From: a virus
IMG/VR virus record: IMGVR_UViG_3300033149_003801
Span: 1-64,000 of that record
Reading direction: 5' to 3' (one strand)
DNA: 64,000 nt
Made by a program: the position numbers and the translations under genes. The notes beneath the pieces were generated by a model. The model was not told the origin of the DNA, searched no databases, and was given only the letters and a program-made list of their open reading frames with translations. Positions within the stretch are counted from its first letter, which is position 1, and each line of letters starts with the position of its first letter. Of the stretch, positions 1-64,000 are shown in pieces.

Positions 1-131
1 AGTGTGAGTTGGGCGGGTGGCGCGAGGTTGGAGTGGTCAATTGGCCACTCCAGTTCGTGGCCCCCGCAGCCATCGCGGGAAGTTGTTGCTTCCCGCGATT
101 CGGGATAGGTGAGTGGAAACTCACCGAGTGA
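1..131 (+). CDS. 3' end of a gene cut by the window edge; paralog of ORF 186..599
   Basis: Frame 3 reads CELGGWREVGVVNWPLQF...SCC... to TGA at 129-131. This aligns with the C-terminus of ORF 186..599 (CELSDWREVEVVYWPLRF...TCC...). Confidence 0.5.
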   Translation, partial: CELGGWREVGVVNWPLQFVAPAAIAGSCCFPRFGIGEWKLTE

Positions 132-146
132 TTTTACTACCTTATC

Positions 147-183
147 GCCCTGCCGGAGGCATCGTATCCGGCGGAAAGGAGAA
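147..183 (+). promoter_or_regulatory. conserved 5'-UTR hairpin/SD element, copy 1
   Basis: GCCCTGCCGGAGGCATCGTATCCGGCGGAAAGGAG. GCCGGA/TCCGGC stem abuts the SD. Confidence 0.5.
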
Positions 184-185
184 TT

Positions 186-599
186 ATGAGAACGAGAGTT
201 GGGTACATCAGGGAAGTCGAGGCCCCCGACCCAAAAGCGACCTACGGGTTGCTTCAAAGGGTCGCCCGTGCTGAGGAAGACGCCATTGCCGCTTGGCGAT
301 GCCTCCATGAGGCCGAGCGCCGGGTTGGCCTTTATGACGGCTGGGCAGAATACCTAGCCGAAGCAGAGGCTGACTATAGATCAGCCTCTGCAAAAGCCGA
401 TCACCTGGAGATACCTCTCCAGGTGTATACGGCTGAGAGTGATGATGGTATCGACGCAACTGCGCTAGTGCTCGACGATCAGGCTGTGCTGATCGTCGGG
501 TGCGAGTTGAGTGATTGGCGCGAGGTCGAAGTGGTCTATTGGCCACTTCGATTCGCCGAGGGAACTTGTTGCCCCCTTGGCGAATTTACCGCCGAATAG
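186..599 (+). CDS. hypothetical early protein (paralog family with 1..131)
   Basis: ATG preceded by GGAAAGGAG. The antisense ORF is less plausible. C-terminus resembles the upstream partial gene. Confidence 0.7.
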   Translation: MRTRVGYIREVEAPDPKATYGLLQRVARAEEDAIAAWRCLHEAERRVGLYDGWAEYLAEAEADYRSASAKADHLEIPLQVYTAESDDGIDATALVLDDQAVLIVGCELSDWREVEVVYWPLRFAEGTCCPLGEFTAE

Positions 600-756
600 T
601 TGAGACGTGCAGCGAGGCGTCGTATCCGGCAAAAGTGCCGGTATGATTGGCACCCTCTGTGCGAGCTGCACGTAACTCGTGAAGAATTCGACATGTCTGC
701 AGCGTGTGGTGAGGTCCTCTACGTATAGACAGAGACAAAACCGAAAGGGGAGAAAA

Positions 757-1086
757 ATGATGGGATTCGGAATCAGGAACCGGTGGGTTCCAAAGTCAGA
801 GCGAGGGCGAAAGGTCGCTCGTTTCCTGCGGGCGCGCGGGTACGACATACGCAACAAAGAGGTCTGCGGACGATATGTCTGCAACCTTCCAATGTTTACC
901 GAGCTAACAAGGGACGAGCTCGGTGACATTGCGGCGATATTGGATCCACAGCGAGCGTATGATAAGTGGTGGAACGCAAAGGATCTGGCGGCTTCCATTC
1001 GCAAGGACCCCAGAGCGTATGGATACGTCGCCCAAGATATAGCAGAGAAGGCTGCCAACCGCATCGAACGTGACTGGATGCTCTAG
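757..1086 (+). CDS. hypothetical protein
   Basis: In-frame ATG at 757 follows AAAGGGGAG. The upstream part of ORF 679..1086 lacks an SD. Confidence 0.6.
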   Translation: MMGFGIRNRWVPKSERGRKVARFLRARGYDIRNKEVCGRYVCNLPMFTELTRDELGDIAAILDPQRAYDKWWNAKDLAASIRKDPRAYGYVAQDIAEKAANRIERDWML

Positions 1087-1092
1087 TCATGT

Positions 1093-1116
1093 GAGGAACG
1101 GGTTTCCCCGTTCCTC
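1093..1116 (+). terminator. perfect 10-bp hairpin after ORF 757..1086 (terminator-like, no U-tract)
   Basis: GAGGAACGGG tttc CCCGTTCCTC. A second imperfect hairpin follows (to ~1146). Confidence 0.35.
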
Positions 1117-1178
1117 CAAGTCCCTCTCTCGTAGAGAGACTTGGAGGGATCGAGAAACCGTAGAACTGAAAGGAGAGA

Positions 1179-1391
1179 ATGATGAAAAAGCTATATCGAA
1201 TTAAGGATATGGCATTAGGGGGCCGGGCCGACCAGCGTCTTGTGTGGCTGGGGTTTAGCCCCGCTGACGATGTTATTGAGGTGGAAGAGAGCGATGGTGT
1301 ATACGCCACGTTCCAGGCGTGGCTTACACCGGAACAAGTGCAGGTTCTGGCCGAGGAAGAGGCGATTTATGAGCTGATCCAGGCCAGGTAG
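1179..1391 (+). CDS. hypothetical protein
   Basis: ATG preceded by AAAGGAGAG. Confidence 0.65.
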   Translation: MMKKLYRIKDMALGGRADQRLVWLGFSPADDVIEVEESDGVYATFQAWLTPEQVQVLAEEEAIYELIQAR

Positions 1392-1413
1392 CAGAGAATT
1401 GCGAGATGAATAG

Positions 1414-1450
1414 GCCCTGCCGGAGGCGTTGTATCCGGCGGAAAGGGGAA
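1414..1450 (+). promoter_or_regulatory. conserved 5'-UTR hairpin/SD element, copy 2
   Basis: GCCCTGCCGGAGGCGTTGTATCCGGCGGAAAGGGG, near-identical to 147..183. Confidence 0.5.
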
Positions 1451-1452
1451 AC

Positions 1453-1680
1453 ATGGGGGTTGAAGGAAAAAGGCTGATTCATGCTGTTGAACTTCTGGGG
1501 AAATTGGTCTCCGCAGAGCCGGTTGAGTGTGTTGAGGGCACTTATCCTAAGGCCATCTACATGTGCCGTTATTGCGACCGTGAATGGACTGGATGGGTTC
1601 CGAAGGATTGGCGAGACGAACGCCAACATGCCAGGGGTTGTCCTTGGCGATTGGCAATGGAATACCTAAAATGTAAATGA
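1453..1680 (+). CDS. hypothetical Cys-containing small protein
   Basis: ATG at 1453 follows the conserved hairpin plus GGAAAGGGG. Contains CRYC ... C motifs. Confidence 0.6.
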   Translation: MGVEGKRLIHAVELLGKLVSAEPVECVEGTYPKAIYMCRYCDREWTGWVPKDWRDERQHARGCPWRLAMEYLKCK

Positions 1681-1720
1681 TGAAAACTGTGTGAATGGAG
1701 AATCCTGGGGAGGTAAGACT

Positions 1721-2155
1721 ATGCCAATATTTCGTACTGGCGGGGACATTCTTGAATCGCCTGCACAAATACTGACCTGTCCAGTAAATTGTGTAGGTGT
1801 CATGGGCGCAGGGCTCGCCTTGAAATTCAAGAGAAGGTTTCCCCGGATGTATGAGGACTACTTCCAGATGTGCTTGGATGGGAAGCTAACCATAGGCACC
1901 CTGTGGCTATGGCGCGCTTCCTATAAACATATCCTTTGCTTCCCTACAAAGAAGCATTGGAGAGAGAAGTCCAAAGTTGAATACATAGACCTTGGACTTC
2001 GCTGCCTTGTCCAAAACTGGAGAAGTCTAGGTAGAAGCATAGCCTTACCCAAGCTAGGCTGTGGATTAGGAGGACTTGACTTTACTAGCCAAGTATGGCC
2101 TGTCATGCAGCGCCGACTGAATGACATTCCCATTCCGATCTATGTTTACTTGTAA
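1721..2155 (+). CDS. macrodomain protein, TARG1/OARD1/DarG-like (ADP-ribose binding/hydrolase fold)
   Basis: ATG at 1721 after GGGGAGG. Motifs GDIL...VMGAGLALKFKRRF, PTKKHW..K and LPKLGCGLGGLD match the ~150-aa TARG1-type macrodomain layout. Confidence 0.85.
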   Translation: MPIFRTGGDILESPAQILTCPVNCVGVMGAGLALKFKRRFPRMYEDYFQMCLDGKLTIGTLWLWRASYKHILCFPTKKHWREKSKVEYIDLGLRCLVQNWRSLGRSIALPKLGCGLGGLDFTSQVWPVMQRRLNDIPIPIYVYL

Positions 2156-2164
2156 GGAGGGGTT

Positions 2165-2362
2165 ATGATAAGAGACACAGAGTCCTTTCGGAAACTCTCC
2201 GGGGCTACTCCCAAAGACCCCCTAATAGATTGGGGGTTTCAAGAGGAATGGGTGCCCGGAGATGGAGTGAGTATCCCGGACGAGTTCTGGCCTATTGACC
2301 CTCTGAAAGAGCCAGAACACCTATGGGACGACGAGTGGCCACAAGAGGAGGACGAGAGATGA
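2165..2362 (+). CDS. hypothetical acidic protein
   Basis: SD AAGGAGG upstream. ATGA overlap with the next gene. Confidence 0.6.
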   Translation: MIRDTESFRKLSGATPKDPLIDWGFQEEWVPGDGVSIPDEFWPIDPLKEPEHLWDDEWPQEEDER

Positions 2363-3114
2363 ATTACCAAGAAGCTATAAAGTACTTACAGCACGGGCGA
2401 GACAAGGGCCGCAGGCCATTGCCTGGAGTAGCAACGTACATGGTTGCTCTTGACAATGGCGACATTGGCGTGAAGTATCACAATACAGTGATTGTCCTCT
2501 GGAAGCCGGATGGGACAATCCGGCTCGATTCCGGAGGGTGGCGAACTGCTACATTGAAAAATCGTATGAACGAATACTTGCCTTCAAAGTATAGCGTCTG
2601 GCAAGATAAGGGCATCTGGTATTTACACCAAAGGGACGACAATACAGATGAAGTTGTGACCTTTGAGGATGGCATTACCATCCTACCCGATGGGTTTATC
2701 GACCTCAATACCACAGGGGGGAATTCTACAGAACTTCTGAAACTGCGAGAGCAAGTCAAGGAATATGCTAAGGAATTCATGGAGGCTCTGGTAGATGGGC
2801 AGATTGGTCCTCCTAAGGAAGGGGACTGCCTGTACTGTAGTTATACAGATGGCGCTGGACAAACGTGGGGTGAGATAACCAAGGATAGGACACACGTCCT
2901 CGTCCATATGAACGAGGGAGACTACGTCCCTGCGCTCCTACTACGAGCAGTAGAGGTGATGCCAATTTCAATCGCTGCCCATGACTGGGTCGTACAGCAA
3001 GTGTTTGGAAATCTTCAGAATCGAAGCTACTACAGTTTTGAGGGCATATGTAGAACGCAAGTCCATAGAGCCTTGTTCCGCTATCTGTGTCGCCTGGTAG
3101 GACTAGCCTCATAA
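2359..3114 (+). CDS. hypothetical protein
   Basis: ATG at 2359 after GAGGAGG. Its start overlaps the stop of the previous ORF (ATGA). Confidence 0.7.
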   Translation: MNYQEAIKYLQHGRDKGRRPLPGVATYMVALDNGDIGVKYHNTVIVLWKPDGTIRLDSGGWRTATLKNRMNEYLPSKYSVWQDKGIWYLHQRDDNTDEVVTFEDGITILPDGFIDLNTTGGNSTELLKLREQVKEYAKEFMEALVDGQIGPPKEGDCLYCSYTDGAGQTWGEITKDRTHVLVHMNEGDYVPALLLRAVEVMPISIAAHDWVVQQVFGNLQNRSYYSFEGICRTQVHRALFRYLCRLVGLAS

Positions 3115-3164
3115 GAGGCAGGAAATGGACGTAACAGATGGCATCTTAGGAGGTTAGATGAAAC

Positions 3165-3392
3165 ATGAAGGAAAGATCTGGAGCAGAGGATTGGTCAGAG
3201 GCGCGTTTGTTGAAACGCGCCTTCAACCAGGTTCAGGGTGGCTACAACTACCTACGATGGTTGCTGCTATACTGGCCTGATTTGCCCGATGCAGTCCAGA
3301 GTAAGACGCTGGACTGTTGTCGCGCGCTAGCTGATATACTAGCCACGCTTTATGATTTGTATCTCTCGATGGAGACAAGAGACGACTTGTAG
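3165..3392 (+). CDS. hypothetical protein
   Basis: ORF with upstream AGGAGG. Confidence 0.6.
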   Translation: MKERSGAEDWSEARLLKRAFNQVQGGYNYLRWLLLYWPDLPDAVQSKTLDCCRALADILATLYDLYLSMETRDDL

Positions 3393-3414
3393 TTAAGTAA
3401 GTGAAAGGGGAATC

Positions 3415-3924
3415 ATGCAGAAGCGAAAAGCACAAGACTTTGGCGACGAGTATGTTTTCCTGGCCAATTCGTCAGACCTGCACTTTGCCCAGTGCCTACT
3501 AGGTCAAGACTGGCATGGTGAGTATGCCAGTATGTTCATCAAGGTAAAGGATGCGGATTATGTAGAGGTATGGGCAAGCACTCGTCCAGTGCCCAACCCG
3601 AACACTACCTACTGGCGGGTCTATCCTCAAACAATCAATCTCTATGCAGTGATGATCGGCCTGTACGGGTGCCTACCTGACACTGTCTTTTGGTGTCGGA
3701 CTCTTGGAGAAGCAAGAGACATCGCCAAAGCTGAAAAGGCTATGTTCCTTGACGGTGATGACTATCGAGTCTCTGGAGACATTCGTAGAGATGGCATCTA
3801 CGATGTTCTACGCAAGGACTACACAGGTGACTGGGATTCATGGCAATACATCGAAATTATGCCTATCGAGGTTAGCCAAGAGGAATGGGATGAATATCGT
3901 GAAATGACTTACAGGCGGGTCTAA
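3415..3924 (+). CDS. hypothetical protein
   Basis: ORF with SD AAAGGGGA. Its stop codon lies in the loop of the 3911..3934 hairpin. Confidence 0.7.
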   Translation: MQKRKAQDFGDEYVFLANSSDLHFAQCLLGQDWHGEYASMFIKVKDADYVEVWASTRPVPNPNTTYWRVYPQTINLYAVMIGLYGCLPDTVFWCRTLGEARDIAKAEKAMFLDGDDYRVSGDIRRDGIYDVLRKDYTGDWDSWQYIEIMPIEVSQEEWDEYREMTYRRV

Positions 3925-3934
3925 ACCCGCCTGT
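3911..3934 (+). terminator. stem-loop spanning the stop codon of ORF 3415..3924 (terminator-like, no U-tract)
   Basis: ACAGGCGGG tctaaa CCCGCCTGT: perfect 9-bp stem. Confidence 0.35.
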
Positions 3935-4055
3935 AGCATCATAACAGACGCTTTGCGCCTGTAAGGAGGGACTTGCGTAAATCTTAAAAGAACATGCCTT
4001 TGCCTTGCCCTCATTAGCGAGGCAAAGGCGACTACTACAAGGAAAGGACACTCAT

Positions 4056-4148
4056 ATGAAAGCCCTTGTCTGGTTTATATTCGCAAGTGCAGCGTGGTTA
4101 CTAATACAAATCGTTTTGTTACCGGTTCTTACCAGAATTGGAGGATGA
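4056..4148 (+). CDS. possible 30-aa hydrophobic peptide (MKALVWFIFASAAWLLIQIVLLPVLTRIGG)
   Basis: ATG preceded by AAGGAAAGGA. Single predicted TM helix. Lies in an otherwise empty 330-nt gap. Confidence 0.3.
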   Translation: MKALVWFIFASAAWLLIQIVLLPVLTRIGG

Positions 4149-4255
4149 GTCATGCAACCGGCAAAGTTATAGATTCATCAGACAGTTGACAGGGACAACC
4201 CTCATATGATTTTGAGGACTAGAACTATAACCAACGGCAACGAAAGGGGGCAAGC

Positions 4256-4504
4256 ATGAAAAGGGTAGCCATATACGACCGGAATATTGGGGACTATGTT
4301 TGTAGTGATTGCATCCGCGCGTTCTATGCAGACATCTTGCCAGGGATAGTCAAACATGGAACCGAGGATGAACTAACTGACTGGTTGCGACGCAACAGTA
4401 TTCGATTCCGTGAGGTTACCAAGTCACAGAGACGATTATATCCCAATGGATTGTACTGTGACAGCTGTGGAGACGAGGTGTTTCCACCACACCAAAGGAG
4501 ATAG
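4256..4504 (+). CDS. hypothetical zinc-ribbon-like protein
   Basis: SD AAAGGGGG. Contains CSDC ... CDSC pairs. Confidence 0.6.
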   Translation: MKRVAIYDRNIGDYVCSDCIRAFYADILPGIVKHGTEDELTDWLRRNSIRFREVTKSQRRLYPNGLYCDSCGDEVFPPHQRR

Positions 4505-4556
4505 GCATGAAAAGCAAGGATATATAGCGCGTACCATCGTAAAGGAGGCAACTAGG

Positions 4557-4799
4557 ATGTACGAACAAAATAAACGTGAACGACTTGGGAATGCGTTACG
4601 AATTCTGCGTGAGGCAAGGTGGTCGTATGCACAAATCCGTTGTGACCTGGGTTTCAATTACTCCGAACGTATGAAGGCTGTGACAGGAAGTGATATTGAC
4701 GCTGAGGCGGCACTGCTATCGTTTGTTCGTTTTGCTAGTGAACGACAACCTGAATACTTGGACTGGTTAGAAAAAGCATACCAGGGAAGGGCAAGATGA
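4557..4799 (+). CDS. hypothetical protein
   Basis: ATG at 4557 after AAGGAGG (4542-4548), in frame with ORF 4410..4799. Confidence 0.55.
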   Translation: MYEQNKRERLGNALRILREARWSYAQIRCDLGFNYSERMKAVTGSDIDAEAALLSFVRFASERQPEYLDWLEKAYQGRAR

Positions 4800-4802
4800 G
4801 GT

Positions 4803-5006
4803 ATGAGCAAGAGTCTATATCGGGTACGAGTAGAAGTTACAAGTGTATATGACTTGGATGTGGAGGCAAGCAATGTAGCACAAGCGAAACAACTAGTTAA
4901 GGCTATCGGTGCAGAGGCAGTTAAGGCGTCAGGAGAATGCGTTGGCTTTTGGGAGATCGACAAAGTATTTGTTGTCGAAAGGACGGAACATGAAACCTTA
5001 TGTTAA
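4803..5006 (+). CDS. hypothetical protein
   Basis: ORF closely packed after the previous stop. Confidence 0.6.
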   Translation: MSKSLYRVRVEVTSVYDLDVEASNVAQAKQLVKAIGAEAVKASGECVGFWEIDKVFVVERTEHETLC

Positions 5007-5310
5007 GTTTACGCGCAATGGCTATGGTTTTGGGTATGACTGGACGCTGGTTATACCAAAAACCAAAACGCTACCTGAACAAGAGTTTTTCATGGGACAG
5101 GAAGCAAAGGTGAAACAACGAATTCTAGGCTACAGTGGGATGTCTCTTGCAGCGGAAATCTGCAAGCGAACGGGTCAAGAGTTTCGTCATCCTTTGCCTT
5201 GGACGCAAACGGTAGCGGAGGCACTGGCCGCCATCATTATTGAGGCATTCGGTGGTTTACGACAAGTGAGAACACTAGAACCGTGGGCCTTACACGCGGG
5301 AGGCGGCTGA
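4990..5310 (+). CDS. hypothetical protein
   Basis: In-frame ATG at 4990 (MKPYVKF) after GAAAGGA. Confidence 0.55.
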   Translation: MKPYVKFTRNGYGFGYDWTLVIPKTKTLPEQEFFMGQEAKVKQRILGYSGMSLAAEICKRTGQEFRHPLPWTQTVAEALAAIIIEAFGGLRQVRTLEPWALHAGGG

Positions 5311-5343
5311 TGAATTATAGAGGTAGTGTACGAAAGGAGCATT

Positions 5344-5622
5344 ATGACTGAAAGATTAGAGACATGTATCTCATGTGGCGAGGAGTTTGACTCTGACAGC
5401 GAGGGCAGGTGGACGGATAAAGGACCACTCTGCACAAGTTGTTGGGAGTATGATGAGGAATATGCAAGCACGCTTGTTCATGCGTCTGTGCGGGGTATGG
5501 AGACCATACGATTTAGCTGCCTTATCTGTGGCCGCACTTTTTGGGGTCTTGCAGAGGCGATTGCGCATGAACGAGCGGGCGTGCCTTGCTGTTCTATGCC
5601 TCGCTTTGTAAAATGCGACTGA
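5344..5622 (+). CDS. hypothetical zinc-finger protein
   Basis: ATG at 5344 after GAAAGGAG. Contains CISC...CTSC...CLIC...CC. Confidence 0.6.
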   Translation: MTERLETCISCGEEFDSDSEGRWTDKGPLCTSCWEYDEEYASTLVHASVRGMETIRFSCLICGRTFWGLAEAIAHERAGVPCCSMPRFVKCD

Positions 5623-5632
5623 AAGGAGAGAC

Positions 5633-6040
5633 ATGGCTAACTATTATACTGAATTCTCGATTCTTGTTGAGTGCCATAATAAGGAGCAACAAGACTGGCT
5701 GATTCAGCATCTGAGAGAAGAAGAAGAGGATGGTGGGTTTTATGCAGAGGAGCAGCGTGACGACGTTTGGATCACTGGAGAGAGCGGAGACCTCGATATT
5801 CTGCTAGATGTTATCGCTGAGTTTCAGCGTACCTTCTCTATTACCGAAGCTCAGATCATTACCTGGAGCAATACCTGCTCTCGACCGATGGTAGATGCCT
5901 TCGGCGGCGGAGCAGCGGTGGTGTATCGAGGGGAGTACGTCACGATAGACTGCTTTGAGTGGGCGAACGACTTAGCCAGGCGGTGGCAAGCTGGCTGCGA
6001 CGTAACTCCATTCAAGCTTTTTAGCAAATGGGATAACTAA
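5633..6040 (+). CDS. hypothetical protein
   Basis: SD AAAGGAGAG upstream. Confidence 0.7.
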   Translation: MANYYTEFSILVECHNKEQQDWLIQHLREEEEDGGFYAEEQRDDVWITGESGDLDILLDVIAEFQRTFSITEAQIITWSNTCSRPMVDAFGGGAAVVYRGEYVTIDCFEWANDLARRWQAGCDVTPFKLFSKWDN

Positions 6041-6059
6041 ATCAGGAAGGAGAAACACG

Positions 6060-6191
6060 ATGGCCTGCCGAGGCGTTTGGTTCCGTTGTCGAACCTGTGG
6101 AAAGTGGATCAAGGGTATTCCAGCTTTGCGTAAATTCTTCCGTGCTGGAAAGCCCTGTTGCAAACTTCCGCGCTACGAGAGACTAGATTAG
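6060..6191 (+). CDS. possible 43-aa zinc-ribbon peptide (MACRGVWFRCRTCGKW...CCKLPRYERLD)
   Basis: ATG after AGGAAGGAGA. Below the ORF-track length cutoff. Confidence 0.45.
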   Translation: MACRGVWFRCRTCGKWIKGIPALRKFFRAGKPCCKLPRYERLD

Positions 6192-6210
6192 ATTATCACT
6201 AAGGAGAGAC

Positions 6211-6873
6211 ATGTTAAAACTAACGAGCAAAGAGCTGATCGCCGCCATCTGTGACGAGGCGAGAGACCTGCATCACAACGCGAGTCTTCTGGGGAAGTTC
6301 CCTGACTTTGACTCCGATGATGAAGCAGAGCTTTTCTGGGAACAACTCTATTTCGAGGTAGAAACCCTGAGTTCTGTCCTCGCAGAAGACCTCAAGCAGT
6401 TTGGATTCGATGTGCAGATTCAGTCCTATGGCCGAAACGGAGCGACCATAGCTCCGGTCGGTTGGTATATCGACAATGCAATCACTCATGGGTTCAATTG
6501 GGATCTGGTGGATACAGACAGAGGGGTGGATGCCTACTTCTACAATTATAGGCTTTGGAAGGCCCTATGCTACATCAACGAATTTTGGGAAAAACAGACG
6601 GACAATGTAGGCACCTGGTGGAAAGCAACACTTGAAGATATACACGAGAGAAGACAAGAAGAATTAAAGCACAGGCGGGAGGCCATCTCTCTAGAGAGCC
6701 CCAGAGTAGTAGCAACCCTTACAGCAGCCTTGAGGCTGTGGCAAGAGAGCCACGAGAAATTGAACCAAAACGACCCCCTGTGGGACGTTGCTACTAATGC
6801 AGGCAGATACGTTCCCCTTTCTACTGAGGAGGCCAATCAAGTAGTAGAAATTCTACAGGAAGGAGTAATATGA
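6211..6873 (+). CDS. hypothetical protein
   Basis: SD AAGGAGAG. ATGA overlap with the next gene. Confidence 0.7.
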   Translation: MLKLTSKELIAAICDEARDLHHNASLLGKFPDFDSDDEAELFWEQLYFEVETLSSVLAEDLKQFGFDVQIQSYGRNGATIAPVGWYIDNAITHGFNWDLVDTDRGVDAYFYNYRLWKALCYINEFWEKQTDNVGTWWKATLEDIHERRQEELKHRREAISLESPRVVATLTAALRLWQESHEKLNQNDPLWDVATNAGRYVPLSTEEANQVVEILQEGVI

Positions 6874-7181
6874 GCCAGGTACAGAATGCGAACCCTATGA
6901 AACCAGGTTGTTGGATCGACACAGGAGGATACTCTCCTACGGAAATTGATCGTAGAATCGTAGAGATCCTTATGGATTTTGACCCAGAGGAAGGAGGAAA
7001 ACTCGAAGCGGAGCTTGATGCATTGGACTTTGAGAATGACGAAGATGCTGCTCAAATATCTTACGAGATTGCTATGGACGCAATAGATGCTCTTCAGAAC
7101 TATGCTCCAGACGGTTATTGGATAGGCTTTCTCGATTGCTCTGATGCCTTTGGCTGCTGGAAAGGAGATGATAAGGAATGA
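6870..7181 (+). CDS. hypothetical strongly acidic protein
   Basis: SD AAGGAG. D/E-rich sequence. Confidence 0.65.
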   Translation: MSQVQNANPMKPGCWIDTGGYSPTEIDRRIVEILMDFDPEEGGKLEAELDALDFENDEDAAQISYEIAMDAIDALQNYAPDGYWIGFLDCSDAFGCWKGDDKE

Positions 7182-7269
7182 AGTAGACTTTATCCTTACT
7201 GTATCTACTGGATGAGGACTTAGGTTAGCTGCCAGGTGTATATGTTATAAGGCATGACATGGGGGTAAA

Positions 7270-7500
7270 ATGATAAATCTTGAAGGAATGTCTAATGCAG
7301 AGGCGATATTCGTAGTAGCCTACTGCATAGATCGTGGAGTAGGAGTCTGCCTCACTCCCAATGGAGAGAAATGGATGGCATACCCATTTGCTCCTATTTT
7401 AGGGGAGGAAGCAGAGATAATAAGAAACTGTGTAACATATGAAGGAGATGGGTTCGTCCTATACGATAGTGATGAATTTGATAGTTTGTACGGAACATAG
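7270..7500 (+). CDS. hypothetical protein
   Basis: SD GGGGG upstream. Confidence 0.55.
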   Translation: MINLEGMSNAEAIFVVAYCIDRGVGVCLTPNGEKWMAYPFAPILGEEAEIIRNCVTYEGDGFVLYDSDEFDSLYGT

Positions 7501-7553
7501 TGACGATGTACATAGGCAGACTCCAAGTCTGCAAAGCACCACTAGGGGGGACA

Positions 7554-7862
7554 ATGAGTGAAATAACTGTATATGACAACGGAGGAAAAACAATAGACAG
7601 ATATACTGTTGTTATAGCACAACATGTGTGGACTATGAGTGAACATCCTCGTAGTCCACAGGGATTCTGTCAATATGCTGGGGAAGTATCACAGCTATCT
7701 TGTGAAGAAGGCGAGGAAATACCCCTAAAGGAGCTACCTATGGAACCACTGCATGTGATACTCGAGTTTGCAGCTGTGGAGGTGATTGAGAGAATGCTTT
7801 TGGATCCACAGGGGGAGTGCTATTGGGAATTACTGAATGACCTATTGGAGGCTGAGATATGA
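7554..7862 (+). CDS. hypothetical protein
   Basis: In-frame ATG at 7554 (MSEITVYD) after a G-rich SD. Confidence 0.55.
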   Translation: MSEITVYDNGGKTIDRYTVVIAQHVWTMSEHPRSPQGFCQYAGEVSQLSCEEGEEIPLKELPMEPLHVILEFAAVEVIERMLLDPQGECYWELLNDLLEAEI

Positions 7863-7930
7863 ACATAAATTAGTTTTTAACAGGGGTTAAGGGACAGAAG
7901 TATCTACGGTATGGCTAAGAAAGGAGAATT

Positions 7931-8122
7931 ATGCAGGAGAAACTATACAAAATCGAGGACCGCCGAGTTGTAATCAATGATGAAGGTGACACGCAGATTG
8001 CAGACCTTATCATTGAGAACGACTATGGTTTTTGGTATGGTATAGACTTGGGTTCTGGCGAGTGGGAATACCTCCAAGACAACGGAGAGTATATTCCTGC
8101 TCCTGAAATGGTGTCCAAGTAA
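7931..8122 (+). CDS. hypothetical protein
   Basis: SD AAAGGAGA. Followed by the 8134..8168 hairpin. Confidence 0.6.
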   Translation: MQEKLYKIEDRRVVINDEGDTQIADLIIENDYGFWYGIDLGSGEWEYLQDNGEYIPAPEMVSK

Positions 8123-8231
8123 TGGAAGAGTCCTCTCCTCAGGTCGCCAAATTGGTGGCCTGAGGAGACTAGAAACAAGGATGGCATAATGACGATGGGA
8201 ATTCGCTTCATAGGAAGGGAGGGACTATGCA

Positions 8232-8396
8232 ATGAAAATGAAACAGCCTAAGCCAGTAATTTTGGAGGAGCTGGCGGCTAAGATTAAGTATATTGATCTA
8301 GCTAAGCTTTTGGAAAGTCCAAGGTTACGTGAACCGGAGCGGCAGGCAGCAGAAGAGTTGGCTAGGTGCAAATATGAAAACTATCAGCAGCGATAA
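8232..8396 (+). CDS. possible 54-aa protein (MKMKQPKPVILEELAAKIKY...)
   Basis: ATG after GGAAGGGAGGG. Below the ORF-track cutoff. Confidence 0.45.
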   Translation: MKMKQPKPVILEELAAKIKYIDLAKLLESPRLREPERQAAEELARCKYENYQQR

Positions 8397-8429
8397 CAGC
8401 TTTCGTAGCATTGTATATGAGGGGGCAAG

Positions 8430-9767
8430 ATGAACAAAGAGCAGCTAGAAATGCTGGTAGCAAGCATTCCGGGATGGAACGCTTGGCGCAAGGAAAACCA
8501 TAATGTAGAGATACATCTAGCCGGAGTGAATCTGCATGGAGCTAATTTAGTAGGTGCAGATCTAAGCAGAGCTAATCTGCATAAGGCCGACCTGAGCGGG
8601 GCCGACCTACACAAGGCTGACTTACGCTGGGCTAACCTAGAAGAGGCTGATCTGAGGGAGGTCAACCTACACAGGGCCAATCTGAAAGAGGCCGACCTGC
8701 GCCTGGCCAGCCTGAGGGAGGCCGATCTGAGTGGGGCCGACCTGCGCGAGACCGACCTGAGCGGGGCCAACCTGCGCCTGGCTAACCTGCGCCTGGCCAA
8801 CCTTGTGCAGGCAAGCCTTCATAAGGCGGACCTCCATGAGGCAGACTTAACTGGCACTGATCTGAGTGAAGCAGTTATGAGTGAGGCAGTTCTGAGATTG
8901 GCTAACCTTCGTGGAGCTGACCTGAAAGGAGTCGACCTACACAAGGCTGACTTGCGTGAAGTAGACCTGAGAGAAATTAGACTGGTCGGGATAAACATGA
9001 GTGGCGCTAATCTAGCAGGGGTCAATCTGCGCTCTGCAAATTTGTTTCACACAAATCTTCGTGAAGCAGATTTGCATGAAGCAAAGCTAGTTAACGCAGA
9101 CATGGAGTTCGTCAATCTGTGTAGAGCGAACTTGCATAGAGCTTCTCTTAGTGGAGCTAACTTGAGCGGGGCTGACCTGTATAAGGCAGATCTTTCAGAG
9201 ACAAACTTGCTTGGGGCAAGCATAGATGGGGCAGATATACGTAAGGCTGACTTGTATGGATCTAGCCTATATAAGGCCGACCTAAAATACTCAAAATTGC
9301 AAGGAGCCAATCTAACTTGGGCGAGTCTTATCAATGCTAACCTGCTTAGCACCGACCTAGATGGAGCTAATCTGGGCGGAGCGAGTTTGAGTGGTGCTTA
9401 TCTACATAAAGCCAACTTAAGCGGGGTGAAGGGTCTGCTTAAACAGGGGGAATGGCTAAAAGAGAATCTTGAATTTACGCCAGAAGGTGTTATAGCCTAT
9501 AAGGCGTTTGGCATGTATCATGCAGCTCCAGATAGTTGGCGTATAGAAGTTGGTGCAGAACTGCACGAAGTGTGCAACCCTAGTCCAACAAGTAATTCAG
9601 GATCAGGAATTCATGTAGCCACACTGCCCTGGGTTAGACGCTTTGTTAAGTCAAAGACAGTTTGGAAAGTTCTCATTCCCTGGGGTTCACAAATTGTGGT
9701 TCCCTATAACACAGCAGGAGAATTTCGCGTAGACACAGTTCGATTATTGGAGGTAGTAGCAGGGTGA
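8430..9767 (+). CDS. pentapeptide-repeat protein with unassigned ~110-aa C-terminal domain
   Basis: About 60 consecutive A(D/N)LxX pentapeptides (aa ~30-333), then KGLLKQGEWLKENLEF...CNP...GSGIHVATLPW...VPYNTAGEFRVDTV. Confidence 0.9.
   Translation: MNKEQLEMLVASIPGWNAWRKENHNVEIHLAGVNLHGANLVGADLSRANLHKADLSGADLHKADLRWANLEEADLREVNLHRANLKEADLRLASLREADLSGADLRETDLSGANLRLANLRLANLVQASLHKADLHEADLTGTDLSEAVMSEAVLRLANLRGADLKGVDLHKADLREVDLREIRLVGINMSGANLAGVNLRSANLFHTNLREADLHEAKLVNADMEFVNLCRANLHRASLSGANLSGADLYKADLSETNLLGASIDGADIRKADLYGSSLYKADLKYSKLQGANLTWASLINANLLSTDLDGANLGGASLSGAYLHKANLSGVKGLLKQGEWLKENLEFTPEGVIAYKAFGMYHAAPDSWRIEVGAELHEVCNPSPTSNSGSGIHVATLPWVRRFVKSKTVWKVLIPWGSQIVVPYNTAGEFRVDTVRLLEVVAG
8517..9428 (+). 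repeat. 15-nt-periodic coding repeat (pentapeptide repeats)
   Basis: Reiterated GC(N)GA(C/T)CT(G/A)... units. Produces R/S/L-rich mirror ORFs on the - strand. Confidence 0.85.
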
Positions 9768-10783
9768 AAGCAGCACAACTGGTTAGATTGAAAAAGGACA
9801 TAGCGAGTTGGAACATCTGGTATCAGGAGAATCCCAATGAGCAGATTGACCTAAGCTGGTCTGACATGATTGGAATTGACCTACATGAGGCTGACCTACA
9901 TGGCGCAAACTTGCAGGGGACTAATCTGGAGGATGCAAACTTGCGTAGGGCCGACCTAAATGGGGCTGACCTGCGTTGGACTGATTTACACGAGGCAAAC
10001 CTGAGAGGAGCCAACCTGTATAGAGCTAATCTTGAGCGAGCAAACCTGCAAGAAGTTGATCTCAGCTGGTCTAACCTGCAAGAGGCTATCCTGTGCAAGG
10101 CAGATATGTGGCAGGCGGATCTACACTGGTCTAACATGAGCGAAGCAAGCTTGTATGAGGCCAACCTAAGAGGGACTGACCTACATAAGGTTGATCTGTA
10201 CAATGCTGACTTGCGTCACGCTGATCTCAGCTTGACAGACTTGCACAATGCAAGTCTGCGCAAGGCTGACCTTAGCTGGTCTAACCTGCAGGAGGCAAAC
10301 CTATGCGAGGTTGATTTGCAAGAGGCGAATCTATACCAGTCCAACATGCGTAGAGCAAATTTGTGTGAGGCAAACTTAAAAGGAGCTGACCTGCGCCGAG
10401 CTAATCTGTGTGATACCGACCTGCGTCACGCTAACCTGAGTGGGACGAAGGGTTTGCTTAAACAGAAAGAATGGCTCAGAGAGAATCTTGAGTTTACACC
10501 AGATGGTATTGTAGCCTACAAGGCGTTTGGTTTGTATTTTAAGGTCCCTGACAGTTGGCATATAGAAGCTGGTGCAGAGCTGTATGAGGTATGCAACCCC
10601 TGTGCAACGAATGATTGTGGATCGGGGGTAAATGTGGGCACATTAACTTGGGTAAAATATCACTCCGAAACAAGAAAGATTTGGAAAGTTCTTATTCCTT
10701 GGGGCGCACGAATTGTAGTTCCCTATAACACAGCAGGAGGATTTCGCGTAGATACAGTTCGACTGTTGGGTGTGGTAGAATAA
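9764..10783 (+). CDS. pentapeptide-repeat protein, paralog of 8430..9767 with the same C-terminal domain
   Basis: GTG start overlaps the upstream stop (GTGA). Pentapeptide repeats cover aa ~29-228. C-terminal domain is about two-thirds identical to the upstream copy by hand alignment. Confidence 0.9.
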   Translation: MKAAQLVRLKKDIASWNIWYQENPNEQIDLSWSDMIGIDLHEADLHGANLQGTNLEDANLRRADLNGADLRWTDLHEANLRGANLYRANLERANLQEVDLSWSNLQEAILCKADMWQADLHWSNMSEASLYEANLRGTDLHKVDLYNADLRHADLSLTDLHNASLRKADLSWSNLQEANLCEVDLQEANLYQSNMRRANLCEANLKGADLRRANLCDTDLRHANLSGTKGLLKQKEWLRENLEFTPDGIVAYKAFGLYFKVPDSWHIEAGAELYEVCNPCATNDCGSGVNVGTLTWVKYHSETRKIWKVLIPWGARIVVPYNTAGGFRVDTVRLLGVVE

Positions 10784-10810
10784 ATTGGAATCTTGATGAA
10801 AAGGAGAAGG

Positions 10811-11005
10811 ATGTTGACAACTAAAGAGTCGGAAGACATCTACCAGGTGTTGGCGGATTTATATCATAAGTTGGTCGATATTGGTAATACACCAGAGGAG
10901 GCGGCATATGTTATAGACTCTACATTGCAAGAGGCTAGACACAAGAGTCACGACCGTACAGTAGATGAGTCGGGAGAAGACACGAAGGGGCATGTATTAT
11001 GCTGA
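10811..11005 (+). CDS. hypothetical protein
   Basis: ATG at 10811 after AAAGGAGAAGG. Confidence 0.5.
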   Translation: MLTTKESEDIYQVLADLYHKLVDIGNTPEEAAYVIDSTLQEARHKSHDRTVDESGEDTKGHVLC

Positions 11006-11094
11006 AAACAGCGAATGGCCAATAATTAGACATGCGAAGTAGACAAGTGGAAAAGATTGTTAATTGCACTAGTCAGAAAGTATAGGAGCACAGA

Positions 11095-12108
11095 ATGAGT
11101 GACCAGACAAACCAGGTAATAGCTGATATGCTTCGGGAGAATACGGGTGCACACTTGTTGGATAGCGGAAATTACTATGGGCGGCATTGGAAACATAATC
11201 GACAAATTGTAGATTTTGAAGATGAAAAAGAAGTAGAGCTCTATATTGATGATGTCTGTGGCATAGACATGACCATATCTGTATATCACTTTCTCACCAA
11301 AGCTCTGGAATTCTCTGAGGAGCTTGACCAGCTTTACAGTTGGTGGTTAAGTGAAGAGACCAGAATGTGGGAGCAGAATTCTCTCAAATGGCCCAATGGA
11401 TCAGCAATTCAAGACAGAGAATCTTCTTATCACCTCTCGGATATGAGGGACTTTGTTGATTGGCTGCGAGCAGAGGGCTTTGGAGTCTCTGGACTATATG
11501 GCGAAGGAGACCCATTTGTTGTCAACACATACAATGGTGCGTGCTTGCTAAGCCAAACGCTACAGTATATCTATTTTGAGCTTACCGCTCTACCTATGTG
11601 TCCAGACTCTACGGAACTAACCTGTGGTAGATATTGTCTTCTGCAAATACACAATGGATGTGATGCTAGAGGTGGATACACAGCACCAAGGGCCTTTAAG
11701 GTCCTTTCAGAGGAGGAATCACACCTTTTTCACGTCGCAAGAGGAACGATCATCTGCGAAAAAGACTATAGACATGCGTGGACTACAGACGACGCCTACA
11801 ATTGGTATCCAACAGGTAGCGACACAGGAGAGAAGCTAAATGATTACGAGGTGATTAGTCTTGAAGACGACAGCCTCATAGAGGAATTTAGAGAATGGAA
11901 AGCCAACCAGAAAAAAGTAATTCGTGTTGAAGATGGACAACAAGCGCTACCATTTATTGAAAATCCAGAGAAGCGCATGGAAGAAGTGAATAGTAAGATA
12001 ATTGCTACTGTCGGTGAATATGTTGCTCAGGTCTACAAGGCTGTCGGATGTGTAGATGGTACAGGCTTCTGTCCAATTTGTAATGGAAAGCTCAACGGAT
12101 ATATGTAA
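11095..12108 (+). CDS. hypothetical protein (C-terminal CPIC motif)
   Basis: 337-aa ORF with SD TAGGAG. Confidence 0.7.
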   Translation: MSDQTNQVIADMLRENTGAHLLDSGNYYGRHWKHNRQIVDFEDEKEVELYIDDVCGIDMTISVYHFLTKALEFSEELDQLYSWWLSEETRMWEQNSLKWPNGSAIQDRESSYHLSDMRDFVDWLRAEGFGVSGLYGEGDPFVVNTYNGACLLSQTLQYIYFELTALPMCPDSTELTCGRYCLLQIHNGCDARGGYTAPRAFKVLSEEESHLFHVARGTIICEKDYRHAWTTDDAYNWYPTGSDTGEKLNDYEVISLEDDSLIEEFREWKANQKKVIRVEDGQQALPFIENPEKRMEEVNSKIIATVGEYVAQVYKAVGCVDGTGFCPICNGKLNGYM

Positions 12109-12209
12109 GGAACATACTATGAACTAGGAAGCTATGCAGGATAGTCAACTAATTTATTGTGTTCTTGCATAGCTTTCTAGGAGAAAATGACCCTGTGTCA
12201 AAACGAAAT

Positions 12210-12238
12210 TTGACATTTTGTGAATAATGTAGTATGAT
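12210..12238 (+). promoter_or_regulatory. sigma70-type promoter
   Basis: TTGACA (12210-12215), 17-nt spacer, TATGAT (12233-12238), in a 230-nt intergenic gap. Confidence 0.6.
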
Positions 12239-12337
12239 TCAAGTATCAAGGAGGGCATAATGTACTAGAGGGGCTTACCTAACGCTGACAGATGGATAGT
12301 TAACATTCTTTGGATTTACAGGATAGCATCACAAAAT

Positions 12338-12766
12338 ATGACGAGTAAGATAATTCCAGAGGGACATGAAGCGAAGCTTTTTTGGATGTCACTCCCAGGA
12401 TCTCCCGTAGAAAGCATATTCAACGGACGGAAATTAGTCATTGAATTTGATAAAGAGACTTTGGAATTTCCAAAGATTTCTCTCTGGGAGAGACGAGATT
12501 GCGAGCAATACATAATGGTCCTAGTTGCTCACAGAGGGGCAGATCGTGTATGGTTTGAAAGCAATGACTTTGAAACTCTACAGACTACCTCTCAGCTATG
12601 GGCTTTTAGCATAGTGAACTGGGCCATTACTTCAGGTAACATGAGCAGTCTTTACAAAGAAATGGAGGGCAGTAACGATGAAATGGAGATAGACATAGAC
12701 GAGCTGATTACAGAAATCGAGGAGTTTCTAAAAGAATGCAAAGGAGAGGATAATGAATTTAATTGA
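12338..12766 (+). CDS. hypothetical protein, acidic C-terminus
   Basis: ORF. No SD at 12338 (see finding on the leader). Confidence 0.55.
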   Translation: MTSKIIPEGHEAKLFWMSLPGSPVESIFNGRKLVIEFDKETLEFPKISLWERRDCEQYIMVLVAHRGADRVWFESNDFETLQTTSQLWAFSIVNWAITSGNMSSLYKEMEGSNDEMEIDIDELITEIEEFLKECKGEDNEFN

Positions 12767-13031
12767 CTTTCAAAACAAATATGTTACAGAAACCGAGTCT
12801 CTCATAGCAACTCTTAACAGCCTAAATCCTTTTGAAGCTAGTGAAGAGGAGCTAGACACCCTGTGTACGGCATTAAGTGTCCTATCTGATATGCTTCGTC
12901 TTGTAAAAAGAATCAACGAGATATTGGCTTGTTCTGCGCTAGAGAGTTCAGCAGAAGAGGAAATCACAGATGTTATTGATGAAGAGAGTCCACAAGATTT
13001 AATTAAGCCAGATCTCTGGCCTGGGCAGTAG
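12753..13031 (+). CDS. hypothetical acidic protein
   Basis: SD AAAGGAGAGG. Overlaps the upstream gene. Confidence 0.6.
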   Translation: MNLIDFQNKYVTETESLIATLNSLNPFEASEEELDTLCTALSVLSDMLRLVKRINEILACSALESSAEEEITDVIDEESPQDLIKPDLWPGQ

Positions 13032-13037
13032 GTTAAT

Positions 13038-13466
13038 ATGACCGACCAGGAACAGGACCTCCATCCCTATAGAATACGAACATTGGAGGTATGGGAAATA
13101 GGCATTCTACTCGATGCCTATAACGAGAGGGACGCTATCGAGCGTTATCTAAATGGTGAGGAGGGCGAACGTGAATACGTTCGCCCCCGCAGGATCGTAG
13201 ACCCAAATGAATGGATTGTAGAATCCAGAGAACCTGAGAAACTGTTTGAGGAGGCTATCGGGTTACTAATGGAGTTATCTACAGATCCAGAATGTCCAGA
13301 ACATATTTTAGAATTCCTAAAGAGGATTGAAGAATATGCTGACCAAAGAGCAAATGCTAGTGAAATGGGAGATGGAAGCTACAGCGATAGAGATACCAGA
13401 GATTCTGACACAGGAGATACCTCAGCAAATTTCTCCGACTGGCTGTCTGAGGCTTGGGGAATTTGA
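13038..13466 (+). CDS. hypothetical acidic protein
   Basis: ORF, D/E-rich. Confidence 0.6.
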   Translation: MTDQEQDLHPYRIRTLEVWEIGILLDAYNERDAIERYLNGEEGEREYVRPRRIVDPNEWIVESREPEKLFEEAIGLLMELSTDPECPEHILEFLKRIEEYADQRANASEMGDGSYSDRDTRDSDTGDTSANFSDWLSEAWGI

Positions 13467-13995
13467 CGAAAGATATCTTATTAAAATATGCCAAAGTATA
13501 CTTCATTTCCTGGGGCACAGAATCGAGAAGAATACTAAGATATCTCGTTCCAGAACGATGGACACAGAGACTGGACCTGTGGTGGAATACAATCCACACC
13601 GATCACGGGACCTTTTGATATGGTCATTCTTCCATGAGATTGTACACTGTCTATTTAATCCATTCATACTCTCGGCCTCTAGGGAGCTGCTAGAGTGGCT
13701 AGTAGAGTTAACTACATCCGGTCTGTTAACTCTATTTATGTTTGAGCAAAATTCCCAGCGAGCGCTACGTGAGGCTCACGAGTGGGGAATGCAAGCAGAG
13801 GATATGCCCGCTAGTCTTGTGGTAAAGGAAGCTTTCACTGAAATGTGTATTGACGTAGCTATTCGATTCATCATGCTCTTTAGGGCTGCAGAGGCTTACC
13901 AGGGTATCTCTCGGCAAGTAGAAAATCCAGAGGTTTCTCTACAAAGTGGTCCTACCTTTGGAATTCCTCAAGGAGTAATTCCGTGGATGACATAA
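13327..13995 (+). CDS. HEXXH-motif protein (possible zinc metallopeptidase); start uncertain (alternative ATG at 13558)
   Basis: Contains FFHEIVHCLF. The longest ORF overlaps the previous gene by 140 nt, so the true start is probably internal. Confidence 0.5.
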   Translation: MKNMLTKEQMLVKWEMEATAIEIPEILTQEIPQQISPTGCLRLGEFDERYLIKICQSILHFLGHRIEKNTKISRSRTMDTETGPVVEYNPHRSRDLLIWSFFHEIVHCLFNPFILSASRELLEWLVELTTSGLLTLFMFEQNSQRALREAHEWGMQAEDMPASLVVKEAFTEMCIDVAIRFIMLFRAAEAYQGISRQVENPEVSLQSGPTFGIPQGVIPWMT

Positions 13996-14303
13996 ATGGA
14001 AGGAACTCACCATCTCTCTGGACAGTTATCTTTGCCAAAAAGGCAGCGGTCTTTGTAACCCAGGAGGATGTAGGAGTATTTCGCGTAATAGCAAGTTCCC
14101 CAACGCAAGCTGTACGAGCTGTTCTTGATCATCGCGTGGAAATAACGCAAGCTCCAGGTAACTTTCCTCAGGGAATGACTGTCTTCTTATGCCTGGATGA
14201 GCTAAACATCGTCACTATTGAAGTCAATAACTTCATAGCTGGACTGATGAATATTTCTACAGGCGAGGAGGGAAAGGAGTATGGGCAAGGTTTGTCTACT
14301 TAG
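13983..14303 (+). CDS. hypothetical protein
   Basis: GTG after AAGGAG. Confidence 0.5.
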   Translation: MDDINGRNSPSLWTVIFAKKAAVFVTQEDVGVFRVIASSPTQAVRAVLDHRVEITQAPGNFPQGMTVFLCLDELNIVTIEVNNFIAGLMNISTGEEGKEYGQGLST

Positions 14304-15087
14304 AGATACTTGGGAGCGGTTCTTGGACGTCGCAAAGGATTTGGATGTAGGTCCGCATAGACTTGCGTCGTATCTGGTACTAGATCATTCTGAGATTGCT
14401 AGTGAATCTAGTTCTGCTTATATAAAAAGCTTTGAAATTAAGCCTCACATGAGGGACCTATCTACTGCTCGACTTGCAATGTCAGCTCATGCGAAGCTAA
14501 TAGATTTGTCAATGGCACTAGACATAAGAATGTATGCGATCTTGACGGCAATACTAGAGGATAACATGCCTACGCTTCAGGTGCTCCCCGACACTTTTAG
14601 CGGGCTAAAACATCTGCATGGACGGAGGCGGATTAACGTCACAAAGCATATTTCCATAGACCAGTCTGTGTACGACTGGATATGCCGTCGAGCACGTGTG
14701 CAAAGTGTAGAGCGCGAACAGGACATTACCCCTGCGGACTATGCAGAGAGTATACTAACCAGCTTGGACTTTACTGTTCTAGCAGAAAAGATAGATACCG
14801 GACTCATAACAGAGGCTATCATCAGAGACAATACTGAATCGTCGTCAAAAGGGCGGTCGCTTCGAGTATCTCCTGGTGTATATGAGATGATAGATCGAAT
14901 GGCTAAGTCACTAAATGTCTCTAAAAAGACCATGCTTTCTTTCCTAATCAGACGTGAGCTGAAGGCAAGTGAACTAGAAATTACCTTGAACCGACAATTA
15001 CTTCCCTCTGACCTACAGAAGCGATGGACATTCCTTCTGCAGGAATTTTTGCAAGATGAACCAGATGATCCCTTTAGTTATAAATAG
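14281..15087 (+). CDS. hypothetical protein with four RHH-like (beta-alpha-alpha) modules
   Basis: SD GGAAAGGAG. Repeated pattern, e.g. RSLRVSPGVYEMIDRMAKSLNVSKKTMLSFLIRREL. Confidence 0.65.
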   Translation: MGKVCLLRDTWERFLDVAKDLDVGPHRLASYLVLDHSEIASESSSAYIKSFEIKPHMRDLSTARLAMSAHAKLIDLSMALDIRMYAILTAILEDNMPTLQVLPDTFSGLKHLHGRRRINVTKHISIDQSVYDWICRRARVQSVEREQDITPADYAESILTSLDFTVLAEKIDTGLITEAIIRDNTESSSKGRSLRVSPGVYEMIDRMAKSLNVSKKTMLSFLIRRELKASELEITLNRQLLPSDLQKRWTFLLQEFLQDEPDDPFSYK

Positions 15088-15553
15088 TATGTTGATCACA
15101 TACATTGCAACTTGCCTTCTGTTGACTTGGATAGTAGGGAAGATATTTAGGTGGTTTAGGAAGAGACATGCAGCACGATGCTCGCCGCTAGAGACGGAAT
15201 GTATTGAGCCTGTCAAGGCAATAGTGGGAGAGGAAGCCTGGTCGGCTATGTGCGAGTTGCGCAAGCACAATGACGCCGCTCGTGTTCAAGCGTGGAGCAA
15301 CGCTCCTGCTGCAGCAAAAGCGATAGCCGACGTGTATGGCCTGAACTTAGCAGAAGCTCTTTTTGAATCGAATGTTAGTACGCTTGATGATGACTTACAG
15401 GAAGTACCTGTTCCAGGAGGATGGCCAGCTGATGAGGATGTCTCTTTTGGACCACCATATTTCTGTTATAGCGAAGGAGGGAAAACCAAGGTTGCTAAGC
15501 GCGGTTCAGACATGTATAGCAAAATTTCTGTGGCACTGAAAGTAAGGAGGTAA
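15056..15553 (+). CDS. membrane-anchored hypothetical protein (start may be 15089)
   Basis: N-terminal TM helix LITYIATCLLLTWIVGKIF. Confidence 0.55.
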   Translation: MNQMIPLVINSMLITYIATCLLLTWIVGKIFRWFRKRHAARCSPLETECIEPVKAIVGEEAWSAMCELRKHNDAARVQAWSNAPAAAKAIADVYGLNLAEALFESNVSTLDDDLQEVPVPGGWPADEDVSFGPPYFCYSEGGKTKVAKRGSDMYSKISVALKVRR

Positions 15554-15556
15554 TAA

Positions 15557-15844
15557 ATGAACGAAAAGATTGTACAGAGGATGAAGCTTCTCGGATTTCC
15601 GCTTAGGGCAAAGATTTTTGAGTTGCTCTGTGAGAGGGAATACACACATGCCGAACTTAGCAGTGCACTGCAAACTTTCTTCGGCGTGTGGGAGCATCTC
15701 CAAAAAATGGTAAATGCTGGATTGCTAATCAAGATCGAGGTAGAACGACGAGACATTCGCTATCGAGCAAACCCGCAGGCTATAGAGGAGATGGTTAGCA
15801 CCTTGAAGAAACTGCAATCTGTCATCCATCTTGGGGATGAATGA
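15557..15844 (+). CDS. ArsR/SmtB-like winged-helix transcriptional regulator
   Basis: RAKIFELLCEREYTHAELSSAL...HLQKMVNAGLLIK...R.IRY layout. SD AAGGAGG. Confidence 0.7.
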   Translation: MNEKIVQRMKLLGFPLRAKIFELLCEREYTHAELSSALQTFFGVWEHLQKMVNAGLLIKIEVERRDIRYRANPQAIEEMVSTLKKLQSVIHLGDE

Positions 15845-15887
15845 AAGTTAGTTGCTAAGAGAAAGCAAAAATGTAGAAAGGAGAGAC

Positions 15888-16706
15888 ATGCCAAGGCTGG
15901 ATCAAGAGGATGTAAGTAAGAGTCCACTGCGTTGCCTATTTTATGGTCCGATTGGTGCAGGAAAGACCTTCCTGTGTGGATCGGCCCTCAAGGTAGAGGA
16001 AATGTGTCCGGTTTTCTTTGGAGACGTAGACGGAGGGTCTGAGTCCTGCAGAGACGTATTTTTGAGTCACTGGGATCAGGTGGAGGTTTGGAAAATAGCC
16101 TCATACGACGATGTTGGTGCTTTAGCTACCGCTTTGTTTAGTGCCAAAAGCCCTTTCAAAACAGTAGTGCTAGACGGCCTCACAGAGTTCCATGCTCTGC
16201 TTATGCGTGAGCATTTAGCTAAAGAAGGGAGAGTAGATTCTCCGCCTTTCCTTCAGGATTATGGAGCAGTATCTAAAACAATGTTAGACTTTCTGCGAGA
16301 GATAAAGGACACATCTAACGTACATTTCCTGACTACTGCAGGAGAGGGCATCGACAAAGATGAGATATCTGGAGCTATGCATATCACTCCCGACATTGTC
16401 GGGAAGCTTAGCTTCCGAGCACCTAGATTTTTCCACATCGTTGGATACTTAACTGTAGTATTACCTAGATCTCACAAAGACCAGATTCCCAAGCCAGGAA
16501 TGCGAAGGCTACAACTTCAACCAGTGAACCGAATTCGTGCAAAGGATAGAACACCGGGACAGCCTCTAGGTAATGCCTTAGAGAACCCAACTATGCGCAT
16601 CATCTATGATGCGGTATACTATGGAAAGCGCGTCGCACCGGGGAGCGACGCATCTACAGAAGAGCACCAGAGAAATATAAAGGAGACAAAGGATGCCAGT
16701 AATTAA
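15888..16706 (+). CDS. RecA-fold ATPase, Sak4/AAA_24-like recombination protein
   Basis: ATG after GAAAGGAGAG. Walker A YGPIGAGKT, Walker B VVLDGLTEF. Followed by a DUF669-like gene. Confidence 0.8.
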   Translation: MPRLDQEDVSKSPLRCLFYGPIGAGKTFLCGSALKVEEMCPVFFGDVDGGSESCRDVFLSHWDQVEVWKIASYDDVGALATALFSAKSPFKTVVLDGLTEFHALLMREHLAKEGRVDSPPFLQDYGAVSKTMLDFLREIKDTSNVHFLTTAGEGIDKDEISGAMHITPDIVGKLSFRAPRFFHIVGYLTVVLPRSHKDQIPKPGMRRLQLQPVNRIRAKDRTPGQPLGNALENPTMRIIYDAVYYGKRVAPGSDASTEEHQRNIKETKDASN

Positions 16707-17181
16707 ATTGAAGATGGGGGGCGTAGAAGCAACCCCAAGCCCTCTCCCTGTGGGAACCTATGCAGCAAGAATTCTTGAGGCAGATTATGGGCTCTCTAAG
16801 AGATCCAATAAGCCCAAGCTGTCTGTCAAATATGAAATTACGCAGCCGGGATTTGAAGGAAGGAAAGCTTTTCATACCTTCTCCTTGCAGCCGCAAGCTC
16901 TTTTCGCTCTTAAAAGAATGCTTTTGGCTACAGGAGAATGGAGCGAGGAGGACTTTCCAGAAGATCCAAATGTAGACATGGACCTAGATACGGCAGACCT
17001 GATTGGACTAGAGGTTGGCTTAGTTATCGTTGCCGATACAAATCAGCGTGGCGAGCCGACCACTAAGACAGACCGAGAAATTCCTGTATCTGAGGTGCAA
17101 GGTCCGGTGGCCGACGGACAGATGGACGCTAGGAATGTCCGTCCAAGCGGAGGAGTACGTAGTCTGTTTCGGTCCAGTTAA
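16693..17181 (+). CDS. DUF669-like phage protein (putative ssDNA-binding partner of Sak4)
   Basis: N-terminus ...PLPVGTYAARILEADYGLSKRSNKPKLSVKYEI..GFEGRK. Synteny with the AAA_24 ATPase. Confidence 0.6.
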   Translation: MPVIKLKMGGVEATPSPLPVGTYAARILEADYGLSKRSNKPKLSVKYEITQPGFEGRKAFHTFSLQPQALFALKRMLLATGEWSEEDFPEDPNVDMDLDTADLIGLEVGLVIVADTNQRGEPTTKTDREIPVSEVQGPVADGQMDARNVRPSGGVRSLFRSS

Positions 17182-17268
17182 CAACAGAACAAGGTAAGTG
17201 AGCAAGCAGGCAAGCGCCTTCCCCGGAGGTGCTTGCCTCTAACTAAGCAAACTACAGGAGACGCGGAG

Positions 17269-19785
17269 ATGCTATTGAATGCGATCTTTGCATCGCTGCG
17301 TCCCACCGAACAGATATACGTATGGCGTAGAGAACCACACAAGAGATTACTCTTAGATAACCCCGGAGAAGTCTACGAGTTTGGTCAAAAGAACCAAACG
17401 TCAGATGTTTATTTTGGAGTCGCTCCGCGAATACGTGGAGAGTTTGATACCGTTAGCAGATTAACAACGGTCTGGGCAGATGTTGACTTCAAAGACTTTG
17501 GGGGGAGTACAGAGCGAGCAGCAAAAGCGGTGGGACGCTTTCCAGTTCTACCTTCCTTTGTAGTAAGGTCTGGACGTGGATGGCACATTTATTGGTTACT
17601 TGCATCGGACGTTAATCCAAAAATCGGACAGGAGATAATGCGCGGCATCATGCATATTATTGGGTCCTGTCCAGTACATGATCCAACCCACGTTCTCAGA
17701 ATACCAGGATCCTATCACTGTAAGGATCCAGATAATAGACTTAAAGTATTTCAAGAAGAGGAGCATCAAGATTATGTATATGACGCAGAAGACCTAAGAA
17801 GGCTCTGTAGATTAGGTGCAGAGACACTTGACGCTATCCCAACGCAGGTAAGAAAGGGTTTGCGAAGCGAACGTGACTGGAGAGTTATTCGAGAGCTAGT
17901 AGCTCTTAATGTCTCTGACAGAACGATATATCAAATAGCAGCCCAACGACCTATTGGAGAACGTTGGAGAGAGAACGACTTTCGGCTTCTGCGGCAAGAT
18001 CTTTCTAAGGCTAGGAGTCATTATGCTGTAGTTGAAGAGCGCTTTATTGAAGCGCTTGACGCTTGGTACTATGTGACAGCAAAAGGCAAGAGTCAGGTAT
18101 CAACTTTTGTATTCGAGCCACAGCGGCTCATTCATAGCATAGATGCGAGAACCGAAGACGTTTTTCTGGGGCGGATGCGTTCTACAGGAAGAATTTGGGA
18201 GGATGTTTTTCTTCCTCGAAATGCCTTTTCTTCAGCGCAATCGTTTCTTCGACAATTGCCTCTGATGCACTGGCAGTGGTTTGCAAACGACTATACGACC
18301 AAACAGCTCTTGGTCTTTTTGATGAAGCAACTACATGATGCTGGAATGCCAGAAGCATTTGGCACTCGTGTTGTTGGCAGACACGACAACTTTTGGGTAA
18401 CTAAAGAGGAAACTCTTGGACCGGATAGAAGCTACTCGCCTGATGAAGCTCCATATACATTTATTTCGTTGAACACATCTCATCGAGATGCTAAGGACGT
18501 CATTCCTAATTTGGCATATCCGGAGTGTTCCAACGAAGACTATAGAGAACTCGTTCAGGAGATATCTAGGTTACTGCCGAGAATAAATGAAGTTGACGTG
18601 TCCACTCCAACCATCGGATGGATTTTTGCAGCTCCTCTAAAACCACTTCTAAACGTTGTGGGAGTTCGTTTTCCCCATCTAAACATATATGGAACGATGG
18701 GTAGTGGAAAGACAGCATCGTTGGTAGACGTTTACCTCCCGTTATTGGGAGTGAAAAATCCCACAACACAGACGTCAGAGACAACGAAGTTCGTATTGCG
18801 TTTGCTGCTTTCCTCTAGCAATGCTGTTCCAATTGTATTTGGAGAATTCAGAGAAGCCCATACTGGTCCTTTAAGGAATGACTTTCTGTCCCTGTTGCGT
18901 ATGGCATATGACACAGGGATGGATTCCAGAGGGCGTGCAGACCTTACAACAGAGACATATATCTTAAGTGCCCCTGTGATTGTCGATGGAGAAGATGCTT
19001 TTGCCGATCCAGCACTTAGACAACGATCAATAACGGTGAATCTCCATCCAGAAACAATCGCTGAGGGATCTCCCAGCAATATCGCATTCAAAAAGTTAAC
19101 CTCCCTTCCCCTAAGGAATTTCGCTAGACGGTACATTCAGAGGACCCTAAGAGAAACTCCTTCTTCTGTAGAAGAGCGGTACAACCGTCTTCTAAAATTG
19201 ACCTATGAGAACTTTCCAGATCCCCTTCCAGACCGCGTTCGCAATGGCTTAGGAGTAGTATATCTTGGGATTGAACTGTTCAATGAACATGTCACAGCCT
19301 GGGGAGGACGGGCCATCTCTATGGAGAAGAGTTCATTCAAAGAACCTATGGACAATGTTCTTATGCGGCTAAAGACGGGGGTATCCAGAGCGCTCGTTGA
19401 TGATTTTGTTGAAGACGTAATTGTCTATATATCTAACGATGCAAATTTGCGAATTACGTTTATCAATTTTTACGATTCATCAACGAACATCCTATGGATA
19501 CACTTGAATTCTGCCATCCATTGGTGGACGAGATCTAGGAGATTTGAAGGTAAAACAGTTCTTGATAATCTTGCTCTACGAGCACAACTGATGGAGCGAT
19601 GCAATCCTACGACAGGGTATGCGATACCTGAGACTCCTATAAATACAAGCCGAGGAATAATACCATGCTTTGGTATAAAGATCTCTAACTGTCAGAATAT
19701 TGGTTTGTCTGTTCCGGATAGGTTATCTACAAAAATACTAGCTATGCGCGGAAATCTTATAACTGTAAAGGAGAAATATGGGTAG
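17269..19785 (+). CDS. AEP primase-polymerase fused to a P-loop (D5/SF3-like) helicase
   Basis: AEP motifs WADVDF, SGRGWHIYW, VHDPTHVLRIPGS. Walker A GTMGSGKT. Confidence 0.85.
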   Translation: MLLNAIFASLRPTEQIYVWRREPHKRLLLDNPGEVYEFGQKNQTSDVYFGVAPRIRGEFDTVSRLTTVWADVDFKDFGGSTERAAKAVGRFPVLPSFVVRSGRGWHIYWLLASDVNPKIGQEIMRGIMHIIGSCPVHDPTHVLRIPGSYHCKDPDNRLKVFQEEEHQDYVYDAEDLRRLCRLGAETLDAIPTQVRKGLRSERDWRVIRELVALNVSDRTIYQIAAQRPIGERWRENDFRLLRQDLSKARSHYAVVEERFIEALDAWYYVTAKGKSQVSTFVFEPQRLIHSIDARTEDVFLGRMRSTGRIWEDVFLPRNAFSSAQSFLRQLPLMHWQWFANDYTTKQLLVFLMKQLHDAGMPEAFGTRVVGRHDNFWVTKEETLGPDRSYSPDEAPYTFISLNTSHRDAKDVIPNLAYPECSNEDYRELVQEISRLLPRINEVDVSTPTIGWIFAAPLKPLLNVVGVRFPHLNIYGTMGSGKTASLVDVYLPLLGVKNPTTQTSETTKFVLRLLLSSSNAVPIVFGEFREAHTGPLRNDFLSLLRMAYDTGMDSRGRADLTTETYILSAPVIVDGEDAFADPALRQRSITVNLHPETIAEGSPSNIAFKKLTSLPLRNFARRYIQRTLRETPSSVEERYNRLLKLTYENFPDPLPDRVRNGLGVVYLGIELFNEHVTAWGGRAISMEKSSFKEPMDNVLMRLKTGVSRALVDDFVEDVIVYISNDANLRITFINFYDSSTNILWIHLNSAIHWWTRSRRFEGKTVLDNLALRAQLMERCNPTTGYAIPETPINTSRGIIPCFGIKISNCQNIGLSVPDRLSTKILAMRGNLITVKEKYG

Positions 19786-22144
19786 AGAAGACAGCTTCCG
19801 ACGGAAAGACCCACTTGCACAATGTGAAAAGTGCCCATTAGCAACGCAAGTAGGTATGTACGGTCGTGGAGATATAGAGGAGGGCGCCGGACAAGCGAAC
19901 GTAGTTATCGTCGGTGAGGGACCTGGAAGAACTGAGATTGCCTTACGCCAAGTATTCGTTGGCCCTAGTGGAAAACTTCTTCACCAAATGATGGAAAAAT
20001 ATCCTTTAGGTTCATTTTGGCTAACTAACGCCGCCCTCTGTGCAGGCACTAGTGCCAAGATGAAAACACAGGCTGCAGAATGTTGCAAAGAACGGCTGTT
20101 TGCAAAGATTGCAGAACTGAGACCAAAGGTCGTTGTTTCATTAGGAAACATTCCAACTAATATCTTTCTTGGTAAAGGAGAGGGAATTACAAATCGACGG
20201 GGAACAATAAATAACATTGAGATAAACGGGTGGAAAACTACCCTGGTCCCAACGTTTCATCCGGCGGCAATATTACGAAATAATGTTCTTTTGCAGGACT
20301 TGGAAGCAGACTTTGAAAAAGTATCAGATTTGATTTATGGCGAAGCCACAGGGAGAGCCATCGTTCTCCCTCCACAACCTAACGAGATAGACTTTGAGGT
20401 AACTACAGATTATCCCAGGGTATTAGAAGAAGCAGAACGAAGTGATTTTGCTGTATTAGACCTGGAAACAACAGGATTGGATATGACTAGAGATAAAATC
20501 ATCTGTGCTGTAATTGCTACAGATAGAAACATATATTTGCTACCACAGGAAACTCTGTATTCTCCGGACTTTATAAAACAGCTTCTACGATGCAAAGCGC
20601 ATTGGAGTGGGCATAACTCAAAGTTCGATAGAAACTTCCTAGCCTATCAATTAGGAGCACGGGTTGACTTCGCTTTCGACTCTATGTTAGCTCATTACTT
20701 GCTTGATGAACGCAAGGGAACTCACGGGCTCAAGGAGATTTGCCGAAGAACCTGGAACGCACCAGATTGGGAGCGTCCGATTCGAGAGCGAAAGAGGAGA
20801 AAAGAGATTGATAATTATGGGCAAATGCCACGAGAAGAATTGTATATATACGCGGCAAACGACGGCTATTGGCAACGGAAGTTGACCCAAAGTCTAGGGG
20901 ATGAGATCGCAGCGGACCGTCGTCTTCGTTGGCTGTTCTTAGAGCTTCTTATGCCTGCTTCCAATGCTCTGTCTGACATGGAGATCGTCGGGGTGCAGAT
21001 AGATCGTGACGCACTAAGTAGGCTAATTCCCAAATATGAGAAGAGGCTAGAGGATATTACGAAGGAACTTGTTCAGCTCGCTGGACACGATTTCAACCCA
21101 AGATCACCTATTCAGGTAGCTAAGGTTATGTTTGACGAGCTTGGGCTCCAGATGATCGAGGGTAGATCCACAGGGGCTAAGAATGTTCTCAAACGTTACA
21201 CCACGCCACATCCGTTCGTTACAAAACTGCTAGAGTTCCGAGAGGCAAATACAATTTACTCTCGATACATCAAGGGATTAGCGAAACACTTAGATCCTAT
21301 GGATCGAATACATACGTCGTTCAATTTGGCAGGAACAGTTACTGGTAGGCTATCTTCGAGTAATCCTAATTTACAGAACATTCCCAGTCGCGTGCCAGAG
21401 GCAGCAAAGGACATACGTGATTTGTTCGTCGCCGATGCTGGCTTGCTTTGGTCAGCAGCGGACTTTTCTCAGATAGAATTACGAATGATCGCCCTCCTGT
21501 CAGGAGATGAATATTTGGTAGGTTGCTATCAACAGGGCCGGGATTTGCACGCGGAGATGGCTAGGGAAATCTGGGGAGATAACTATACAAAAGCTCAACG
21601 CTTCCTCGCAAAAGGAGTCAATTTTGGATTGGCCTATGGAAGAACGGTAGAAGGCATCTTGACTGACGGAACCCTAAATATTTCACAAGAGGAGGCAGAG
21701 AGACTTGCTAGGCTATTCTTTCAGAGGATGCCAGGAGTTCTTAACTGGATTAAGGGAATACATAGGTTTGTCAGAGAGCATGGTTACATTGAGTCACCAT
21801 TGGGTAGGCGTCGCCATTTTAGAGAGACTACAATGTTCTCTTCCCAGGATTTTATATCCTGGGAGAAAGTATATCGTGAAGCAGTGAATATGCCTCCGCA
21901 AAGTGCCGCTAGTGACGCTACGCTATATTCACTCATTCAGCTTCATAAAAAAGGATTTGATATCAGACTCACTGTCCACGATGATATCAAAGTACAAGGA
22001 CCTAAAGATCAGATTCGTGACATCGCTAATGAACAAATACAAATCATGTCTCAAAGCGCACGAGATTTATATGGAGACAGTATTCCCTTTCCTGCAAGTG
22101 TGGAAATAGGGCGTAGATGGGGATCACTAGAGGAGATAAATTAG
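19778..22144 (+). CDS. family A DNA polymerase with N-terminal family-4 uracil-DNA glycosylase domain and 3'-5' exonuclease
   Basis: UDG: CEKC, GEGPG, GPSGKLL, FHPAAILRN. Exo: LDLETTGLD, HNSKFD, YAANDGYW. Pol: DFSQIELRMIA, KGVNFGLAYG, VHDD. Confidence 0.95.
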   Translation: MGREDSFRRKDPLAQCEKCPLATQVGMYGRGDIEEGAGQANVVIVGEGPGRTEIALRQVFVGPSGKLLHQMMEKYPLGSFWLTNAALCAGTSAKMKTQAAECCKERLFAKIAELRPKVVVSLGNIPTNIFLGKGEGITNRRGTINNIEINGWKTTLVPTFHPAAILRNNVLLQDLEADFEKVSDLIYGEATGRAIVLPPQPNEIDFEVTTDYPRVLEEAERSDFAVLDLETTGLDMTRDKIICAVIATDRNIYLLPQETLYSPDFIKQLLRCKAHWSGHNSKFDRNFLAYQLGARVDFAFDSMLAHYLLDERKGTHGLKEICRRTWNAPDWERPIRERKRRKEIDNYGQMPREELYIYAANDGYWQRKLTQSLGDEIAADRRLRWLFLELLMPASNALSDMEIVGVQIDRDALSRLIPKYEKRLEDITKELVQLAGHDFNPRSPIQVAKVMFDELGLQMIEGRSTGAKNVLKRYTTPHPFVTKLLEFREANTIYSRYIKGLAKHLDPMDRIHTSFNLAGTVTGRLSSSNPNLQNIPSRVPEAAKDIRDLFVADAGLLWSAADFSQIELRMIALLSGDEYLVGCYQQGRDLHAEMAREIWGDNYTKAQRFLAKGVNFGLAYGRTVEGILTDGTLNISQEEAERLARLFFQRMPGVLNWIKGIHRFVREHGYIESPLGRRRHFRETTMFSSQDFISWEKVYREAVNMPPQSAASDATLYSLIQLHKKGFDIRLTVHDDIKVQGPKDQIRDIANEQIQIMSQSARDLYGDSIPFPASVEIGRRWGSLEEIN

Positions 22145-22145
22145 G

Positions 22146-22565
22146 ATGATTATTCTTGCACTAGACCCTGGAGAAACAACGGGATACGTGATTGTACAAG
22201 CAGCAAAAGCAAATGGAACAGAGCCGGATATAGACATAGAGGATACTGGAGTCCTCTCCCTTTGGAGAGGAGTAGATCACCTTATTGAAGAGCATGAACC
22301 ACAATTGATAATTGCCGAGCAATACCGGCTTTTACCTAGCAAAGCCAAAAGTCAATCGTATAGCATCATAGTCTCCTCTCGTGTTTTAGGCGTGATCCAA
22401 TATCTTGCAGAGGAGCGCAAAATCCCGTTGATCTTGCAGTCTCCCCCTGTGGCTAGATTTCATCGCTTACCAAAAGAGATATTCCGAAGGACACGCGGAG
22501 AGCATATTCGAGACGCAATGCTGCATATATGGGCCTATTTGAAAACCCAAAAGGAGGTAATTTAG
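22146..22565 (+). CDS. RuvC-like Holliday junction resolvase
   Basis: ILALDPGETTGY, IIAEQY, EHIRDA. Confidence 0.85.
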   Translation: MIILALDPGETTGYVIVQAAKANGTEPDIDIEDTGVLSLWRGVDHLIEEHEPQLIIAEQYRLLPSKAKSQSYSIIVSSRVLGVIQYLAEERKIPLILQSPPVARFHRLPKEIFRRTRGEHIRDAMLHIWAYLKTQKEVI

Positions 22566-25249
22566 TGATTGACTTCGTTCCTGCACGAGGTCGATGGCGT
22601 GCAAAGTATGTTGCTTATGGCGATGAGGCTCTTGCTATAGCCAGAGCATTAGGGGATATTCCTGGAGTATCCTATGATCGTAAGACACGCTCCGTTTTAC
22701 TCCCTGCGGAAATTCGTCTACTAGAATTAGCTGTAGAGAAAACAAGCTGTAAATTGACAGATACACTACAAAGACAATACGAATTTCACTTGGAGCGAGA
22801 GAGACAGATTGCAAATATTCTAGCCAAAACAGACGTAGAGATCAACCATCCTAAGGCATCGCTTTTGCGACCATACCAACGGATAGGTGTTGCTTTTATG
22901 CTCCTTCTAGGGCGCTCCATGCTATGTGACGACATGGGGCTAGGCAAACTTTTGCCAAATAGTGAGCCTGTGCTGACTCCTACCGGATGGGTCACAAATG
23001 GATCGCTGCGTCCCGGAGATCTCGTTATTGGCAGAAATGGAAGACCTACTGAGGTGCTTGGAGTGTACCCGCAGGGAAGACAACCAATAGTTAGAGTATC
23101 GTTTTCTGATGAGTCTTGGGTGAGATGTTCGTGGAACCACCTGTGGGCAGTACAAACTAATGATAGAACGAACAATCCGGAGCATTGGCGTGTGATGTCT
23201 ACAAGGGACATCGTTACCTCTGGAATTGTACGCAGTGATGGAAATTGCATTTGGCGTATTCCAATGGTGCAGCCTATCTACTATGCACCCGTTACGCTTA
23301 CATTAGACCCTTATCTTCTTGGTGTTCTACTAGGAAATGGTAGATTATCCGCTGAAGGATATGTTTACATAACTGCTGATGAGAAAATCATTGACCGGCT
23401 TGGTCTGTCAGGAAGGCAAATAGGTCACGTTGGTAACGGAATAATAGAGTTCTCTATTGTAGATAGAGAAGTACGAGAGTCAGTAAGAACATTGAGACTC
23501 TCAGAGGGGCACTCTTGGGAGAAGTTCGTACCGGATGTGTATTTGAGAGGCTCACCAGAGCAGCGGTTAGATCTCCTGCAAGGGTTAATGGATACAAACG
23601 GGCGTGCAATGCCGGAAGGTGGAGCAGAATTTTGTTCTACTAGCAGTAATCTCATAGATGCTGTCATAGAATTGGTACAGTCCCTTGGTGGAATTGCACA
23701 TGGTAGACGTATTGTAAGAACCACTTGCCACTGCGAGGAAAAATTAAGACAGGAGAGGAGAGCTGAACGCATAAGTATCAAGCTTCCAGCTCCGTATGTA
23801 CCATTTTGGCTGGAACGTAAAGCAACTAAATATGTCATATCTACAAAAAATCAACCAAACAGGTTAATCACCTCAATAGAAGAAGATAGTGAAGAGGAAT
23901 CTTCCTGCATAAAAGTAGCCGCAGAAGATAATCTATATGTAACTAGATCATATGTTGTTACTCACAACACAGTGCAATCAATAGTAGCAGTAGAGTCTAC
24001 AAAACGACATAATAGGGTATTGGTTGTCTGTCCCAACTCAATAAAACAGCAGTGGCAATCGGAGATATTGAAGTGGTCAGCGGAGAAGCCAAAAGTTACA
24101 GTAATAAGATGGAAAGATAGAGAGAAACAGCTTCAGAATTATTCTAAGGGATGGCTCATTGTAAACTATAACAACTTTAGAGCAGATGAGAGATTTGCTG
24201 TTTTGTGCCATTGGGACTGGACATTATTTGATGAGGGATACGTGCTGAAAAACCGTAAGACAAAAACTGTGGCGATGGCACGTAAAGTTCAAGCTAGGCG
24301 AATGAGCATTCTAACGGGAACCCCAATAGGTAATAATGTCTCTGAGATATGGTCTTTGCTGCACATTCTATATCCAAAAGATTATCCTGCATATTGGCGC
24401 TTTTTCGAGATGTACGTTAGTTACATTGAAGATATGTGGGGGAAGAAAGAGATCTTAGGTACTAAAAATACTCATTTATTACGCAGAGATCTATCTATGC
24501 GTATGCTCCAACGCAAGAAAGAGGAAGTCGCGCGGGAGATTCCTGATAAAATTAGGCAACAGATTGAGTTGGTTATGGATAAGAAGCAGCAGCAAGCTTA
24601 TAAGGACATGGCTACTAAGGGCTATTTGGAGCTTTCAGAATCTGAGGTCCTTACAGTATCAAATATGATGTCTTTGATTGTGCGACTTCGCCAAATTCTG
24701 AGCACTCCAGCTAACTTTGGGCTTCCAGATGATTCCTGCAAGCTTGATGCTGCAATGGACATAATAAGAGGAACGGACCAGAAAGTAATCGTCTTTACAG
24801 TTTATCGAAAGACTGTTCTCACCCTGTGTAAGCGCTTATCTAAGGAAGGGATTAAGCACACCATGATTATGGGAGGGATAGATATAGAGGACAGAGAGAC
24901 AGCTAAGCAAGGGATAAATGAAGGGGACGTACAAGTTCTGGTTTGTACCATCCGCTCCGGAGGACTAGGCTTGAATCTACAAGGAGCGTCAATCGGAATA
25001 TTCATAGATAAAGAATGGAATCCGATTGACCAAGCACAGGCTGAAGACAGACTTCACCGTATTGGACAAACAAAAAAGGTACAGATCATAGATTTAATCT
25101 GCAAGGGAACGATAGATGATTATGTCGAAGCGGTGCTCTCTAAGAAGCTTCGTATGACTGAGGAGATACTCAAGAAATCTCTCTTTGAGGAGCTTAAAAA
25201 ATACGTTTCCGACTTCACCCTTGTAGATAATGACTTTCCTTTTGCCTAG
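22565..25249 (+). CDS. SNF2-family helicase (intein-containing precursor)
   Basis: GTG at 22565 after AAGGAGG. DDMGLGK | intein | TVQSI; DEGY box; LTGTPIGN; helicase-C GGLGLNLQ...DKEWNP..QAEDRLHRIGQ. Confidence 0.9.
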   Translation: MIDFVPARGRWRAKYVAYGDEALAIARALGDIPGVSYDRKTRSVLLPAEIRLLELAVEKTSCKLTDTLQRQYEFHLERERQIANILAKTDVEINHPKASLLRPYQRIGVAFMLLLGRSMLCDDMGLGKLLPNSEPVLTPTGWVTNGSLRPGDLVIGRNGRPTEVLGVYPQGRQPIVRVSFSDESWVRCSWNHLWAVQTNDRTNNPEHWRVMSTRDIVTSGIVRSDGNCIWRIPMVQPIYYAPVTLTLDPYLLGVLLGNGRLSAEGYVYITADEKIIDRLGLSGRQIGHVGNGIIEFSIVDREVRESVRTLRLSEGHSWEKFVPDVYLRGSPEQRLDLLQGLMDTNGRAMPEGGAEFCSTSSNLIDAVIELVQSLGGIAHGRRIVRTTCHCEEKLRQERRAERISIKLPAPYVPFWLERKATKYVISTKNQPNRLITSIEEDSEEESSCIKVAAEDNLYVTRSYVVTHNTVQSIVAVESTKRHNRVLVVCPNSIKQQWQSEILKWSAEKPKVTVIRWKDREKQLQNYSKGWLIVNYNNFRADERFAVLCHWDWTLFDEGYVLKNRKTKTVAMARKVQARRMSILTGTPIGNNVSEIWSLLHILYPKDYPAYWRFFEMYVSYIEDMWGKKEILGTKNTHLLRRDLSMRMLQRKKEEVAREIPDKIRQQIELVMDKKQQQAYKDMATKGYLELSESEVLTVSNMMSLIVRLRQILSTPANFGLPDDSCKLDAAMDIIRGTDQKVIVFTVYRKTVLTLCKRLSKEGIKHTMIMGGIDIEDRETAKQGINEGDVQVLVCTIRSGGLGLNLQGASIGIFIDKEWNPIDQAQAEDRLHRIGQTKKVQIIDLICKGTIDDYVEAVLSKKLRMTEEILKKSLFEELKKYVSDFTLVDNDFPFA
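22949..23968 (+). mobile_element. 340-aa intein with LAGLIDADG homing-endonuclease domain, class-3 (WCT) signature
   Basis: Removing 22949..23968 restores GLGKTVQS. Block A LLPNSEPVLTPTGW, block B SWNHLW, LAGLIDADG-like LLGVLLGNG and LLQGLMDTNG, block F SSCIKV, block G VVTHN|T. Confidence 0.85.
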
Positions 25250-25266
25250 AGTCATAGCTAGTTCTA

Positions 25267-25485
25267 TCACTTTGTTACGAGCCACCAGAGAAATACACCC
25301 AACGCAGGAAGCAAGCCTGCAGCAAATCCCCATACTCCAGCTTTAACTTGCAATCTGGCAATCTCTACGCAGATACGGTTCTGCTGCTCTGCCAATCGTT
25401 CATAGCACGTATTTAGCCGTTCTAGTTCACTGAGAACATGACGGCTCCATTCGTTCCATCCATCAGGAGACATTGGGATACCCAT
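25267..25485 (-). CDS. XhlA-like small membrane protein (coiled coil plus C-terminal TM); lysis-associated?
   Basis: LSELERLNTCYERLAEQQNRICVEIARLQ followed by TM GVWGFAAGLLPALGVFLWWLV. Confidence 0.5.
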   Translation of the reverse strand: MGIPMSPDGWNEWSRHVLSELERLNTCYERLAEQQNRICVEIARLQVKAGVWGFAAGLLPALGVFLWWLVTK

Positions 25486-25963
25486 CGCTGGCAGGCATAG
25501 TAATGCAGAGTTGCCAGCAGTCCTCTAGTGCAGTAGCTCCATGTGCCTCATGGGGAAGGAAATAACGCATACCTTGAGGAGCTAACTCTTTGTCCCCATT
25601 ATCAACATGGAGCAAAAGACGACCAGACACTACTAGTATCCATTCGCTCTCAGCGTGTTGATGCTTAGGATATCTTGCACCTGCGCTCATAAAAATTCGT
25701 TGAATTGCCAGCTCAGGTTGCCACCACAATCCAAAGCCTAGCGACGTACCTCCTTCTACTCTATGCTCAACAGCATGACTTGATGTAATTCCCTGTAGCG
25801 TAGTCAAAGCGAGCAAGTTAGGGAGATTATTGGTCATTTTCCTGAGTTTCTCTAGTGATTCACATGTACTATTTTTCACTGTATCACTATCGTTCTTAGT
25901 GGTAGCAGCAGCAGAGCTGCCGCAAAGACGCATATTTTTAGGTATCGCTATCTGTAGCACCAT
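25463..25963 (-). CDS. cupin-domain protein (start may be the internal ATG at 25837)
   Basis: KHQHAESEWILVVSGRLLLHVD.G...L..G....LPHEAHGA: cupin metal-site pattern. Confidence 0.6.
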   Translation of the reverse strand: MVLQIAIPKNMRLCGSSAAATTKNDSDTVKNSTCESLEKLRKMTNNLPNLLALTTLQGITSSHAVEHRVEGGTSLGFGLWWQPELAIQRIFMSAGARYPKHQHAESEWILVVSGRLLLHVDNGDKELAPQGMRYFLPHEAHGATALEDCWQLCITMPASDGYPNVS

Positions 25964-26240
25964 CTATATTACTCCCCTCTTTGGAATCTACCAGAGGATC
26001 TGACAGCCTTTCCTCCTTCCTTAAAACGAATCTACCGTTAGTGGGATTTCTCTCCAGGACATATTCCCTGGGATCTGCTCCAATTTGATCACAGGCGGCT
26101 TTGATAAGCTCATTTATAGCATTGGCGTATTTTTCAAGCGCTTCTTGTCGTTGAACGACAACAGCAGCCATAGCTGTAGCGATACCCTCAGAGATCTTTA
26201 TTGTATCTGGAGATCTTTTCTGTTCCGTTATCTTAGACAT
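25938..26240 (-). CDS. hypothetical protein
   Basis: ORF in the late operon. Confidence 0.55.
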   Translation of the reverse strand: MSKITEQKRSPDTIKISEGIATAMAAVVVQRQEALEKYANAINELIKAACDQIGADPREYVLERNPTNGRFVLRKEERLSDPLVDSKEGSNIDGATDSDT

Positions 26241-26281
26241 TATGTTCCTCCCTTAATAGATGATTGTTCCTCGTTACATTC

Positions 26282-26551
26282 TTAGCGAATATCAATATTA
26301 TCTACCTCTTGTCTTGTTGCATCCTTGGTTGGTTGGATGAGTTGCCGAACTAGAACACGTTTCACAGTATCCTTAATGATGCGTTGTATTAGGTAGCGTT
26401 TGACAAAGGCAGCCTTGGACTCTGGATTAGGAACCAGATCCTCATCCTCGTCTTCAACCACAGAAGGATATCCCCATGCAACAGCAAGTGCATTTACTAC
26501 AACCTCTACGTATTGGTCTGGAATGTCAATCGTTATCTTCGCCATGCCCAT
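26282..26551 (-). CDS. hypothetical protein
   Basis: ORF immediately downstream of the tail fibre gene. Confidence 0.55.
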   Translation of the reverse strand: MGMAKITIDIPDQYVEVVVNALAVAWGYPSVVEDEDEDLVPNPESKAAFVKRYLIQRIIKDTVKRVLVRQLIQPTKDATRQEVDNIDIR

Positions 26552-26556
26552 CCCCC

Positions 26557-29500
26557 TTAAACTGGTTCACCCAATTTGTCAGCAATGAATTCTACCTCCA
26601 AGTTGACAGCTACTGGTTCTGCTGATGGATTGTTTCCATCGACAAGTGTAACCCTTTTTACTTTCAGCCCAAGCAGATCCCCCGTTGTAAGGGAGGCTAC
26701 CGGGATTGTCCCCTGTGCAGTTCTAACAAGTCGTTTGGCAACCGCAGGAATGTTCATATCACCGAAATCCACTGTTCCGGTATGAGTAGGAGCATCAACC
26801 GCTTCTGTGCCGTCTGACGGACAGGCACTCCAATCAATTTGCCAGCGAACCTCTCCGTTATTTGCCGCATACGCCTCGTCAATATACCAATAAAGTCTAA
26901 GCTTTAGATCCGTTACGGCGTCCCAGTCGTCTGGAATCTCCAAACTGGCTACCATCTCGTCGTTTATTGAAAAAGCCCACCCGTCATAGTTGCCCAGAAG
27001 CACCTCAGTTGCTCCAGATGCTCCAGGAGCAAACGAACTAGAATAGAATTGTACCTCTTTCCAAACCCTAGCATCTCCAACTAGGGTAACTGTCCCTGCA
27101 TCAGATACATTTAGATAATTTCCGCCGTCGATATCTCCCAGCTGTGCATCACCATATATAATGAGCGGCCCATACTCAGTCGTAGCTCGTTTAATGTCGT
27201 TTATACATCCAGAGAAAACAATGTTAGAGGCGTTCTCTAGCAAGGCCCCAGGGGAAAGGCTAACACCATTCTTGAATCCTTCAATGTAACACTGTCGGTT
27301 ACTCCCTGTGTAGACATATACATAGTTTGTTCCACGGTAGGTGTAGATACCGTTTAGTGTGGCGTTCGTAGAGATAAAGCACGTTCCGTGCATGTAAAGG
27401 TCGCCCACAGTCCATGAAGCAATCTTGTCTTTAACGTGAACCATGCACCCGATAAACGTTGTCTTCGCATAGGGACCTATATTTCGCACTCCAGAAGCAT
27501 CGGCAGTGCCGTACTCAGCATCAAGATAGCAAGCATCTAGGCGAATGAAACAATTGACAGACGCAAATGCTATGTATGCTTGACTTGCATGAGGCCGTAA
27601 GATAAGTCCTTGAAGGTACAGCTGTAATGCAGAGGCAGTGACCACATTCGTCTGCGTATTTTGTCCTTGTATAATGGTTGGGGCACAAAAGCTAACATAA
27701 CTAGTCGGAGCTGGACCAACTGCCCAAGCTGTAGTAACGTAGATTCGAGTAACTCCACCATCCACGTCATTGGATTCAATCGTGTACTCCTTGCCTTGTT
27801 CTGCACCATAGTTGAACCACAACATTCCACCAGCGAGAACGTTATCGGCAAAGCCCAAGTCAGCTCCCAACTTCAGCCAGCCGTGTCCTGTCCCACCGTC
27901 TAACCCTTGGGATCCAACAGCCTGCTCATAGGCATAAGCTTGAACGTCATTCGTAAAGTCCCATCCTTTGATGAACAAGTTTGCCGTTGCTGCGGTTTTG
28001 GCATTCAACACCAAGTCTTCTGCATAGGTTCCCTGGTCTACGCGAATTTCGATTTCATGCTGAATGCTATCAGGCGCTTCAAGAATAGCTTTACCAATCG
28101 TCGCCCAGGGTGCTCCTAGTGTTCCATCTCCGGTATCATCGTTACCACTGCTTGTAGACACATAAAAGTTAACTGCAGCGTTCGTCCGACCCATGACTGC
28201 CCCGCCTGCGAACCCAAACCTGCCCATGTACATCTCAAGATCAGCAGGGTCGATCATCAGAGCATCGTTTGTGCCCAAAGGACTGTCTTCACTGATCTTG
28301 AACATATCTGAGTCGTCGTTGTCGATGCCCACTACCCATGTTTGTCCCCCTGTGAGTAGGAATCGAAGAGCAGCATCCCCTGTACCGTCTTGTTCGATAC
28401 GCGCTGCTGCCTCAGTCTCAGCATTATCTTCATAAATGTGCAGATTTGTTAGTGGATCTACAAGACCTAAACCCATAGCACCACTAGTGTTCAATGCTAC
28501 CCTGACCGACCCTGCACCAAATACTCCATAGCAGAAATAATACCTATAAGAGTCTCCACTACCGGCCATACCTACTCTCCAGCCAGTGGAGCCTCCCAGG
28601 GCGTGCTCTGTGTATGAGTTGTTGGCAAGTGCTCCGGAATCCAAAACCAGTTTCACATCACTAGCTGCTGCTCCCTGAACCTCCAAATCTCCTGTTGGAC
28701 TGATCGTCCCAATACCAACATGGCCATCGGCTTGTACTGTCAATCTTGTTGTTGGGTTGTCTCCATCGGACCCATCATTGACCGCTAGAGAGAAGATTCC
28801 CTTTTGGTCATCGCTTGTTCCATCGTGAGCAAACTCCAAGATGCCCAGGGTAGTTTCTTCTCCGCCGGACTGTTCTCCCTTGAAGATAACTCGACCAGCT
28901 CGCCCATAATCCGTGTCTTCATGTGCGTTATTGTGGAGGGTGATGCGTGGTTCGTCCTTAGTGATTTCAATAGCAGTCGCTGGTGCAGATTCACCGAGAC
29001 CTAAAAAACCTTGGTGATCAAGTCGAGCAACTTCACGAACCGTTCCAGACATGTTTGCTGTGCCGAAGATCAAGTCAGCTGCAGTTCCTGCTACTCGGTT
29101 ATGGAACTCCATACCGACAAAACCGCCCCATGCAGGAGCATGAATAACATCTGTCTGGAACCACAGCGCTGCATTGTTGTGTTCCGTCTCATCCTCGTTC
29201 ATAAGTACAGCAACTTTAGCTGGATCATCGGGATCGGTTCCAGCCTCCTCCACGGCTACACCGAACCTCGCACGAGGGTCTAAGCCGTAATTGACCACTA
29301 CAAAGTCGTTCCCCAACATCAATGCCGGAAGGGCCTCATTTGTGTATATTCTGGTAACTATGTTCTGCTTGGCAAAATTGAGATCAATGCCTCCGTCCTG
29401 GACGTCCAAAAGCTCTCCGCCGGCGCCATTTACGGTCAGTCGGGGCCATAATGAGATCTGCCCTGCTGGAGCGATGGAGATGGCTGTATCTGTTTCCAAA

Positions 29501-31128
29501 GCAGCGTCAGCAGCAATTTTGAACTTGTCGTTGTCGCTGTTGTCTATACCTATTGTCCAGGACTGCCCGCCTGTGAGTAGAAATTCTATGCCAGTATCAC
29601 CAGTGCCGTCTTGCTCAAGGCGCACAGGTAGAGTTACATCAGCGTTGTCTTCATAAACATGAAGGTTAGTTGCCGGATCGGAGGTTCCTAATCCGAGCTC
29701 GTCTGTAAGGGTAGTGGGGTATAGCTCACCATTGGTAGCATCTCGCGTCCAAAGACCGGCGCCTCCTGGGAGATCTGCTGCAACAAGAGCGCGGAATGAT
29801 GGCGCAGCGGGGCCTCCAGCTGCAGGTCCGGCAAAGACCAAATTTGCATTTTGGTCGTCTAGGGAAATAACTTGTGCAGCCAGCCCAAGGAGATTTGCCG
29901 CTAAGTTAGCTCCTAAGGTCACAGCATCGTGATGATCATTCGCTGCTACGCCACCGAGGTCTCCATGCTGCAGTTCAGCAAAGGCAAAGGCATTTGCTCC
30001 AGAGGCTCGTAGAACATGGCCTACAGTCAGTCCTGCCCCTGTGTGAGGTCCAGTAGAGTCTATAACGTGAGCCTCGTTGTGGTGGTCGTCCGAAGTTATA
30101 TCGGTAAGCTCATCGTGTCCTACCTGTCCCCAAGCAGCATCTGTGCCATCAGATTTTAGTACCCTATCAGCCGCTCCAATGGTTAGCTCAGACCACTTGG
30201 GTGTGGCATTACCAACGATGATGCTTCCCTGGGATACTCCTGCAGCCAGGGTGTCCCCGTGGTAGGCACTTAAGATATCATGCGCAGATGGAGCTACTCC
30301 AGTGATTAATACGTCTGCTGCAGCAGTAAGCCTACCTGTAGCGTCTACAGTAAATGAAGGAACGTGTGTTGCGTCTCCATAAGTTCCAGCGCCCACGCCA
30401 GTTACGGGGAGGTCACCTGTGACTAAGGCTCTAAATGTAGGTTTGGCTGCACCTCCAGCTGTAGGACCAGCAAAAACTAAATTAGCCGCCTGTGCATCTA
30501 GGTCAAGTTCTTGCGTTGCAATAGCTAGAAGATTAGCATCTATGTCTGCATGGAGAGTAACAGGATCATGGTGGTCATCTGGGTTAATATTCTCAATTTC
30601 TGTTGGATCATTATGGTCCAATGGTAGAGTAACGGAACCAACGAATTCTGAATATCCAGAAGTCCCGCTAGTCATTGTACCTAGAAGCACAGCAACGGTA
30701 TCTGTCACTGCATCGGCTTTTGAGGTTACGGCAATACCAATGATTCCTAGTGGATCTTCATCTTCGAGGACTTTACCATACTTAGGTGTACTAGAGGTAA
30801 TTATAGTGTCTGTAGGAACAATCGCTGGCCCATCACAGATGATCTGCACTACTCCGGAGCCTGGAGGAAGACACTTGACGATTTCTCCATCGTCTCCTCC
30901 AATAAGCACGACCATAGGATTAGCTGCTCCAGGATATTCATAGACATCACCAGGCAGGACAACTGTTCTGTCATTTGATGGATCAACAACTACTACATCC
31001 CCGGAGATTAAAGTAGTGCCTGTATTATTTGTCATATTGACAGCAAGCATCTCACGGGGCTCAGCAAAAGAATTTCGCCCACGTATTCTGGAGATCTCTC
31101 TTGCTACTGCTCGACTAACTGGAGACAT
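26557..31128 (-). CDS. tail fibre / tailspike with internal duplications and a pectate-lyase-like beta-helix region
   Basis: 1523 aa, last large gene of the tail module. Repeated DDHH(D/N) segments and NLH(V/I)YEDNA...GIDN.D.D.FKI segments. YVSTSSGNDDTGDGTLGAPWATIGKAI...VDQGTYAE resembles right-handed beta-helix depolymerases. Confidence 0.85.
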   Translation of the reverse strand: MSPVSRAVAREISRIRGRNSFAEPREMLAVNMTNNTGTTLISGDVVVVDPSNDRTVVLPGDVYEYPGAANPMVVLIGGDDGEIVKCLPPGSGVVQIICDGPAIVPTDTIITSSTPKYGKVLEDEDPLGIIGIAVTSKADAVTDTVAVLLGTMTSGTSGYSEFVGSVTLPLDHNDPTEIENINPDDHHDPVTLHADIDANLLAIATQELDLDAQAANLVFAGPTAGGAAKPTFRALVTGDLPVTGVGAGTYGDATHVPSFTVDATGRLTAAADVLITGVAPSAHDILSAYHGDTLAAGVSQGSIIVGNATPKWSELTIGAADRVLKSDGTDAAWGQVGHDELTDITSDDHHNEAHVIDSTGPHTGAGLTVGHVLRASGANAFAFAELQHGDLGGVAANDHHDAVTLGANLAANLLGLAAQVISLDDQNANLVFAGPAAGGPAAPSFRALVAADLPGGAGLWTRDATNGELYPTTLTDELGLGTSDPATNLHVYEDNADVTLPVRLEQDGTGDTGIEFLLTGGQSWTIGIDNSDNDKFKIAADAALETDTAISIAPAGQISLWPRLTVNGAGGELLDVQDGGIDLNFAKQNIVTRIYTNEALPALMLGNDFVVVNYGLDPRARFGVAVEEAGTDPDDPAKVAVLMNEDETEHNNAALWFQTDVIHAPAWGGFVGMEFHNRVAGTAADLIFGTANMSGTVREVARLDHQGFLGLGESAPATAIEITKDEPRITLHNNAHEDTDYGRAGRVIFKGEQSGGEETTLGILEFAHDGTSDDQKGIFSLAVNDGSDGDNPTTRLTVQADGHVGIGTISPTGDLEVQGAAASDVKLVLDSGALANNSYTEHALGGSTGWRVGMAGSGDSYRYYFCYGVFGAGSVRVALNTSGAMGLGLVDPLTNLHIYEDNAETEAAARIEQDGTGDAALRFLLTGGQTWVVGIDNDDSDMFKISEDSPLGTNDALMIDPADLEMYMGRFGFAGGAVMGRTNAAVNFYVSTSSGNDDTGDGTLGAPWATIGKAILEAPDSIQHEIEIRVDQGTYAEDLVLNAKTAATANLFIKGWDFTNDVQAYAYEQAVGSQGLDGGTGHGWLKLGADLGFADNVLAGGMLWFNYGAEQGKEYTIESNDVDGGVTRIYVTTAWAVGPAPTSYVSFCAPTIIQGQNTQTNVVTASALQLYLQGLILRPHASQAYIAFASVNCFIRLDACYLDAEYGTADASGVRNIGPYAKTTFIGCMVHVKDKIASWTVGDLYMHGTCFISTNATLNGIYTYRGTNYVYVYTGSNRQCYIEGFKNGVSLSPGALLENASNIVFSGCINDIKRATTEYGPLIIYGDAQLGDIDGGNYLNVSDAGTVTLVGDARVWKEVQFYSSSFAPGASGATEVLLGNYDGWAFSINDEMVASLEIPDDWDAVTDLKLRLYWYIDEAYAANNGEVRWQIDWSACPSDGTEAVDAPTHTGTVDFGDMNIPAVAKRLVRTAQGTIPVASLTTGDLLGLKVKRVTLVDGNNPSAEPVAVNLEVEFIADKLGEPV
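28291..28473 (-). repeat. tail-fibre internal repeat B, copy 2
   Basis: GLGLVDPLTNLHIYEDNAET..RIEQDGTGDAALRFLLTGGQTWVVGIDNDDSDMFKIS (aa 886-946). Confidence 0.8.
29509..29697 (-). repeat. tail-fibre internal repeat B, copy 1
   Basis: LGLGTSDPATNLHVYEDNADV..RLEQDGTGDTGIEFLLTGGQSWTIGIDNSDNDKFKIA (aa 478-540). Confidence 0.8.
29767..29943 (-). repeat. tail-fibre internal repeat A, copy 2
   Basis: NDHHDAVTLGANLAANLL...NLVFAGPAAGG...FRALVAADLP. Confidence 0.8.
30406..30582 (-). repeat. tail-fibre internal repeat A, copy 1 (DDHHDPVTLHADIDANLL...NLVFAGPTAGG...FRALVTGDLP)
   Basis: aa 183-241, similar to aa 396-454. Confidence 0.8.
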
Positions 31129-32699
31129 CAGTAATCCTCTAATCTTGGGTAGATTAAAAAGGTAGGAGAGACGACATATCCCCTATCTTTGGCATCAAGA
31201 ATTTCGTGCACTTCTACGATGCGAACGTCATATACATTTCCATCGGGATATTCTGCTGTACAAATATCTCCCAAATTCCACCGGGATCCATAGCCTAGGA
31301 TTTCAAGCTCTGAAGCCAAATACCTGAGGGACCTTCGCATTCCGTGCTCTACATTATGTGCATCTCCACGGGCTTTTAGTGCTGCTAAAGATGTTTCTCT
31401 AGAGGCATCAATGAAACGTTCGATCCGATTCCAGGGGGAGTCTCCAGACCTACCGGCGATGTTCTCGCGCTCCTCAATGATCCTGTCAACTCCAATTCCG
31501 TCTCCACCAACATAGGTCACAGTTACTTCATCTAGCCTCTCTTCGCTGTATGTAGGGCGAACTATATTGCCTCTATCAATATTCCAGACCATCTCTGGCC
31601 AACCCTGTGTTCCTCCTCTGCGACGGTCTCGTCCCTTGAATGGATAGTGAACATCGAAGTCAATTTTATTTCCAGTCTGATAGAGCTCCCAGTCAGCACC
31701 CTCTCCGACATCAGCAAGATCATCTAACTCCTCGTGAAGCAAAGTATAGCGATAGTGCAGATTAAGCGGAACACCCAAGTTCTCCATTGGTGTGACTCGG
31801 ATTCGATACATCTCTCGATCTACATTAGCTCCAATGCCTGCATTGAGGAGGACTAGATAACGCATTGTATTCGTAAAGGGACCATTGTAACTAAAGAAAG
31901 CACGAGTCGCCGGAACAGGCAGGATGATCCTACGTTTCATTAGGTGTCGCAAATCTGGACCATTGGATTGAAACCATTGAGTTCCTGCTTCGTCATGCCA
32001 AATTTGAGTATTTCTATGGAGTCCCTCGAAAACGACCACGCTAGTTCCGTAGGATGTTAGTCTTCTAACCTGGATGATACGGTCCAAAGTAAAGTCCTCC
32101 ACAGGGAGGAGAGAGGCAGCTCCTTGGAGGGTATACCAACCATATCCATGATAAAGCTGGCCGTTTACTGCCCGAACGAACTCAACATGATCATAATCCT
32201 CAATGACGTGCAGGACCGTTCCATCATGGTCTAATAGTCGGATTTCATGGGGTCCATCGAAGTCCTCATAATAATCCGTAGTAGTGGGCGTAGCCAGGCG
32301 CATCTTAGCTTTGAGGTCAAAGCGCCGGGGGAGTAACTCTTCGATACGCGCTGCAAGCTCGAAATCAAGTTGCTTCGCCGCCGTATCTTTGATCCTTGCT
32401 TTCAGGACGATTGTATTAAATGCCGGATCTGATGTAGAGATACCTATAATATGCGAGGCGAGACCAAAATCCCCAGATTCACGATAAAAGGATTCTGCAT
32501 CTTCGCCCTCTCCAACGTCTACCTCAAGACCAAATTGAGAGATTCTCGGAACGGAATCTGATACTTCAACCTCCAGGCCGAACTGTGAGACTACCGGGAG
32601 AGAACCGGATACTTCAGCCTCGATAACTAGCTGAGTAAGATATGTAACAACTGTAACCTCAGCCTCGATAACCTGCTGAGTAATGCGCTTGCTGGTCAC
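31128..32699 (-). CDS. tail/baseplate structural protein with N-terminal ~16-aa tandem repeats
   Basis: 523 aa. ATGA-type overlap with the fibre gene. N-terminus has TQQVIEAEV / TQLVIEAEV / SQFGLEVEV / SQFGLEVDV. Confidence 0.6.
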   Translation of the reverse strand: MTSKRITQQVIEAEVTVVTYLTQLVIEAEVSGSLPVVSQFGLEVEVSDSVPRISQFGLEVDVGEGEDAESFYRESGDFGLASHIIGISTSDPAFNTIVLKARIKDTAAKQLDFELAARIEELLPRRFDLKAKMRLATPTTTDYYEDFDGPHEIRLLDHDGTVLHVIEDYDHVEFVRAVNGQLYHGYGWYTLQGAASLLPVEDFTLDRIIQVRRLTSYGTSVVVFEGLHRNTQIWHDEAGTQWFQSNGPDLRHLMKRRIILPVPATRAFFSYNGPFTNTMRYLVLLNAGIGANVDREMYRIRVTPMENLGVPLNLHYRYTLLHEELDDLADVGEGADWELYQTGNKIDFDVHYPFKGRDRRRGGTQGWPEMVWNIDRGNIVRPTYSEERLDEVTVTYVGGDGIGVDRIIEERENIAGRSGDSPWNRIERFIDASRETSLAALKARGDAHNVEHGMRRSLRYLASELEILGYGSRWNLGDICTAEYPDGNVYDVRIVEVHEILDAKDRGYVVSPTFLIYPRLEDY

Positions 32700-33742
32700 G
32701 ACACAGCCTCATAACCGAAAAACGTATTATTGAAAGTAGTTTTTGTCCAATCATCCCCCTGGGGGTTGTGTGCCAGCATTTGCTGATAATGACGATATGT
32801 TTCGTCTAGTGTTTTTGTTTCTCCTACGACTATAGAGCCATCAAGTGTCATGTAAGGGCGAATTTGTCCGGATCCAGCTACGGACAATTTGGCACGGGCA
32901 TTCCAAGAAACACAACCGTTGCGTATACCTGCAGCATAGGCCGGTAGCTTTTCAATGACATGTGCATCAACCTGTCCTACGGTGTCAGAAGCTACATATG
33001 TCGTATCATCGTCTGGCTCGCCATCATCAACGCGAGCCCAATTGCCATCAGGATAAGCACCAGCAGCAGGCACGGGAGTCCATTGCTCTAAGCCCGGAGG
33101 TGAAATAGGACGAAAACCTAAGATTTTTCCTGAACCACACCAGGCATTGTTCCCTCTGCCATCATCTACTGTATCATTGATTGCCACATCGTCTAAGTAG
33201 ATAGCTCTGAGATGCTGAGAATAAGGATATAGATACCAATATATTTGCTTGAAGTAAGTCCCCGTAGATTTTGTGTCTGCTGGGCCATAAGTAAACGCCA
33301 GCGCGCCATTTTTTCTGATCTCTACGAGGCCATCAGTATCATGGATCTTGATGTGGACTTCAATTCTTTCCCAAGATTCAGACCACCCAAGACTTCCTTG
33401 ACTCACACCAAGAATGTGTATCGCACCATTGTAATACCACTTGATAAGCTCTCCCCCAGCATCATCAAGGAACTTGACGTAACTACCGTGACTAATGTCG
33501 CCTGAGCGCTTTGTTAAAAATCGGATGTATACATCGGATGCTACACCCGCAGCACCAAGATCCAGTGTTATATAAGCCTTAGCATAAACATTATTGTCTG
33601 TATACAAATAGAGCCCTGCATTGGCAACAGAGCCAGTTAGATAGCCATAGTCATTGGAGATAACACAATCCCCCCAAAACGATCCAGGACTCAAAGAAGC
33701 AATGTCGAAGTGCTCAAATCCCGTTTGCCATATTCTAGCCAT
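32696..33742 (-). CDS. tail-module protein, paralog of 33745..34797
   Basis: Shared motifs YLDDVAINDT and DDGEPDDDTTYV. Confidence 0.65.
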   Translation of the reverse strand: MARIWQTGFEHFDIASLSPGSFWGDCVISNDYGYLTGSVANAGLYLYTDNNVYAKAYITLDLGAAGVASDVYIRFLTKRSGDISHGSYVKFLDDAGGELIKWYYNGAIHILGVSQGSLGWSESWERIEVHIKIHDTDGLVEIRKNGALAFTYGPADTKSTGTYFKQIYWYLYPYSQHLRAIYLDDVAINDTVDDGRGNNAWCGSGKILGFRPISPPGLEQWTPVPAAGAYPDGNWARVDDGEPDDDTTYVASDTVGQVDAHVIEKLPAYAAGIRNGCVSWNARAKLSVAGSGQIRPYMTLDGSIVVGETKTLDETYRHYQQMLAHNPQGDDWTKTTFNNTFFGYEAVS

Positions 33743-33744
33743 TA

Positions 33745-34797
33745 TTATGATCCCTCCCGAAAACCAAATCTGGAGTTGTTAATATCTTCTGCAGTCCAAA
33801 CACTATCTAATACTGGATTCTCATCCTCAATATGTTGAACACATTTATAATTAGTATCGCTTAGAGTAATGTTTGGTAATTCCTCCTCAAATACCCCATT
33901 ATGGTCAAAGAGCGGAGTCAGCTCCGTAACTCCAGGCATTGGAGTCTTTCCATATATCTCGAAGGCTACCGCCTTGACAATGGCCATTGAACTGATCCCA
34001 TGAACAGAGAGATCTTCCATATCATAGAGGTCCTTATCTAACACGTCGTCTGCTTGAACGTAGGTGGTATCGTCATCTGGAGGAACTTCATCAACGTCTT
34101 CATAGTTGTGCTCACCTGCTCCTGGAAAAGGATAGAACTGTTCACTTGATCCAGGACCATTTGGCCTAATCCAGTAGATTCCTCCCTCTCCAGGCCAGGA
34201 ATCATTGACACCGTTGTATGTATCATTGATTGCTATATCGTCATAATATACGTCACCTGCAATAGACGTCCCAAACATATTGCCGAAGGTCACTCTTCCC
34301 ACTGTGGGATCTGTTCCAAAATCCTGGCCCCAGGTCATCACGTCAGTAAGAGCTAGGTTAATCACCCCATCATACTTGACCGTTACCTTTCCATCGGGGT
34401 ACACATCAGACTGAGAGATGTCAACATAGATCTCTAAACGAAAGTACGATCCTGTAGGCATAGCACTGGCATTTCCAAGATTCGACCAAGCTGCTCCATC
34501 CCAGTAGTCTACATCACCGTCCTTGGTAATGTGAATATGCTTATTTCCTATGTCATCTTGTATTCCTAAAATTTCAGATGAATCTGAAATAGATCCGGAA
34601 ATGTAGACGTAGGCGCGGATATATATGTCTTGAGGTGGAGATTCCACTTGATGAAATGCCCAGTCATTACCATCTATCTCTAATGCATAGTCTCCAGTAC
34701 GTACATTAGCCGGAGTCGATGTCAATGCAGCACCAGAGTAGTCATCGAATATCGTTATAGATCCACTCTCCAAGCCGGTCATAAATACTCTGGACAT
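33745..34797 (-). CDS. tail-module protein, paralog of 32696..33742
   Basis: Shared motifs YYDDIAINDT and VDEVPPDDDTTYV. Confidence 0.65.
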   Translation of the reverse strand: MSRVFMTGLESGSITIFDDYSGAALTSTPANVRTGDYALEIDGNDWAFHQVESPPQDIYIRAYVYISGSISDSSEILGIQDDIGNKHIHITKDGDVDYWDGAAWSNLGNASAMPTGSYFRLEIYVDISQSDVYPDGKVTVKYDGVINLALTDVMTWGQDFGTDPTVGRVTFGNMFGTSIAGDVYYDDIAINDTYNGVNDSWPGEGGIYWIRPNGPGSSEQFYPFPGAGEHNYEDVDEVPPDDDTTYVQADDVLDKDLYDMEDLSVHGISSMAIVKAVAFEIYGKTPMPGVTELTPLFDHNGVFEEELPNITLSDTNYKCVQHIEDENPVLDSVWTAEDINNSRFGFREGS

Positions 34798-34799
34798 AT

Positions 34800-35297
34800 C
34801 TATGCCTCCTGATATTCATAATATACTGTCTCAGGAGTCCAATCCCCAGGAGTTGCCGATGCGTTGACATAAAGCTGAAACACCAGAAAGTCAGTGTATG
34901 GACTTATAGCGAGGTCAGCCAGATTGCGCACTGTCGCGTCCCATGTGCCTTTGCTACCCTCGACCGCTGAAGTAAAATCATTTACTGCTATTGTAGAAGG
35001 TTCATCGGTAGGTGCCGCTGCCGTACTTGTTGAACCATACTTAAGAACCGTGTTCTCTTGTACCTCACCGTCACCCCAAATCTTAAAATACCCAATCCAG
35101 TGGTCCGGATCTGCAGTGATGTGGGCTCGCAGCCATTTCTCATAGCTATAGTCCCCTACGATAATTGGATTAGCAATTCGATTTGTTGAGCTATATGCAC
35201 AGTTATCAGCACTACAGAGATCCACACCGCCAGTAATAGCTCCTCCATCGGAAAGTGGACTTCCTGTCCAGCAGTGTATTACAACAGTCGCAGCCAT
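34800..35297 (-). CDS. hypothetical tail-module protein
   Basis: ORF packed between tail genes. Confidence 0.55.
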   Translation of the reverse strand: MAATVVIHCWTGSPLSDGGAITGGVDLCSADNCAYSSTNRIANPIIVGDYSYEKWLRAHITADPDHWIGYFKIWGDGEVQENTVLKYGSTSTAAAPTDEPSTIAVNDFTSAVEGSKGTWDATVRNLADLAISPYTDFLVFQLYVNASATPGDWTPETVYYEYQEA

Positions 35298-35680
35298 TAT
35301 TTTCCACCTCCATAAATTTTTCCAGTCTCCAGATGTACAGAGCCGTCAGGATATACGCTAAGTACCTCAACGCGATCACTATCTTTCCACCCTAAGTGAT
35401 AAACAGCGAATTCCTTGTGTAATCTATTCTTGTCTCCTCCTATAATCACACCACTGGTTGTAATGTAATAGATAAATTGCTTCTCTCCATCGTACTCAAC
35501 ACGTACCGAAGGAAATTCTTTAGCATGATGTCTAGGGATTAGCTCTGCGTATCGTGCATTTGCGATGATATTCTTATACTTATTCATCCAGCCTTTTGCT
35601 TGGGGAGTACCTAGAGCGACAGTAAGCTCCCCAACAGCAGAGACGATGTGTATATCGTAAATATCCTTCCGTGCTCCCAT
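35297..35680 (-). CDS. hypothetical tail-module protein
   Basis: ORF packed between tail genes. Confidence 0.55.
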   Translation of the reverse strand: MGARKDIYDIHIVSAVGELTVALGTPQAKGWMNKYKNIIANARYAELIPRHHAKEFPSVRVEYDGEKQFIYYITTSGVIIGGDKNRLHKEFAVYHLGWKDSDRVEVLSVYPDGSVHLETGKIYGGGK

Positions 35681-35695
35681 ATTGCCCTCCTGATT

Positions 35696-36622
35696 TTATA
35701 TTCCAATCCAGCGATCATTGTAAACAACTTGCATAGAAGATGCAGCACCACAGCCGGTCGCAGAGATTCCGATAAAGTTATTGTACCAATTTGGATCACT
35801 CTGCAGGTCATGTAGTGCACGAAGCGGATGAAAGGCTAACCTAAAATCTGAAAACCTAGAATCATCTGACACAGAAACATTATCGCCTAAATCATCCACA
35901 GCCTGACGATTACCCCGATCTGTCGTGATAGTTACAGTTTCTCCCAATCCTAACGTAATGGAAAGAGATACTTTGGCTACCTCCGCATAGTTTGCAGTGT
36001 CGAGATCCCATCGGTATAACGTAACTGTTGGGTCTGTCATTGGACCTGTTAACGTAATAGTTGGGTAAGACCAAGAGCTTCCGTAGTTTTCTGCTGCAAA
36101 AATATATTCCCATGCAGGAATGACACTATTGTTGTTCGCCACAGGGTCTATCGTTGTTGTGTGCTGTTCTCCCCACCATATCGGATCTAAGGCTCTAAGG
36201 CGCACTCCAATTCGCTGATGTTTAGCACTTCCACTTGTACTAAGCCCTACATCGAACCCTGTGTCATAAACGACGTCATTTAGCCGATAAACATCACCGT
36301 TACTCATGGCGATTTCAAAAATAAATGGACCCAGTCTAGGATTTATGTGCTCCAGGAGTTCTTGACGAGCTCCATGACGACCATATGGAACAGTCGGACC
36401 CCAGAGCTTTTTCATAACTAGCGTGATTTGCACACTTCTAGGACGAATAACATTTCCCAAAAACGTCTCTCCATCCTGATCTGGAGCCCTAACTGAACGG
36501 GTTTCTACTGGAGGCATCCCAATCCCTTGGAGCTCTACTAATTGCACAGGGAGCTCCAAAACAAGCGCTGTGTCATATGCTGTTATAACTCTAAATAGCT
36601 CTGGATATATTGCATCTGGCAT
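35696..36622 (-). CDS. distal tail protein (Dit)-like
   Basis: Immediately follows the tape measure gene. The N-terminal pattern ...LQGIGMPPVETRSVRAPDQDGETFLG..IRPRSVQITL is typical of siphovirus tail-family proteins. Confidence 0.55.
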   Translation of the reverse strand: MPDAIYPELFRVITAYDTALVLELPVQLVELQGIGMPPVETRSVRAPDQDGETFLGNVIRPRSVQITLVMKKLWGPTVPYGRHGARQELLEHINPRLGPFIFEIAMSNGDVYRLNDVVYDTGFDVGLSTSGSAKHQRIGVRLRALDPIWWGEQHTTTIDPVANNNSVIPAWEYIFAAENYGSSWSYPTITLTGPMTDPTVTLYRWDLDTANYAEVAKVSLSITLGLGETVTITTDRGNRQAVDDLGDNVSVSDDSRFSDFRLAFHPLRALHDLQSDPNWYNNFIGISATGCGAASSMQVVYNDRWIGI

Positions 36623-36630
36623 TTAGTTAT

Positions 36631-39600
36631 TTACACCATAGCATTAAGCATACCAAAATCCTCTAAAATTCCCGCTTCGGATCGTGCTTGTCCATATTGA
36701 GCGGTCAATTGGAATGTTGGCTGGCGCTCAAAATGATAATGGATAGTTGTATAGTTATTAGCTCCCCATAAGTATGGCTGTGTTTTACGCACAGCGGGTC
36801 CGACAAGCATAGAGTTAGCCATCTGTAGACGAGATTCATATATCTGATCGGTATCTATATTAGCTAGTTGGCTAGATAATTGCTTCTCTATCTGAGCAAG
36901 ATGTCTTGGTATCTCCTGATAAAGGTTAGAGAATCCTCTAGCCATTCCTAAGCTAATTCCAGATACAATAGCCTCACCAATAGGTACCATCTTCTTCGAT
37001 GGTGAGAAAGCAGATATTTCTTTCGCAGCCTGCTTGGGCAATAGTCCCAACTTACCCAAAAGATTGTCTCTAAAATCCTTCCAGCGCCTGTTTAGTCCTT
37101 CGATTAAGCCATCTATGAAAGAATCGACGATCTTTGTCGCCTCTGACGGAACGGTCTGCGTTACAGTTCTCCACAATCCCTTGAAGAATTCCGGGACCTT
37201 TTTCTCAATAAACTCATTGATACTATCTCCGGTCCGTGAAATAAAACCGTTGATTTTAGTTCCCAATTCGCCCTTACGTGAAAACCACCTATCTACGAAA
37301 TCATTGATCTGTTTAGAAACAGATCCATTTCTTCCAAGTGAATCCTTGATAGCATTGCTAATCGTACCACCCATTCCAAAAATCTCATCTATTTTAGCGT
37401 TAAGAGAGTTTATAGTCTGCTCAAACTTTGTGCCCAGATCAGTAGCTTTCTCGCCCAAACCGGCAATGGCACTATTTGCCTCGGTCAAACCAGGCAAGCG
37501 AATATCAATCTCCATTGATTCTATCTTTTCGCGCTTCTTTTTCAACTCTTCGAGTTGCTCTTTGATCAGCTCCGTCTGGTGCTGGATAATATTAGCTTGA
37601 CGGTCTAGGAGTTCTGCTCGATGCTGAGCAAATAGCTGCTCCTCTTCTAGCATCCTACGTCGCTGCGTGATAAGCAAGCGTTCCTCTACTTGTCTAGCCC
37701 TAGCTAATTCAAGCTCCTCCTGCTGAAATTGTACCTGTTCCTCATATAATGCTATCTGACGTTCTACGGCCTTTAAGTTTTTCTCTGCTGCCTCAAGCTG
37801 TGTTTGAGCGGCCTCTTTGAGTAGTTTGATACGTTCACGCTCATTGTCAATTTGTTCTTGCAGCTCATTTATTTCTTCCTGTCTGCGAGCAACTATGTCT
37901 TGCTGTACTGCAAGGCTACTTTTCAGTTCCAACAAATGACCAGAAGTACCACGCTTCAGGATCTTGTTGCGCAGCTCCTCCATAAAGATGTCATGTTGAA
38001 TAGCTTGCTGAACGTCTCGCTCTTGTGCCAAGAGTTCCTTTGCGAGAGCCAAGCGCTCTTTTAGCGCATCCAACTGTTTCTGTAAACGCTTTTCCTCCTC
38101 GTCTGAAATCTCTCGAAGGTCCTCAATCTCTCTTTGCAATAAGCGCTGTCGCCGACGTAAGGGAATGAGCGTTAATGTCGTTGCAGCTTCCACACGAGTT
38201 AGAGCGTCCATTAGGGGATATAGTGGCTTATCTAGCTCTAATGTCATTACCTGAAGAGCAAAAAAGCCATCAGAGATTCTATCTAGCTCTTTTTGAATGT
38301 CATACCTAGCGCGCTCAATACCCTTTGCCATCTTCTCCATGCTTTCAATTATCTTCTCTTTTGCAAAAATCACTGCATCAATAGAAGCTAAGCTTCTCTG
38401 CTTAAGCTCTTCATATGTTTTTTTCATAAGCCGCAGAATTCCTGCTACATCGGCGGGCTCCTCAGTAAGCTCTTCCTTGGCTTTCTTGGCGTTCATAACT
38501 ACCAAAGAAAGTCCTCCAACAATAAGGGCAATAGCCGCTGCAACAGGGTGCGCAAAGGCGAGCTTAAGGGCTCCGCCAAGCAGAGGCAAGAGTTGTTTGA
38601 GCAGTACAGCAGATCCAAGCACTCCGGCAAACGCCGTAGCAAGGCCGAGAATTTGAGCGATACCCTTTTTTATTTCTGGGGGCAATTCACGAATATTCGT
38701 AACCAGGTCGTTCAGGAGGCTAATGCCCTTTGTGATTGCCGGGAGTAGATATTCTCCGAGCTCCACTCCAAGGTTGTGTATATTAGCCTTGAGCAGATTG
38801 GATTGAGTGGTCACCGTATCTAAGGAATTTGCATAGGCTCCTGCAAACTGTGCTCCGCGCTGAACTATGTAGTTCCAAATAGCCAGTCTTCGTTCTGCTG
38901 TACTAAGATTCTCCGCAACCTTATCTACTGATGAAGCATATTGAGCAAAGATTTTCTCTGCAGATTCCCCAATATCCAGTCCACGCAATGTCGTAACACT
39001 CGCGTTAGCCATTGCGTCTGTTAGAGCTTCAAATACTTCTGTAGCATCTCTGTTTTGCTGTGTAGCAATGTCGTTGGCAATAGTTGCCAGTGTAACTGCC
39101 TTTTCGTAATCAACATTGGCTGCTGCTAGTTTTCCGACAGCTTTGTATGCTTGTTCTATGGTGTATCCCTGAGCTGTTATAGCCGCTTGTGTCTTTTTTA
39201 CCGCTTCCTCAGCAAGGCCAAGGTTCTTTGCTAGAGTTTCTGTTCCCCTAGAAACCCGTTGTTGATCTGCAGCCATCTTGACCATTCCGCCGAGGAACCT
39301 AGCAAGCTTTGCAGAGACAGTAAGAAGCACAGATCCAAGGAGAGTAAAAGCAACGGTTTGTCTTCGTGTTGCCTCTTCCTGAAGCAATTGAGCTCGCGCA
39401 GCCTTCTGAGCTCCCGATTCTAGGGACTTAAAATACTCCGTCTGCATAAAGGCAGCCCGTGCAACTGCAGATCTATGCTTTTCCATCGCTACCGTATATA
39501 ACTGCTGCTCACGGGAGAGATTCTTAAAGGTATCTGACTGCCTAAGAGCTTCCAGGTTCGCTTGGTTGACGGCATCCGCCCAGGCGAGAACCTCCACCTG

Positions 39601-39792
39601 TGCTTGGCTTTGTTGCTGAGTATAGGCCCTAGAATGTTCTAATGACGCTAGGGCAGCTGCTTCGGACTTACCACGGATTACATCCAGGGCACGTCCAAAG
39701 CGAAACATCTGACTGATTGATGCCGCTGCCCGAACGACGACTAGCTCAATTCCCGCCTGGGGAAACATCGACCCACCGAAACCTAAACCCAT
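36631..39792 (-). CDS. tape measure protein
   Basis: 1053 aa, long coiled-coil stretches. Internal hydrophobic block ILGLATAFAGVLGSAVLLKQLLPLLGG...VGGLSLVVM. Positioned after chaperone-like ORFs. Confidence 0.85.
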   Translation of the reverse strand: MGLGFGGSMFPQAGIELVVVRAAASISQMFRFGRALDVIRGKSEAAALASLEHSRAYTQQQSQAQVEVLAWADAVNQANLEALRQSDTFKNLSREQQLYTVAMEKHRSAVARAAFMQTEYFKSLESGAQKAARAQLLQEEATRRQTVAFTLLGSVLLTVSAKLARFLGGMVKMAADQQRVSRGTETLAKNLGLAEEAVKKTQAAITAQGYTIEQAYKAVGKLAAANVDYEKAVTLATIANDIATQQNRDATEVFEALTDAMANASVTTLRGLDIGESAEKIFAQYASSVDKVAENLSTAERRLAIWNYIVQRGAQFAGAYANSLDTVTTQSNLLKANIHNLGVELGEYLLPAITKGISLLNDLVTNIRELPPEIKKGIAQILGLATAFAGVLGSAVLLKQLLPLLGGALKLAFAHPVAAAIALIVGGLSLVVMNAKKAKEELTEEPADVAGILRLMKKTYEELKQRSLASIDAVIFAKEKIIESMEKMAKGIERARYDIQKELDRISDGFFALQVMTLELDKPLYPLMDALTRVEAATTLTLIPLRRRQRLLQREIEDLREISDEEEKRLQKQLDALKERLALAKELLAQERDVQQAIQHDIFMEELRNKILKRGTSGHLLELKSSLAVQQDIVARRQEEINELQEQIDNERERIKLLKEAAQTQLEAAEKNLKAVERQIALYEEQVQFQQEELELARARQVEERLLITQRRRMLEEEQLFAQHRAELLDRQANIIQHQTELIKEQLEELKKKREKIESMEIDIRLPGLTEANSAIAGLGEKATDLGTKFEQTINSLNAKIDEIFGMGGTISNAIKDSLGRNGSVSKQINDFVDRWFSRKGELGTKINGFISRTGDSINEFIEKKVPEFFKGLWRTVTQTVPSEATKIVDSFIDGLIEGLNRRWKDFRDNLLGKLGLLPKQAAKEISAFSPSKKMVPIGEAIVSGISLGMARGFSNLYQEIPRHLAQIEKQLSSQLANIDTDQIYESRLQMANSMLVGPAVRKTQPYLWGANNYTTIHYHFERQPTFQLTAQYGQARSEAGILEDFGMLNAMV

Positions 39793-39794
39793 CG

Positions 39795-40109
39795 TTACTT
39801 CGTTCCCGTCATCTTAGCTTTAATTTCCTCAACCCGTCGGATAAGGCCACGCAGACGATATTTCGCAACGACCTCCGCTCGTTCAACATGAGTCAAGTCG
39901 TCACGGAACTCCCTCCAAGAGATATTAGCCTCTTCTGCTGCCCAGTGATACTCCAACGTTCTGCTGAATGATAATTCAGCCGGTGTCCCCGCTGCCTGTT
40001 GTTCCTGCGTTTCCAGATCCCACAGTAGGAGCCACTGTCGAATCGGCATTCCATTGATGAGTACGTTGAAACCGATCAATGGCAGCGTCAATTTCCTCCT
40101 CTGAGACAC
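39795..40109 (-). CDS. second tail-assembly-chaperone-like ORF (overlaps 39976..40635 in the +1 frame)
   Basis: Position directly upstream of the tape measure. GTG start inside the upstream ORF. Confidence 0.45.
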   Translation of the reverse strand: MSQRRKLTLPLIGFNVLINGMPIRQWLLLWDLETQEQQAAGTPAELSFSRTLEYHWAAEEANISWREFRDDLTHVERAEVVAKYRLRGLIRRVEEIKAKMTGTK

Positions 40110-40635
40110 CAGACCGTCTCGTACCCAACATTTGCAATCTGCTCAAGTCTCCAGATGTTGGAATGATCCGATACCGAAGCCACTCCAAATACCGTGCAGT
40201 TTTTTGCTTCTTGGAAGGAACGGAGAGACCTATTGCCTCTAGCTCCTCTTCCCAGGTGTCGTCTTCTTCATATGGAGGAACACCTTCAGGAAGTTGATGA
40301 ATCTTCATAGCCTTTAGCATCTGAAGCTTCAGCATAGCCTCACCGACTGCAATAGTCCGCTCATCTTGTGCTGCAATAAATGATGGACTATTGAAGTTAG
40401 GTTCCATCCATTCTCGTGAACCGTCTTTGCGCTTGATCATTGGAGGCTTTGGCTCTGGAAACTGCGCCCAAATTCTCTGGGCCAAATTTGTAGGTGTTTC
40501 TAGTGCCTCAACAATTGCCCCTGTGGAAGTTCTGAATATAAAACTAAGCTCTTTCTGTTCTTCCTCCAAAGCGTTAGCTACACGTTCAGTAATCTCATCG
40601 TCATCAATCATTTTGTGCTTATCATTTTCTGGCAT
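39976..40635 (-). CDS. tail assembly chaperone-like protein
   Basis: Acidic 219-aa ORF between the tail-tube slot and the tape measure. SD AGGAGGG. Confidence 0.5.
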   Translation of the reverse strand: MPENDKHKMIDDDEITERVANALEEEQKELSFIFRTSTGAIVEALETPTNLAQRIWAQFPEPKPPMIKRKDGSREWMEPNFNSPSFIAAQDERTIAVGEAMLKLQMLKAMKIHQLPEGVPPYEEDDTWEEELEAIGLSVPSKKQKTARYLEWLRYRIIPTSGDLSRLQMLGTRRSGVSEEEIDAAIDRFQRTHQWNADSTVAPTVGSGNAGTTGSGDTG

Positions 40636-40683
40636 GATTATAGCCCTCCTAGTTTTGAGCCCTCCTGTACATAGATTTTGGTT

Positions 40684-40738
40684 AACGGCCCCGGAAGGAT
40701 GTCAGGAGGGCTCCAGGAGCATCCTCCACAGGGCCGTT
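40684..40738 (-). promoter_or_regulatory. long imperfect stem-loop after the BNR/tail-tube-slot gene
   Basis: AACGGCCC...GGGCCGTT outer stem with inner GGAGGATG/CATCCTTCC pairing. Confidence 0.4.
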
Positions 40739-40751
40739 ATACCCAACGTCT

Positions 40752-42257
40752 TTATTGCCCTACAATCACAATGCCATCATCTGTATCCTTCAGTCCACCA
40801 GCGAACACAAAGTTCCCTGATGGACCGGCGGCTACAAAATTAAGTCTGTCATTGTCAGGAGTCGTAGTCTCCGTATCGGGCAATTGATACCAGGATTCCC
40901 CTCCAGCTAGAGTGCGGAAGATATATCCTTTGGAACCATCAGTAGCGGTCATAAAACCAAAGGGAGAGTCTTCATATCCCGCAAAGGAAATGCCATGCAC
41001 TTCTCCTTGACCAGAGAGCGAGAAAGTGATCTCTGTCCAATTGGATCCGCCATCCTTTGTGTAGTAAAGCCTCCCACCAGAAGTGCCAATGAGCCATACA
41101 TATTCAGTACGCATCCAAACGACATTGATGTCATTTACTGTTGGAGAATCACTTGAAAGATCCGACCAAGTTTCTCCACCATTAGACGTAACTACAATTG
41201 CTCCTGTAGCTCCTACTGCAACGAGATGCTTGCTATCAATTCCATGAATGTCAAGCAGATTTTGAACCGTAGCTGCTCCGGCGCTTTGAACACTTACTCC
41301 CTGTGATGGATTGGACGTAAAGTAGATGTATCCACCATCACCTACGATCCAAGTTTGAGTAGAGCTGCGTGACCAGATGGCATTTGGCCCATTTCCAGCG
41401 GAAAAGCCAGTTGTTACCTCTGTCCAAGCATCCAAATCATCCAGATCTGCAAGATGCATAGAACATGAATCATTAGACACAACGACAATGTTTGAGCCGA
41501 CTTTTGCCAAATCAGACGGCTGCTCATCTTCGCCAAGGGTATCAATATCGTAGTCTTCCCATGAGGTTCCACCATCTAAAGATCTATGTAGCTCTGCAGG
41601 AAGACCAGGAGAACCCGCTCCGGAGGACTTGGTTACGTGGAAGAGTCTGTTCTCTCCATCTGATTCATATCCGCATTCTCCACAGGAGAAATAGTCAGCA
41701 ATGATCCCTGCAACAACTTCTCTCGTGATGTCTGCAGCACCAGAATCCTCAGCGTCTTCAAGAGACAATCGGTCAATTTCCCAAAAGGATCTCGCCGTAA
41801 TGTCTCCAGTCAATAAAATCGTTGCTCGTCCTGCCTCGTCCAATGCCGTTTGCTCGTCTGATGAGCGGTTGGTAAACCTTGCTTTGTCATAAGCAAGTAT
41901 CTTCTCCCAACCTCTCGTAAAATCCTCTGGATCCTCACACTTTCCATAGTGCACCTGAATCTGCATAGGACATTTTAGACGAAGAATTGGATTGTCCAAA
42001 CCAAAGCGAGCAATCATACTAGTCGTAGGCAGACTACTCTCACCGGCAACTTCGTCAACATTTTCAAATTGATCGTACGCCAATCGTGATGGTATCTGAA
42101 CGCGACTAGGCTCTCCCTCAGCAATGGAAAATCCAGAGAGCCTTGCAAGTCCTTGATACTCTATTGCATGATGAGGATTCGCCCCCTTTTCTTGAAGAAA
42201 AACCCGACCGTGTCCAGTTTGAAAAATTCGTTCACTCATATTCGTTATTCCCTTCAA
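40752..42257 (-). CDS. BNR/Asp-box repeat beta-propeller protein in the major-tail-protein position
   Basis: Asp-box-like motifs SLDGGTSWED, SNGGETWSD, TKDGGSNWTE, LAGGESWYQ in the C-terminal ~300 aa. Gene order. Confidence 0.7.
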   Translation of the reverse strand: MKGITNMSERIFQTGHGRVFLQEKGANPHHAIEYQGLARLSGFSIAEGEPSRVQIPSRLAYDQFENVDEVAGESSLPTTSMIARFGLDNPILRLKCPMQIQVHYGKCEDPEDFTRGWEKILAYDKARFTNRSSDEQTALDEAGRATILLTGDITARSFWEIDRLSLEDAEDSGAADITREVVAGIIADYFSCGECGYESDGENRLFHVTKSSGAGSPGLPAELHRSLDGGTSWEDYDIDTLGEDEQPSDLAKVGSNIVVVSNDSCSMHLADLDDLDAWTEVTTGFSAGNGPNAIWSRSSTQTWIVGDGGYIYFTSNPSQGVSVQSAGAATVQNLLDIHGIDSKHLVAVGATGAIVVTSNGGETWSDLSSDSPTVNDINVVWMRTEYVWLIGTSGGRLYYTKDGGSNWTEITFSLSGQGEVHGISFAGYEDSPFGFMTATDGSKGYIFRTLAGGESWYQLPDTETTTPDNDRLNFVAAGPSGNFVFAGGLKDTDDGIVIVGQ

Positions 42258-43463
42258 CTATAGGCTAATTGCACCATAGTCCATGAAATATCTATTCACC
42301 AAATTCCATGCTTCCCATGCTCCTAGCTTATCACCAAACGGACAGTTCTTCCGTACGAATGTAGAAGCGTCTGGATCTGGAGGCTCCTGCCATGCCTGGT
42401 AGATGCCCTTTATTGACTCTCCGCCTCCAGTAATTGGAGACAGCAGAAGTGACGTAGCCAACGCTGCTACAGCTCGTGCAAATGGATATTGCATCTTACC
42501 TTGATCATCAGACGTCCATCCCGCAAGATAAGATAACCGTAACAAATCAGGATATCCTGAGCAGAACTGAGTTGGACTAATATCCCAACGTTCATTATCA
42601 GCATCCCAAGTTGCCGGAGCAATGGAGACCTGTCCTATTTCCGAAAGATATGTCTGTATTATACCATAGTATTCACCAAAAGCAGTGGCATAACCTGTCT
42701 CACTGCTCTGATAACCATAACGCACAGGGGGATGATCCAGATCGCTACAAGTATATATCCGATATACATCTACTTCGTTCAAATAAGAATCTGGGTCATC
42801 TCCGTCTATGAAGTTATGTGGCGGAGGTGCTTCCCACAATTGTGGAACGACAAACCAAGCCGACTGTCCTTCAATAGTAATGTCATCCCCAGAAATCGTC
42901 ACGGTTAGATTTCTGATCTGCTCTCGCTCATCAAGATTGTTTGCAGTCGTAGGAAAAACGGCAATCTCTTTAGGTTGCCAGTCAGAAGCTCCCGCTATGG
43001 TAATTGTAAAACGCATGATCTCGGCAAAATCATCACCATCTAAGTCAACTCGACTGCTTGAGATATCCACCCCCTCCTCTATAGGAGTAACGCATCTGTG
43101 GCCACCAGCAATAAACCGCTTCCACTTGAGATTTACAGTCATCCTTCGATCTGGAAGATACTCATTCTCCCAGGAGGGAATTCGGTGTGTAGGGAATGGA
43201 TGGTCCTCCTGTGTAATATATTTTGGCGCCGGCCAGAAGCCCGTTACCTCAGCAATCATTCGTTCTGCCGTAGCAATTGCCTTAGCTATGTCTTCTCTAC
43301 TAGCGGTACCTCGATTTTGCCACTGGTGTTGATACCATACGTTGTATGCATTATTGACAGGGATTGCTGTACTTACAAGCTGATTAAAATGTCTAGGATC
43401 CAATCCCAGGATCTCTGCATATTGATCTAAGCTAAGCAAGGTTATCGTTTGTGACCTAGCCAT
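42258..43463 (-). CDS. hypothetical virion-module protein
   Basis: 401-aa ORF abutting neighbouring genes. Confidence 0.6.
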   Translation of the reverse strand: MARSQTITLLSLDQYAEILGLDPRHFNQLVSTAIPVNNAYNVWYQHQWQNRGTASREDIAKAIATAERMIAEVTGFWPAPKYITQEDHPFPTHRIPSWENEYLPDRRMTVNLKWKRFIAGGHRCVTPIEEGVDISSSRVDLDGDDFAEIMRFTITIAGASDWQPKEIAVFPTTANNLDEREQIRNLTVTISGDDITIEGQSAWFVVPQLWEAPPPHNFIDGDDPDSYLNEVDVYRIYTCSDLDHPPVRYGYQSSETGYATAFGEYYGIIQTYLSEIGQVSIAPATWDADNERWDISPTQFCSGYPDLLRLSYLAGWTSDDQGKMQYPFARAVAALATSLLLSPITGGGESIKGIYQAWQEPPDPDASTFVRKNCPFGDKLGAWEAWNLVNRYFMDYGAISL

Positions 43464-43465
43464 AA

Positions 43466-43744
43466 TTAACCTTCCGTAATGACTCGAAAAGCTTTTTCCC
43501 CAAATCTCTGAATAAGTTCCAATGCGTCCTCTTTAGGAATTCGCTGGCATCTATTTGCTCCGGCATCAAATCGAGGCTTCCTTTTTGACGACAATGGAAA
43601 CGCCCTTGATCCTCGAATATTTAGGAGAAATTCTACGAGTACCTTTCCATCATTTCCATTTCCAGTGTGAACATCATTGGAGATGTCAGAGCTTGGTCTA
43701 GCCCCTCTACTAATCATCCTTCGTCTGATCTGATCTGCTCTCAC
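43466..43744 (-). CDS. hypothetical protein
   Basis: ORF in the operon. Confidence 0.5.
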   Translation of the reverse strand: MRADQIRRRMISRGARPSSDISNDVHTGNGNDGKVLVEFLLNIRGSRAFPLSSKRKPRFDAGANRCQRIPKEDALELIQRFGEKAFRVITEG

Positions 43745-43765
43745 GGAGCGCTTGCTATTTCCCCC

Positions 43766-46144
43766 TCAATGTCTCCTGGGCATTATGGAAACTCCCTTAT
43801 ACTTATTTGCAATGATCTTTAAGAGAGCGTTACTATCCTTGAGACTATCTTCGCGCCTCCGTCCTGTATTGTAACGATAAGCAAACAAAGGCTTCTTTAT
43901 GTGCTCTCCATAGAATCCATGCACCGCAAGATTTAGAATCAGATCCCAATCCTCCCATAAAGGGATGTTAGTGTCAAAACCACCAACTTCATCAAAGGCT
44001 GCTTTTGGCAATAAATTTGTTACAGCAAAGAGGGCCGCCCCAAGAAGTCTGTGAACATCCCATTCGGCAGCACTGTGAACCTTTCTATCTGGAAGAGACA
44101 CCCAATCTGTATATAGAATTCGAGGGTCCTCTTCTGGACACTGTGAAGCTACTTCCAAAGTAATATACAAAAAATCTCTATAAAGATAATCATCTGCATC
44201 TAGGAAACACAAGTATCGTCCTCTAGCTATGCTTGCCCCCAGGTTTCTTGCAGCGCTCACGTTATGCAAACAGTCGTTCCGCATCCAGCGAATCCAAGGA
44301 TAGGCTACTTTATAAGGTACAGATCCATAGTTCTCTATTCCACCCTCAGTTGTATCGTCAACGACGATAAGCTCCCAACGTGGGTCTGTCTGCGCTGCAA
44401 CTGATTCAATAGCATCTTGAAGAAATTTCTCATGTCCGTCTCCTACAGGTATTATTACACTAGCCTTAGGACAATCATAATTTCTCACAGGATGAGAGGG
44501 GTATTTTCTCTCTGGACTAATCGTAGCAGCGAAAGGTATCTCCCCTCCATATACACTAGGTAGCCAAGCTAACCAATCTGGTTCCTTTTTCCCCCGAACT
44601 GCCGCTGATGCACTGTTGTTATGTACACGATACTCATAGACAGTATGTCCCGTTGCTAATTTTGCATCATACCCAATCAAGGGAAACCTCGACCATAGCT
44701 CTGCATCCTCTGTAGGCGCAGTATGCTGACGATACCCTCCAGTTCTTAAGAAAGCTTCTCTGCGCATCATATTGCAAGCAGGAATACGATTTTTCCGCTT
44801 CAGTTGCTTTTTTGCCGAGAAGTCCTCTCCAGGCCAGTCACTTTGTGGAACAGTTACTGTGCCATCGGGACCCATAAGCGCAAGTTTGCCATAAACTATT
44901 CCAAGGGATCTATTGCGTAAGAGAGGATGAACAAGTTCCTCCATAAAATTTGGACATAGCCGATCATCTGCATCTAAAAAGGTAAGAAATGCCCCCCGTG
45001 CAGCCATCGCCCCGTTATTTCGTGCAGCAGCAACTCCGGAATTCTCTTGGGCAATTACTCTAAACCTTGGGTCGTTTCCAATAGTTTCACGTATTACATT
45101 CAGAGAGTCATCTGTTGATCCATCATCTACTACGATACACTCCCATTTATTATATGTTTGCTTGCGAACAGACTCAATTGCCTCACTTACCCACTGAGCA
45201 TAATTGTAACAAGGAATAATCACAGAGACGAGCCCCTCTGCTTCTTCTTCTGCTAAAACTACAGAATCCTTGTAACATTGGCGATACAGCTCCATTGCAG
45301 CTTTCCATGAGAAGTGAGACGCCTTTTTTCGTGTATTACTTCGTAGTCTGTCATAGTCTTCTATAACATTGTGAATAGCCTTAGCAGTACCCTCGAAATC
45401 TCCTGGGTCGACTAAAAAGCCATCTACGCCATCTTCGATAATGTCTCGAATAGCTCCCCAGGACCAACCAACTACAGGCAATCCGGCAGCCAGAGCCTCC
45501 AAGATTCCTATCCCAAAGGTCTCCTTTGTAGTAGCTAAGTATATTCCACAACTGTAGAGCATCTTCTTCATTTCAGCATGAGACACGGGCCCGGTAACTA
45601 CAACGTTATCTTGTACTTCCCCAAAAGTAGAAAGAAACTGAACATCCCTTGCAATCCGTGCGATCTCATTTACAGGTGTAGGATCGCACACATCTTCAGG
45701 ACGGTTCTTGTTCCACAAAACCACAGGGGGGGAGGTGTAGTCCTTTCGCTTCGGCCAAACTCTCAAGTCTATTCCATGTGGGATAACTCGCGGAAAGAAC
45801 CCCATATTCCTAGCGAATATCTCCCCTACCCATCGAGATGGAACAGTTACAATATGAGCCTGTCTTGCCCCTGCGATCACGCGACTATTTACTTCCCACA
45901 TCCAGCGATCAGCCTGTATTTCACCTGTTGGGTACAATCCGTGGCAGTGCAAAACATCTATCTGTCGTCTTCTACGAGTGTCATCTACAACGTGAACGGC
46001 ATAAACATCAGCATTGCTGAGATCATCTACAAATGTTACTCCAAGTTCTGGGAGTCTCTGGTACATCGTGTAGACTACTCTTGCAATTCCACTGTTCAGA
46101 TTGCTTTCAGACGGCTGCTTTGGATGCAAAAATACAGTAGTCAT
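43766..46144 (-). CDS. three-domain glycosyltransferase (GT4-like GT-B plus two GT2 GT-A modules)
   Basis: ETFGIGILEALAAGLPVVG...GVDGFLV; VSVIIPCYNYAQWVSEAIESV..QTY...VVDDGSTDDS...FLDADD; ASVIIPVGDG...AIESVAAQT...VVDD...FLDADDYL. Confidence 0.9.
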   Translation of the reverse strand: MTTVFLHPKQPSESNLNSGIARVVYTMYQRLPELGVTFVDDLSNADVYAVHVVDDTRRRRQIDVLHCHGLYPTGEIQADRWMWEVNSRVIAGARQAHIVTVPSRWVGEIFARNMGFFPRVIPHGIDLRVWPKRKDYTSPPVVLWNKNRPEDVCDPTPVNEIARIARDVQFLSTFGEVQDNVVVTGPVSHAEMKKMLYSCGIYLATTKETFGIGILEALAAGLPVVGWSWGAIRDIIEDGVDGFLVDPGDFEGTAKAIHNVIEDYDRLRSNTRKKASHFSWKAAMELYRQCYKDSVVLAEEEAEGLVSVIIPCYNYAQWVSEAIESVRKQTYNKWECIVVDDGSTDDSLNVIRETIGNDPRFRVIAQENSGVAAARNNGAMAARGAFLTFLDADDRLCPNFMEELVHPLLRNRSLGIVYGKLALMGPDGTVTVPQSDWPGEDFSAKKQLKRKNRIPACNMMRREAFLRTGGYRQHTAPTEDAELWSRFPLIGYDAKLATGHTVYEYRVHNNSASAAVRGKKEPDWLAWLPSVYGGEIPFAATISPERKYPSHPVRNYDCPKASVIIPVGDGHEKFLQDAIESVAAQTDPRWELIVVDDTTEGGIENYGSVPYKVAYPWIRWMRNDCLHNVSAARNLGASIARGRYLCFLDADDYLYRDFLYITLEVASQCPEEDPRILYTDWVSLPDRKVHSAAEWDVHRLLGAALFAVTNLLPKAAFDEVGGFDTNIPLWEDWDLILNLAVHGFYGEHIKKPLFAYRYNTGRRREDSLKDSNALLKIIANKYKGVSIMPRRH

Positions 46145-46145
46145 A

Positions 46146-46721
46146 TTACCTTTTCTTTATAGTTCTACGCCTGTTTGTGTATCTCAGTCGTTTCCATGCA
46201 AGAATATTGCTATCAATCACATCCTCTATTCCCAGAGTTAGCGTCTTATAGCCAAGTTCCTGAAGAATTTTTGGTCGTATCTCCGCAACGTGTGCCTCAA
46301 AAGGATTTCCCCGAACCTCCCCCTGTGGGTATCTTCCCCAAGGACTCCCAAGAACTACTGTTTTCTTCGTGATGCGCTCTATCTGCATCAAAGTTTCTGG
46401 AAGGTCACTCTCAGGAATATGTTCTGGACCGTGCCACCAAAAGACATAATCAAACATTCGATGACCCAGTTGAAGGATATCTACCTCTCGAATATCTCCC
46501 TGTATGATATGATGGATCATCTCTTTATGAGCAATCTCATCAATATACGGTTGCCAGATTTCTAAGACAGTAATTTCATTTCCAGCAGAGAAGAGCTCAT
46601 ACATATAGTGGTGCCTATTCTTATTTGCACCCACATATAGAACGCTTCCAGGACTCTCAAATAGTTCAGGAACGTTTTTTTGCAACTGTGGAAATCTACG
46701 TCGTATAAGTTCAGTAACCAC
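46146..46721 (-). CDS. Rossmann-fold methyltransferase-like protein
   Basis: VLYVGANKN...ITVLEI...FDYVFWWHGPEHI. The SAM motif I is atypical. Confidence 0.5.
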   Translation of the reverse strand: MVTELIRRRFPQLQKNVPELFESPGSVLYVGANKNRHHYMYELFSAGNEITVLEIWQPYIDEIAHKEMIHHIIQGDIREVDILQLGHRMFDYVFWWHGPEHIPESDLPETLMQIERITKKTVVLGSPWGRYPQGEVRGNPFEAHVAEIRPKILQELGYKTLTLGIEDVIDSNILAWKRLRYTNRRRTIKKR

Positions 46722-46735
46722 TTGTCTACCCTCAA

Positions 46736-47818
46736 CTAATATTCCGGTTCACAACGACCAATGCGCATATTCAAGGAGCATATTCTATCCCACCAGTATA
46801 TCGAAGGATTACGGGAAAACATTTCTTTCTGCCACAGCCTGTCTCCTGCTCTAGGAGCGCAAAAAGCATGAATGGTGTCCAAAAAGAATTCTCGCTTGAC
46901 ACAATAACAATTACACACTCTGTGGCCGTTTCCATGATCAAACTCATTTATATTCCAGTATTTCGGAGTTGGTACAACTTCCGTAACCCTCCATACCTTA
47001 AAAATGATAACGTCTGGTTGTCCCTTGAAAAAGTAAATGCTCTTTATTCCTGAAAGAAAATCTACTTTACATAAAGCATCATCATCGTCCAAAATCATAA
47101 CATACTCGCCACGAATCTGGTTAATGATTTTCTTGAAGGAACAGTTTGCTGCTTCCAACCCTATTCCATCGTCATCAACGATTAAAATGTGCTCATAATC
47201 CATATCTCCTTGCGCCTTAATTGATGCAATATTATACGCCAATTGACGTGGTCTACGGTACGTTCGCGTGATGAACGAGAGAAAAGGCTTTGGCTCCGCT
47301 GGTCCACCAGGCAATCTAAATATTTTTATTTGTCCCGTTGACGGCTGTTCAGAAAGATTCCCCTGTTGCCGAATAAAGTTGATGGCACTCTCGTACGCTA
47401 TGGAATGTGCCCTTACAATGATTTCCCCTCCAGGAAGCATCTGGTCAATCCACCAGGAGAGCTCCTTTGTTTGTGGCGGATTTTCGGACTCTCCGAAGAA
47501 CACGATGTTAGGATGAATATCTAGTACTTTATCTATTTCTCCTGGTGAGCACTGTATATGTACTGTAGCAGGAGAAGGAGTGACCCAGAATTTTTGCTTT
47601 CCAATTCCTAGTATTGTAGCCTCCGGGCATCCTGCTCGCAGTGCGTACAGAGATTCTCCGCGCTCTACTCCAACAGAGACAAATACGGGTAGCTCACGAG
47701 TGGGCCACACCCGTATAGACAGCGCATGATCTCTGATGCAAACCCTCTCATGTGTAGGAATTACCCCAGGAGCTTCTCGGAAGTCCGAAGTAGGGGCGAG
47801 ATCTGTTCCATAAACCAC
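46736..47818 (-). CDS. bifunctional methyltransferase-like / GT2 glycosyltransferase
   Basis: N-half VSVGVERGESLYALRAGCPEATILGIG...LPGGEIIV. C-half FITRTYRRPRQL...ILIVDDDG...ILDDDDAL. Confidence 0.7.
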   Translation of the reverse strand: MVYGTDLAPTSDFREAPGVIPTHERVCIRDHALSIRVWPTRELPVFVSVGVERGESLYALRAGCPEATILGIGKQKFWVTPSPATVHIQCSPGEIDKVLDIHPNIVFFGESENPPQTKELSWWIDQMLPGGEIIVRAHSIAYESAINFIRQQGNLSEQPSTGQIKIFRLPGGPAEPKPFLSFITRTYRRPRQLAYNIASIKAQGDMDYEHILIVDDDGIGLEAANCSFKKIINQIRGEYVMILDDDDALCKVDFLSGIKSIYFFKGQPDVIIFKVWRVTEVVPTPKYWNINEFDHGNGHRVCNCYCVKREFFLDTIHAFCAPRAGDRLWQKEMFSRNPSIYWWDRICSLNMRIGRCEPEY

Positions 47819-48519
47819 TGAAATGATCCTTTATCTATGTTTCCTTGAAAGCTAATATTTCTATAATTTAACACAGGCTGCGTTACACCCAGGAATTCTC
47901 CGATTTCTTTGCTCGCAATGCGAACTCTTGTCGATCCTTCGATTTCGGTTTGCCAAGGATCCTCTCCATGTTTAAGAAATCGGCGAAAGATCGCAGTTGT
48001 CCACATAGACGCCTGCTGTGAAAAGCTATATGGAGCGGTTTTATCAATATAACAGAAACGACTGTCATCAATGAATTGTTTTCCTTCAGGAGTGAATATT
48101 GCTGACAGCCTTATCATGTCGATCTCTGGAGAATTGATCAATTCCTGAGCCTTAGCAACTATCTTCTCATTTACATAATTTAGATAATAATCGTCTAGCC
48201 AAAGAAGAAGGTGTTCATCTGAGTATTCACTATCTAGGAAGTTAATGAGATTTGTTGCATAGTGCTTATCCTCTCCAAAATAGTAAACCTTGATTCCTTC
48301 TATGGGAATCTCCTTTTTTCCTGTCAGCACAACGATTTCGTAGGGACAACGTGGCCAGAACTTACGAACACAAAAGATGTTTCCAGGAATGAAATGACTA
48401 TATTTATCACAAGTTGGAATGATGATCTTCACTGCCCAGTACCCTCCTGATCCTTGCCGCTGGGGGCACATTCTATGTGCCCCCAGCCTCCCAACAAAAC
48501 TGTACAATGGGGGATTCAA
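47761..48519 (-). CDS. hypothetical protein of the glycosylation cassette (start probably GTG at 48432)
   Basis: KIIIPTCDKY... begins after the hairpin and CAGGAGGG. The upstream part of the ORF runs through the stem-loop. Confidence 0.5.
   Translation of the reverse strand: MNPPLYSFVGRLGAHRMCPQRQGSGGYWAVKIIIPTCDKYSHFIPGNIFCVRKFWPRCPYEIVVLTGKKEIPIEGIKVYYFGEDKHYATNLINFLDSEYSDEHLLLWLDDYYLNYVNEKIVAKAQELINSPEIDMIRLSAIFTPEGKQFIDDSRFCYIDKTAPYSFSQQASMWTTAIFRRFLKHGEDPWQTEIEGSTRVRIASKEIGEFLGVTQPVLNYRNISFQGNIDKGSFQWFMEQISPLLRTSEKLLG
48470..48496 (-). promoter_or_regulatory. perfect 12-bp stem-loop immediately after the major capsid gene
   Basis: CTGGGGGCACAT aga ATGTGCCCCCAG (- strand). No U-tract. 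Confidence 0.5.
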
Positions 48520-49971
48520 CTATTGCTGGTTCCACTCACTGTAAAAGTCTGGCGGAGTATCATACTCCTCCGTACCACCCTTCTTGAAGTAAGGACTATC
48601 AGGATTCCAGCTGCGAAGATGCTGCAACGGACTGTATTTCACGTTCTGGATCCGCCCAGCTAGATGTGGAGTACGAAGGACAACTCGTGGTTCCAATTTC
48701 CCTTGGAATTTGAAACAATAGTTGAGATCCTGCATCGTCCACATGTATCGCCCACCATCCGTCACCCAGAAGCGTCCTTTACTCTGAAGCATTGAAGTAA
48801 GATCAGCCATCGCTCGGCTATAATCTAAGTATTCCCAATAAAGGACTGGCATTCCCTTAGCGCGAATCGGAAGGAAGTAGATATCCGAAGAGAACTCTCC
48901 AGGGACTAGCCTAGCAGACGTTGCCGCATTGTTTTCATAGATTCCATCATCTGTAACGACAGGAATCTGACGACCATTCACTGTGAGGAAGTTCCCATTA
49001 CGCATCTCGTCACGCATTCTAACGTTCGTGTCATCATTGAGCACAGCAACCTGGGTGCTTGCAATGTCTGAGCATCTGTGTGTTAGGTATCTACAGGGCC
49101 AGACCGCAGTAAGTTCAAAGAACAACTCCGGCCTCATTGCAATAACCCACTCTGTTGGGTCTAAGCCAGCGCGTGAAGCAACGTGACGAAGATAGAATTC
49201 CATCATACTGACATATTCAACGATATCATAGACTGCACTATCAACTGGTTCATAGTTGAAATCCTTGACATCGCTATCCAAAGCTGCACAAGCTACGCCA
49301 GTAAAAGCATCTACCTTCCCTGTGGATATTAGAATATCTAGTCCAGGAAATTCTCTGTATCCACCACCAGTGCTGTTGTTCGCTGGATCCCCAGTCCATA
49401 CCGTGGGAGTTAGCCAGCGTTGAAACTCAATTCCGATAATTACCATTTGAGTTTGAATAACGCTCCGAAGCCACTGACCGCTCTGATTTGCTTCAGAAGT
49501 CAACAGCTGATGACCCTCTCCAATTACATCACCAAGCAACCTAAGCTCTGTGTTTAGATTGCCATTCAAGATCTGCATCAGCTGATTGATCTCCATCTCT
49601 TGACTACCACGAGCGACGCGACCAAACTGAGCTGTTTGATGGCATATCTCGATCACCCCACCAGGAGCGTCATCACAGACTCCATCGACCTCATCATCCC
49701 CATCAGACTCGAAACCCGTTAGGAAGGGATACACGGGGTTCGTATATACCGTCCCAACTGCAGGTATGAGCCCGCTGATTCCCTTAGGACTTAGTGAAGC
49801 GTTGACAACGACATCATCTAATCCAAAGTTGGAAAAGATTCCATTTGGACCAAAGATTAACTGAGCATTAGGCGTACCAGAGATAGCCTTTTGCTGCCCT
49901 TTTTGCATTTTGGTCAGCATCTGGAGAGTTTCTGCAATCGACGCCAATGCCTGATCTACCTTGCTATCCAT
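48520..49971 (-). CDS. major capsid protein
   Basis: 483-aa ORF directly after the protease/scaffold gene. Followed by an attenuator-like hairpin. Confidence 0.75.
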   Translation of the reverse strand: MDSKVDQALASIAETLQMLTKMQKGQQKAISGTPNAQLIFGPNGIFSNFGLDDVVVNASLSPKGISGLIPAVGTVYTNPVYPFLTGFESDGDDEVDGVCDDAPGGVIEICHQTAQFGRVARGSQEMEINQLMQILNGNLNTELRLLGDVIGEGHQLLTSEANQSGQWLRSVIQTQMVIIGIEFQRWLTPTVWTGDPANNSTGGGYREFPGLDILISTGKVDAFTGVACAALDSDVKDFNYEPVDSAVYDIVEYVSMMEFYLRHVASRAGLDPTEWVIAMRPELFFELTAVWPCRYLTHRCSDIASTQVAVLNDDTNVRMRDEMRNGNFLTVNGRQIPVVTDDGIYENNAATSARLVPGEFSSDIYFLPIRAKGMPVLYWEYLDYSRAMADLTSMLQSKGRFWVTDGGRYMWTMQDLNYCFKFQGKLEPRVVLRTPHLAGRIQNVKYSPLQHLRSWNPDSPYFKKGGTEEYDTPPDFYSEWNQQ

Positions 49972-52234
49972 CGACCATACCTCCTACGGTTCTATCCATC
50001 GCGGCAGATACCATACTACTTAGTATTTGTGCCCCTTTGGACATAGCCATCTTGTCTATTACTGGCTCTGCATCAGGGTCTACATTATCCAAAGATACTG
50101 ACGGCCTAAATGCAGAGACTCTGGTTGAATTTCGCTCCTGAATCAAACTTCGCTCCAGTCCGCCAACACACTCTGTTAGCTCCTTGACTAGATCTACCAA
50201 AACGGCCTGCTCATTTGATGCAGCAGCCTCTGGAGTATCCTCTGCAGTCTTCTCTGACTGCAACAAAGCCTTCACCTGCTGTTTAAGCGCACATTCCGGC
50301 ATCTCCTCAAGAGATGCTGATAGCCGCCGAGAAAATTCCTCCTCAACGTCTATTGTGTCATCTACGCTTTCCTGGAGCTTTGCCGTAGCTTTGTTAATTA
50401 CAGCAAGCGCTTCAGGATCGTCCTTAAGCGTCTCAGAAAGATTACTCAAATCCTCAACAATCTTGGAAGTATCCGTAGCCTTTATGACTGCTCCAGGATC
50501 TGAAGTAGCTTTCTCATTTAACTCATCTACTTTTTCAATTAGTCTATTTGCAAGCTCATCACCAACTATCTTGCGAAGAGCCGCAGCTTTAACACTATTC
50601 ATTCTGGCATCTCCTTGTGTATGAATACCTGTAAAACCATTAGCTGCCCATTCTATTGGAAGCAAAGAGCGTTCAACAATATTTATATCATTATACACCA
50701 CTTGGACGGTTTGTCCATTGATAATTGCATCCTTTTCAATACCCTCTTCACTAAGAATGAACCCAATGCTCAAACCAATTTCCTCTGGGTGCCTCTCTGC
50801 ATATTTCCTAACAGCCGTGCCAATCTCGTCACTTCTCCACAAACCAGACTCGATTAGGCAAACCCCATCGTGCACGGCAAAATCACATGTTCCCAAAGGA
50901 ATGTCCTCATGCCAAAAGAGAAGGGGACCACGGTCCTTCCGTCCATCCTCTGCAGACTTCTGAAGAGCAACCGTAGATACAATTTCATGCTCACAATCCA
51001 TAAAAGCAGTAGAAGAAATGCCTACCCAACGGTATTCTCCGCTCTTCTGCTTAAATGTAAGAAAAGCCGAACCCTTCAGAACTATTGTATCTAGGATGGC
51101 GGCAAGTATATCTTGATCTATTACCTCGTCTTTCTGTTTTCCAAGGCGATTAGCAAACTCTGATAGAACATCTCGAAAGCGTTCCAATAGTCCCTTATCT
51201 GAAGCATTTGGCTTGCGCAACATATACGCACCGCATTTTGGACAGGTACGATCTGCACAGGGCTCTCCACGTGTATGAGGAGCTTCATAGCCGCATTCAG
51301 GACAATAACAAATACCATCAGCATCCTCAAGAGGAGCATAGGCAGACTTTTCCCCTTTCTGGGCTTCTTCCAGCAGCCTTTCTGCCTTTGCTCGTAGAGT
51401 CTTGCGTAAAGACGCTGTAAGCCATCCATCCTCACCTGTACCAGTACCGGGTTGACCCAGACGACTGAGAGCATTTCTTACGTGAGGTAAATCTACCTTT
51501 CCATTTTTGTCCTTGACTGGAAGATGACGTAGCGTTCTGGGAACGGTCTTTCCCTCGTCATCTTTCTCCCCTCCAGGCTCTATATAAAGAAAGCTGCTGT
51601 CTGGAAGATCATTAACGTATGCCGCAGTCCAGGTGTCTTTAATGATCAAATATCCATCAAGAGCAGCTCTTTGCAATAAACCTTCCAAGTCTTTCACGAG
51701 ATTACTAACAGAATCATTAATCAAAGGTTGAGTGGTCATAGTTTCCTCCTGTCCCTCCCCTTGCGTTTTTGTGACTCCAAGGATATAGTCTGTAATCCGA
51801 GCTATTCTGTCATTTATGCTATGTCCATCCCACTCTCCACTATACGGAGAGACATATCCAAGTGGAACGGTTACTGGCCAAGAAACCTGACCGTAACCAG
51901 GAAGGTCAATGAAAATATGTCCACCCCGCGTTGAGTGGTCTTTAGCAATTCCAGTTTCTAGCCCTAACTTCCAAGCAAAGAGAGAGGCTAATTGCACAAC
52001 GCGATCTAATTCCGCCTGAGTCTCCCGTAGAGCTAACACAGGATCTTCAGGGGTAGTTAGACGGTCATTCCATTCCTTTCGCCGAGCAGCCTCAGAAGCT
52101 TCTATCGCAGCAATTTGCGCATTAGCTTCTGCCTCGGTATCGTGGCAACCCAGGCTACGCCCTGTTGGTTTGCCATCTTCACCTCTTCTGAAAACACATA
52201 TTTGGTCGTCTACAGTTACCTTCATATATGGCAT
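49964..52234 (-). CDS. prohead protease (S78/HK97-like) fused to N-terminal extension, zinc ribbon and C-terminal scaffold-like region
   Basis: CYCPECG...CPKCG; YRWVGISSTAFMDCEHEIVS...LLFWHEDIPLG...GLSIGF; acidic coiled-coil C-terminus. Confidence 0.7.
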   Translation of the reverse strand: MPYMKVTVDDQICVFRRGEDGKPTGRSLGCHDTEAEANAQIAAIEASEAARRKEWNDRLTTPEDPVLALRETQAELDRVVQLASLFAWKLGLETGIAKDHSTRGGHIFIDLPGYGQVSWPVTVPLGYVSPYSGEWDGHSINDRIARITDYILGVTKTQGEGQEETMTTQPLINDSVSNLVKDLEGLLQRAALDGYLIIKDTWTAAYVNDLPDSSFLYIEPGGEKDDEGKTVPRTLRHLPVKDKNGKVDLPHVRNALSRLGQPGTGTGEDGWLTASLRKTLRAKAERLLEEAQKGEKSAYAPLEDADGICYCPECGYEAPHTRGEPCADRTCPKCGAYMLRKPNASDKGLLERFRDVLSEFANRLGKQKDEVIDQDILAAILDTIVLKGSAFLTFKQKSGEYRWVGISSTAFMDCEHEIVSTVALQKSAEDGRKDRGPLLFWHEDIPLGTCDFAVHDGVCLIESGLWRSDEIGTAVRKYAERHPEEIGLSIGFILSEEGIEKDAIINGQTVQVVYNDINIVERSLLPIEWAANGFTGIHTQGDARMNSVKAAALRKIVGDELANRLIEKVDELNEKATSDPGAVIKATDTSKIVEDLSNLSETLKDDPEALAVINKATAKLQESVDDTIDVEEEFSRRLSASLEEMPECALKQQVKALLQSEKTAEDTPEAAASNEQAVLVDLVKELTECVGGLERSLIQERNSTRVSAFRPSVSLDNVDPDAEPVIDKMAMSKGAQILSSMVSAAMDRTVGGMVDG

Positions 52235-52908
52235 TATTTTATCGCCCCTCCCTTGCGGAGGCCAGTCTTGACGATACTTCCAATCTCCGCAGCCATTATT
52301 CCAGTCATATAATCAGCGATTGTTACAGAAAATTCACGTGGCTCTATGCTCTGAATTACCTCAGGACGAGAATACCACCGATCCCCTCTGTGACCTAATC
52401 CAGAAGTAATTCCTCCCGGAGTGGTCTTGGCAGTAAAATACCCTCGAAAACGTAGCATAGGTGCTCCAGACTGAGCTACGTATAGCGTTCCGTGAACTGT
52501 GTTAACCTTTTTTGTTCTAGTACCTTTTGGAGTTATTCTATGCGGCTTAGTACCGCGATCTACTAGAGCATATATCTCTCCAGGAGATAGCTTACCTTTA
52601 CGTGACGCTCCTCTCTTTACGACAACAGCTATAGACAGATTTCCAAATTTATCAAGGCGAGGACTGAGTTTCTCAATCTCTGGTTTTACACTCCATGTGC
52701 GGACCGTTTCACCATACAGATCTTTTGCTTCAGTCGCCTTGCGTCTAAGCCAGTTAAGGGTCTCAAGACGAACAAACTTCAGTGACCAAACCTTGGGGAA
52801 AACTGGAATAATTCTAGGAAGTAGTGAAGTTTGCGCACCTCCTTCCAGACCAAACCGTGCGTAAGACATTTTTGGACGGATCTCTAAGTCCCAAGGGTCA
52901 TCTGCCAT
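52234..52908 (-). CDS. hypothetical head-module protein
   Basis: 224-aa ORF between portal and protease. Confidence 0.55.
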   Translation of the reverse strand: MADDPWDLEIRPKMSYARFGLEGGAQTSLLPRIIPVFPKVWSLKFVRLETLNWLRRKATEAKDLYGETVRTWSVKPEIEKLSPRLDKFGNLSIAVVVKRGASRKGKLSPGEIYALVDRGTKPHRITPKGTRTKKVNTVHGTLYVAQSGAPMLRFRGYFTAKTTPGGITSGLGHRGDRWYSRPEVIQSIEPREFSVTIADYMTGIMAAEIGSIVKTGLRKGGAIK

Positions 52909-54262
52909 TTTTCATCCTTACTAGCTGCTTTTCTACGCGCTCAGCGGCTTCTTTAGTATCCATGATAGAACGAACAATGCGAACTATCTCTTCTTCCTCA
53001 TCTGTCTCGACTTCGACCTGCTCTGCCATCTCCTGCAGAAACGACTCTGGAGCATCTCCTTCAGCTACAGCTAACTTTAGCGCCTGTATTGGAGTCAACT
53101 CACCAGACGTGACCCGTAGTGCCCTCTCTCTCGCGCGTGCGTGAGCGAGCTCGACACGCTCCCGCTCAGCTGCAGGGTCTGTTGATGTAAACTGAAACTC
53201 GACAGTTTTTGGAAGGACATAGAAATTCATAGCATACTCAAACTGCTGAATGATGGCTCCAGGTCCTTTACCCCTAGATTTCGCAGACATCGACTCCACC
53301 TGTGAGGCAGTGCCTAAGTTCCCCCCTGGCAGTGGAGCAAACTCTGAATAATCAGTCCCAAATCCTATCGCCATCGTTGTAATATACCATTTATACAAGT
53401 CATCCTCATTATAACCATCTGGAAGTCCTGCGAGCTCGATAAGCTGCGCTTCCAACCTCTGCCCTGGATCGTTTCCAGAGATAACCACAGGGCCAGTATA
53501 GATCGTTCGACCCTGCGTCTGGATCTCTCTTTCAGAAGACATTTGAATAGCTTCCTCGATGGCACCATGACGAATTCCCTGAACGAACAAAACCGCAGGG
53601 ATACGTTTTCCAGAAAGCTTCTGTCGCTTATATAGCCCGATGTCCCGAATGATCTGTGCTGCACGAAGGACACGTGAAACAGCGCAAAAACCCCAATTTT
53701 TGTTTTCCTCGCGTGCAGAAGGCAAATCAACCATAGGAACTACTTCATACCAACGCAGTCTATGTATTCTTCCGGAGGAATCTTCGTAATTTACCGGCTG
53801 TTCAGGATTCCCAGTCTGCTCACATCGCTGAGAATCCAAATGGGCAATTCCAGACGCTGCAGATGCAGGACTAGCCCTTGAGGGACGCAAAATCTCAATA
53901 TATCCCCCATTGTCTTGTGTTAAGATGTCAAGAACGACCTTAGATATGAAAGTAAGCCAACCGTTGCCTAAATCAGCGCTTTGCAAAATTGTGTAATACC
54001 GATTGACAGCCTTCCTTGGACCACGCAACTTAAAATCTAGTGCCTTAAGTTTAGAACACATAGAATATATTGCCCCAGAAAGCATGGACTCCTGACGCCA
54101 AAAATTATCAAGAACGATATCTCTTGCTTTTCCAGGCCACGGAGGAATACCATCTGCCAAGTTTGCCATAAAGAAAACAAGAGGAGCTTCATGGGCCAAT
54201 GAAGTCTCCGCCCTATCCTGGACGGAAAGCTTAAGCTGTCTTTTAGGATCAGCTCCGGGCAT
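52898..54262 (-). CDS. portal protein
   Basis: 454 aa. Overlaps the terL stop. Acidic C-terminus. Canonical position. Confidence 0.8.
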   Translation of the reverse strand: MPGADPKRQLKLSVQDRAETSLAHEAPLVFFMANLADGIPPWPGKARDIVLDNFWRQESMLSGAIYSMCSKLKALDFKLRGPRKAVNRYYTILQSADLGNGWLTFISKVVLDILTQDNGGYIEILRPSRASPASAASGIAHLDSQRCEQTGNPEQPVNYEDSSGRIHRLRWYEVVPMVDLPSAREENKNWGFCAVSRVLRAAQIIRDIGLYKRQKLSGKRIPAVLFVQGIRHGAIEEAIQMSSEREIQTQGRTIYTGPVVISGNDPGQRLEAQLIELAGLPDGYNEDDLYKWYITTMAIGFGTDYSEFAPLPGGNLGTASQVESMSAKSRGKGPGAIIQQFEYAMNFYVLPKTVEFQFTSTDPAAERERVELAHARARERALRVTSGELTPIQALKLAVAEGDAPESFLQEMAEQVEVETDEEEEIVRIVRSIMDTKEAAERVEKQLVRMKNGR

Positions 54263-55685
54263 AAAGCCTCAACCTCCGTAACTCTGGATTTTCCTGTAAG
54301 ATCTGCTGGTTCATCTCGTGAACTTCCTGAACAAGGCCGTTCCAATGCTGTACGTACCAATCATGCGCGTCTGCAACAGCTACCTCAGAAGGCTCAGGAA
54401 GAACTATCCTAGACGCTACAGAATACTCATCCTTGCGCCCCCAAATTTCCTCTCGATCTTTCCCCCACAAGCCGTAGCGCAGGCAATCTGCCACATGATC
54501 ATTTTCCTTAATTACCTTTCCTGTAGTAGGATTTCTCGCATAGGAAGGAATCTCCTTACGTGAATATGTACATCGTGGATGAAAACGAACGTGCCCAACA
54601 TTATTTCCATCGCATATCCAAGAGGCGACCCGCTTAATCCCCTCCTCTACATCATGTGTTGCTCGTACAGTGTCTATGTCCTTTCTCCACAACCTAGAGA
54701 TAAACTCTGCTGCAGAGGAATCTACCAAGGCAACAGAGGGCTTTGCATAGCCTTTACTCAAGGCATTGTCAATTGAATCCTCTGCCAGTTCTCCCCTAGC
54801 AACATATTCATCAAAAACGTTAACGTAAGGAGGAATAATCTGGGCAAATAGGATTACTCTGGGATGATGTTCAGTAAACCCGTCATCTACCCACCACTCT
54901 ACAGGCACTCCATGATGATATTCTGCATCTTCCGTTATGTTTCTTCCCCCAACGCGAGAATCGAACATCTCCCAAACGACATCTTCCATCGTAACAAACT
55001 GCCCATGAAGTTCCTGTTGAGCCAGCCTACCAGAATACATACCCATGAGCATCTGATAATGAAAAGGATCTAGGTTATCTTTATTATCCTCTGTAGAAGA
55101 TGTAAAGAACTCTACGATTTTTCCTTTCCATCCCATTTCCTGCATAATCTTATGTGCAGCAGGATCAAATATAGCTCCAGAAAAGAGATCATAGAGCCAA
55201 TGATTCACCCCCGCAGGGGTAGTCGTAATCCAAAGCTGCGGGTTTTTCCCCACACGAATACGCCCAGCCAAGATGTCAAAGGCTTTCCTGGTTCGTTTTC
55301 TCGCTGCCTCGTCGAACCACGCCCAGTTTACATTTGGCCCAGCCCATCCAGATTCCTTCTCAATACCACCGTAGTAGACTACAGAACGAACTCCGTTAAT
55401 CTCAAAGATCAGCTGCTTCTTTTGTGTAAAAGGATGATCAAGATGGGCATTTATACAGTGGCTCATAGGAGCCCACTTCATAAACTCCGGAAAGGTAGAC
55501 TTAGACAATTGCGGAAAATCTGGAGCAACGATAATCCCATCTTCATTCTGTTGTATTTTTTGAATGGCCTTAATAGCTCCAGCAGCAGTCTTCCCTGAGC
55601 CAATACCGGCAATCAAACCTACATAGCGAGCACTACTAAGAAGAAAACGCTCCTGTGCTGGATGTGCTTTGAATATTTTAGGCAT
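54249..55685 (-). CDS. terL: terminase large subunit
   Basis: Walker A GIGSGKTAAG, Walker B AWFDEA, TTTPAG. C-terminal nuclease VDSS...DHVADCLRY. Confidence 0.95.
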   Translation of the reverse strand: MPKIFKAHPAQERFLLSSARYVGLIAGIGSGKTAAGAIKAIQKIQQNEDGIIVAPDFPQLSKSTFPEFMKWAPMSHCINAHLDHPFTQKKQLIFEINGVRSVVYYGGIEKESGWAGPNVNWAWFDEAARKRTRKAFDILAGRIRVGKNPQLWITTTPAGVNHWLYDLFSGAIFDPAAHKIMQEMGWKGKIVEFFTSSTEDNKDNLDPFHYQMLMGMYSGRLAQQELHGQFVTMEDVVWEMFDSRVGGRNITEDAEYHHGVPVEWWVDDGFTEHHPRVILFAQIIPPYVNVFDEYVARGELAEDSIDNALSKGYAKPSVALVDSSAAEFISRLWRKDIDTVRATHDVEEGIKRVASWICDGNNVGHVRFHPRCTYSRKEIPSYARNPTTGKVIKENDHVADCLRYGLWGKDREEIWGRKDEYSVASRIVLPEPSEVAVADAHDWYVQHWNGLVQEVHEMNQQILQENPELRRLRLYARS

Positions 55686-55872
55686 ATTACTGTATAATCG
55701 TTATTCTGTGTCTATAATTGGTCAATGAAATATAGAAGTAGCCTACCTGTCCTTATAATCTGTTTCTCTCCGTCCTTGAAGATAGTCAATTCCTAGCTAA
55801 TAATATTCCCTATCAGAGTTATCCGAAATAAGCCAATAGCGCAGGAGCCAATGACGTCAGCATAGCACTCCC

Positions 55873-56586
55873 TCAATCCGATGAAATGCACTCAACAACT
55901 ACAGAGATCGTTCCATCCGAATATTCCCTATAGATAGATGAACACTTCAGGTCCATCGAAATCATCTTTGTAACAGTTACCGGAGTAGAAATATCCTCCG
56001 TAGGCACAGGGGGAGGGAGGGGAGTTGTCGTAGAGTCGGAGGCTGTAGCATACCAAATTGGGCCGTTTTCATTACTTTCTGAGGAGGCAATAGCATATCC
56101 TACCCCTCCCCCCTCTGCTACAAGGATAACATTCTGCGCTCCATGCAGAGAAAGCGCATAGACACCAATATCTGTAACCTCTATGGAATCAAGTAGTGGG
56201 CCAAACATCGTACTCTGCATAGTCTCCCAAGCGCGATACGTAAGCTTATCCGGCCAACTCCCGTGCAATCTGTAGGCAGAAATAGTTATTGGTTGGTTAT
56301 TCGTTCGCTGAACTATGTGAAATTCTATTCCACCAGCCGGCTCATCAAAAGAAAACAAGACAAAATCACAACCTGGACGAAGCCAAAGTTGTGATGATCT
56401 GTCGTTCTCTTGATCGGGAAACCACGCTCTCACATAGGTATCACGGAGACGGTCGATGTAGGGGCAGCCCACCACTGCCCCTACATCTCCGCCGAGAAGA
56501 AGAAGAAAGGAGAGACATGCGCAGATAATAGTCCATATTCGCTTATGGCGACTCGAAATCTTCATCTGCCATATCCGCCAAAGCAA
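55873..56586 (-). CDS. secreted/membrane-anchored hypothetical protein
   Basis: N-terminal hydrophobic segment IWTIICACLSFLLLLGG. Confidence 0.55.
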   Translation of the reverse strand: MLWRIWQMKISSRHKRIWTIICACLSFLLLLGGDVGAVVGCPYIDRLRDTYVRAWFPDQENDRSSQLWLRPGCDFVLFSFDEPAGGIEFHIVQRTNNQPITISAYRLHGSWPDKLTYRAWETMQSTMFGPLLDSIEVTDIGVYALSLHGAQNVILVAEGGGVGYAIASSESNENGPIWYATASDSTTTPLPPPVPTEDISTPVTVTKMISMDLKCSSIYREYSDGTISVVVECISSD

Positions 56587-56743
56587 GCATGACCGCCTGA
56601 GCTAGGCGATCCCCAAAAGTAGGAAGGTCCTCTTCCTTCATTACTAGCTGATTATACCGTTTGAGTTCCTCGTGACAATGAAACGCAATCCGCTCGACAA
56701 GCCGAAATAACAGACGTACTCCAGCGCGCAATGAAGGGTCCAT
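56543..56743 (-). CDS. hypothetical protein
   Basis: Small ORF in the operon. Confidence 0.4.
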   Translation of the reverse strand: MDPSLRAGVRLLFRLVERIAFHCHEELKRYNQLVMKEEDLPTFGDRLAQAVMLALADMADEDFESP

Positions 56744-56746
56744 AGA

Positions 56747-57115
56747 CTACTCCGACTTATCGTATCCGCGAGCCATAAAGCCATTTTTGATAAACTCGAA
56801 AGCACCAATTGACAGAAACGCGGCGATAACTGATACTGTTACAGCTTGTCCAAGAGTGAATTCCTCGTTTGTTTGCATCCAGGTGACCAAAAGCCCAAGT
56901 AGCCAAGTAACCAGGTTGATTACTAAATTCCTGCGGCTCCACTCTGCCGCTACATGTTGTAATCTAAAGATTTGAAAGATACTATCCAGAATAGCATCTA
57001 CCAGATCCTTGCCAATCACCTGCATAAATATAGCTAAGAAAAGCGCTAGTGGTAGAGGATTCTTAAGTGCTTCCCAAGTAATCGCTACAATGTCCTCAAA
57101 ACCAAATTCTGGCAT
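56747..57115 (-). CDS. three-TM membrane protein, holin-like
   Basis: TM segments LPLALFLAIFMQVIG, LVINLVTWLLGLLVTW, AVTVSVIAAFLSIGAF. SD GGAGGA. Confidence 0.45.
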   Translation of the reverse strand: MPEFGFEDIVAITWEALKNPLPLALFLAIFMQVIGKDLVDAILDSIFQIFRLQHVAAEWSRRNLVINLVTWLLGLLVTWMQTNEEFTLGQAVTVSVIAAFLSIGAFEFIKNGFMARGYDKSE

Positions 57116-57151
57116 AGCTAATCCTCCGAAAGAAAATAAATCCCAAGGCCC

Positions 57152-57179
57152 TCTATATTCCCTGAGATTTTATAGTCAA
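57152..57179 (-). promoter_or_regulatory. possible sigma70-type promoter
   Basis: TTGACT, 16-nt spacer, TATAGA on the - strand, after the terS terminator. Confidence 0.35.
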
Positions 57180-57224
57180 CAGAAGCGACCATCTTACTTA
57201 TCACCAAAACATCATATAAATAGT

Positions 57225-57257
57225 AAAAGATGGGCGGCCCACGGGCCGAGCCGCCCA
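57225..57257 (-). terminator. rho-independent terminator after terS
   Basis: GC-rich stem TGGGCGGC/GCCGCCCA followed by TCTTTT on the - strand. Confidence 0.6.
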
Positions 57258-57310
57258 CTGGCCAAAGGAAGACACGCTCTACAATGGAAAGCGACTATCC
57301 TTAAGAAACC

Positions 57311-57748
57311 CTAATTTGGAGCTTTCAATGCCAGTTGTGATTCCCCCTGATTTTCTTGAAGTTTCTGAGCAGCCTGTGCGCCACTCAATACTACAACCAC
57401 TTGATCATCTGCAAAGGATTGTTCTATCTCTATCTTGTCTGCATGTACGCCAAGTATAGATAGACATAACTTTGTTGCTTGTACATTCCCCGATTTTGCT
57501 TTCTCTACCAAAGAAGACAATATTTCAGCAAGTTCCCTGCCTACGATAGCCCTAGAGGAAACAAATACATCATCCCAGAAGCCTGGTAACAGTGTCCACC
57601 TGTGTAAGGTCTCGACCTCTATTCCAGTGAGCTTTGAGAATTGACGCCAAGTTTTCAGACCCTCCGGCCTCAGGGCCCTAGGCGTACTAAGCCAAGTAAT
57701 AAGTTTACCCTGAATCTCGGACCATCTTCTAGTCTCTACACCAAACAT
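57311..57748 (-). CDS. terS: terminase small subunit-like HTH protein
   Basis: TWRQFSKLTGIEVETLHRWTLLPGFWD...AKSGNVQATKLCLSILGV resembles HTH-type small terminases. Confidence 0.6.
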   Translation of the reverse strand: MFGVETRRWSEIQGKLITWLSTPRALRPEGLKTWRQFSKLTGIEVETLHRWTLLPGFWDDVFVSSRAIVGRELAEILSSLVEKAKSGNVQATKLCLSILGVHADKIEIEQSFADDQVVVVLSGAQAAQKLQENQGESQLALKAPN

Positions 57749-57810
57749 TGGCAGGGCCCTTGATAAAGAATACGCACAATACAGCGGTAGATACTATACC
57801 TACTGCTTAT

Positions 57811-57839
57811 ATCATAGCATAATTTTAATAACTTGTCAA
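57811..57839 (-). promoter_or_regulatory. sigma70-type promoter upstream of terS
   Basis: On the - strand: TTGACA (57839-57834), 17-nt spacer ending TGC, TATGAT (57816-57811). Confidence 0.6.
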
Positions 57840-57862
57840 ATTATTCTCCGCTAGAATAGTTC

Positions 57863-58162
57863 CTAACCAAACTCCTCCATGACCTCTGCCATTGCAACTA
57901 CATCTTCTGCGCTGTAGCGATTAAAAAAGCACGCCCACCAGCGAGCACAATGGGGCTTCCCACAAGTGATTCCTGTGCACAAACAGTTGTCTGGAGCAAC
58001 CACAGGGGGTCGGTTGGTTTGTCGTGCATAAAAATCGGCTATTTCCCTTACAGGAAGGGGTGAGCTAGAAACAAATGGATATTCCTTTCCTTGCAGTGCC
58101 CGAAGTTGCTTATCAGACAATTTCTTCACAATACCTCCAAAACACGTTATTATCGAAATCAT
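57863..58162 (-). CDS. hypothetical Cys-rich protein
   Basis: ORF. Confidence 0.5.
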   Translation of the reverse strand: MISIITCFGGIVKKLSDKQLRALQGKEYPFVSSSPLPVREIADFYARQTNRPPVVAPDNCLCTGITCGKPHCARWWACFFNRYSAEDVVAMAEVMEEFG

Positions 58163-58551
58163 GTCTTTTCCAAAGACTAGGGAATCGGCCAGGGAATTGC
58201 CTGATGTCTGGACAGCAATGATTTAATAAATACTTTTTCTTTCCTGGAGGAGTCTATGCCCTCCAGAGCTTTCAGAATGTTCTCCCCCTGTGGGATGACC
58301 TTATCGAAATCACAGATGTCCAAAAGTATTCGCCAATGTGTACCTAGTCCTGGAGACCAGCACTCCAGATGTTTTCTTTTTTCATCTTTTTCAATAACGA
58401 TATAAAGTGTTTTCCATTCTATGTCTTTTAGAACGTCTCCGACCTGTATATCCTCTAGTTTGTAATGTATCTGCGAAGTTCCCTAACCTCCCTAATAATC
58501 CCCTCTAAATCGTCTGTTAAGATCGCAATTTTATCAATGAACTGAAAAGTA

Positions 58552-59478
58552 TCAAAGGCCATCCCTTGAGGAAGACAACGATGCAGATAAAATTCGGTTT
58601 TTAGCTAATTCACAATATTGATGGTCAATTTCTATACCTATTCCAATTCTATTTAGCATTGCTGCAGCAATCATGGTAGTACCGCTGCCAGCAAACGGGT
58701 CTAGTACAGTATCACCAATAAAACTGAAGAGCTTTATGCAACGGCGTGGCAATTCTATTGGAAATGGCGCCGGATGTCCTATCTTTTTCTTGCTTTCACC
58801 ACTAAATGTCCAGACTCCATTCGTCCAGTTCATAAACTCAGATTTGGTTATGTCTGACTTTCTGCTACCGCTTGTTTTGCGCCATCGCTTCTTGTACAGT
58901 ACAACGACAAGCTCAACAGGGGCAATCACGTAGGGAGCGGATGCACTCATCCAAGAACCCCAGGCTGTGCGACGCGAGATATTACCTTCGTTCCATATAA
59001 CCGTTGAATGATACTGAAAACCAACCTGTTTGGCGATTGTAGTAATATCAGCACCAACACTTTGTTGACCCCCCTTGTTTTTGTCCAGAGGAATGTTTAA
59101 GCAAAATCTCCCATCATCTTTCAGAAATTGAAAACATCTTGATAGCCAAGTGCGTGTAAACTCCAAGTAATCAGGATACGACATATCGTCCTGATGAGAG
59201 TTATATTTAATATCAACATTGTACGGTGGAGAAGTAACAATCAAGTCTATACTATTAGGGCTAATATCATCGGTAATAAGAATGTCATCATTGATTACAA
59301 CCACTTTGTCGTTTGAATAAAATACCTTTGTCGCTGTTCTCAATTGAAATGCTTCTCCACTATCCAGTACATTGACCTTTGTCTGTCTGTCCAACTGGCC
59401 TGCCAGCGCTGACAAGGTTGGAATTTCGATCTCCTTAGTAGGTCTTGATGCTGTCTGAAAATCCTCGTTACAAGACAT
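58552..59478 (-). CDS. beta-class amino DNA methyltransferase (SPPY motif IV; N4-C or N6-A)
   Basis: ATG at 59478 after CAGGAGGG. DLIVTSPPYN precedes DPFAGSGTTMIAA. Confidence 0.9.
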   Translation of the reverse strand: MSCNEDFQTASRPTKEIEIPTLSALAGQLDRQTKVNVLDSGEAFQLRTATKVFYSNDKVVVINDDILITDDISPNSIDLIVTSPPYNVDIKYNSHQDDMSYPDYLEFTRTWLSRCFQFLKDDGRFCLNIPLDKNKGGQQSVGADITTIAKQVGFQYHSTVIWNEGNISRRTAWGSWMSASAPYVIAPVELVVVLYKKRWRKTSGSRKSDITKSEFMNWTNGVWTFSGESKKKIGHPAPFPIELPRRCIKLFSFIGDTVLDPFAGSGTTMIAAAMLNRIGIGIEIDHQYCELAKNRILSASLSSSRDGL

Positions 59479-59586
59479 ATTGAGCCCTCCTGATCGTATC
59501 ACCGTAGACTACAGTCTCCACGTAAACTCTGATTTATGTGGTTAATACTAAGTTACTGGAGCTATAGCCTACAAGGATCTAACTGA

Positions 59587-59615
59587 AATATATCATAACT
59601 TATAACACACGTCAA
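59587..59615 (-). promoter_or_regulatory. possible sigma70-type promoter upstream of the methyltransferase
   Basis: On the - strand: TTGACG, 17-nt spacer, TATATT. The -35 overlaps the lysin stop codon. Confidence 0.45.
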
Positions 59616-61186
59616 GAACTTTCATTCGGTCGGTCAAAATGAGTGATGTTATTCCATTCTCCGATAGGAGCATGAACAATGTGCTGCATGTTGTCGTCTT
59701 TTGAATAACCCACCACCCACCTGTGCCCCTGGAAGTCACACTCTGGACTGATCACCGACCAGCCACGCTCGAAACAATAGTCGAACAGCGCATGTCCTGG
59801 AGATTGTGGCAAGACAAATTGCTGAAGATAATCTCCAGCGATAGCCTCAGGATTATAGTTGAGTTTATGCAAATAGGGAACGAAGTATCTCTCCGTCCAT
59901 GCTTGATCATGTCGAAAGCTATCCCAATCAGGCGTCGTCCATGTGAAGGGAGAACCATACTTAACATAGGAATCTTTGCATATCTCCCTATCATAACCTG
60001 CCAACTGTGTCAGATACTCTTTGTCCGTCGCCCACTTTCTCCATCCGTCCTCAGTTTTGTTTCCTGAGAAGTCGATGCCTGTCTCAGATATTCCAATCTT
60101 TGGTATCCTCCATCCAGCAGCGTGAAGAACGTCCACAGCCTTTCGGTACCGCAGCAGATGAATTCCATCTAAATTCATTTTATGCATTCCATACTCGTGC
60201 AGATTCATCCAAAGTAAGTAGCCCTGCTTCTCTGCCTCTTTCTCTGATAGGGTACTAGGACCGAAAGCTTTTCCCAAGATGCGATAATGCTCCATATTTG
60301 GTGGATTCCCTGTAGAAAAGCACCCGAAAGCTACCTGAAAGTGGGGAAAAGTTTCCCGCACTCGCTCATTGTACCGTAAGTAAAACTCAACCATCCTCTC
60401 TGCTTGTTCCACAGAGTTAACAAATACCTCATTTGGGCCCTCAATGATATTCCCCCAGGGAACCCTAGAGAGCCTTGGAGCGGTCATGCGAAAGTATTCC
60501 TCTGCTCCTAATGCTCCATTGTAGACTAACCGCTTATCGGGCTCTCCGCCAAAATACAAACGAAAGACATAGCGAACCTGATTGCCAAAAGGACTAGCCT
60601 CATTAGACTGGTCAGGGTCCATGATCTTGATATAATTTACTCGCGAGACTGCTACAGCCGCTTTTAACCATGCTGGATAGTGCGGTTTATGTAAATGGAA
60701 GGTCAATTTGCTTGGCATAGGAACCTCCTTTGTCATGTAGTCCTCTGGATTAGTCCATCCCTTATATCCTGGGATCTCCAATCCTTTTATCTTTACCATG
60801 AAATGCAAATGGGCACCCTGAACGTTCCCAGAGTCTCCGGACAATCCAATAGGGTCACCAGCGCGTACATGCAATACGTTCTGCCGTATAAGTGACTTAC
60901 TTAGGTGAGCGTACCTTGTAACTACATCCTCCAAGGCTATCTCTACATATAGACCATAGTTTCCGGTGCTAGACACCGTCTTAGCAAATCCAGAATGGGA
61001 AGCGTAGACCGGAGTACCTATCGGAGTAGCATAATCTATTCCTTCGTGTCCGGGAAGATTCCACCTACTATAATATTCCGGGCGCTCTCCAAAGCCCTGG
61101 GAAACCGGCCAGCGTGCATCCACAGGGGGAAAGAGAGCCTTCTGACCAGAGGCAAGCAATGCTCCAAGAATGTTATCGGTGTTCAT
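59612..61186 (-). CDS. two-domain cell-wall hydrolase: M23 peptidase plus clan GH-A-like TIM-barrel glycosidase
   Basis: HEGIDY...GDSGNVQGAHLHF (HxxxD/HxH). C-terminal region has EGPNEV and GISETG. Confidence 0.8.
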   Translation of the reverse strand: MNTDNILGALLASGQKALFPPVDARWPVSQGFGERPEYYSRWNLPGHEGIDYATPIGTPVYASHSGFAKTVSSTGNYGLYVEIALEDVVTRYAHLSKSLIRQNVLHVRAGDPIGLSGDSGNVQGAHLHFMVKIKGLEIPGYKGWTNPEDYMTKEVPMPSKLTFHLHKPHYPAWLKAAVAVSRVNYIKIMDPDQSNEASPFGNQVRYVFRLYFGGEPDKRLVYNGALGAEEYFRMTAPRLSRVPWGNIIEGPNEVFVNSVEQAERMVEFYLRYNERVRETFPHFQVAFGCFSTGNPPNMEHYRILGKAFGPSTLSEKEAEKQGYLLWMNLHEYGMHKMNLDGIHLLRYRKAVDVLHAAGWRIPKIGISETGIDFSGNKTEDGWRKWATDKEYLTQLAGYDREICKDSYVKYGSPFTWTTPDWDSFRHDQAWTERYFVPYLHKLNYNPEAIAGDYLQQFVLPQSPGHALFDYCFERGWSVISPECDFQGHRWVVGYSKDDNMQHIVHAPIGEWNNITHFDRPNESS

Positions 61187-61232
61187 GGGTGCACCCCTTC
61201 GATTTTACGACACGTCCTTCCCTAGATATAGT

Positions 61233-61679
61233 CTATTTGACATCCTCAAAAGTGAATTCCTCTTTGGAACGAAGAAGCATCGTTCCAAGTTTAGTTCCCT
61301 TGGGAATGTCATATGGTTCTGCCCAATACCCCAAAAGCGCCAACACTTGATCAGGACGGAAGTCCTCTGTATCTTGGCGATGAAATTCAGCTAAATACTT
61401 TAGCTCATCTGCATCACAGCCATATACTATCGCCTCAGAATGACCCATCAATCCTTGTCTTATCCAAATCTGTACCGTGTGAAATGCAACCTGACTTTCT
61501 ATGGTAAGTGGGCCATACGGCGGTCCCTCTCGTTGCATTTCCTCCAACGTGTAATACGATGATACCACTGGATTCCCTAGAGAATACCAATGGATATCTT
61601 GTCCTGCTCCATGATAGGACTTTTCTCTCTGCGTACGACCACGATACATCTCTCCTGGAATCTCAAAAGGTCCATACAT
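61233..61679 (-). CDS. hypothetical protein
   Basis: ORF. Confidence 0.55.
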   Translation of the reverse strand: MYGPFEIPGEMYRGRTQREKSYHGAGQDIHWYSLGNPVVSSYYTLEEMQREGPPYGPLTIESQVAFHTVQIWIRQGLMGHSEAIVYGCDADELKYLAEFHRQDTEDFRPDQVLALLGYWAEPYDIPKGTKLGTMLLRSKEEFTFEDVK

Positions 61680-61690
61680 GATCTTCGTTA

Positions 61691-61960
61691 TTACTCCTCT
61701 CCTTCCTCAGGCAAGACAAACTTAAGAACTGGCCGTTGGCTATCACTTGTACCCTTAAGATATCCTGCAATGAAGAACGTACCAAACAGTGCAAAGACGT
61801 CTTCCTCAAGTATCTGCTTTCTACCCATCTCTATTTTGCTAAGCACAAGATATCCAAAAGCGTCTGCGAGCAGGGAACGAAATTCTGCACAGTCTACCAC
61901 CTCCTTTCCTAATTCCAAGGAGCTTATTTTGCATAACGTTGCGAACATCTCTTCAGACAT
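61691..61960 (-). CDS. hypothetical protein
   Basis: ORF. Confidence 0.5.
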   Translation of the reverse strand: MSEEMFATLCKISSLELGKEVVDCAEFRSLLADAFGYLVLSKIEMGRKQILEEDVFALFGTFFIAGYLKGTSDSQRPVLKFVLPEEGEE

Positions 61961-61984
61961 GCACCTCTCCCCTTTTCAAAAATG

Positions 61985-62521
61985 CTACTTCGGTCCTGCG
62001 TAAATACGGTATCTGCTCAATACCTCCTCCTGAGGGTGCTCTTCAGGACTGCCATATATCATACGACAGAACCAGCACCTTGGAGGGTCTATTTCTGGAT
62101 GCTCTGGATCTGTGCTTTCAGTAAGAAGAATTGTGCATAAGTCACACCTTTCATTAGGGTCTTTTCGTCCGGCCCAAGAACGCTTTTGTAACCCTAACCT
62201 ACGACATATCTCAGTAAACCTGTGATGTCCAATATGAAGCTCACTACAGATATCCTTTACAGTCATTCCATCATTATAGAGACGAGCTACTTCTTGTTCA
62301 AGCTCCTCCTCTGTTCCTTTCCACACACTCAAATTACGTGGTTTTGCCAGTCCCCTTTCGACCAAGATGTTTCTAGCGTATCTCCATCCCATCCCTACAG
62401 ACTTTGCAGCTTTATTGATAGCTCCAAGACGAATGTAAGCTTCACAAAGTTCGTCCGCACGCTCTTCCAGATCTTCTTTGGTAAACTTTCTCAGTGACAT
62501 AAGACTTACCGTCCAAACCAT
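61985..62521 (-). CDS. double-HTH plus Cys4 protein, possible transcription regulator (start may be 62500)
   Basis: GAINKAAKSVGMGWRYARNILVERG and GMTVKDICSELHIGHHRFTEICRRLG; CDLC...CWFC. Confidence 0.55.
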   Translation of the reverse strand: MVWTVSLMSLRKFTKEDLEERADELCEAYIRLGAINKAAKSVGMGWRYARNILVERGLAKPRNLSVWKGTEEELEQEVARLYNDGMTVKDICSELHIGHHRFTEICRRLGLQKRSWAGRKDPNERCDLCTILLTESTDPEHPEIDPPRCWFCRMIYGSPEEHPQEEVLSRYRIYAGPK

Positions 62522-62630
62522 ATCAGTGAAGGACCGTTCATAATCAACCAGTTCAGAAACCTATATACCAAATACCACAGTGGGAGAGCTATAATCAAGG
62601 CAAGCAAAAAACCCTTTATTAAACGAGCCA

Positions 62631-62981
62631 TTACTCTGAATCCTCCTCAGGAAGAACCTCCTCTATTAGATGTGTCTGGTCGTGTTTATCTAAAAGTTCA
62701 AAAAACTTAGCCAAGTCTAGGTAATCCACGACAAGCTGATTCAAAGAACAATTGCAGATAGGGCAATGGTAAATTACCTGCCAACAGTCATGTTCTCCTA
62801 TAGTAGAGCGCTTGTTCCAAAATTGCAGGTCCCCAACATACACTACCCCATCCATAATGTTATCTGGTTCAACAACGAAGGTATCGAAGAATAGTTGTTT
62901 CAACTCCGCAGTTCGTTTTTCGCAGTCCAAGTCAGCGATATATCTTGTGTTCAACCGTAACTGCTCATAATTCCTTGACAT
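62631..62981 (-). CDS. hypothetical protein (CPICNC motif)
   Basis: ORF. Confidence 0.5.
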   Translation of the reverse strand: MSRNYEQLRLNTRYIADLDCEKRTAELKQLFFDTFVVEPDNIMDGVVYVGDLQFWNKRSTIGEHDCWQVIYHCPICNCSLNQLVVDYLDLAKFFELLDKHDQTHLIEEVLPEEDSE

Positions 62982-63151
62982 AACTTTTCTCCAGCAAGTC
63001 CATTAGCGTGCTTGACATTCACGTAACTTTAGTTTTCTATTTGTCGCCTATAGTTTTTACTCCACAGCAATCCTCTACGTTGTTGTATCCATAAATAGTC
63101 CTCTCCACCTCACCCTAGAGGAATAGGTACAAGTGAACATATTTAGAACTC

Positions 63152-63976
63152 TCACTTAACATACCCAGCCTGTTTGCATACAAGATAGGCATATTTCCTA
63201 GTATGCGCTGGAGCTCTGTCGACTCCATACTTGAGAACATTATTTGGCCCCCAGTTATAGGCGCAAATCATGGCAAAGACGACATCCGCTTCGGTCATCC
63301 CTGGCTTCGCCACCTTCTTGCGCACATAGTCCAGGTATTGCGCCGTCGCCCAGATGTTTTTGTCCGGTATAAAAGCATCATCCCACGTCCACCCCTTTCC
63401 CTTCGTCACTTCAGTCCAAGTTCCACGCAGGAACTGGCCCAATCCGCGTGAGAAATAGCCGTCGCGCGAAACCGCCTTGGGATTGAACGCCGATTCCTGT
63501 TGGATAACGGCAGCGATGATCTGCCAGGGGATGTCCACACGAATCGCCTCACGTAAGATAATCTCGCCATACGGCACGTCGGCCAATTGTGAGATGTCCT
63601 TTTGGTTTGGCGGACTGGATTCCGACGACTCCGCGTGAACGGCTACTGCCATCGAAGCTTCCGCCGCGCCAACGGGAGCAACGCCTCTGGCCGTTGATTC
63701 CGTGGTCGCGTGTTCTTTGGCGGCTTGTACTGTTTTCTCACTATCACCCGTCGCGGGAGTTGGAGTGACAACGAGAGTGATTGCAATTGCCAAGCCGACC
63801 AATACCGCGCAAACTTTTCCCGCCCCGAACCTGTCATCTAACCCCCTTTTGAACTCGCTTGCCGCGCCGAACGCAACACCCACGCCGGTGGCCGCGCCCG
63901 CGCCGATTTTGCCTCCGACGTCTTTCCCGCGTTCAAACGCTGCCCGTTGCTTGCTCAACCTTTTAGTTTCAGTCAT
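63152..63976 (-). CDS. lytic transglycosylase (SLT domain) with Gly/Ala-rich and TM N-terminal region
   Basis: IIAAVIQQESAFNPKAVSRDGYFSRGLGQF...AYNWGPNN. N-terminus GGKIGAGAATGVGVAFGAA and VCAVLVGLAIAITLVV. Confidence 0.85.
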   Translation of the reverse strand: MTETKRLSKQRAAFERGKDVGGKIGAGAATGVGVAFGAASEFKRGLDDRFGAGKVCAVLVGLAIAITLVVTPTPATGDSEKTVQAAKEHATTESTARGVAPVGAAEASMAVAVHAESSESSPPNQKDISQLADVPYGEIILREAIRVDIPWQIIAAVIQQESAFNPKAVSRDGYFSRGLGQFLRGTWTEVTKGKGWTWDDAFIPDKNIWATAQYLDYVRKKVAKPGMTEADVVFAMICAYNWGPNNVLKYGVDRAPAHTRKYAYLVCKQAGYVK

Positions 63977-64000
63977 GGTGCTCCCTCCGTTTTTCAGCCG

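What the first reader, a model, noticed from the sequence alone, without database searches (positions are those of the whole stretch)
8430..10783. Tandem, translationally coupled pentapeptide-repeat proteins sharing an unassigned C-terminal domain
Seen:
- Two adjacent early genes overlap by GTGA.
- Each has a WN.W..EN N-terminus followed by a long uninterrupted A(D/N)LxX array (about 60 and about 40 pentapeptides).
- Each ends in a ~110-aa non-repeat domain (KGLLKQ.EWL.ENLEFTP.G..AYKAFG...PDSW.IE.GAEL.EVCNP....GSG..V.TL.WV.....WKVLIPWG..IVVPYNTAG.FRVDTVRLL).
- That domain is about two-thirds identical between the copies by hand alignment.

Established: pentapeptide-repeat proteins form right-handed quadrilateral beta-helices that mimic B-DNA. 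Qnr and MfpA act on DNA gyrase in this way.

Inference: a phage early-expressed DNA mimic fused to an effector or anchoring domain could target host gyrase or DNA-binding defence nucleases, in an Ocr-like way. The duplication with divergence suggests two specificities. I could not assign the C-terminal domain.
Basis: partly seen in the sequence, partly recalled or inferred. Interest (0 to 1): 0.75.

Follow-up and report, generated by a model that had tools for sequence, protein, structure and literature searches.

The report
Pentapeptide rods capped by rIIB-like domain
Two overlapping phage genes encode very long pentapeptide-repeat beta-helix proteins whose shared, previously unassigned end domain is a distant relative of the conserved core of the T4 rIIB protein and defines a large, unnamed, phage-only family whose function has not been tested.

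Summary
ORF A (8430-9767, 445 aa) and ORF B (9764-10783, 339 aa) overlap by GTGA. They carry about 61 and 40 pentapeptides in unbroken register. Each ends in a ~112-aa domain; the two copies are 68% identical (dN/dS 0.20).

I could assign that domain. It has no hit in Pfam, PHROGs, NCBIfam, PADLOC, PDB sequences or PDB folds. An exhaustive profile search found 847 cluster representatives, almost all built as a pentapeptide array followed by this domain. They occur only on phage contigs or MAG contigs from many phyla, and never in 50,697 deposited phage genomes.

Four lines of evidence tie it to the conserved core of rIIB (T4 residues ~196-308):
- fold matches (TM 0.65-0.72);
- profile-profile alignment about 6 SD above shuffled controls;
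- reciprocal HMM hits;
- weak tblastn hits that fall almost only in rIIB genes.

The repeat rod varies from about 1 to 61 pentads while the end domain stays constant. The end domain is therefore the functional unit.

The gyrase or Ocr-like DNA-mimic idea is not supported, and it is not excluded for these two long copies. Most likely these are early accessory proteins doing an rIIB-like job, whose biochemistry is unknown. This is a new variant of a known kind, of moderate interest.

The parts
8419..8425 (+). Shine-Dalgarno-like GAGGGGG, 4 nt before the ATG of ORF A
   Evidence: Read directly from the sequence
8430..9767 (+). ORF A, 445 aa: N-terminal cap, pentapeptide array and rIIB-core-like C-terminal domain
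   Evidence: ORF list; PF00805 E = 3e-88
8430..8504 (+). A: N-terminal cap (aa 1-25) with the GWNAWRKEN motif
   Evidence: the same W-N-x-W motif occurs in family members P0053, P0062, P0091 and P0125
8505..9428 (+). A: about 61 pentapeptides in unbroken register (aa 26-333), roughly 15 coils of a quadrilateral beta-helix; net charge -10
   Evidence: Register and charge; Pfam; only old, degenerate DNA tandem structure at 8652-8803
9429..9764 (+). A: C-terminal domain (aa 334-445), rIIB-core-like; lacks the near-invariant Cys57 (Ser), has His62 as in rIIB, and has Glu at the conserved Lys98 position
   Evidence: AF2 pLDDT 93.8, pTM 0.87; homology evidence; shared-core table
9749..9753 (+). Shine-Dalgarno GGAGG for ORF B, inside the 3' end of ORF A, 10 nt before the GTG
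   Evidence: Read directly from the sequence
9764..9767 (+). GTGA overlap: start codon of B (GTG) shares two bases with the stop codon of A (TGA)
9764..10783 (+). ORF B, 339 aa: same architecture with a shorter array
   Evidence: PF00805 E = 4e-84; BLASTP against A gives E = 1e-104
9845..10447 (+). B: about 40 pentapeptides (aa 28-228), roughly 10 coils; net charge -14 including the N-terminal cap
10448..10780 (+). B: C-terminal domain (aa 229-339), rIIB-core-like; keeps Cys57 and Asn62, and has Gly at the conserved Lys98 position

Best explanation
Each gene encodes a two-module phage accessory protein.

Module 1 is a right-handed quadrilateral beta-helix rod built from pentapeptide repeats. 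I estimate it at about 15 coils (~75 A) in A and about 10 coils (~50 A) in B.

Module 2 is a compact ~112-aa alpha/beta domain. It is a remote homolog of the conserved core of the rIIB protein of T4-like and N4-like phages, and more distantly of DUF7666.

Module 2 is the constant, functional unit of a large phage-only family. The rod is an optional N-terminal extension of variable length. It probably acts as a spacer or as a surface for binding a target.

I infer that the pair is made early, in roughly equal amounts through coupled translation, and possibly works as an A-B pair. I also infer that the end domain does whatever the rIIB core does. The T4 literature describes rIIB as keeping the infected cell productive against membrane-directed abortive-infection or prophage-exclusion systems, and/or linking replication to the membrane.

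Shown here: the gene structure, the repeat architecture, the fold model, the family and its phage-only distribution, the homology to rIIB, and purifying selection.

Inferred: expression timing, A-B pairing, and the counter-defence or host-takeover role. The biochemical activity of the rIIB core is unknown.
For: Gene structure and repeats.

Family:
- 847 representatives at E <= 1e-3 and 639 at E <= 1e-10, with the domain C-terminal in nearly all.
- A second search gave 582 proteins whose only precomputed Pfam hits are pentapeptide families.

Fold: AF2 pLDDT 93.8 and pTM 0.87 with 63 sequences.

Homology to rIIB, four lines:
1. BFVD Foldseek gave probability 1.00 and TM 0.65-0.72 to RIIB proteins of Vibrio, Aeromonas, RB43, Pseudomonas and Acinetobacter phages.
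2. hhalign against 120 T4-like rIIB proteins aligns domain positions 8-113 with T4 rIIB ~196-308. The score is 28.9, against 12.4 +/- 2.6 for column shuffles (maximum 20.0 of 200) and 13.9 +/- 2.5 for block shuffles. hhalign against the Xanthomonas PB119 rIIB gives probability 77% and E = 2e-5.
3. The domain HMM hits 82 of 120 rIIB proteins (T4 rIIB E = 7e-8 in that set). The rIIB C-terminal HMM hits 15 family members, the best at 1e-8.
4. tblastn of the family consensus against 50,697 phage genomes gave 14 weak hits. In 11 the gene is annotated rIIB or rIIB-like, and 2 more are unnamed GenBank duplicates of RefSeq records annotated RIIB; only the Burkholderia phage hit has no such link.

Shared invariant residues: G20/G209, K25/K215, G42/G234, C57/C252, G60/G255, Y93/Y291, K98/K295, R100/R297.

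Phage-only distribution and early or replication context.

End domain constant, rod variable:
- median 13 pentads, 5th percentile 4;
- P0317 is a complete 122-aa gene with 1-2 pentads, lying between a cI-like repressor and ERF, SSB and primase genes.

Independent tandem or multiple copies in other phages: L011, L012, L023 plus L038.

Selection: dN/dS 0.20.

rIIB biology:
- needed to overcome RexAB, by an unknown mechanism, and it triggers a bacterial gasdermin system (PMC10312443);
- it triggers Tmn, with the specificity residue 219 inside the homologous segment, and is described as an early-to-middle, replisome-membrane-associated protein (PMC13001434).
Against: - The similarity to rIIB is remote: 23% identity, with hhalign probabilities of only 6-41% against the T4-like profile.
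- None of the family members listed carries the rIIB Pfam family PF26926 in the precomputed annotations (the window proteins themselves are not in that set).
- The window proteins lack the N-terminal HTH of rIIB, and the window has no rIIA-like partner.
- Both window copies have replaced the conserved Lys98 (Glu in A, Gly in B), and A has also lost Cys57. They may not keep the ancestral activity.
- rIIB itself has no known biochemical mechanism, so 'works like rIIB' transfers a phenotype and not a mechanism.
- There is no expression, localisation or interaction evidence.
- The best fold matches came from the first, lower-confidence model (pLDDT 75).
Confidence: 0.5

Rival explanations
1. The pentapeptide rod is a B-DNA mimic that binds host gyrase or DNA-binding defence nucleases (restriction-modification, BREX) in a Qnr, MfpA or Ocr-like way. 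The C-terminal domain only anchors or dimerises the mimic.
For: - The repeat fold is that of Qnr, MfpA and AlbG (established knowledge), and generic repeat similarity to those models exists.
- The arrays are net acidic: pI 5.7 and 4.9.
- The A and B arrays are the longest seen among about 245 complete family members, so in this phage the rod itself may have gained importance.
- Family genes sit near replication genes.
Against: - Qnr and MfpA curated cutoffs are missed by more than twofold.
- Net charge per residue is only -0.03 and -0.06, which I recall as several-fold weaker than Ocr (Ocr was not computed here).
- The family keeps the C-terminal domain while the array falls to 1-4 pentads in 22 of 245 members. 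The conserved function cannot be DNA mimicry.
- The C-terminal domain is under strong constraint and shares invariant polar residues with rIIB, more than a simple anchor would need.
Confidence: 0.15
2. Decoy or sensor-blocker. Because rIIB-core domains are what some defence systems (Tmn, gasdermin/CARD) detect, stand-alone or rod-mounted copies of the domain could act as decoys. They would occupy or mis-activate such sensors rather than carry out the rIIB function itself.
For: - RIIB is the direct trigger of Tmn, and residue 219 within the homologous segment decides activation.
- RIIB alone activates the gasdermin system.
- The window copies have lost conserved polar residues (C57 in A, K98 in both) while staying under purifying selection. 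A binder that no longer needs an activity could look like this.
Against: - The window phage has no canonical rIIB to protect.
- Most family members keep all the invariant residues.
- No defence system is known to sense this family.
Confidence: 0.08
3. Virion-associated or injected protein. The beta-helix rods would be structural, for example fibre-like or ejected with the DNA.
For: - Weak PHROG similarity of the repeats to a 'tail fiber protein' family (E about 0.01).
- Beta-helices are common in phage fibres.
Against: - The genes lie on the + strand in the small-gene and replication arm, 15 kb or more from the minus-strand structural block and on the opposite strand.
- Relatives lie beside repressor, ERF, SSB and primase genes.
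- The PHROG hit is driven by the repeats and is not significant.
Confidence: 0.04

Closest known systems
rIIB of T4-like phages (T4 residues ~196-308; newer Pfam family PF26926) and rIIB-like proteins of N4-like phages (for example Xanthomonas virus PB119, residues ~213-318)
   Same: - Homologous ~110-residue core with the same order of motifs: E-x-T-x-D-G-x-I-x-Y/W-K; P-G; V-N/D...C-x-x-G-I/L-N/H-V; Y-N-x-x-x-K-x-R.
- Invariant G, K, G, C, G, Y, K and R are shared.
- The fold matches at TM 0.65-0.72.
- Both are phage-encoded, non-structural, and lie on the early or replication side of the genome.
   Different: - No N-terminal HTH and no adjacent rIIA GHKL-ATPase gene.
- The domain is fused behind a pentapeptide beta-helix.
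- Most of the family has Asn where rIIB has His in the G-L-H motif.
- Family members are not recognised by PF26926 in the precomputed annotations.
- The two window copies lack the conserved Lys98, and A also lacks Cys57.
DUF7666 (Pfam PF24703), for example the N-terminus of Rheinheimera phage Barba28A gp041; also found in giant-virus ankyrin-repeat and DUF4116 proteins
   Same: - Fold-level similarity (TM ~0.5).
- The same motif skeleton (G-Y-K-A-F ... N-G-L-H-F ...).
- Also fused to repeat scaffolds: another pentapeptide type in Barba28A, and proteins named ankyrin-repeat in giant viruses.
   Different: - None of the 63 family domains reaches the DUF7666 HMM even at E <= 1.
- hhalign against Barba28A gp041 finds nothing.
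- In Barba28A the domain is N-terminal to the repeats, not C-terminal.
Qnr, MfpA and AlbG: pentapeptide-repeat DNA mimics that act on DNA gyrase
   Same: Same repeat type and presumably the same quadrilateral beta-helix fold. Both are mildly acidic.
   Different: - The curated family cutoffs are not met.
- Those proteins are ~180-220 aa and dimerise through a C-terminal helix (from memory). These are 339 and 445 aa with a globular rIIB-like end domain.
- The array length is not conserved across the family.
Pentapeptide beta-helix scaffolds fused to an effector module in secreted bacterial effectors (Salmonella SopA, PipB, PipB2)
   Same: Same architectural logic: a pentapeptide beta-helix next to a separate functional module. 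The generic repeat similarity is visible in NCBIfam.
   Different: Unrelated C-terminal modules (a HECT-like ligase in SopA and a kinesin-binding tail in PipB2, both from memory). The biology is also different: type III secretion into eukaryotic cells.

Membership tests
Pentapeptide-repeat proteins (Pfam PF00805) | Tandem A(D/N)LXX pentapeptides that match the Pfam model above its gathering score | tested here: met
   289 and 276 bits against a cutoff of 20.2. Unbroken period-5 register for about 61 and about 40 repeats.
Qnr / MfpA gyrase-protecting pentapeptide proteins | Score above the curated NCBIfam cutoff for the Qnr or MfpA family | tested here: not met
   Protein A: Qnr 107 bits against 240, MfpA 81 against 360. 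Protein B: Qnr 65.5 and MfpA 48.8 bits.
Qnr / MfpA gyrase-protecting pentapeptide proteins | Binding to or protection of DNA gyrase | not testable with these tools
   Needs supercoiling and cleavage assays with purified protein.
Ocr-type DNA mimics | Dense, DNA-like array of surface negative charge | tested here: not met
   Net charge is -10 over 333 residues in A and -14 over 228 in B, with many Lys, Arg and His among the acidic residues. I recall this as several-fold weaker than Ocr; Ocr itself was not computed here.
rIIB (T4-type; newer Pfam PF26926) | Homologous conserved core domain (T4 residues ~196-308) | tested here: met
   Foldseek TM 0.65-0.72. hhalign is about 6 SD above shuffles. 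Probability 77% and E = 2e-5 against PB119 rIIB. Reciprocal HMM hits. tblastn hits concentrate in rIIB genes.
rIIB (T4-type; newer Pfam PF26926) | Recognised by the family's own Pfam model | tested here: not met
   All 120 rIIB homologs carry PF26926 in the precomputed annotations. None of the 122 listed relatives of the window domain does. PF26926 is not in the local Pfam copy, so the window proteins could not be scanned directly.
rIIB (T4-type; newer Pfam PF26926) | N-terminal helix-turn-helix region | tested here: not met
   T4 rIIB shows HTH hits at residues 7-50. A and B have none.
rIIB (T4-type; newer Pfam PF26926) | Adjacent rIIA (GHKL ATPase) partner gene | tested here: not met
   PB119 has an HATPase_c protein directly upstream of its rIIB. 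No window ORF matches rIIA or rIIB at E <= 10. Neighbouring ORFs have no such domain. About 7 kb of the 71.4-kb source contig lies outside the window.
rIIB (T4-type; newer Pfam PF26926) | Relief of RexAB-type exclusion | not testable with these tools
   This is a genetic phenotype and needs infection experiments.
DUF7666 (Pfam PF24703) | Match to the Pfam model | tested here: not met
   0 of 63 family domains match at E <= 1. The model is in the library, because Barba28A gp041 scores 75.5 bits.
Unnamed family: pentapeptide array followed by an rIIB-core-like C-terminal domain (defined here) | The domain matches the family profile and sits at the C-terminus directly after a pentapeptide array, with a ...N-L-S-G-x-K-G-L-L junction | tested here: met
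   A scores E = 2.3e-40 and B 5.4e-42 against the 63-sequence profile. Architecture is shared with the 150 listed representatives.

The most novel reading that the evidence does not exclude
The rIIB core, together with DUF7666, is a portable viral effector module. Phages and giant viruses mount it on interchangeable scaffolds: an HTH in T4 rIIB, pentapeptide rods here, ankyrin repeats in giant viruses. The pentapeptide-mounted and near stand-alone 110-120-aa versions would be minimal rIIB analogues that neutralise membrane-directed abortive-infection systems (Rex-like, Tmn-like or gasdermin-like) in hosts from many bacterial phyla, without needing rIIA. The tandem A/B pair in this phage would represent two target specificities set by rods of different length.
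Probability: 0.2. Interest if true: 0.8.

Novelty: new variant of a known kind. Interest (0 to 1): 0.55.

Why it matters
rII is one of the founding loci of molecular genetics, yet what rIIB does biochemically is still unknown. Recent work shows that it both counters one bacterial defence (RexAB) and triggers others (gasdermin/CARD, Tmn).

This analysis shows three things:
- The conserved rIIB core exists as a small, separable domain of about 112 residues.
- That domain is found in hundreds of phage lineages infecting very different bacteria.
- It comes without rIIA, without the HTH, and sometimes almost alone.

That gives experimenters minimal, soluble-looking versions to crystallise, express and use in pull-downs. 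It also gives a set of invariant residues to mutate (K25, C57, G60, Y93, K98, R100). Finally, it corrects the default annotation 'pentapeptide repeat protein', which describes only the variable, probably accessory, part of these proteins.

Tried and rejected
- Curated libraries. Sequence searches of the domain against Pfam, PHROGs, NCBIfam, PADLOC and PDB found nothing.
- PDB fold search. Both the pLDDT-75 and the pLDDT-93.8 models gave no match (best E 0.83, TM below 0.25). No solved structure has this fold, at least as far as Foldseek can tell.
- Word-indexed homolog search with one sequence. It found only 2 relatives and badly under-reported the family. The exhaustive profile search was needed.
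- Deposited phage genomes. tblastn of the window domain found no match. The pentapeptide part matches 446 phage records, but none includes this end domain. The slightly longer match in Staphylococcus phage SAP6 is repeat only.
- Genome-terminus idea. Many family genes sit at contig ends, which briefly suggested a first-injected gene like T7 0.3. I rejected this: in 14 loci the ORF is cut inside the repeat array, so these are most simply assembly breaks at repeats.
- Conserved partner gene. All-against-all clustering of neighbours in 55 loci found none. The only cluster present in every locus consists mainly of spurious antisense ORFs across the repeat arrays, and the next most common neighbour is SSB in 8 loci.
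- Extra N-terminal modules. I suspected a macro-like module in P0055, P0061, P0084 and P0092. Pfam does not support it; there is only a weak SH3-like hit in P0049.
- Cys-His catalytic pair or zinc site. I rejected this as a general feature. The family has Asn where rIIB has His, and copy A lacks the Cys.
- Identifying the phage. There is no megablast hit and the polymerase is about 30% identical to the nearest cultured phages. Only the polymerase sequence is in the public protein collection, from a 71,397-bp JGI contig, and that record could not be retrieved. There are no tRNAs. The host remains unknown.
Full report
**1. The observation**

ORF A (8430-9767, ATG, 445 aa) and ORF B (9764-10783, GTG, 339 aa) lie on the + strand. 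They overlap by GTGA at 9764-9767. Each has a purine-rich ribosome-binding site: GAGGGGG at 8419-8425, and GGAGG at 9749-9753. B's N-terminus aligns with A's from residue 1, which supports the GTG start.

Both proteins match Pfam PF00805 at E about 1e-88 and 1e-84. Printed in rows of four pentads, A stays in perfect period-5 register from residue 26 to 333 (about 61 pentads). B does so from about 28 to 228 (about 40 pentads).

The last 112 and 111 residues are non-repeat and 68% identical. Synonymous divergence is near saturation (dS 0.89) and dN/dS is 0.20. The duplication is therefore old, and both copies are maintained by selection. TRF finds only degenerate 15/30/45-nt periodicity at 8652-8803, so the arrays have not expanded recently.

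**2. The genome**

The window is a tailed phage.
- The + strand carries small genes, then AAA_24, a primase-like 850-aa protein, a UDG-exonuclease-PolA fusion and an SNF2 helicase.
- The minus strand carries terminase, tape measure, tail and fibre proteins, and a peptidase.
- The strand switch coincides with a change of GC-skew sign.

It has no megablast match among 50,697 deposited phages. Its polymerase is about 30% identical to the nearest cultured relatives. Only the polymerase sequence was found in the public protein collection, on a 71,397-bp JGI contig. The host is unknown.

'Early' is an inference from gene position.

**3. The C-terminal domain is unclassified but common**

It has no hit in Pfam, PHROGs, NCBIfam, PADLOC or PDB sequences, either alone or as a 63-sequence profile. 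A word-indexed search found only two relatives.

An exhaustive profile search of 1.84 billion cluster representatives found 847 at E <= 1e-3 and 639 at E <= 1e-10. A second search found 582 proteins, and their only precomputed Pfam hits are pentapeptide families.

In almost all of them the domain is the extreme C-terminus. It is preceded by a short capping helix and a pentapeptide array.

The family occurs on at least 39 IMG/VR viral contigs. In 185,579 GTDB species genomes it was found only on 11 contigs. All are metagenome-assembled, from Patescibacteria, Bacillota, Actinomycetes, Phycisphaerae, Chitinophagaceae and a cyanobacterium. It is absent from deposited phage genomes.

Genomic contexts are phage early or replication regions. 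The genes sit in runs of small unknown genes beside AAA_24/ERCC4/primase, NrdD/dUTPase/RNA ligase, SSB/DUF1064, or cI-like repressor/ERF/SSB/primase. No neighbour is conserved.

**4. What the domain is**

With 63 sequences, AlphaFold2 gives pLDDT 93.8 and pTM 0.87. The model has an N-terminal helix, a second short helix and seven strands. Foldseek finds nothing like it in PDB (best E 0.83, TM below 0.25).

Against viral predicted structures, the first (pLDDT 75) model matched RIIB proteins of T4-like phages at probability 1.00 and TM 0.65-0.72. Further down the list were DUF7666 proteins, giant-virus ankyrin-repeat and DUF4116 proteins, and a Rheinheimera phage protein named 'pentapeptide'.

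Sequence tests agree with the fold result:
- hhalign of the family against 120 rIIB homologs aligns domain positions 8-113 with T4 rIIB ~196-308. The score is 28.9, against 12.4 +/- 2.6 for column-shuffled and 13.9 +/- 2.5 for block-shuffled controls. No shuffle exceeded 22.1.
- Against the N4-like rIIB of Xanthomonas virus PB119, the probability is 77% and E is 2e-5, aligning with residues 213-316. That gene follows an rIIA-like HATPase_c gene.
- The domain HMM hits 82 of 120 rIIB proteins (T4 rIIB E = 7e-8 in that set). The reverse HMM hits 15 family members.
- tblastn of the family consensus against all deposited phages returns 14 weak hits. In 11 the gene is annotated rIIB or rIIB-like, and 2 more are unnamed GenBank duplicates of RefSeq records annotated RIIB.

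Positions conserved at 70% or more in both families, with the same residue:

| Window domain | T4 rIIB |
|---|---|
| E15 | E204 |
| G20 | G209 |
| I22 | I212 |
| K25 | K215 |
| G42 | G234 |
| C57 | C252 |
| G60 | G255 |
| V91 | V289 |
| Y93 | Y291 |
| K98 | K295 |
| R100 | R297 |

At position 62 the family has Asn (95%) where rIIB has His.

DUF7666 shows the same motif skeleton. However, it is not reached by sequence: 0 of 63 domains match the model, and hhalign against Barba28A gp041 finds nothing. I treat it as a more distant branch.

**5. Which module carries the function**

Among 245 complete family members, the array has a median of 13 pentads, a 5th percentile of 4 and a maximum of 48 by my counting rule. 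A and B score 66 and 41 by the slightly looser rule used, which makes A the longest and B the third longest in that set of 154.

P0317 is a complete, internal 122-aa gene with only one or two pentads before the domain. The end domain is therefore the constant unit, and the rod is an optional extension of variable length.

Tandem or multiple copies arose independently in other phages. L011 and L012 each hold two copies. L023 holds an adjacent pair with nearly identical end domains, and a third copy lies elsewhere on the same contig.

**6. The window copies are atypical**

Both replace the conserved Lys98 (Glu in A, Gly in B) and Asp96 (Ala in both). A also replaces Cys57 with Ser, and has His62 as rIIB does. 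They remain under purifying selection, so they are functional. They may, however, differ in activity from typical members.

**7. Mechanism**

Per the cited papers:
- rIIB is required to overcome RexAB, by an unknown mechanism.
- It was toxic when expressed in E. coli in one study and not toxic to control cells in the other.
- It is sufficient to trigger a bacterial gasdermin system (PMC10312443).
- It directly activates the Tmn NTPase. Residue 219 decides activation. That preprint also describes RIIB as an early-to-middle protein linking the replisome to the membrane (PMC13001434).

By the alignment, residue 219 lies inside the homologous segment, four residues after the invariant Lys.

I therefore favour this reading: A and B are early accessory proteins whose end domain does the rIIB-core job, with the rod as spacer or target-binding surface. 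The GTGA overlap would give roughly equal production, and perhaps an A-B pair.

Timing, pairing and the counter-defence role are inferences.

**8. The DNA-mimic model**

Several results count against it as the conserved function:
- The Qnr and MfpA cutoffs are missed by more than twofold.
- The one NCBIfam cutoff that is passed (Alr5209) is reached by summing 4-6 stretches of generic repeat.
- Net charge per residue is only -0.03 and -0.06.
- The family tolerates near loss of the rod.

It remains possible that the exceptionally long rods of this phage have taken on such a role.

**9. Novelty**

Pentapeptide proteins in phages are known, and so is rIIB. Four things appear to be undescribed:
- the fusion family itself;
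- its size and its restriction to phages;
- the recognition that its end domain is an rIIB-core homolog;
- the existence of near stand-alone versions.

No paper in the library mentions DUF7666, and the Pfam versions checked here, the local copy and the newer precomputed annotations, do not cover the domain. I rate it a new variant of a known kind, interest 0.55.

Noticed in passing
window 19778-22144 (+): A single 788-aa ORF fuses a uracil-DNA-glycosylase-superfamily domain (aa 35-170), a 3'-5' exonuclease and a family A DNA polymerase. It is only about 30% identical to the nearest cultured-phage polymerases.
   Followed up: partly
window 43766-46144 (-): A 792-aa protein with two glycosyltransferase-like regions (GtrB-like) sits inside the structural-gene block. 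That is an unusual place for such an enzyme.
   Followed up: no
window 8384-8800, 9047-9352, 9823-10203 (-): Long antisense ORFs run across the pentapeptide arrays. They are by-products of the repeat periodicity. The equivalent spurious ORFs recur in every family locus and formed the largest 'neighbour' cluster.
   Followed up: yes
L001, L010, L011, L017, L018, L020, L023, L025, L029, L033, L039, L040, L047, L050, L057 (contig ends): Metagenomic contigs often end inside the pentapeptide array of family genes, so many database entries for this family are N-terminally truncated. This is most simply an assembly break at repetitive DNA, not a genome terminus.
   Followed up: partly
L023 2-664 and 668-1990; L038 5407-6312 (IMGVR_UViG_3300033121_001439): An unrelated high-GC phage has its own adjacent pair of family genes with nearly identical end domains, plus a third copy about 30 kb away. 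Tandem duplication of this gene is therefore recurrent.
   Followed up: partly
T4 rIIB residue 219 (L003) = window domain position ~29: The single RIIB residue reported to decide activation of the Tmn defence system (D219 in T2, S219 in T4) lies within the segment homologous to the window domain, just after the invariant Lys.
   Followed up: partly
window 11095-12108 (+): The 337-aa ORF just downstream of the pair belongs to PHROG 11344 (unknown function, E = 2e-25) and has no Pfam hit. It is not a conserved neighbour of family genes elsewhere.
   Followed up: partly
P0055, P0061, P0084, P0092; P0021, P0034, P0049, P0101: Some family members carry an additional unassigned N-terminal module of 60-140 aa ahead of the pentapeptide array. 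There are two recurring types, one weakly SH3-like. Neither is recognised by Pfam.
   Followed up: partly
L059 1-723 and 1432-1881 (Rheinheimera phage Barba28A gp041 and gp043): Barba28A has two pentapeptide genes about 700 bp apart. gp041 combines an N-terminal DUF7666 with Pentapeptide_2-type repeats, which is the reverse domain order to the window proteins.
   Followed up: partly

Follow-up and report, generated by a model that had tools for sequence, protein, structure and literature searches.

The 64,000-nucleotide window analyzed here (positions 1 to 64,000 of IMG/VR virus record IMGVR_UViG_3300033149_003801) carries on its plus strand a continuous open reading frame, free of internal stops and frameshifts, that matches the Pfam SNF2-rel_dom and Helicase_C domains and is interrupted in frame, between the Lys and the Thr of its Walker A motif, by an insert of 1020 nt or 340 aa (Table 1). 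The public gene call for this frame (P0121, 894 aa) opens with VIDFV at an in-frame GTG at position 22565, and its printed sequence corresponds to aa 13 to 906 of our reading; it aligned with the SNF2 query lacking the intein at 100% identity over the best alignment, which spanned 75% of the query. A megablast search of the SNF2 gene against GenBank phages returned no match, the best protein identities to sequenced relatives reached 35% (SNF2 protein) and about 31% (PolA), and, on these comparisons, the phage is one without a close sequenced relative.

Table 1. Features of the interrupted SNF2 gene, with positions in the window
Feature	Position	Strand	Remarks
SNF2-family helicase precursor ORF	22529..25249	+	Continuous ORF, 906 aa from ATG start
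N-extein, 140 aa	22529..22948	+	Ends DDMGLGK, the first part of Walker A / SNF2 motif I
Predicted class 3 intein, Leu1 to Asn340, 340 aa	22949..23968	+	HINT splicing domain with nested LAGLIDADG endonuclease domain
Block A (LLPNSEPVLTPTGW)	22949..22990	+	Residue 1 is Leu (22949-51); no N-terminal nucleophile
Block B (ESWVRCSWNHLWAV)	23111..23152	+	His64 at 23138-40 and WCT Trp66 at 23144-46, both in SWNHLW
LAGLIDADG homing-endonuclease domain, about aa 106-300 of the intein	23264..23848	+	Foldseek matches to LAGLIDADG endonucleases; 32 of 34 family-conserved columns kept
LAGLIDADG helix 1 (PYLLGVLLGNG)	23309..23341	+	Asn130 (23336-38, AAT) replaces catalytic Asp
LAGLIDADG helix 2 (LDLLQGLMDTNG)	23567..23602	+	Asn217 (23597-99, AAC) replaces catalytic Asp
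Block F (ESSCIKVAAEDNLYV)	23897..23941	+	WCT Cys320 (23906-08) in SSCIKV, predicted initiating nucleophile
Block G (SYVVTHN)	23948..23968	+	WCT Thr338, penultimate His339, terminal Asn340 (THN at 23960-68)
C-extein, 426 aa plus stop	23969..25249	+	Begins with Thr+1 (23969-71); carries SNF2 motifs Ia-VI

The frame runs from ...MLCDDMGLGK through LLPNSEPVLTPTGW...SYVVTHN into TVQSIVAV..., and excision of the insert in silico restored GLGKTVQS, giving GACGACATGGGGCTAGGCAAA/ACAGTGCAATCAATAGTAGCA as the reconstructed intein-free target sequence (the slash marks the point of insertion). Two intein-free orthologs (L002 and L003) have GLGK directly followed by TAE, and a third, L001, carries an intein of 340 aa at the identical position. 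In the precursor, the Pfam SNF2-rel_dom profile matched in two stretches with 136.3 bits; after excision, the match to this profile (PF00176) formed a single stretch covering profile positions 1 to 288 of 290 with 156.9 bits, and Helicase_C (PF00271) scored 60.8 bits. The boundaries are thus fixed by the intein-free and intein-bearing orthologs together with the merging of the Pfam matches, and the sequence-only reading, which had placed an intein here with Leu rather than Cys, Ser, or Thr as residue 1, proved correct to the base. Thr+1 supplies the Thr of Walker A and is also predicted to act as second nucleophile in the splicing reaction. No further intein was found elsewhere in the window, the large terminase gene (54249-55685) being one of the places searched.

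The insert belongs to a large intein family whose members occur in both phages and bacterial genomes. With the window left out, the 74 other inteins gave a profile that matched the window with 356.5 bits (E 3.5e-108), the only match among its six-frame segments of at least 50 aa, so the resemblance is not a product of chance; no NCBIfam model matched the intein. In the alignment of 75 members, the window included, the block B His, the block F Cys, and the Thr, His, and Asn of block G are each invariant (75/75), the block B Trp is present in 73, and the +1 residue is Cys in one member and Thr or Ser in the others. Position 1 is never Cys; it is Ala in 57 members, Gly in 7, Ser in 4, Leu in 2, Gln in 2, and Glu or Pro in the remaining 3. 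The residues common to inteins in general (H64, H339, and N340) are present, as are the sequence features by which Tori et al. 2010 (PMC2807308) defined class 3: a nonnucleophilic residue 1, the triplet of Trp at B:12, Cys at F:4, and Thr at G:5 (WCT), and Thr+1. The triplet (W66, C320, and T338) and Thr+1 (23969-71) had been recognized from the letters alone and are conserved in the family; the proposed assignment to class 3 is upheld by every feature that sequence can supply and by full-length homology to the characterized prototype from mycobacteriophage Bethlehem. By sequence, then, the insert is a class 3 intein and a member of a well-known, widespread phage family.

Structure prediction points the same way. 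The AlphaFold model of the intein (pLDDT 91.8, pTM 0.91) places the LAGLIDADG helices at aa 121-130 and 203-217. Foldseek matched the endonuclease and the model overall to PI-SceI (E 9.7e-17, TMq 0.75) and also to TliVMA, PI-PfuI, and I-DmoI, and matched the splicing domain to the class 3 mini-inteins MchDnaB1 (TMt 0.81) and Msm DnaBi1 (TMt 0.77). The splicing domain is thus modeled with the HINT fold, and the model, the Foldseek matches, and the family columns all indicate a two-helix LAGLIDADG pseudo-dimer of the alpha-beta-beta-alpha-beta-beta-alpha type. Among solved structures, those nearest to the intein in sequence belong to two inteins of class 3, MchDnaB1 and Msm DnaBi1, and to the gp41-1 intein; phmmer against PDB sequences matched the N-terminal splicing region to 6RIX at 7.9e-7 and to 6BS8 at 2.5e-5, and the gp41-1 matches comprised 6riz, a WCT-engineered variant, and 6qaz, the native class 1 protein. 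The 6riz variant gave no productive splicing, WCT having been grafted onto a class 1 intein without splicing resulting (PMC7664689), so the triplet alone is no guarantee of activity.

In our view, the locus is very probably occupied by a full-length class 3 intein that interrupts the P-loop of an SNF2 helicase from a tailed phage, splices by the class 3 route, and contains an endonuclease that is likely dead. The gene would be translated as a 906-aa precursor in which Walker A is split between Lys and Thr; with this motif broken, the precursor should not bind or hydrolyze ATP normally. We infer that splicing proceeds through a block F branched intermediate, in steps taken from PMC2807308 (Tori et al. 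2010), PMC5222942, and PMC7664689. His64, against which Trp66 would pack, and Thr338 would activate Cys320 for attack on the Lys(-1)-Leu1 bond, and the N-extein would become attached to Cys320 through a thioester (the block F branched intermediate); transfer of the N-extein to Thr+1 would give an ester (the block G branched intermediate), cyclization of Asn340 would free the intein, and an O-to-N acyl shift would generate the native GLGK-T bond of an active helicase of 566 aa. The nested LAGLIDADG domain is predicted to be folded and is conserved, but would most likely no longer cut DNA, with Asn in place of the metal-binding Asp, and the window copy would be an immobilized intein, inherited vertically. 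We propose that it has been retained because the P-loop would not survive an imprecise deletion.

The probable loss of endonuclease activity, and with it of the ability to spread, is suggested by the two LAGLIDADG helices. The sequence-only reading had pointed to Asn at the normally acidic position of each (LLGVLLGNG and LLQGLMDTNG), and this is what the codons specify: the metal-binding acid that ends each helix is absent from the window. In the family, the column of Asn130 contains Asp in 65 members, Glu in 4, Asn in 5, and Ala in 1, and that of Asn217 contains Asp in 70, Asn in 4, and Gly in 1; 65 of the 75 members are acidic at both positions, and the window is the only one in which both are changed. 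The catalytic codons of the L001 intein are GAC and GAC. Each Asp-to-Asn change in the window amounts to a single G-to-A transition. The earlier suspicion of inactivation is supported by columns in which 69/75 and 70/75 members have an acid, but the accompanying description of the endonuclease as possibly degenerate goes too far, since the rest of the domain matches the family consensus: 32 of its 34 family-conserved columns are kept, K192, R206, and D215 among them, and N130 and N217 are the only departures. The Pfam LAGLIDADG_3 model (PF14528), for which most homologs have a precomputed match, scored 13.2 bits in the window (E 0.11), below the gathering cutoff of 22.5.

It is this conservation that gives some weight to the contrary reading, in which the enzyme still cleaves, or nicks, despite both Asn residues and the intein is still mobile. 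The intein is 58% identical to that of L001, more than the exteins (40-50%), which could reflect recent transfer, and D22N mMsoI retained some nicking activity (PMC2655683). Against this, I-CreI and I-MsoI lose double-strand cleavage when the corresponding Asp is changed to Asn (PMC2655683), both half-sites are changed in the window, and the prevalence of acid at both positions in the family implies that it is normally under selection. We consider continued activity unlikely, although it is the alternative to which we would give the most credence. Under neutral decay alone, the endonuclease domain would not be expected to match, apart from the two Asn residues, the conservation of relatives whose enzymes are presumably active, and it is conceivable, though improbable in our estimation, that the enzyme was specifically disarmed and then kept as a noncutting, still DNA-binding module under selection; if so, its role may be relief from self-toxicity while the fold needed for splicing is kept or, alternatively, a new one such as binding or protection of the SNF2 target site. 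In a relative-rate test of the endonuclease domain against L001, the window showed a weak and not decisive excess of unique changes with 6/6 outgroups (18-27 versus 9-16), with p values of 0.02-0.5 from nonindependent tests. Single-sequence scans of viral and genome contigs for close intein relatives found none, and a scan of metagenomes again returned only the L001 contig; with no closer relatives found, the Asp-to-Asn changes are not datable. An endonuclease that is probably inactive thus remains our preferred reading, because both catalytic Asp residues are replaced and no other member of the family shares this condition.

The host gene looks functional and dependent on splicing, to judge from exteins that preserve SNF2 motifs III, V, and VI in an intact frame. 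Motif II of the window reads DEGY and not DEAH or DEAQ; among 120 homologs, DEAH occurs in 54, DEAQ in 31, DEGH in 2, and DEGY in the window only. The Walker B Asp-Glu pair is preserved, and homologs vary at the fourth position, but none of the others in the set has Tyr there, and the unusual motif makes full function of the SNF2 gene less than certain. It could also be taken as a sign that the intein is a splicing-dead fossil and the SNF2 gene a nonfunctional or repurposed precursor, as could the Glu that the window has in place of Gly55, a residue found in 63/75 members, and another intein once assigned to class 3, that of Arthrobacter sp. FB24 (Arth_1007), is called a pseudogene in the title of PMC3196547. 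We regard a fossil as very unlikely: the residues with a known role in the prototype are all there (His B:10, Trp B:12, Cys F:4, and Ile F:5; Thr G:5, His G:6, and Asn G:7; and Thr+1), the 906-codon frame is intact, the C-extein is 47-50% conserved with the intein-free orthologs and its motifs are retained, and the intein model is confidently folded.

Less probable still is splicing without a block F intermediate, by direct attack of Thr+1 on the N-terminal junction in the manner of class 2 or from another boundary with a nucleophile such as Ser5. Class 2 (KlbA) inteins do likewise lack an N-terminal nucleophile, but they also lack the WCT triplet, which is conserved across the family of the window intein, and Cys F:4 is absolutely required in the homologous prototype (PMC2807308); we accordingly give this route hardly any credit and retain the class 3 route as the probable one. 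A boundary at Ser5 was rejected, since it would leave LLPN inside GLGK-T where the intein-free orthologs have an uninterrupted GLGKT, and a non-intein insertion domain is ruled out by those orthologs and the conservation of the family.

Class 3 inteins with SNF2 hosts and P-loop insertion were on record already in 2009. The window intein is one more well-delimited case among the P-loop-inserted class 3 inteins of phages and is not special in this respect, and knowledge of intein mechanism or distribution is unchanged by it. The N130/N217 pair would constitute a natural catalytic-dead variant. Within the same SNF2 clade, P0138 has a distant class 3 intein at the site used in the window and P0132 a class 1 HNH intein three residues upstream; together with the empty sites of L002 and L003 and the occupied site of L001, these form a small series on which the cycle of endonuclease gain, immobilization, and loss could be studied.

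BLASTP aligned the window intein over its full length with aa 141-481 of Bethlehem gp11 (MP-Be DnaB) at 28% identity (E 9e-24); the Bethlehem intein had been sought in the annotated DnaB-like gp62 region, from which it is absent, and was located in gp11, which is a "hypothetical protein" in the record and a DnaB helicase in PMC2807308, whereas the window host is SNF2. The two inteins (341 aa in Bethlehem) both combine a HINT domain with a nested LAGLIDADG domain, and both have a nonnucleophilic residue 1, Thr+1, and a phage host. His65, Trp67, Cys320, Thr339, and Asn341 of Bethlehem align with His64, Trp66, Cys320, Thr338, and Asn340 of the window, and the Bethlehem Cys320 is essential for splicing of the prototype (PMC2807308). 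They differ at residue 1 (Pro in Bethlehem, Leu in the window) and at residue -1 (Gln in Bethlehem, Lys in the window), and the Bethlehem LAGLIDADG motifs (LWLGDG and LIDSDG) keep the Asp that the window has exchanged for Asn in both.

The closest relative found, L001 (P0134, on IMG/VR contig UViG_3300017991_000544), has WCT and the same insertion site between GLGK and TVQ, but differs in having Gln1 where the window has Leu1, DEAH as motif II, and GAC/GAC as catalytic codons (AAT/AAC in the window). The same SNF2 site (DDMGLGK, AQPL...THN, T) is occupied by inteins of this family in genomes of Deinococcus, Hymenobacter, Tepidisphaeraceae, and Dehalococcoidia. Brace et al. 2010 reportedly dealt with the Snf2 intein of D. 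radiodurans. The Deinococcus loci that we examined (D. rufus, L008; Deinococcus spp., L020 and L027) share with the window the SNF2 host and the point of insertion (ILADDMGLGK, AQPL...VTHN, T(V/L)QTLAH); the search by which they were found required an intact ...D[TSC]DG motif, so all of them have the second catalytic Asp. Loci of Deinococcus and Deinococcales in any host gene have inteins 34-40% identical to that of the window, with WCT and Thr+1, and the Deinococcus inteins differ from the window intein in lying on a bacterial chromosome, not in a phage, and in having Ala1, not Leu1. By analogy with these congeners, we infer that the D. radiodurans R1 Snf2 intein occupies the site used in the window.

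MchDnaB1 (6RIX/6RIY) and M. smegmatis DnaBi1 (6BS8) are class 3 mini-inteins in bacterial DnaB, without the endonuclease that the window intein retains as a domain, and use a Cys-His-Thr catalytic arrangement (PMC7664689). Msm DnaBi1 is described as likewise inserted in a P-loop, a Ser of which acts as splicing nucleophile, and redox and zinc control of this intein has been shown. PI-SceI, the yeast VMA1 intein, is a class 1 intein (Cys1) with only about 14% sequence identity to the window intein, but the two are alike in their two-domain fold with two LAGLIDADG helices at the core; the catalytic residues of PI-SceI are Asp218 and Asp326, and at both of the equivalent positions the window intein has Asn.

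The sequence-only reading had placed a 340-residue insert within the Walker A motif of the SNF2 helicase, and this placement is borne out by the reading frame, by orthologous genes, and by the fusion of the split Pfam match upon excision. The frame is without stop or frameshift, the insert occupies exactly 1020 nt in frame, and the junctions read ...MLCDDMGLGK/LLPNSEPVLTPTGW...SYVVTHN/TVQSIVAV.... The precursor matches SNF2-rel_dom over two stretches (136.3 bits) and also Helicase_C, and in silico excision yields a 566-aa product with a single SNF2-rel_dom stretch (profile positions 1-288 of 290, 156.9 bits). Three IMG/VR orthologues with C-exteins 47 to 50% identical to that of the window settle the status and boundaries of the insert: L002 and L003 are uninterrupted (DDMGLGK-TAE and AEMGLGK-TAE), whereas L001 carries a 340-aa insert at the identical position (GLGK/QNANSEPILTP...IVTHN/TVQT). 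Searching more widely with the spliced helicase brought up 34 orthologues (39 to 55% identity); the GxGK[TS] motif was unbroken in 30, and three contained inteins. The G+C content of the insert (44.1%) shows no compositional break from the flanking exteins (42.2%).

The window belongs to the genome of a tailed phage (table below), and no tRNAs were found in its 64,000 nt. Cargo of the kind encoded by the two pentapeptide-repeat ORFs is unusual in the replication-side module of a phage. The top match of the spliced-helicase search, P0121, comes from a JGI contig and is the window's own protein; this 894-aa public call begins VIDFV, matching a GTG right at the stop codon of the upstream ORF, and either this GTG or the upstream ATG may be the start codon.

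Features of the window, with strand and position where assigned
Feature	Position	Strand	Description
Pentapeptide-repeat ORFs	8430-9767; 9764-10783	+	Adjoining, overlapping; 445 and 339 aa, nearly all repeats (PF00805, 276-289 bits)
AAA_24 ATPase		+	
Primase/polymerase-like protein		+	
UDG-exonuclease-PolA fusion	19778-22144	+	One 788-aa ORF: uracil-DNA-glycosylase-superfamily, 3'-5' exonuclease and family A DNA polymerase domains
Resolvase-like ORF	22146-22565	+	139 aa; 37-nt overlap with ATG-initiated SNF2 ORF
SNF2 ORF	22529-25249	+	906 aa
SNF2 start codons	22529; 22565	+	ATG; GTG
Intein	22949-23968	+	340 codons
Intein Glu55 codon	23111-23113	+	
SNF2 motif II	24230-24241	+	DEGY (LFDEGYVLKN)
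Tail fibre, minor tail proteins, tape-measure protein, glycosyltransferase		-	
Large terminase, peptidase/endolysin		-	

The residues singled out in that reading all lie where it put them: Leu1, His64 and Trp66 in SWNHLW, Cys320 in SSCIKV, and VVTHN followed by Thr. To gauge their conservation, 74 full-length homologous inteins were extracted with their junctions and aligned with that of the window. His64, Cys320, Thr338, His339 and Asn340 were each present in 75/75 members and Trp66 in 73; position 1 was Ala in 57, Gly in 7, Ser in 4, Leu, Gln and Pro in 2 each, Glu in 1 and Cys in none, and the +1 residue was Thr or Ser save for one Cys. N-terminal junctions were most often P-loop GK, in hosts that included SNF2, AAA, terminase, ABC and further NTPases; the MRGR of PhoH was the alternative. 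A family profile built without the window scored its intein at 356.5 bits (E 3.5e-108); in a scan of all six reading frames, taking translated segments of 50 aa or more, this was the sole match of the 74-intein profile, and no second intein was found.

The family is widespread: tblastn matched 796 GenBank phage records (604 with at least 80% intein coverage, identity up to 39%), the interrupted host genes being labelled as those of helicases, terminases, PhoH and exonucleases, a metagenome protein search gave 150 matches (best, 47% identity), and a scan of one prokaryotic genome per species gave at least 592 loci. In L049, from a Pyrinomonadaceae MAG, a PhoH-like gene apparently holds two inteins, the upstream one ending ...FVNHN/TYLAV and the second being a class 3 family member (MRGR/...THN/TLQD).

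From an alignment of 50 sequences, AlphaFold2 gave a model (mean pLDDT 91.8, pTM 0.91) with helices 121-130 and 203-217 at the LAGLIDADG motif sites. The best whole-chain Foldseek match in the PDB was PI-SceI (E 9.7e-17, TMq 0.75), followed by TliVMA, PhoVMA and PI-PfuI; the splicing domain matched MchDnaB1 (TMt 0.81) and Msm DnaBi1 (TMt 0.77), and the endonuclease domain matched I-DmoI and I-Tsp061I.

The stretches LLGVLLGNG and LLQGLMDTNG are both present as reported, and the suspicion that the endonuclease is inactivated gains support from the family, in which the residue closing helix 1 is acidic in 69/75 members (D65, E4) and that closing helix 2 is Asp in 70/75; at least one acid is missing in 10 members and both in the window alone. 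Across the 60 columns in which at least 80% of members agree, the window differs in three, with Glu in place of Gly55 and Asn in place of both Asp130 and Asp217. Glu55, in a turn just before block B where 63/75 members have Gly, is still modelled confidently (pLDDT about 97). The endonuclease domain keeps 32 of 34 conserved columns, the two exceptions being exactly the catalytic positions, for which the chance with two random changes is 1/561 by post hoc arithmetic. L001, the closest relative, has GAC at both positions and the window has AAT and AAC, so that each substitution amounts to a single G-to-A transition. Relative-rate comparison with L001 gave an excess of window-specific endonuclease-domain changes in 6/6 outgroup tests, with weak significance. 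Cleavage activity has very probably been lost, and either the loss is recent or the fold has been retained for another reason.

Other SNF2 orthologues differ at this locus. In P0138 (908 aa) the same GK/T site is occupied by a class 3 intein just 33% identical to that of the window; its motifs are LLANG (Asn) and LMDGDG (Asp). LLANG also occurs in P0011, P0019, P0021 and P0077, and may mark a sub-lineage in which one half-site is altered. P0132 (832 aa) has a different intein three residues upstream (DDMG/CVSGDAEI...VIVHN/CGKTAQ), of 284 aa and class 1 type (Cys1, Cys+1) with an HNH domain, which argues that the P-loop of this clade was invaded independently at least twice. In helicase motif II, orthologues have DEAH, DEAQ or DEGH; a fourth-position Tyr is confined to the window among 120 homologues examined and could have arisen from His by a single C-to-T change.

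On the model of the prototype, the mycobacteriophage Bethlehem DnaB intein, Cys320 would attack the Lys-Leu1 peptide bond to form a block F branched thioester, the N-extein would pass to Thr+1 as a block G branched ester, Asn340 cyclisation would release the intein, and an O-to-N acyl shift would restore GLGK-T. With its P-loop interrupted, the precursor should be ATPase-dead before splicing, an expectation modelled on the P. horikoshii RadA intein, which likewise sits in a P-loop. Redox and zinc control have been shown for Msm DnaBi1, and either may operate here; the window intein has Cys60, as do 44/75 family members at that position.

Among known inteins in the PDB, phmmer matched gp41-1 (best, the WCT-engineered variant 6RIZ; also native 6QAZ) and two class 3 inteins, Mycobacterium chimaera DnaB1 (6RIX, 6RIY) and M. 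smegmatis DnaBi1 (6BS8), at E values of 1.4e-7 to 4.1e-5. The Deinococcus radiodurans Snf2 intein is reportedly the second characterised class 3 intein. The class is defined by a nonnucleophilic residue 1, a covarying Trp/Cys/Thr triplet and Thr or Ser at +1, and occurs in DnaB, RecG, SNF2 and terminase, "most inserted in an ATPase P-loop motif" (Tori et al. 2010, PMC2807308). Its prototype, of 341 aa with Pro1 and native exteins VSQDQ and TKNTF (Tori et al. 2010, PMC2807308), was located at aa 141-481 of Bethlehem gp11, whose numbering fits exactly (His65, Trp67, Lys319-Cys320-Ile321, Thr339, Asn341). The window intein is 28% identical to it over the full length (BLASTP, E 9e-24), with all five catalytic or signature residues aligned, and this homology and the family-wide conservation uphold the proposed class 3 assignment. 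Members of this family are found at the same SNF2 site in the chromosomes of Deinococcus rufus, two more Deinococcus, Hymenobacter, Tepidisphaeraceae and Dehalococcoidia, and the Lys/Thr position of the P-loop is a "classic" intein site, class 3 inteins being documented in mycobacteriophages (Kelley et al. 2016, PMC5050341); the insert is thus a further member of an already known family. Leu1 is uncommon, yet position 1 is variable by the class 3 definition, and the double Asn in the LAGLIDADG motifs is the sole distinctive trait of this intein.

Follow-up and report, generated by a model that had tools for sequence, protein, structure and literature searches.

Gene content of the cassette

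The window analyzed here, a 64,000-nt stretch of DNA from an uncultivated tailed phage (GC content of approximately 45%), contains a cassette of four co-directional genes at positions 43766-48519 on the minus strand, with an HK97-fold capsid gene on one side and the remaining virion genes on the other (Table 1). Terminase, tape-measure, Dit, and Sipho_Gp37 genes were found in the wider flanks. All four open reading frames (ORFs) placed after the capsid gene by the original prediction were present on this strand at the same coordinates. The stop codon of o191 (TAA) and the ATG of gt792 are 1 nt apart, and o360 and o252 overlap by 58 nt. Five glycosyltransferase domains (one GT-B and four GT-A) and one or two methyltransferase-like domains were counted in total; at least four transferase domains had been expected, and the 252-aa ORF supplied the fifth.

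Table 1. Positions of the cassette genes, their domains, and flanking features in the window.
Feature	Coordinates	Strand	Basis
Major capsid protein, 483 aa, HK97 fold	48520..49971	-	AF2 + Foldseek
RNA hairpin in 87-nt spacer 3' of the capsid stop codon	48459..48487	-	Sequence + folding
o252, 223 aa from GTG 48432, predicted GT-A-fold glycosyltransferase	47761..48432	-	AF2 + Foldseek
o360, 360 aa, Methyltransf_24-like + GT-A/GT2	46736..47818	-	hhalign, family profiles
o191, 191 aa, weakly class-I-methyltransferase-like	46146..46721	-	Family profile, marginal Pfam
gt792, 792 aa, GT4 + GT2 + GT2	43766-46144	-	Pfam + alignment
gt792 domain 1 (aa 1-295), GT4 / GT-B	45260..46144	-	Glyco_transf_4, Glycos_transf_1 above cut-off; invariant E208-x7-E216
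gt792 domain 2 (aa ~300-530), GT2 / GT-A	44555..45247	-	Glycos_transf_2; DDGS; invariant D391-A-D393
gt792 domain 3 (aa ~555-792; coordinates include stop codon), GT2 / GT-A	43766..44482	-	Invariant D649, D651, D652, W730-E-D-x-D734
p92, 92 aa, unfused copy of the tail domain found at the C-terminus of the tri-domain enzyme in most relatives	43466..43744	-	Alignment
p401, 401 aa, conserved downstream neighbor closing the island, virion-module protein	42258..43463	-	Synteny

Sequence searches against Pfam, PHROG, NCBIfam, and the PDB gave no support for the capsid protein, and its assignment was confirmed by the predicted fold. The AF2 model (pLDDT 76.7, pTM 0.73) gave 327 Foldseek matches in the PDB at E<=1e-3, the top ones all being HK97-fold phage capsid proteins. 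The family comprises 1222 metagenomic proteins, all unannotated; its matches in genome bins were dispersed across unrelated taxa on phage-sized or short contigs, which suggests that they are mis-binned phage contigs. The C-terminal tail of the protein (aa 447-483, ~37 residues) has low pLDDT and is predicted to be disordered, yet it is conserved. As it is also rich in Ser, Thr, and Pro (S/T-rich stretch at 467-478; Ser or Thr at position 447 in 89% of the sequences), this tail is a candidate glycan acceptor region.

The perfect 12-bp stem-loop noted originally between the capsid gene and the cassette lies inside the 87-nt spacer (CUGGGGGCACAU/AUGUGCCCCCAG, 3-nt loop; 13 bp when the flanking G-C pair is counted). 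The hairpin has no U-run and is followed by the ribosome-binding site AGGAGGG (48442-48448), 9 nt before the GTG. The spacer folded at -39.5 kcal/mol (z = -2.94), which was equalled by 3 of 200 shuffles. A hairpin after the capsid stop codon was found in 19 of the 19 relatives checked (-15 to -36 kcal/mol), with unrelated sequences and, in some relatives, a T-run.

The three catalytic modules read from the 792-aa ORF were recovered by Pfam as GT4, GT2, and GT2: Glyco_transf_4 matched aa 64-127, Glycos_transf_1 matched aa 176-275 (E 2e-20), and Glycos_transf_2 matched two stretches (E 3e-56; best aa 307-465, second ~aa 560-750). The acidic residues whose conservation had been proposed as a check (E-x7-E and DxD) were invariant across 12 homologues with 35-54% identity. 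A single-protein scan covering 185,579 species, each represented by one genome, retrieved no homologue in cellular genomes; confinement of homologues to host O-antigen or teichoic-acid loci, which the original prediction had named as refuting it, was thus not seen, and 76 of 76 homologues in IMG/VR were on phage contigs. In at least 17 of these 76 relatives, the tri-domain enzyme carries a C-terminal helix-hairpin-helix (HhH) domain, a typical non-specific DNA binder; the enzyme of the window lineage is devoid of it.

The 252-aa ORF had been left unassigned. Its TTG start gives the maximal reading, and the JGI gene call and all homologues begin at GTG 48432, which shortens the protein to 223 aa and separates the capsid gene from the cassette by the spacer described above. 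The AF2 model (pLDDT 94.3, pTM 0.90) gave 289 PDB matches in Foldseek at E<=1e-3, including B4GALNT1, SpsA, a Leptospira glycosyltransferase, WrtF, and TarS/TarP, and the BFVD matches were viral GT2s; by its modeled structure, o252 is a GT-A-fold glycosyltransferase. The family (304 members, none annotated) has no Pfam, NCBIfam, or PHROG model, carries the motifs TCDKY, LDDY/LEDY (D81 invariant), SxQAxxW, and PWxxE, and is nearly confined to this island in IMG/VR.

For o360, the GT2-like half stood, while the methyltransferase half proved to be diverged. The GT-A/GT2-type domain spans residues 176-360 and contains an invariant DDDD motif; this half scored 22.5 bits against Pfam GT2, just under the cut-off of 23.3, and the best PDB match of its family profile was TarP (6h1j, E 4.5e-6), with further matches to 3bcv, GalT1, TarS, and SpsA. 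The family has 479 representatives, mostly stand-alone C-domains of ~185 aa. Residues 1-172 form a Methyltransf_24-like Rossmann domain (hhalign 96.3%, E 1.7e-9) that does not have the Asp residues invariant in related Methyltransf_24-type domains, and it is possibly inactive judging from its sequence. The methyltransferase likeness of o191 was likewise retained at a marginal level: Methyltransf_25 scored 18 bits (cut-off 27), and the family profile matched the 'putative methyltransferase' 3cc8 at E 1.8e-4. Several of the 19 family members had marginal Pfam methyltransferase matches (Methyltransf_25 in six), the motif FWWHGPEH is invariant, and of the Gly-rich SAM loop only VGA is left. The o191 domain is fused to GT2 in three loci (L040, L042, and L055) and to a GT-A domain of the o360 C-terminal type in L046; of 36 other viral loci, 15 have it next to glycosyltransferase or sugar genes, and the family is also present on many unrelated viral contigs. 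The methyltransferase assignments of the original prediction are weak.

Conservation of the slot in related phages

The search of related phages for the same gene order, which had been suggested, found the tri-domain enzyme between the capsid family and p401 in the 76 IMG/VR loci wherever the flanks suffice. A p401 homologue was directly downstream of the enzyme in 68 of the 76 loci, and six of the remaining eight have no sequence there; the capsid family was upstream within <10 kb in 55 loci, and 13 others have <6 kb of upstream sequence. The spacer between the capsid gene and the tri-domain enzyme ranged from 649 to 9322 nt, and all relatives having enough sequence carried a glycan island in this slot. 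The cassette is a lineage-wide feature and not a one-off, which is the main new result of this analysis. The p92-like domain was fused to the tri-domain ORF in 59 of 76 cases and was a separate downstream ORF in most others. Neither p92 (PDB and Pfam) nor p401 (Pfam, PHROG, and PDB) matched any entry.

The island is hypervariable in its glycosyltransferases, sugar-nucleotide enzymes, and methyltransferases. Island genes in the relatives included NAD epimerase/dehydratase, DegT aminotransferase, FkbM and Methyltransf_24 methyltransferases, a sulfotransferase-like domain, GT10, and small GT2s, and the great majority of the assignable genes were carbohydrate-related. Non-glycan genes in the slot were a C5 DNA methylase (L008), N6/N4 methylases (L007 and L017), and an RNase-H-like exonuclease. 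The identities of the enzyme and capsid protein changed in parallel (enzyme/capsid pairs of 65/54, 59/52, 45/37, and 40/34%), indicating vertical inheritance of the enzyme as a core gene.

Proposed function and alternative explanations

The cassette is best explained as a glycan-assembly island of the head-morphogenesis module in a large uncultivated siphovirus lineage. That it glycosylates the virion is the best explanation of its activity, and we give this reading about an even chance of being correct. Late transcription would cover the cassette and the capsid gene jointly, and the hairpin might attenuate read-through or stabilize the capsid mRNA, such that less enzyme than capsid protein would be made. 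The soluble cytoplasmic enzymes would use host nucleotide-sugars to build a multi-residue oligosaccharide directly on a virion protein, and the one or two methyltransferase-like domains may methylate its sugars. The tri-domain enzyme and the p92-like tail domain would constitute the conserved core, and the variable genes between the capsid gene and the tri-domain enzyme could tailor the glycan phage by phage, in the style of a serotype locus. The disordered capsid tail would be the most likely acceptor, and a 501-aa BNR protein would be the second candidate. The placement of the Asp-box protein in a tail-tube slot was found to be positional; its N-terminal part matches nothing. A virion glycan could serve, for example, in shielding or altered adsorption. 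The cassette proteins contain no hydrophobic (membrane-spanning) segment (maximum KD19 1.51), and flippase, polymerase, or ligase families had no match among the proteins scanned; the cassette therefore shows no means of glycan export.

Several observations count against virion glycosylation. The conserved slot could reflect inherited gene order and not function, and in relatives it also takes unrelated morons (the DNA methylases and the exonuclease). Support for the methyltransferase domains is weak, or the domains are degenerate, and BLAST detected no similarity to the mycobacteriophage enzymes of proven activity. Synthesis of lipid-linked polysaccharides routinely relies on GT2 and GT4 enzymes, phage-DNA glycosylation uses GT-A enzymes with TarP as the nearest solved structure, and the HhH C-terminus of some tri-domain relatives points in the same direction.

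The enzymes might instead work from the cytoplasmic side on precursors, lipid-linked or not, of host LPS, exopolysaccharide, or cell-wall glycan. The altered cell surface could, for example, prevent superinfection or keep progeny from being trapped on debris. The nearest NCBIfam models for the GT2/GT4 domains are polysaccharide enzymes (TuaG, EpsD/E, WcaA, PglI, and PgaC, all far under cut-offs), similar PHROG families are labeled 'GtrB-like O-antigen conversion' and 'moron/AMG', glycosyltransferase-rich regions of cyanomyophages and pelagimyophages are usually read as envelope modification, and the serotype-like variability of the island would suit a cell-surface arms race. We nevertheless consider this unlikely, as no cassette protein has a membrane-spanning segment, no GtrA/GtrC-type, Wzx/Wzy, or ligase match was obtained in the scans run, and the tri-domain enzyme, which had no cellular homologue in the single-protein scan, belongs to the vertically inherited core of the head module and is not an integrase-adjacent accessory gene. 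There was no sign of lysogeny, the matches in genome collections being short or phage-sized contigs binned with unrelated taxa, and late lytic expression would leave little time to remodel the surface.

DNA glycosylation, a serious rival missing from the alternatives listed originally, would have the enzymes place a methylated oligosaccharide on a modified base of the phage DNA, protecting it from restriction or CRISPR just before packaging. The HhH domains, the DNA methylases in the islands of some relatives, and the TarP match of the o360 C-domain are in its favor, and known phage DNA-glycosylating pathways use sequential GT-A enzymes with TarP-like folds and a partner sugar epimerase; Mu Mom provides a precedent for late-expressed DNA modification. 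However, Pfam searches of nearly all window ORFs of >=150 aa found no thymidylate-synthase-like hydroxymethylase or TET/JBP (5mYOX) domain; the source contig extends ~7 kb beyond the window, and within the set three ORFs of 268, 337, and 850 aa have no assignment. The sole DNA methylase in the window is of the N6/N4 type and 10 kb away, known DNA-glycosylation genes group with 5mYOX/ThyS and replication genes and not between capsid and connector genes, and the window lineage has no HhH domain on its enzyme. FkbM methyltransferases, DegT aminotransferases, and sulfotransferase-like domains typically belong to the tailoring of surface glycans, and we regard modification of the DNA as rather improbable. 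Still more doubtful is a reading without any unified function, in which the spacer behind the capsid terminator is a permissive insertion hot-spot for unrelated accessory genes and the tri-domain enzyme has another substrate, such as a small molecule, host protein, or free glycan. The very variable island content with its DNA methylases and exonuclease-like gene, the hairpin/terminator immediately upstream, which is typical of moron junctions, and the occurrence of the o191 family on unrelated viral contigs would agree with such a hot-spot, but the tri-domain enzyme and p92-like domain are universal in the slot and co-diverge with the capsid protein, the assignable genes are predominantly carbohydrate-related, and the o252 family is nearly restricted to the island.

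Comparison with known systems

The Gtr cassettes (GtrA, GtrB, and GtrC) of temperate phages share a phage-borne GT2-family enzyme with this cassette, and PHROGs place its GT2 domains nearest to 'GtrB-like' families. However, Gtr systems consist of membrane proteins (flippase, membrane-anchored GtrB, and polytopic GtrC) beside an integrase, whereas the cassette proteins are all soluble and encoded in the virion module. Sugar hypermodification of phage DNA, by the T4 alpha/beta-GT or by C5-MT/5mYOX- or ThyS-associated GT-A/GT-B clusters (Pyle et al.), also involves sequential glycosyltransferases, TarP-like GT-A folds, and, in some clusters, a partner epimerase; those clusters sit with 5mYOX/ThyS and replication genes. 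No 5mYOX or ThyS gene was found among the window ORFs scanned, and the cassette is in the head module.

The original remark that the architecture is not known as a described system was overstated, as both chlorovirus PBCV-1 and Cluster O mycobacteriophages are precedents. In PBCV-1 (PMC7826918), A064R (two glycosyltransferase domains and a methyltransferase) and A111/114R (three glycosyltransferase domains) build capsid glycans; like gt792 and o360, they are virus-encoded soluble enzymes with several transferase activities per chain, one of them including a sugar O-methyltransferase, and the glycan is put on the major capsid protein in the cytoplasm. Unlike the phage studied here, PBCV-1 is a giant virus that infects a eukaryote; its capsid has a double-jelly-roll fold, its glycans are atypical and N-linked, and the enzyme genes are not part of a capsid operon.

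Cluster O mycobacteriophages (Corndog and Shida) have the head-module order portal, O-methyltransferase, three glycosyltransferases, protease, and capsid, and their virions carry O-linked glycans at the C-termini of capsid and tail tube (Freeman et al. 2023, as cited in PMC11600133 and PMC12363180). The likeness lies in four co-directional methyltransferase/glycosyltransferase genes inside a siphovirus head module. The Cluster O genes occupy another slot, between portal and protease, whereas those described here lie between the capsid gene and connector-side genes; the Cluster O enzymes are single-domain proteins of 194-289 aa, in contrast to a tri-domain fusion and a bi-domain protein here, with no detectable sequence similarity (BLAST E > 0.1). 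Cluster O phages have an actinobacterial host and high GC, and the hypervariable, lineage-wide island with a universal p92-like tail domain is unlike theirs; glycosylation is proven in Cluster O and predicted here. The concept of virion glycosylation is already known, and what is new here is an uncultivated lineage with unrelated enzymes.

The capsid gene and its genomic setting

The window represents most of a phage genome of ~71 kb, and the exact capsid protein is on record in a 71,397-bp JGI contig. In the plus-strand arm are replication genes for AAA_24, an SNF2 helicase, and a DNA polymerase of family A that has a UDG-like domain. A siphovirus virion module, in which the four cassette ORFs are present as originally described, lies in the minus-strand arm. 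No tRNA genes were found in the window. In the DNA polymerase, a uracil-DNA-glycosylase-superfamily domain at aa 35-170 precedes the 3'-5' exonuclease and polymerase domains. The 501-aa protein takes the position expected of a tail tube and is conserved in relatives downstream of the 401-aa protein (p401). Its C-terminal part is a BNR/Ycf48-like beta-propeller, and its N-terminal 320 residues, which contain an invariant CGxC, had no match in Pfam or in sequence and profile searches of the PDB.

Features of the window, with the minus-strand genes in transcription order
Feature	Coordinates	Strand	Remark
Macro-domain protein	1691-2155	+	outside the cassette
Pentapeptide-repeat protein	8430-9767	+	first of tandem pair
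Pentapeptide-repeat protein	9764-10783	+	second of tandem pair
Family A DNA polymerase	19778-22144	+	
N6/N4 DNA methylase	58552-59502	-	outside the cassette
Large terminase	54249-55685	-	first of the virion module
Portal candidate		-	454 aa; after terminase
224-aa and 756-aa proteins		-	between portal candidate and capsid
Major capsid protein (by structural model)	48520-49971	-	483 aa
Stem-loop	48459-48487		after the capsid gene
Cassette ORFs (o252, o360, o191, gt792)	43766-48519	-	after capsid; o252 in its longest reading
92-aa protein (p92)	43466-43744	-	after cassette
401-aa protein (p401)		-	after p92
501-aa protein (BNR/Asp-box)	40752-42257	-	after p401
219-aa protein		-	after 501-aa protein
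Tape-measure candidate	36631-39792	-	after 219-aa protein
Dit		-	after tape-measure candidate
Sipho_Gp37-like protein		-	further on
Tail-region protein, ~350 aa	33745-34797	-	matches phrog_2448
Tail-region protein, ~350 aa	32696-33742	-	adjacent paralogue; matches phrog_2448
1523-aa ORF	26557-31128	-	no Pfam match; presumably a fibre or host-recognition protein
Cupin-domain protein	25463-25963	-	outside the cassette

For the capsid protein, searches of Pfam, PHROGs, NCBIfam, and PDB sequences were all without support; therefore, 1222 homologues, all unannotated, were gathered, and an alignment of 38 sequences was built. The predicted structure (pLDDT 76.7, pTM 0.73) gave 327 Foldseek matches in the PDB at E<=1e-3, and the top matches were all HK97-fold capsid proteins (Bas63, Sf14, SU10, HK97, and cyanophage Mic1). 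Judged from this model, the gene encodes the major capsid protein, which bears out the identity given to it in the original prediction. The 87-nt spacer between the capsid stop and the start of o252 holds a hairpin and a good ribosome-binding site. The hairpin is the perfect 12-bp stem-loop claimed earlier, and it reaches 13 bp when the flanking G-C pair is counted. In 19/19 relatives checked, the capsid stop codon was followed by a stable hairpin of unrelated sequence (-15 to -36 kcal/mol), and some of these had a T-run. Since it recurs in all 19 relatives, the hairpin is a regulatory feature conserved by position, not sequence, serving either to attenuate transcription or to stabilise the mRNA. 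Phage capsid genes are often followed by features of this kind.

At the DNA level, megablast found no counterpart of the region among GenBank phages. In tblastn searches of the phage collection (release of 31 August 2025), the capsid protein had no match, the tri-domain enzyme gt792 had only partial matches to its GT2 domains, none covering >=80%, and two replication-arm ORFs that lack an assignment had no match or only a 'hypothetical protein'; no deposited phage in that collection carries the system. A single-protein scan with gt792 of one genome for each of 185,579 species revealed no cellular homologue. Scanning genomes with the capsid profile reached only short or phage-sized contigs (related loci L019-L024) in bins of unrelated taxa, namely Altiarchaeales, Methanothrix, Saccharibacteria, Paceibacterota, Anaerolineae, and Uhrbacteria. 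As most of them are short or phage-sized, these are probably phage contigs mis-binned in MAGs and are unfit for host assignment. The cyanobacterial hints are weak, consisting of pentapeptide-repeat proteins, the Ycf48-like BNR domain, and a sub-threshold Kyano_Gp96 match. The pentapeptide-repeat proteins are encoded in tandem in the early/replication arm (Pfam E 3e-88 and 4e-84). Cyanobacteria have many proteins of this type, which can act as DNA mimics, and the pair may hint at the host or at an anti-defence function.

Domains of the cassette proteins

The 792-aa gt792 was found by Pfam to contain the three catalytic modules predicted for it, a GT4 module (GT-B) followed by two GT2 modules (GT-A). 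Glyco_transf_4 (29.2 bits, cut-off 28.5) and Glycos_transf_1 (73.3 bits, cut-off 26.4) matched within aa 1-295, and Glycos_transf_2 (190.3 bits, cut-off 23.3) matched two stretches, within aa ~300-530 and ~555-792. All catalytic acidic residues, the conservation of which had been named as a check, were invariant in the alignment: E208 and E216 of the GT4 E-x7-E motif among 12 sequences at 35-54% identity, and D391, D393, D649, D651, and D652 of the GT2 DxD motifs. NCBIfam gave only a distant, sub-threshold likeness to polysaccharide glycosyltransferases.

The enzyme of the relatives was mostly 860-1100 aa long. Most relatives had extra C-terminal parts, with CxxCG, a ~70-residue domain, and then a Pro/Glu-rich linker, after which a helix-hairpin-helix (HhH) domain ended the protein in at least 17 relatives. 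The ~70-residue domain was fused in 59/76 enzymes and encoded by a separate downstream ORF in most others; p92 is its detached homologue. No match to this domain was obtained in Pfam or in sequence or profile searches of the PDB. The p92-like domain is thus described as a universal fourth module attached to the system. At one related locus (L155:14329-18176), the GT4 module of the tri-domain enzyme occupies one ORF and its two GT2 modules another. This split and the fission of p92 indicate that the modules can function as separate polypeptides.

Residues 176-360 of o360 belong to a widespread GT-A domain family of ~185 aa (479 representatives) with an invariant DDDD motif. The family profile matched TarP in the PDB (E 4.5e-6), as well as 3bcv, GalT1, TarS, and SpsA, and the Pfam GT2 score was 22.5 bits, just under the cut-off of 23.3, with 26 bits for the orthologue in L002. 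The match to solved GT2 enzymes and the DDDD motif agree with the GT2-like half originally predicted. For the methyltransferase-like half, homology was confirmed, whereas the conserved Asp residues and the Gly-rich loop were not found. Residues 1-172 aligned with the Methyltransf_24-type domains of relatives' islands (hhalign 96.3%, E 1.7e-9, 154 columns), but the Asp residues invariant in those domains (D62 and D106 of alignment A8) correspond to Gly or non-acidic residues, and the Gly-rich SAM loop is unconserved within the o360 clade. The N-domain alone had no match in Pfam or the PDB with its clade profile, and it may be a degenerate, non-catalytic relic. No related loci were retrieved with o360 as the lone query, and its homologues were reached by other routes.

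The 252-aa ORF of the original prediction is present only as the longest possible reading, and its true length is 223 aa. The TTG start was rejected because the reading would cross the hairpin and this start occurs in none of the homologues; GTG 48432 is the start both in the JGI gene call and in every homologue. The o252 family (304 members) has no Pfam domain and bears only the generic name 'hypothetical protein'. Even with a profile, no match was found in Pfam (GT2 and relatives), NCBIfam, PHROGs, or PDB sequences. The structure search that had been proposed for this ORF yielded a glycosyltransferase fold, the model (pLDDT 94.3) being of the Rossmann-like GT-A type. Foldseek returned 289 PDB matches at E<=1e-3; those at the top were mostly glycosyltransferases, including SpsA, B4GALNT1, TarS/TarP, and the WrtF fucosyltransferase, and some nucleotidyltransferases of the same fold class appeared lower down. 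The BFVD matches were viral GT2s. An acidic DxD-like motif (LDDY/LEDY) follows beta-4, with D81 invariant in 40 sequences. According to its predicted structure, o252 is the fifth glycosyltransferase domain of the cassette, in a family without any sequence model.

The Pfam match of o191 (18 bits, cut-off 27) was below the gathering score, and its family of 19 members had marginal methyltransferase matches only (Methyltransf_25 in six). Its profile matched PDB entry 3cc8 over motifs I-III (E 1.8e-4); the acidic post-I residue (E54) was invariant, and GxGxG was reduced to VGA. These features weakly suggest a class I methyltransferase. An association with glycosyltransferases appears better supported than this identity, as the domain is fused to GT2 (L040, L042, and L055) or to an o360C-type GT-A (L046) and adjoins glycosyltransferase or sugar genes in 15/36 other viral contigs. 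The o191-type domain has an invariant FWWHGPEH and is found widely among viral contigs that are otherwise unrelated (L027-L062), where it occurs alone, fused to GT2/GT-A, or fused to domains without an identity (ORFs of 380-890 aa). The family is uncharacterised and is associated with glycosyltransferases.

The core enzyme and the variable island across relatives

In relatives found through the capsid protein, the same slot was occupied by a full-length homologue of the tri-domain enzyme, and the length of the spacer varied. The gene order that was to be sought in related phages is complete, with all four genes, in L002, L025, and L026 of IMG/VR, and L021 has a minimal version (capsid / tri-domain enzyme / o252-family / p401). 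A scan of IMG/VR with the tri-domain profile confirmed 115 candidates, from which 78 loci were retained, and 76 loci encoded GT4 + GT2 + GT2 in one ORF. The capsid family lay upstream within 10 kb at 55 of the 76; no capsid was found at 13 loci with <6 kb of upstream sequence available or at eight loci with >=9.8 kb, where the islands may be longer. At L009 and L020, where the enzyme at first seemed absent, long glycan islands extend past the sequence end. A homologue of p401, which itself gave nothing significant in sequence or profile searches of the PDB, was located directly downstream at 68/76 loci; at six others, none was found and the downstream sequence was absent from the record.

The spacer from the capsid gene to the tri-domain enzyme ranged from 649 to 9322 nt (median 4267 nt). 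The island genes, counted at the 55 loci with a capsid gene and identified from Pfam, comprised small GT2 (26), o252-family GT-A (25), Methyltransf_24 (22, one with a sulfotransferase-like tail), DegT/DnrJ/EryC1 aminotransferase (20), other GT2 (16), NAD epimerase/dehydratase (8), GT10-like (7), o360C-type GT-A (6), o191-type (5), DNA methylase (5), and Methyltransf_23-like class I methyltransferase (2) genes, and a few FkbM methyltransferases. The o252 family is nearly restricted to the island and is often the first gene 3' of the capsid gene. Among relatives, identity of the tri-domain enzyme tracks that of the capsid protein. From this tracking, the conserved slot, and the invariant catalytic residues, we infer that the tri-domain enzyme is an ancient core gene of the lineage's head module and that the capsid-side island is hypervariable.

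Candidate targets of glycosylation and relation to known systems

The cassette is best read as a virion-glycosylation system, to which we give an even chance of being correct. This reading is based on enzymes that are soluble and presumably made together with the capsid protein, a position in the morphogenesis module that has stayed fixed across deep divergence, accessory genes that tailor glycans, the fact that no export machinery was identified among the proteins scanned and no cellular homologues were found with the single-protein scan, and two precedents. Hydrophobic (membrane-spanning) segments are absent from all cassette proteins (maximum 19-residue Kyte-Doolittle hydropathy 1.51). The C-terminal tail of the capsid protein is conserved, predicted to be disordered, and rich in Ser, Thr, and Pro, and is a plausible candidate acceptor. 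The gene order of Cluster O mycobacteriophages is portal, O-methyltransferase, three glycosyltransferases, protease, and capsid, and the capsid and tail-tube subunits of these phages bear glycans at their C-termini (PMC11600133, PMC12363180). The second precedent is PBCV-1, in which A064R and A111/114R are three-domain enzymes (PMC7826918).

Glycosyltransferase-rich phage regions are usually read as modifying the host surface, which we consider unlikely here, as soluble proteins, core-gene status, a head-module location, and no sign of lysogeny agree poorly with it. The Gtr seroconversion model (membrane-embedded GtrA, GtrB, and GtrC) was rejected because of the lack of hydrophobic segments. 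DNA glycosylation, a rival missed in the original prediction, gains from the HhH domain on relatives' tri-domain enzymes, from the DNA methylases in some islands, and from the known pathways, in which TarP-like GT-A enzymes act with partner epimerases. It is nevertheless distinctly unlikely: the known pathways cluster with ThyS or 5mYOX genes, the window lineage does not have that HhH domain, and no C5-MT + 5mYOX (TET/JBP) or ThyS-like hydroxymethylase was detected among the Pfam-scanned ORFs of the window, which spans all but ~7 kb of the contig and in which three ORFs are without assignment. If DNA were the target, the cassette would represent a DNA-glycosylation pathway of a new class, one that lacks the customary 5mYOX/ThyS partners. 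A mere insertion hot-spot would account for the morons but leave the universal core unexplained, and we regard it as quite improbable.

Virion glycosylation may, more tentatively, be an obligatory and vertically inherited part of head morphogenesis in a large, global, uncultivated siphovirus lineage of non-actinobacteriophages. The tri-domain core would be docked via the p92-like domain, and a hypervariable 'capsid serotype' island that includes the o252 family would diversify the glycan among phages, much as O-antigen loci do among bacteria. If the reading as a virion-glycosylation system is correct, an entire lineage of environmental phages, the capsid family of which alone comprises >1,200 protein clusters, would have virion glycosylation as a core trait. 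The surface chemistry of the particle could be determined by the variable locus, with consequences for adsorption and aggregation, for grazing or immune recognition, and for competition between phages. The GT4-GT2-GT2 fusion, the unmodelled GT-A family, and the glycosyltransferase-associated FWWHGPEH domain would also be new enzymes for glyco-engineering.

The earlier claim of an undescribed architecture was too strong, because phage-encoded glycosylation machinery in the structural module has been known since 2023 and multi-domain viral glycosyltransferase/methyltransferase enzymes are known from chloroviruses. Freeman et al. in 2023 reportedly saw little evidence for virion glycosylation in phages outside those of actinobacteria. 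In the papers surveyed, it is described for mycobacteriophages only. The Che8, Corndog, and Myrna type systems and the cassette share phage glycosyltransferases with a methyltransferase(-like) protein in or beside the structural genes. The enzymes of the cassette have no sequence similarity to the proven ones of mycobacteriophages; BLASTP of Shida gp33-36 (orthologues of Corndog gp35-38) against all cassette proteins, a comparison at the sequence level only, gave E > 0.1. The following elements are new. The lineage is uncultivated and apparently non-actinobacterial, and the deposited-phage collection contains neither a relative of its capsid protein nor a full-length one of its tri-domain enzyme. 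Its enzymes are dissimilar in sequence to the proven ones, and they include a GT4-GT2-GT2 fusion accompanied by a universal tail domain and a GT-A family for which no model exists. The genes are organised into a conserved core and a hypervariable island.
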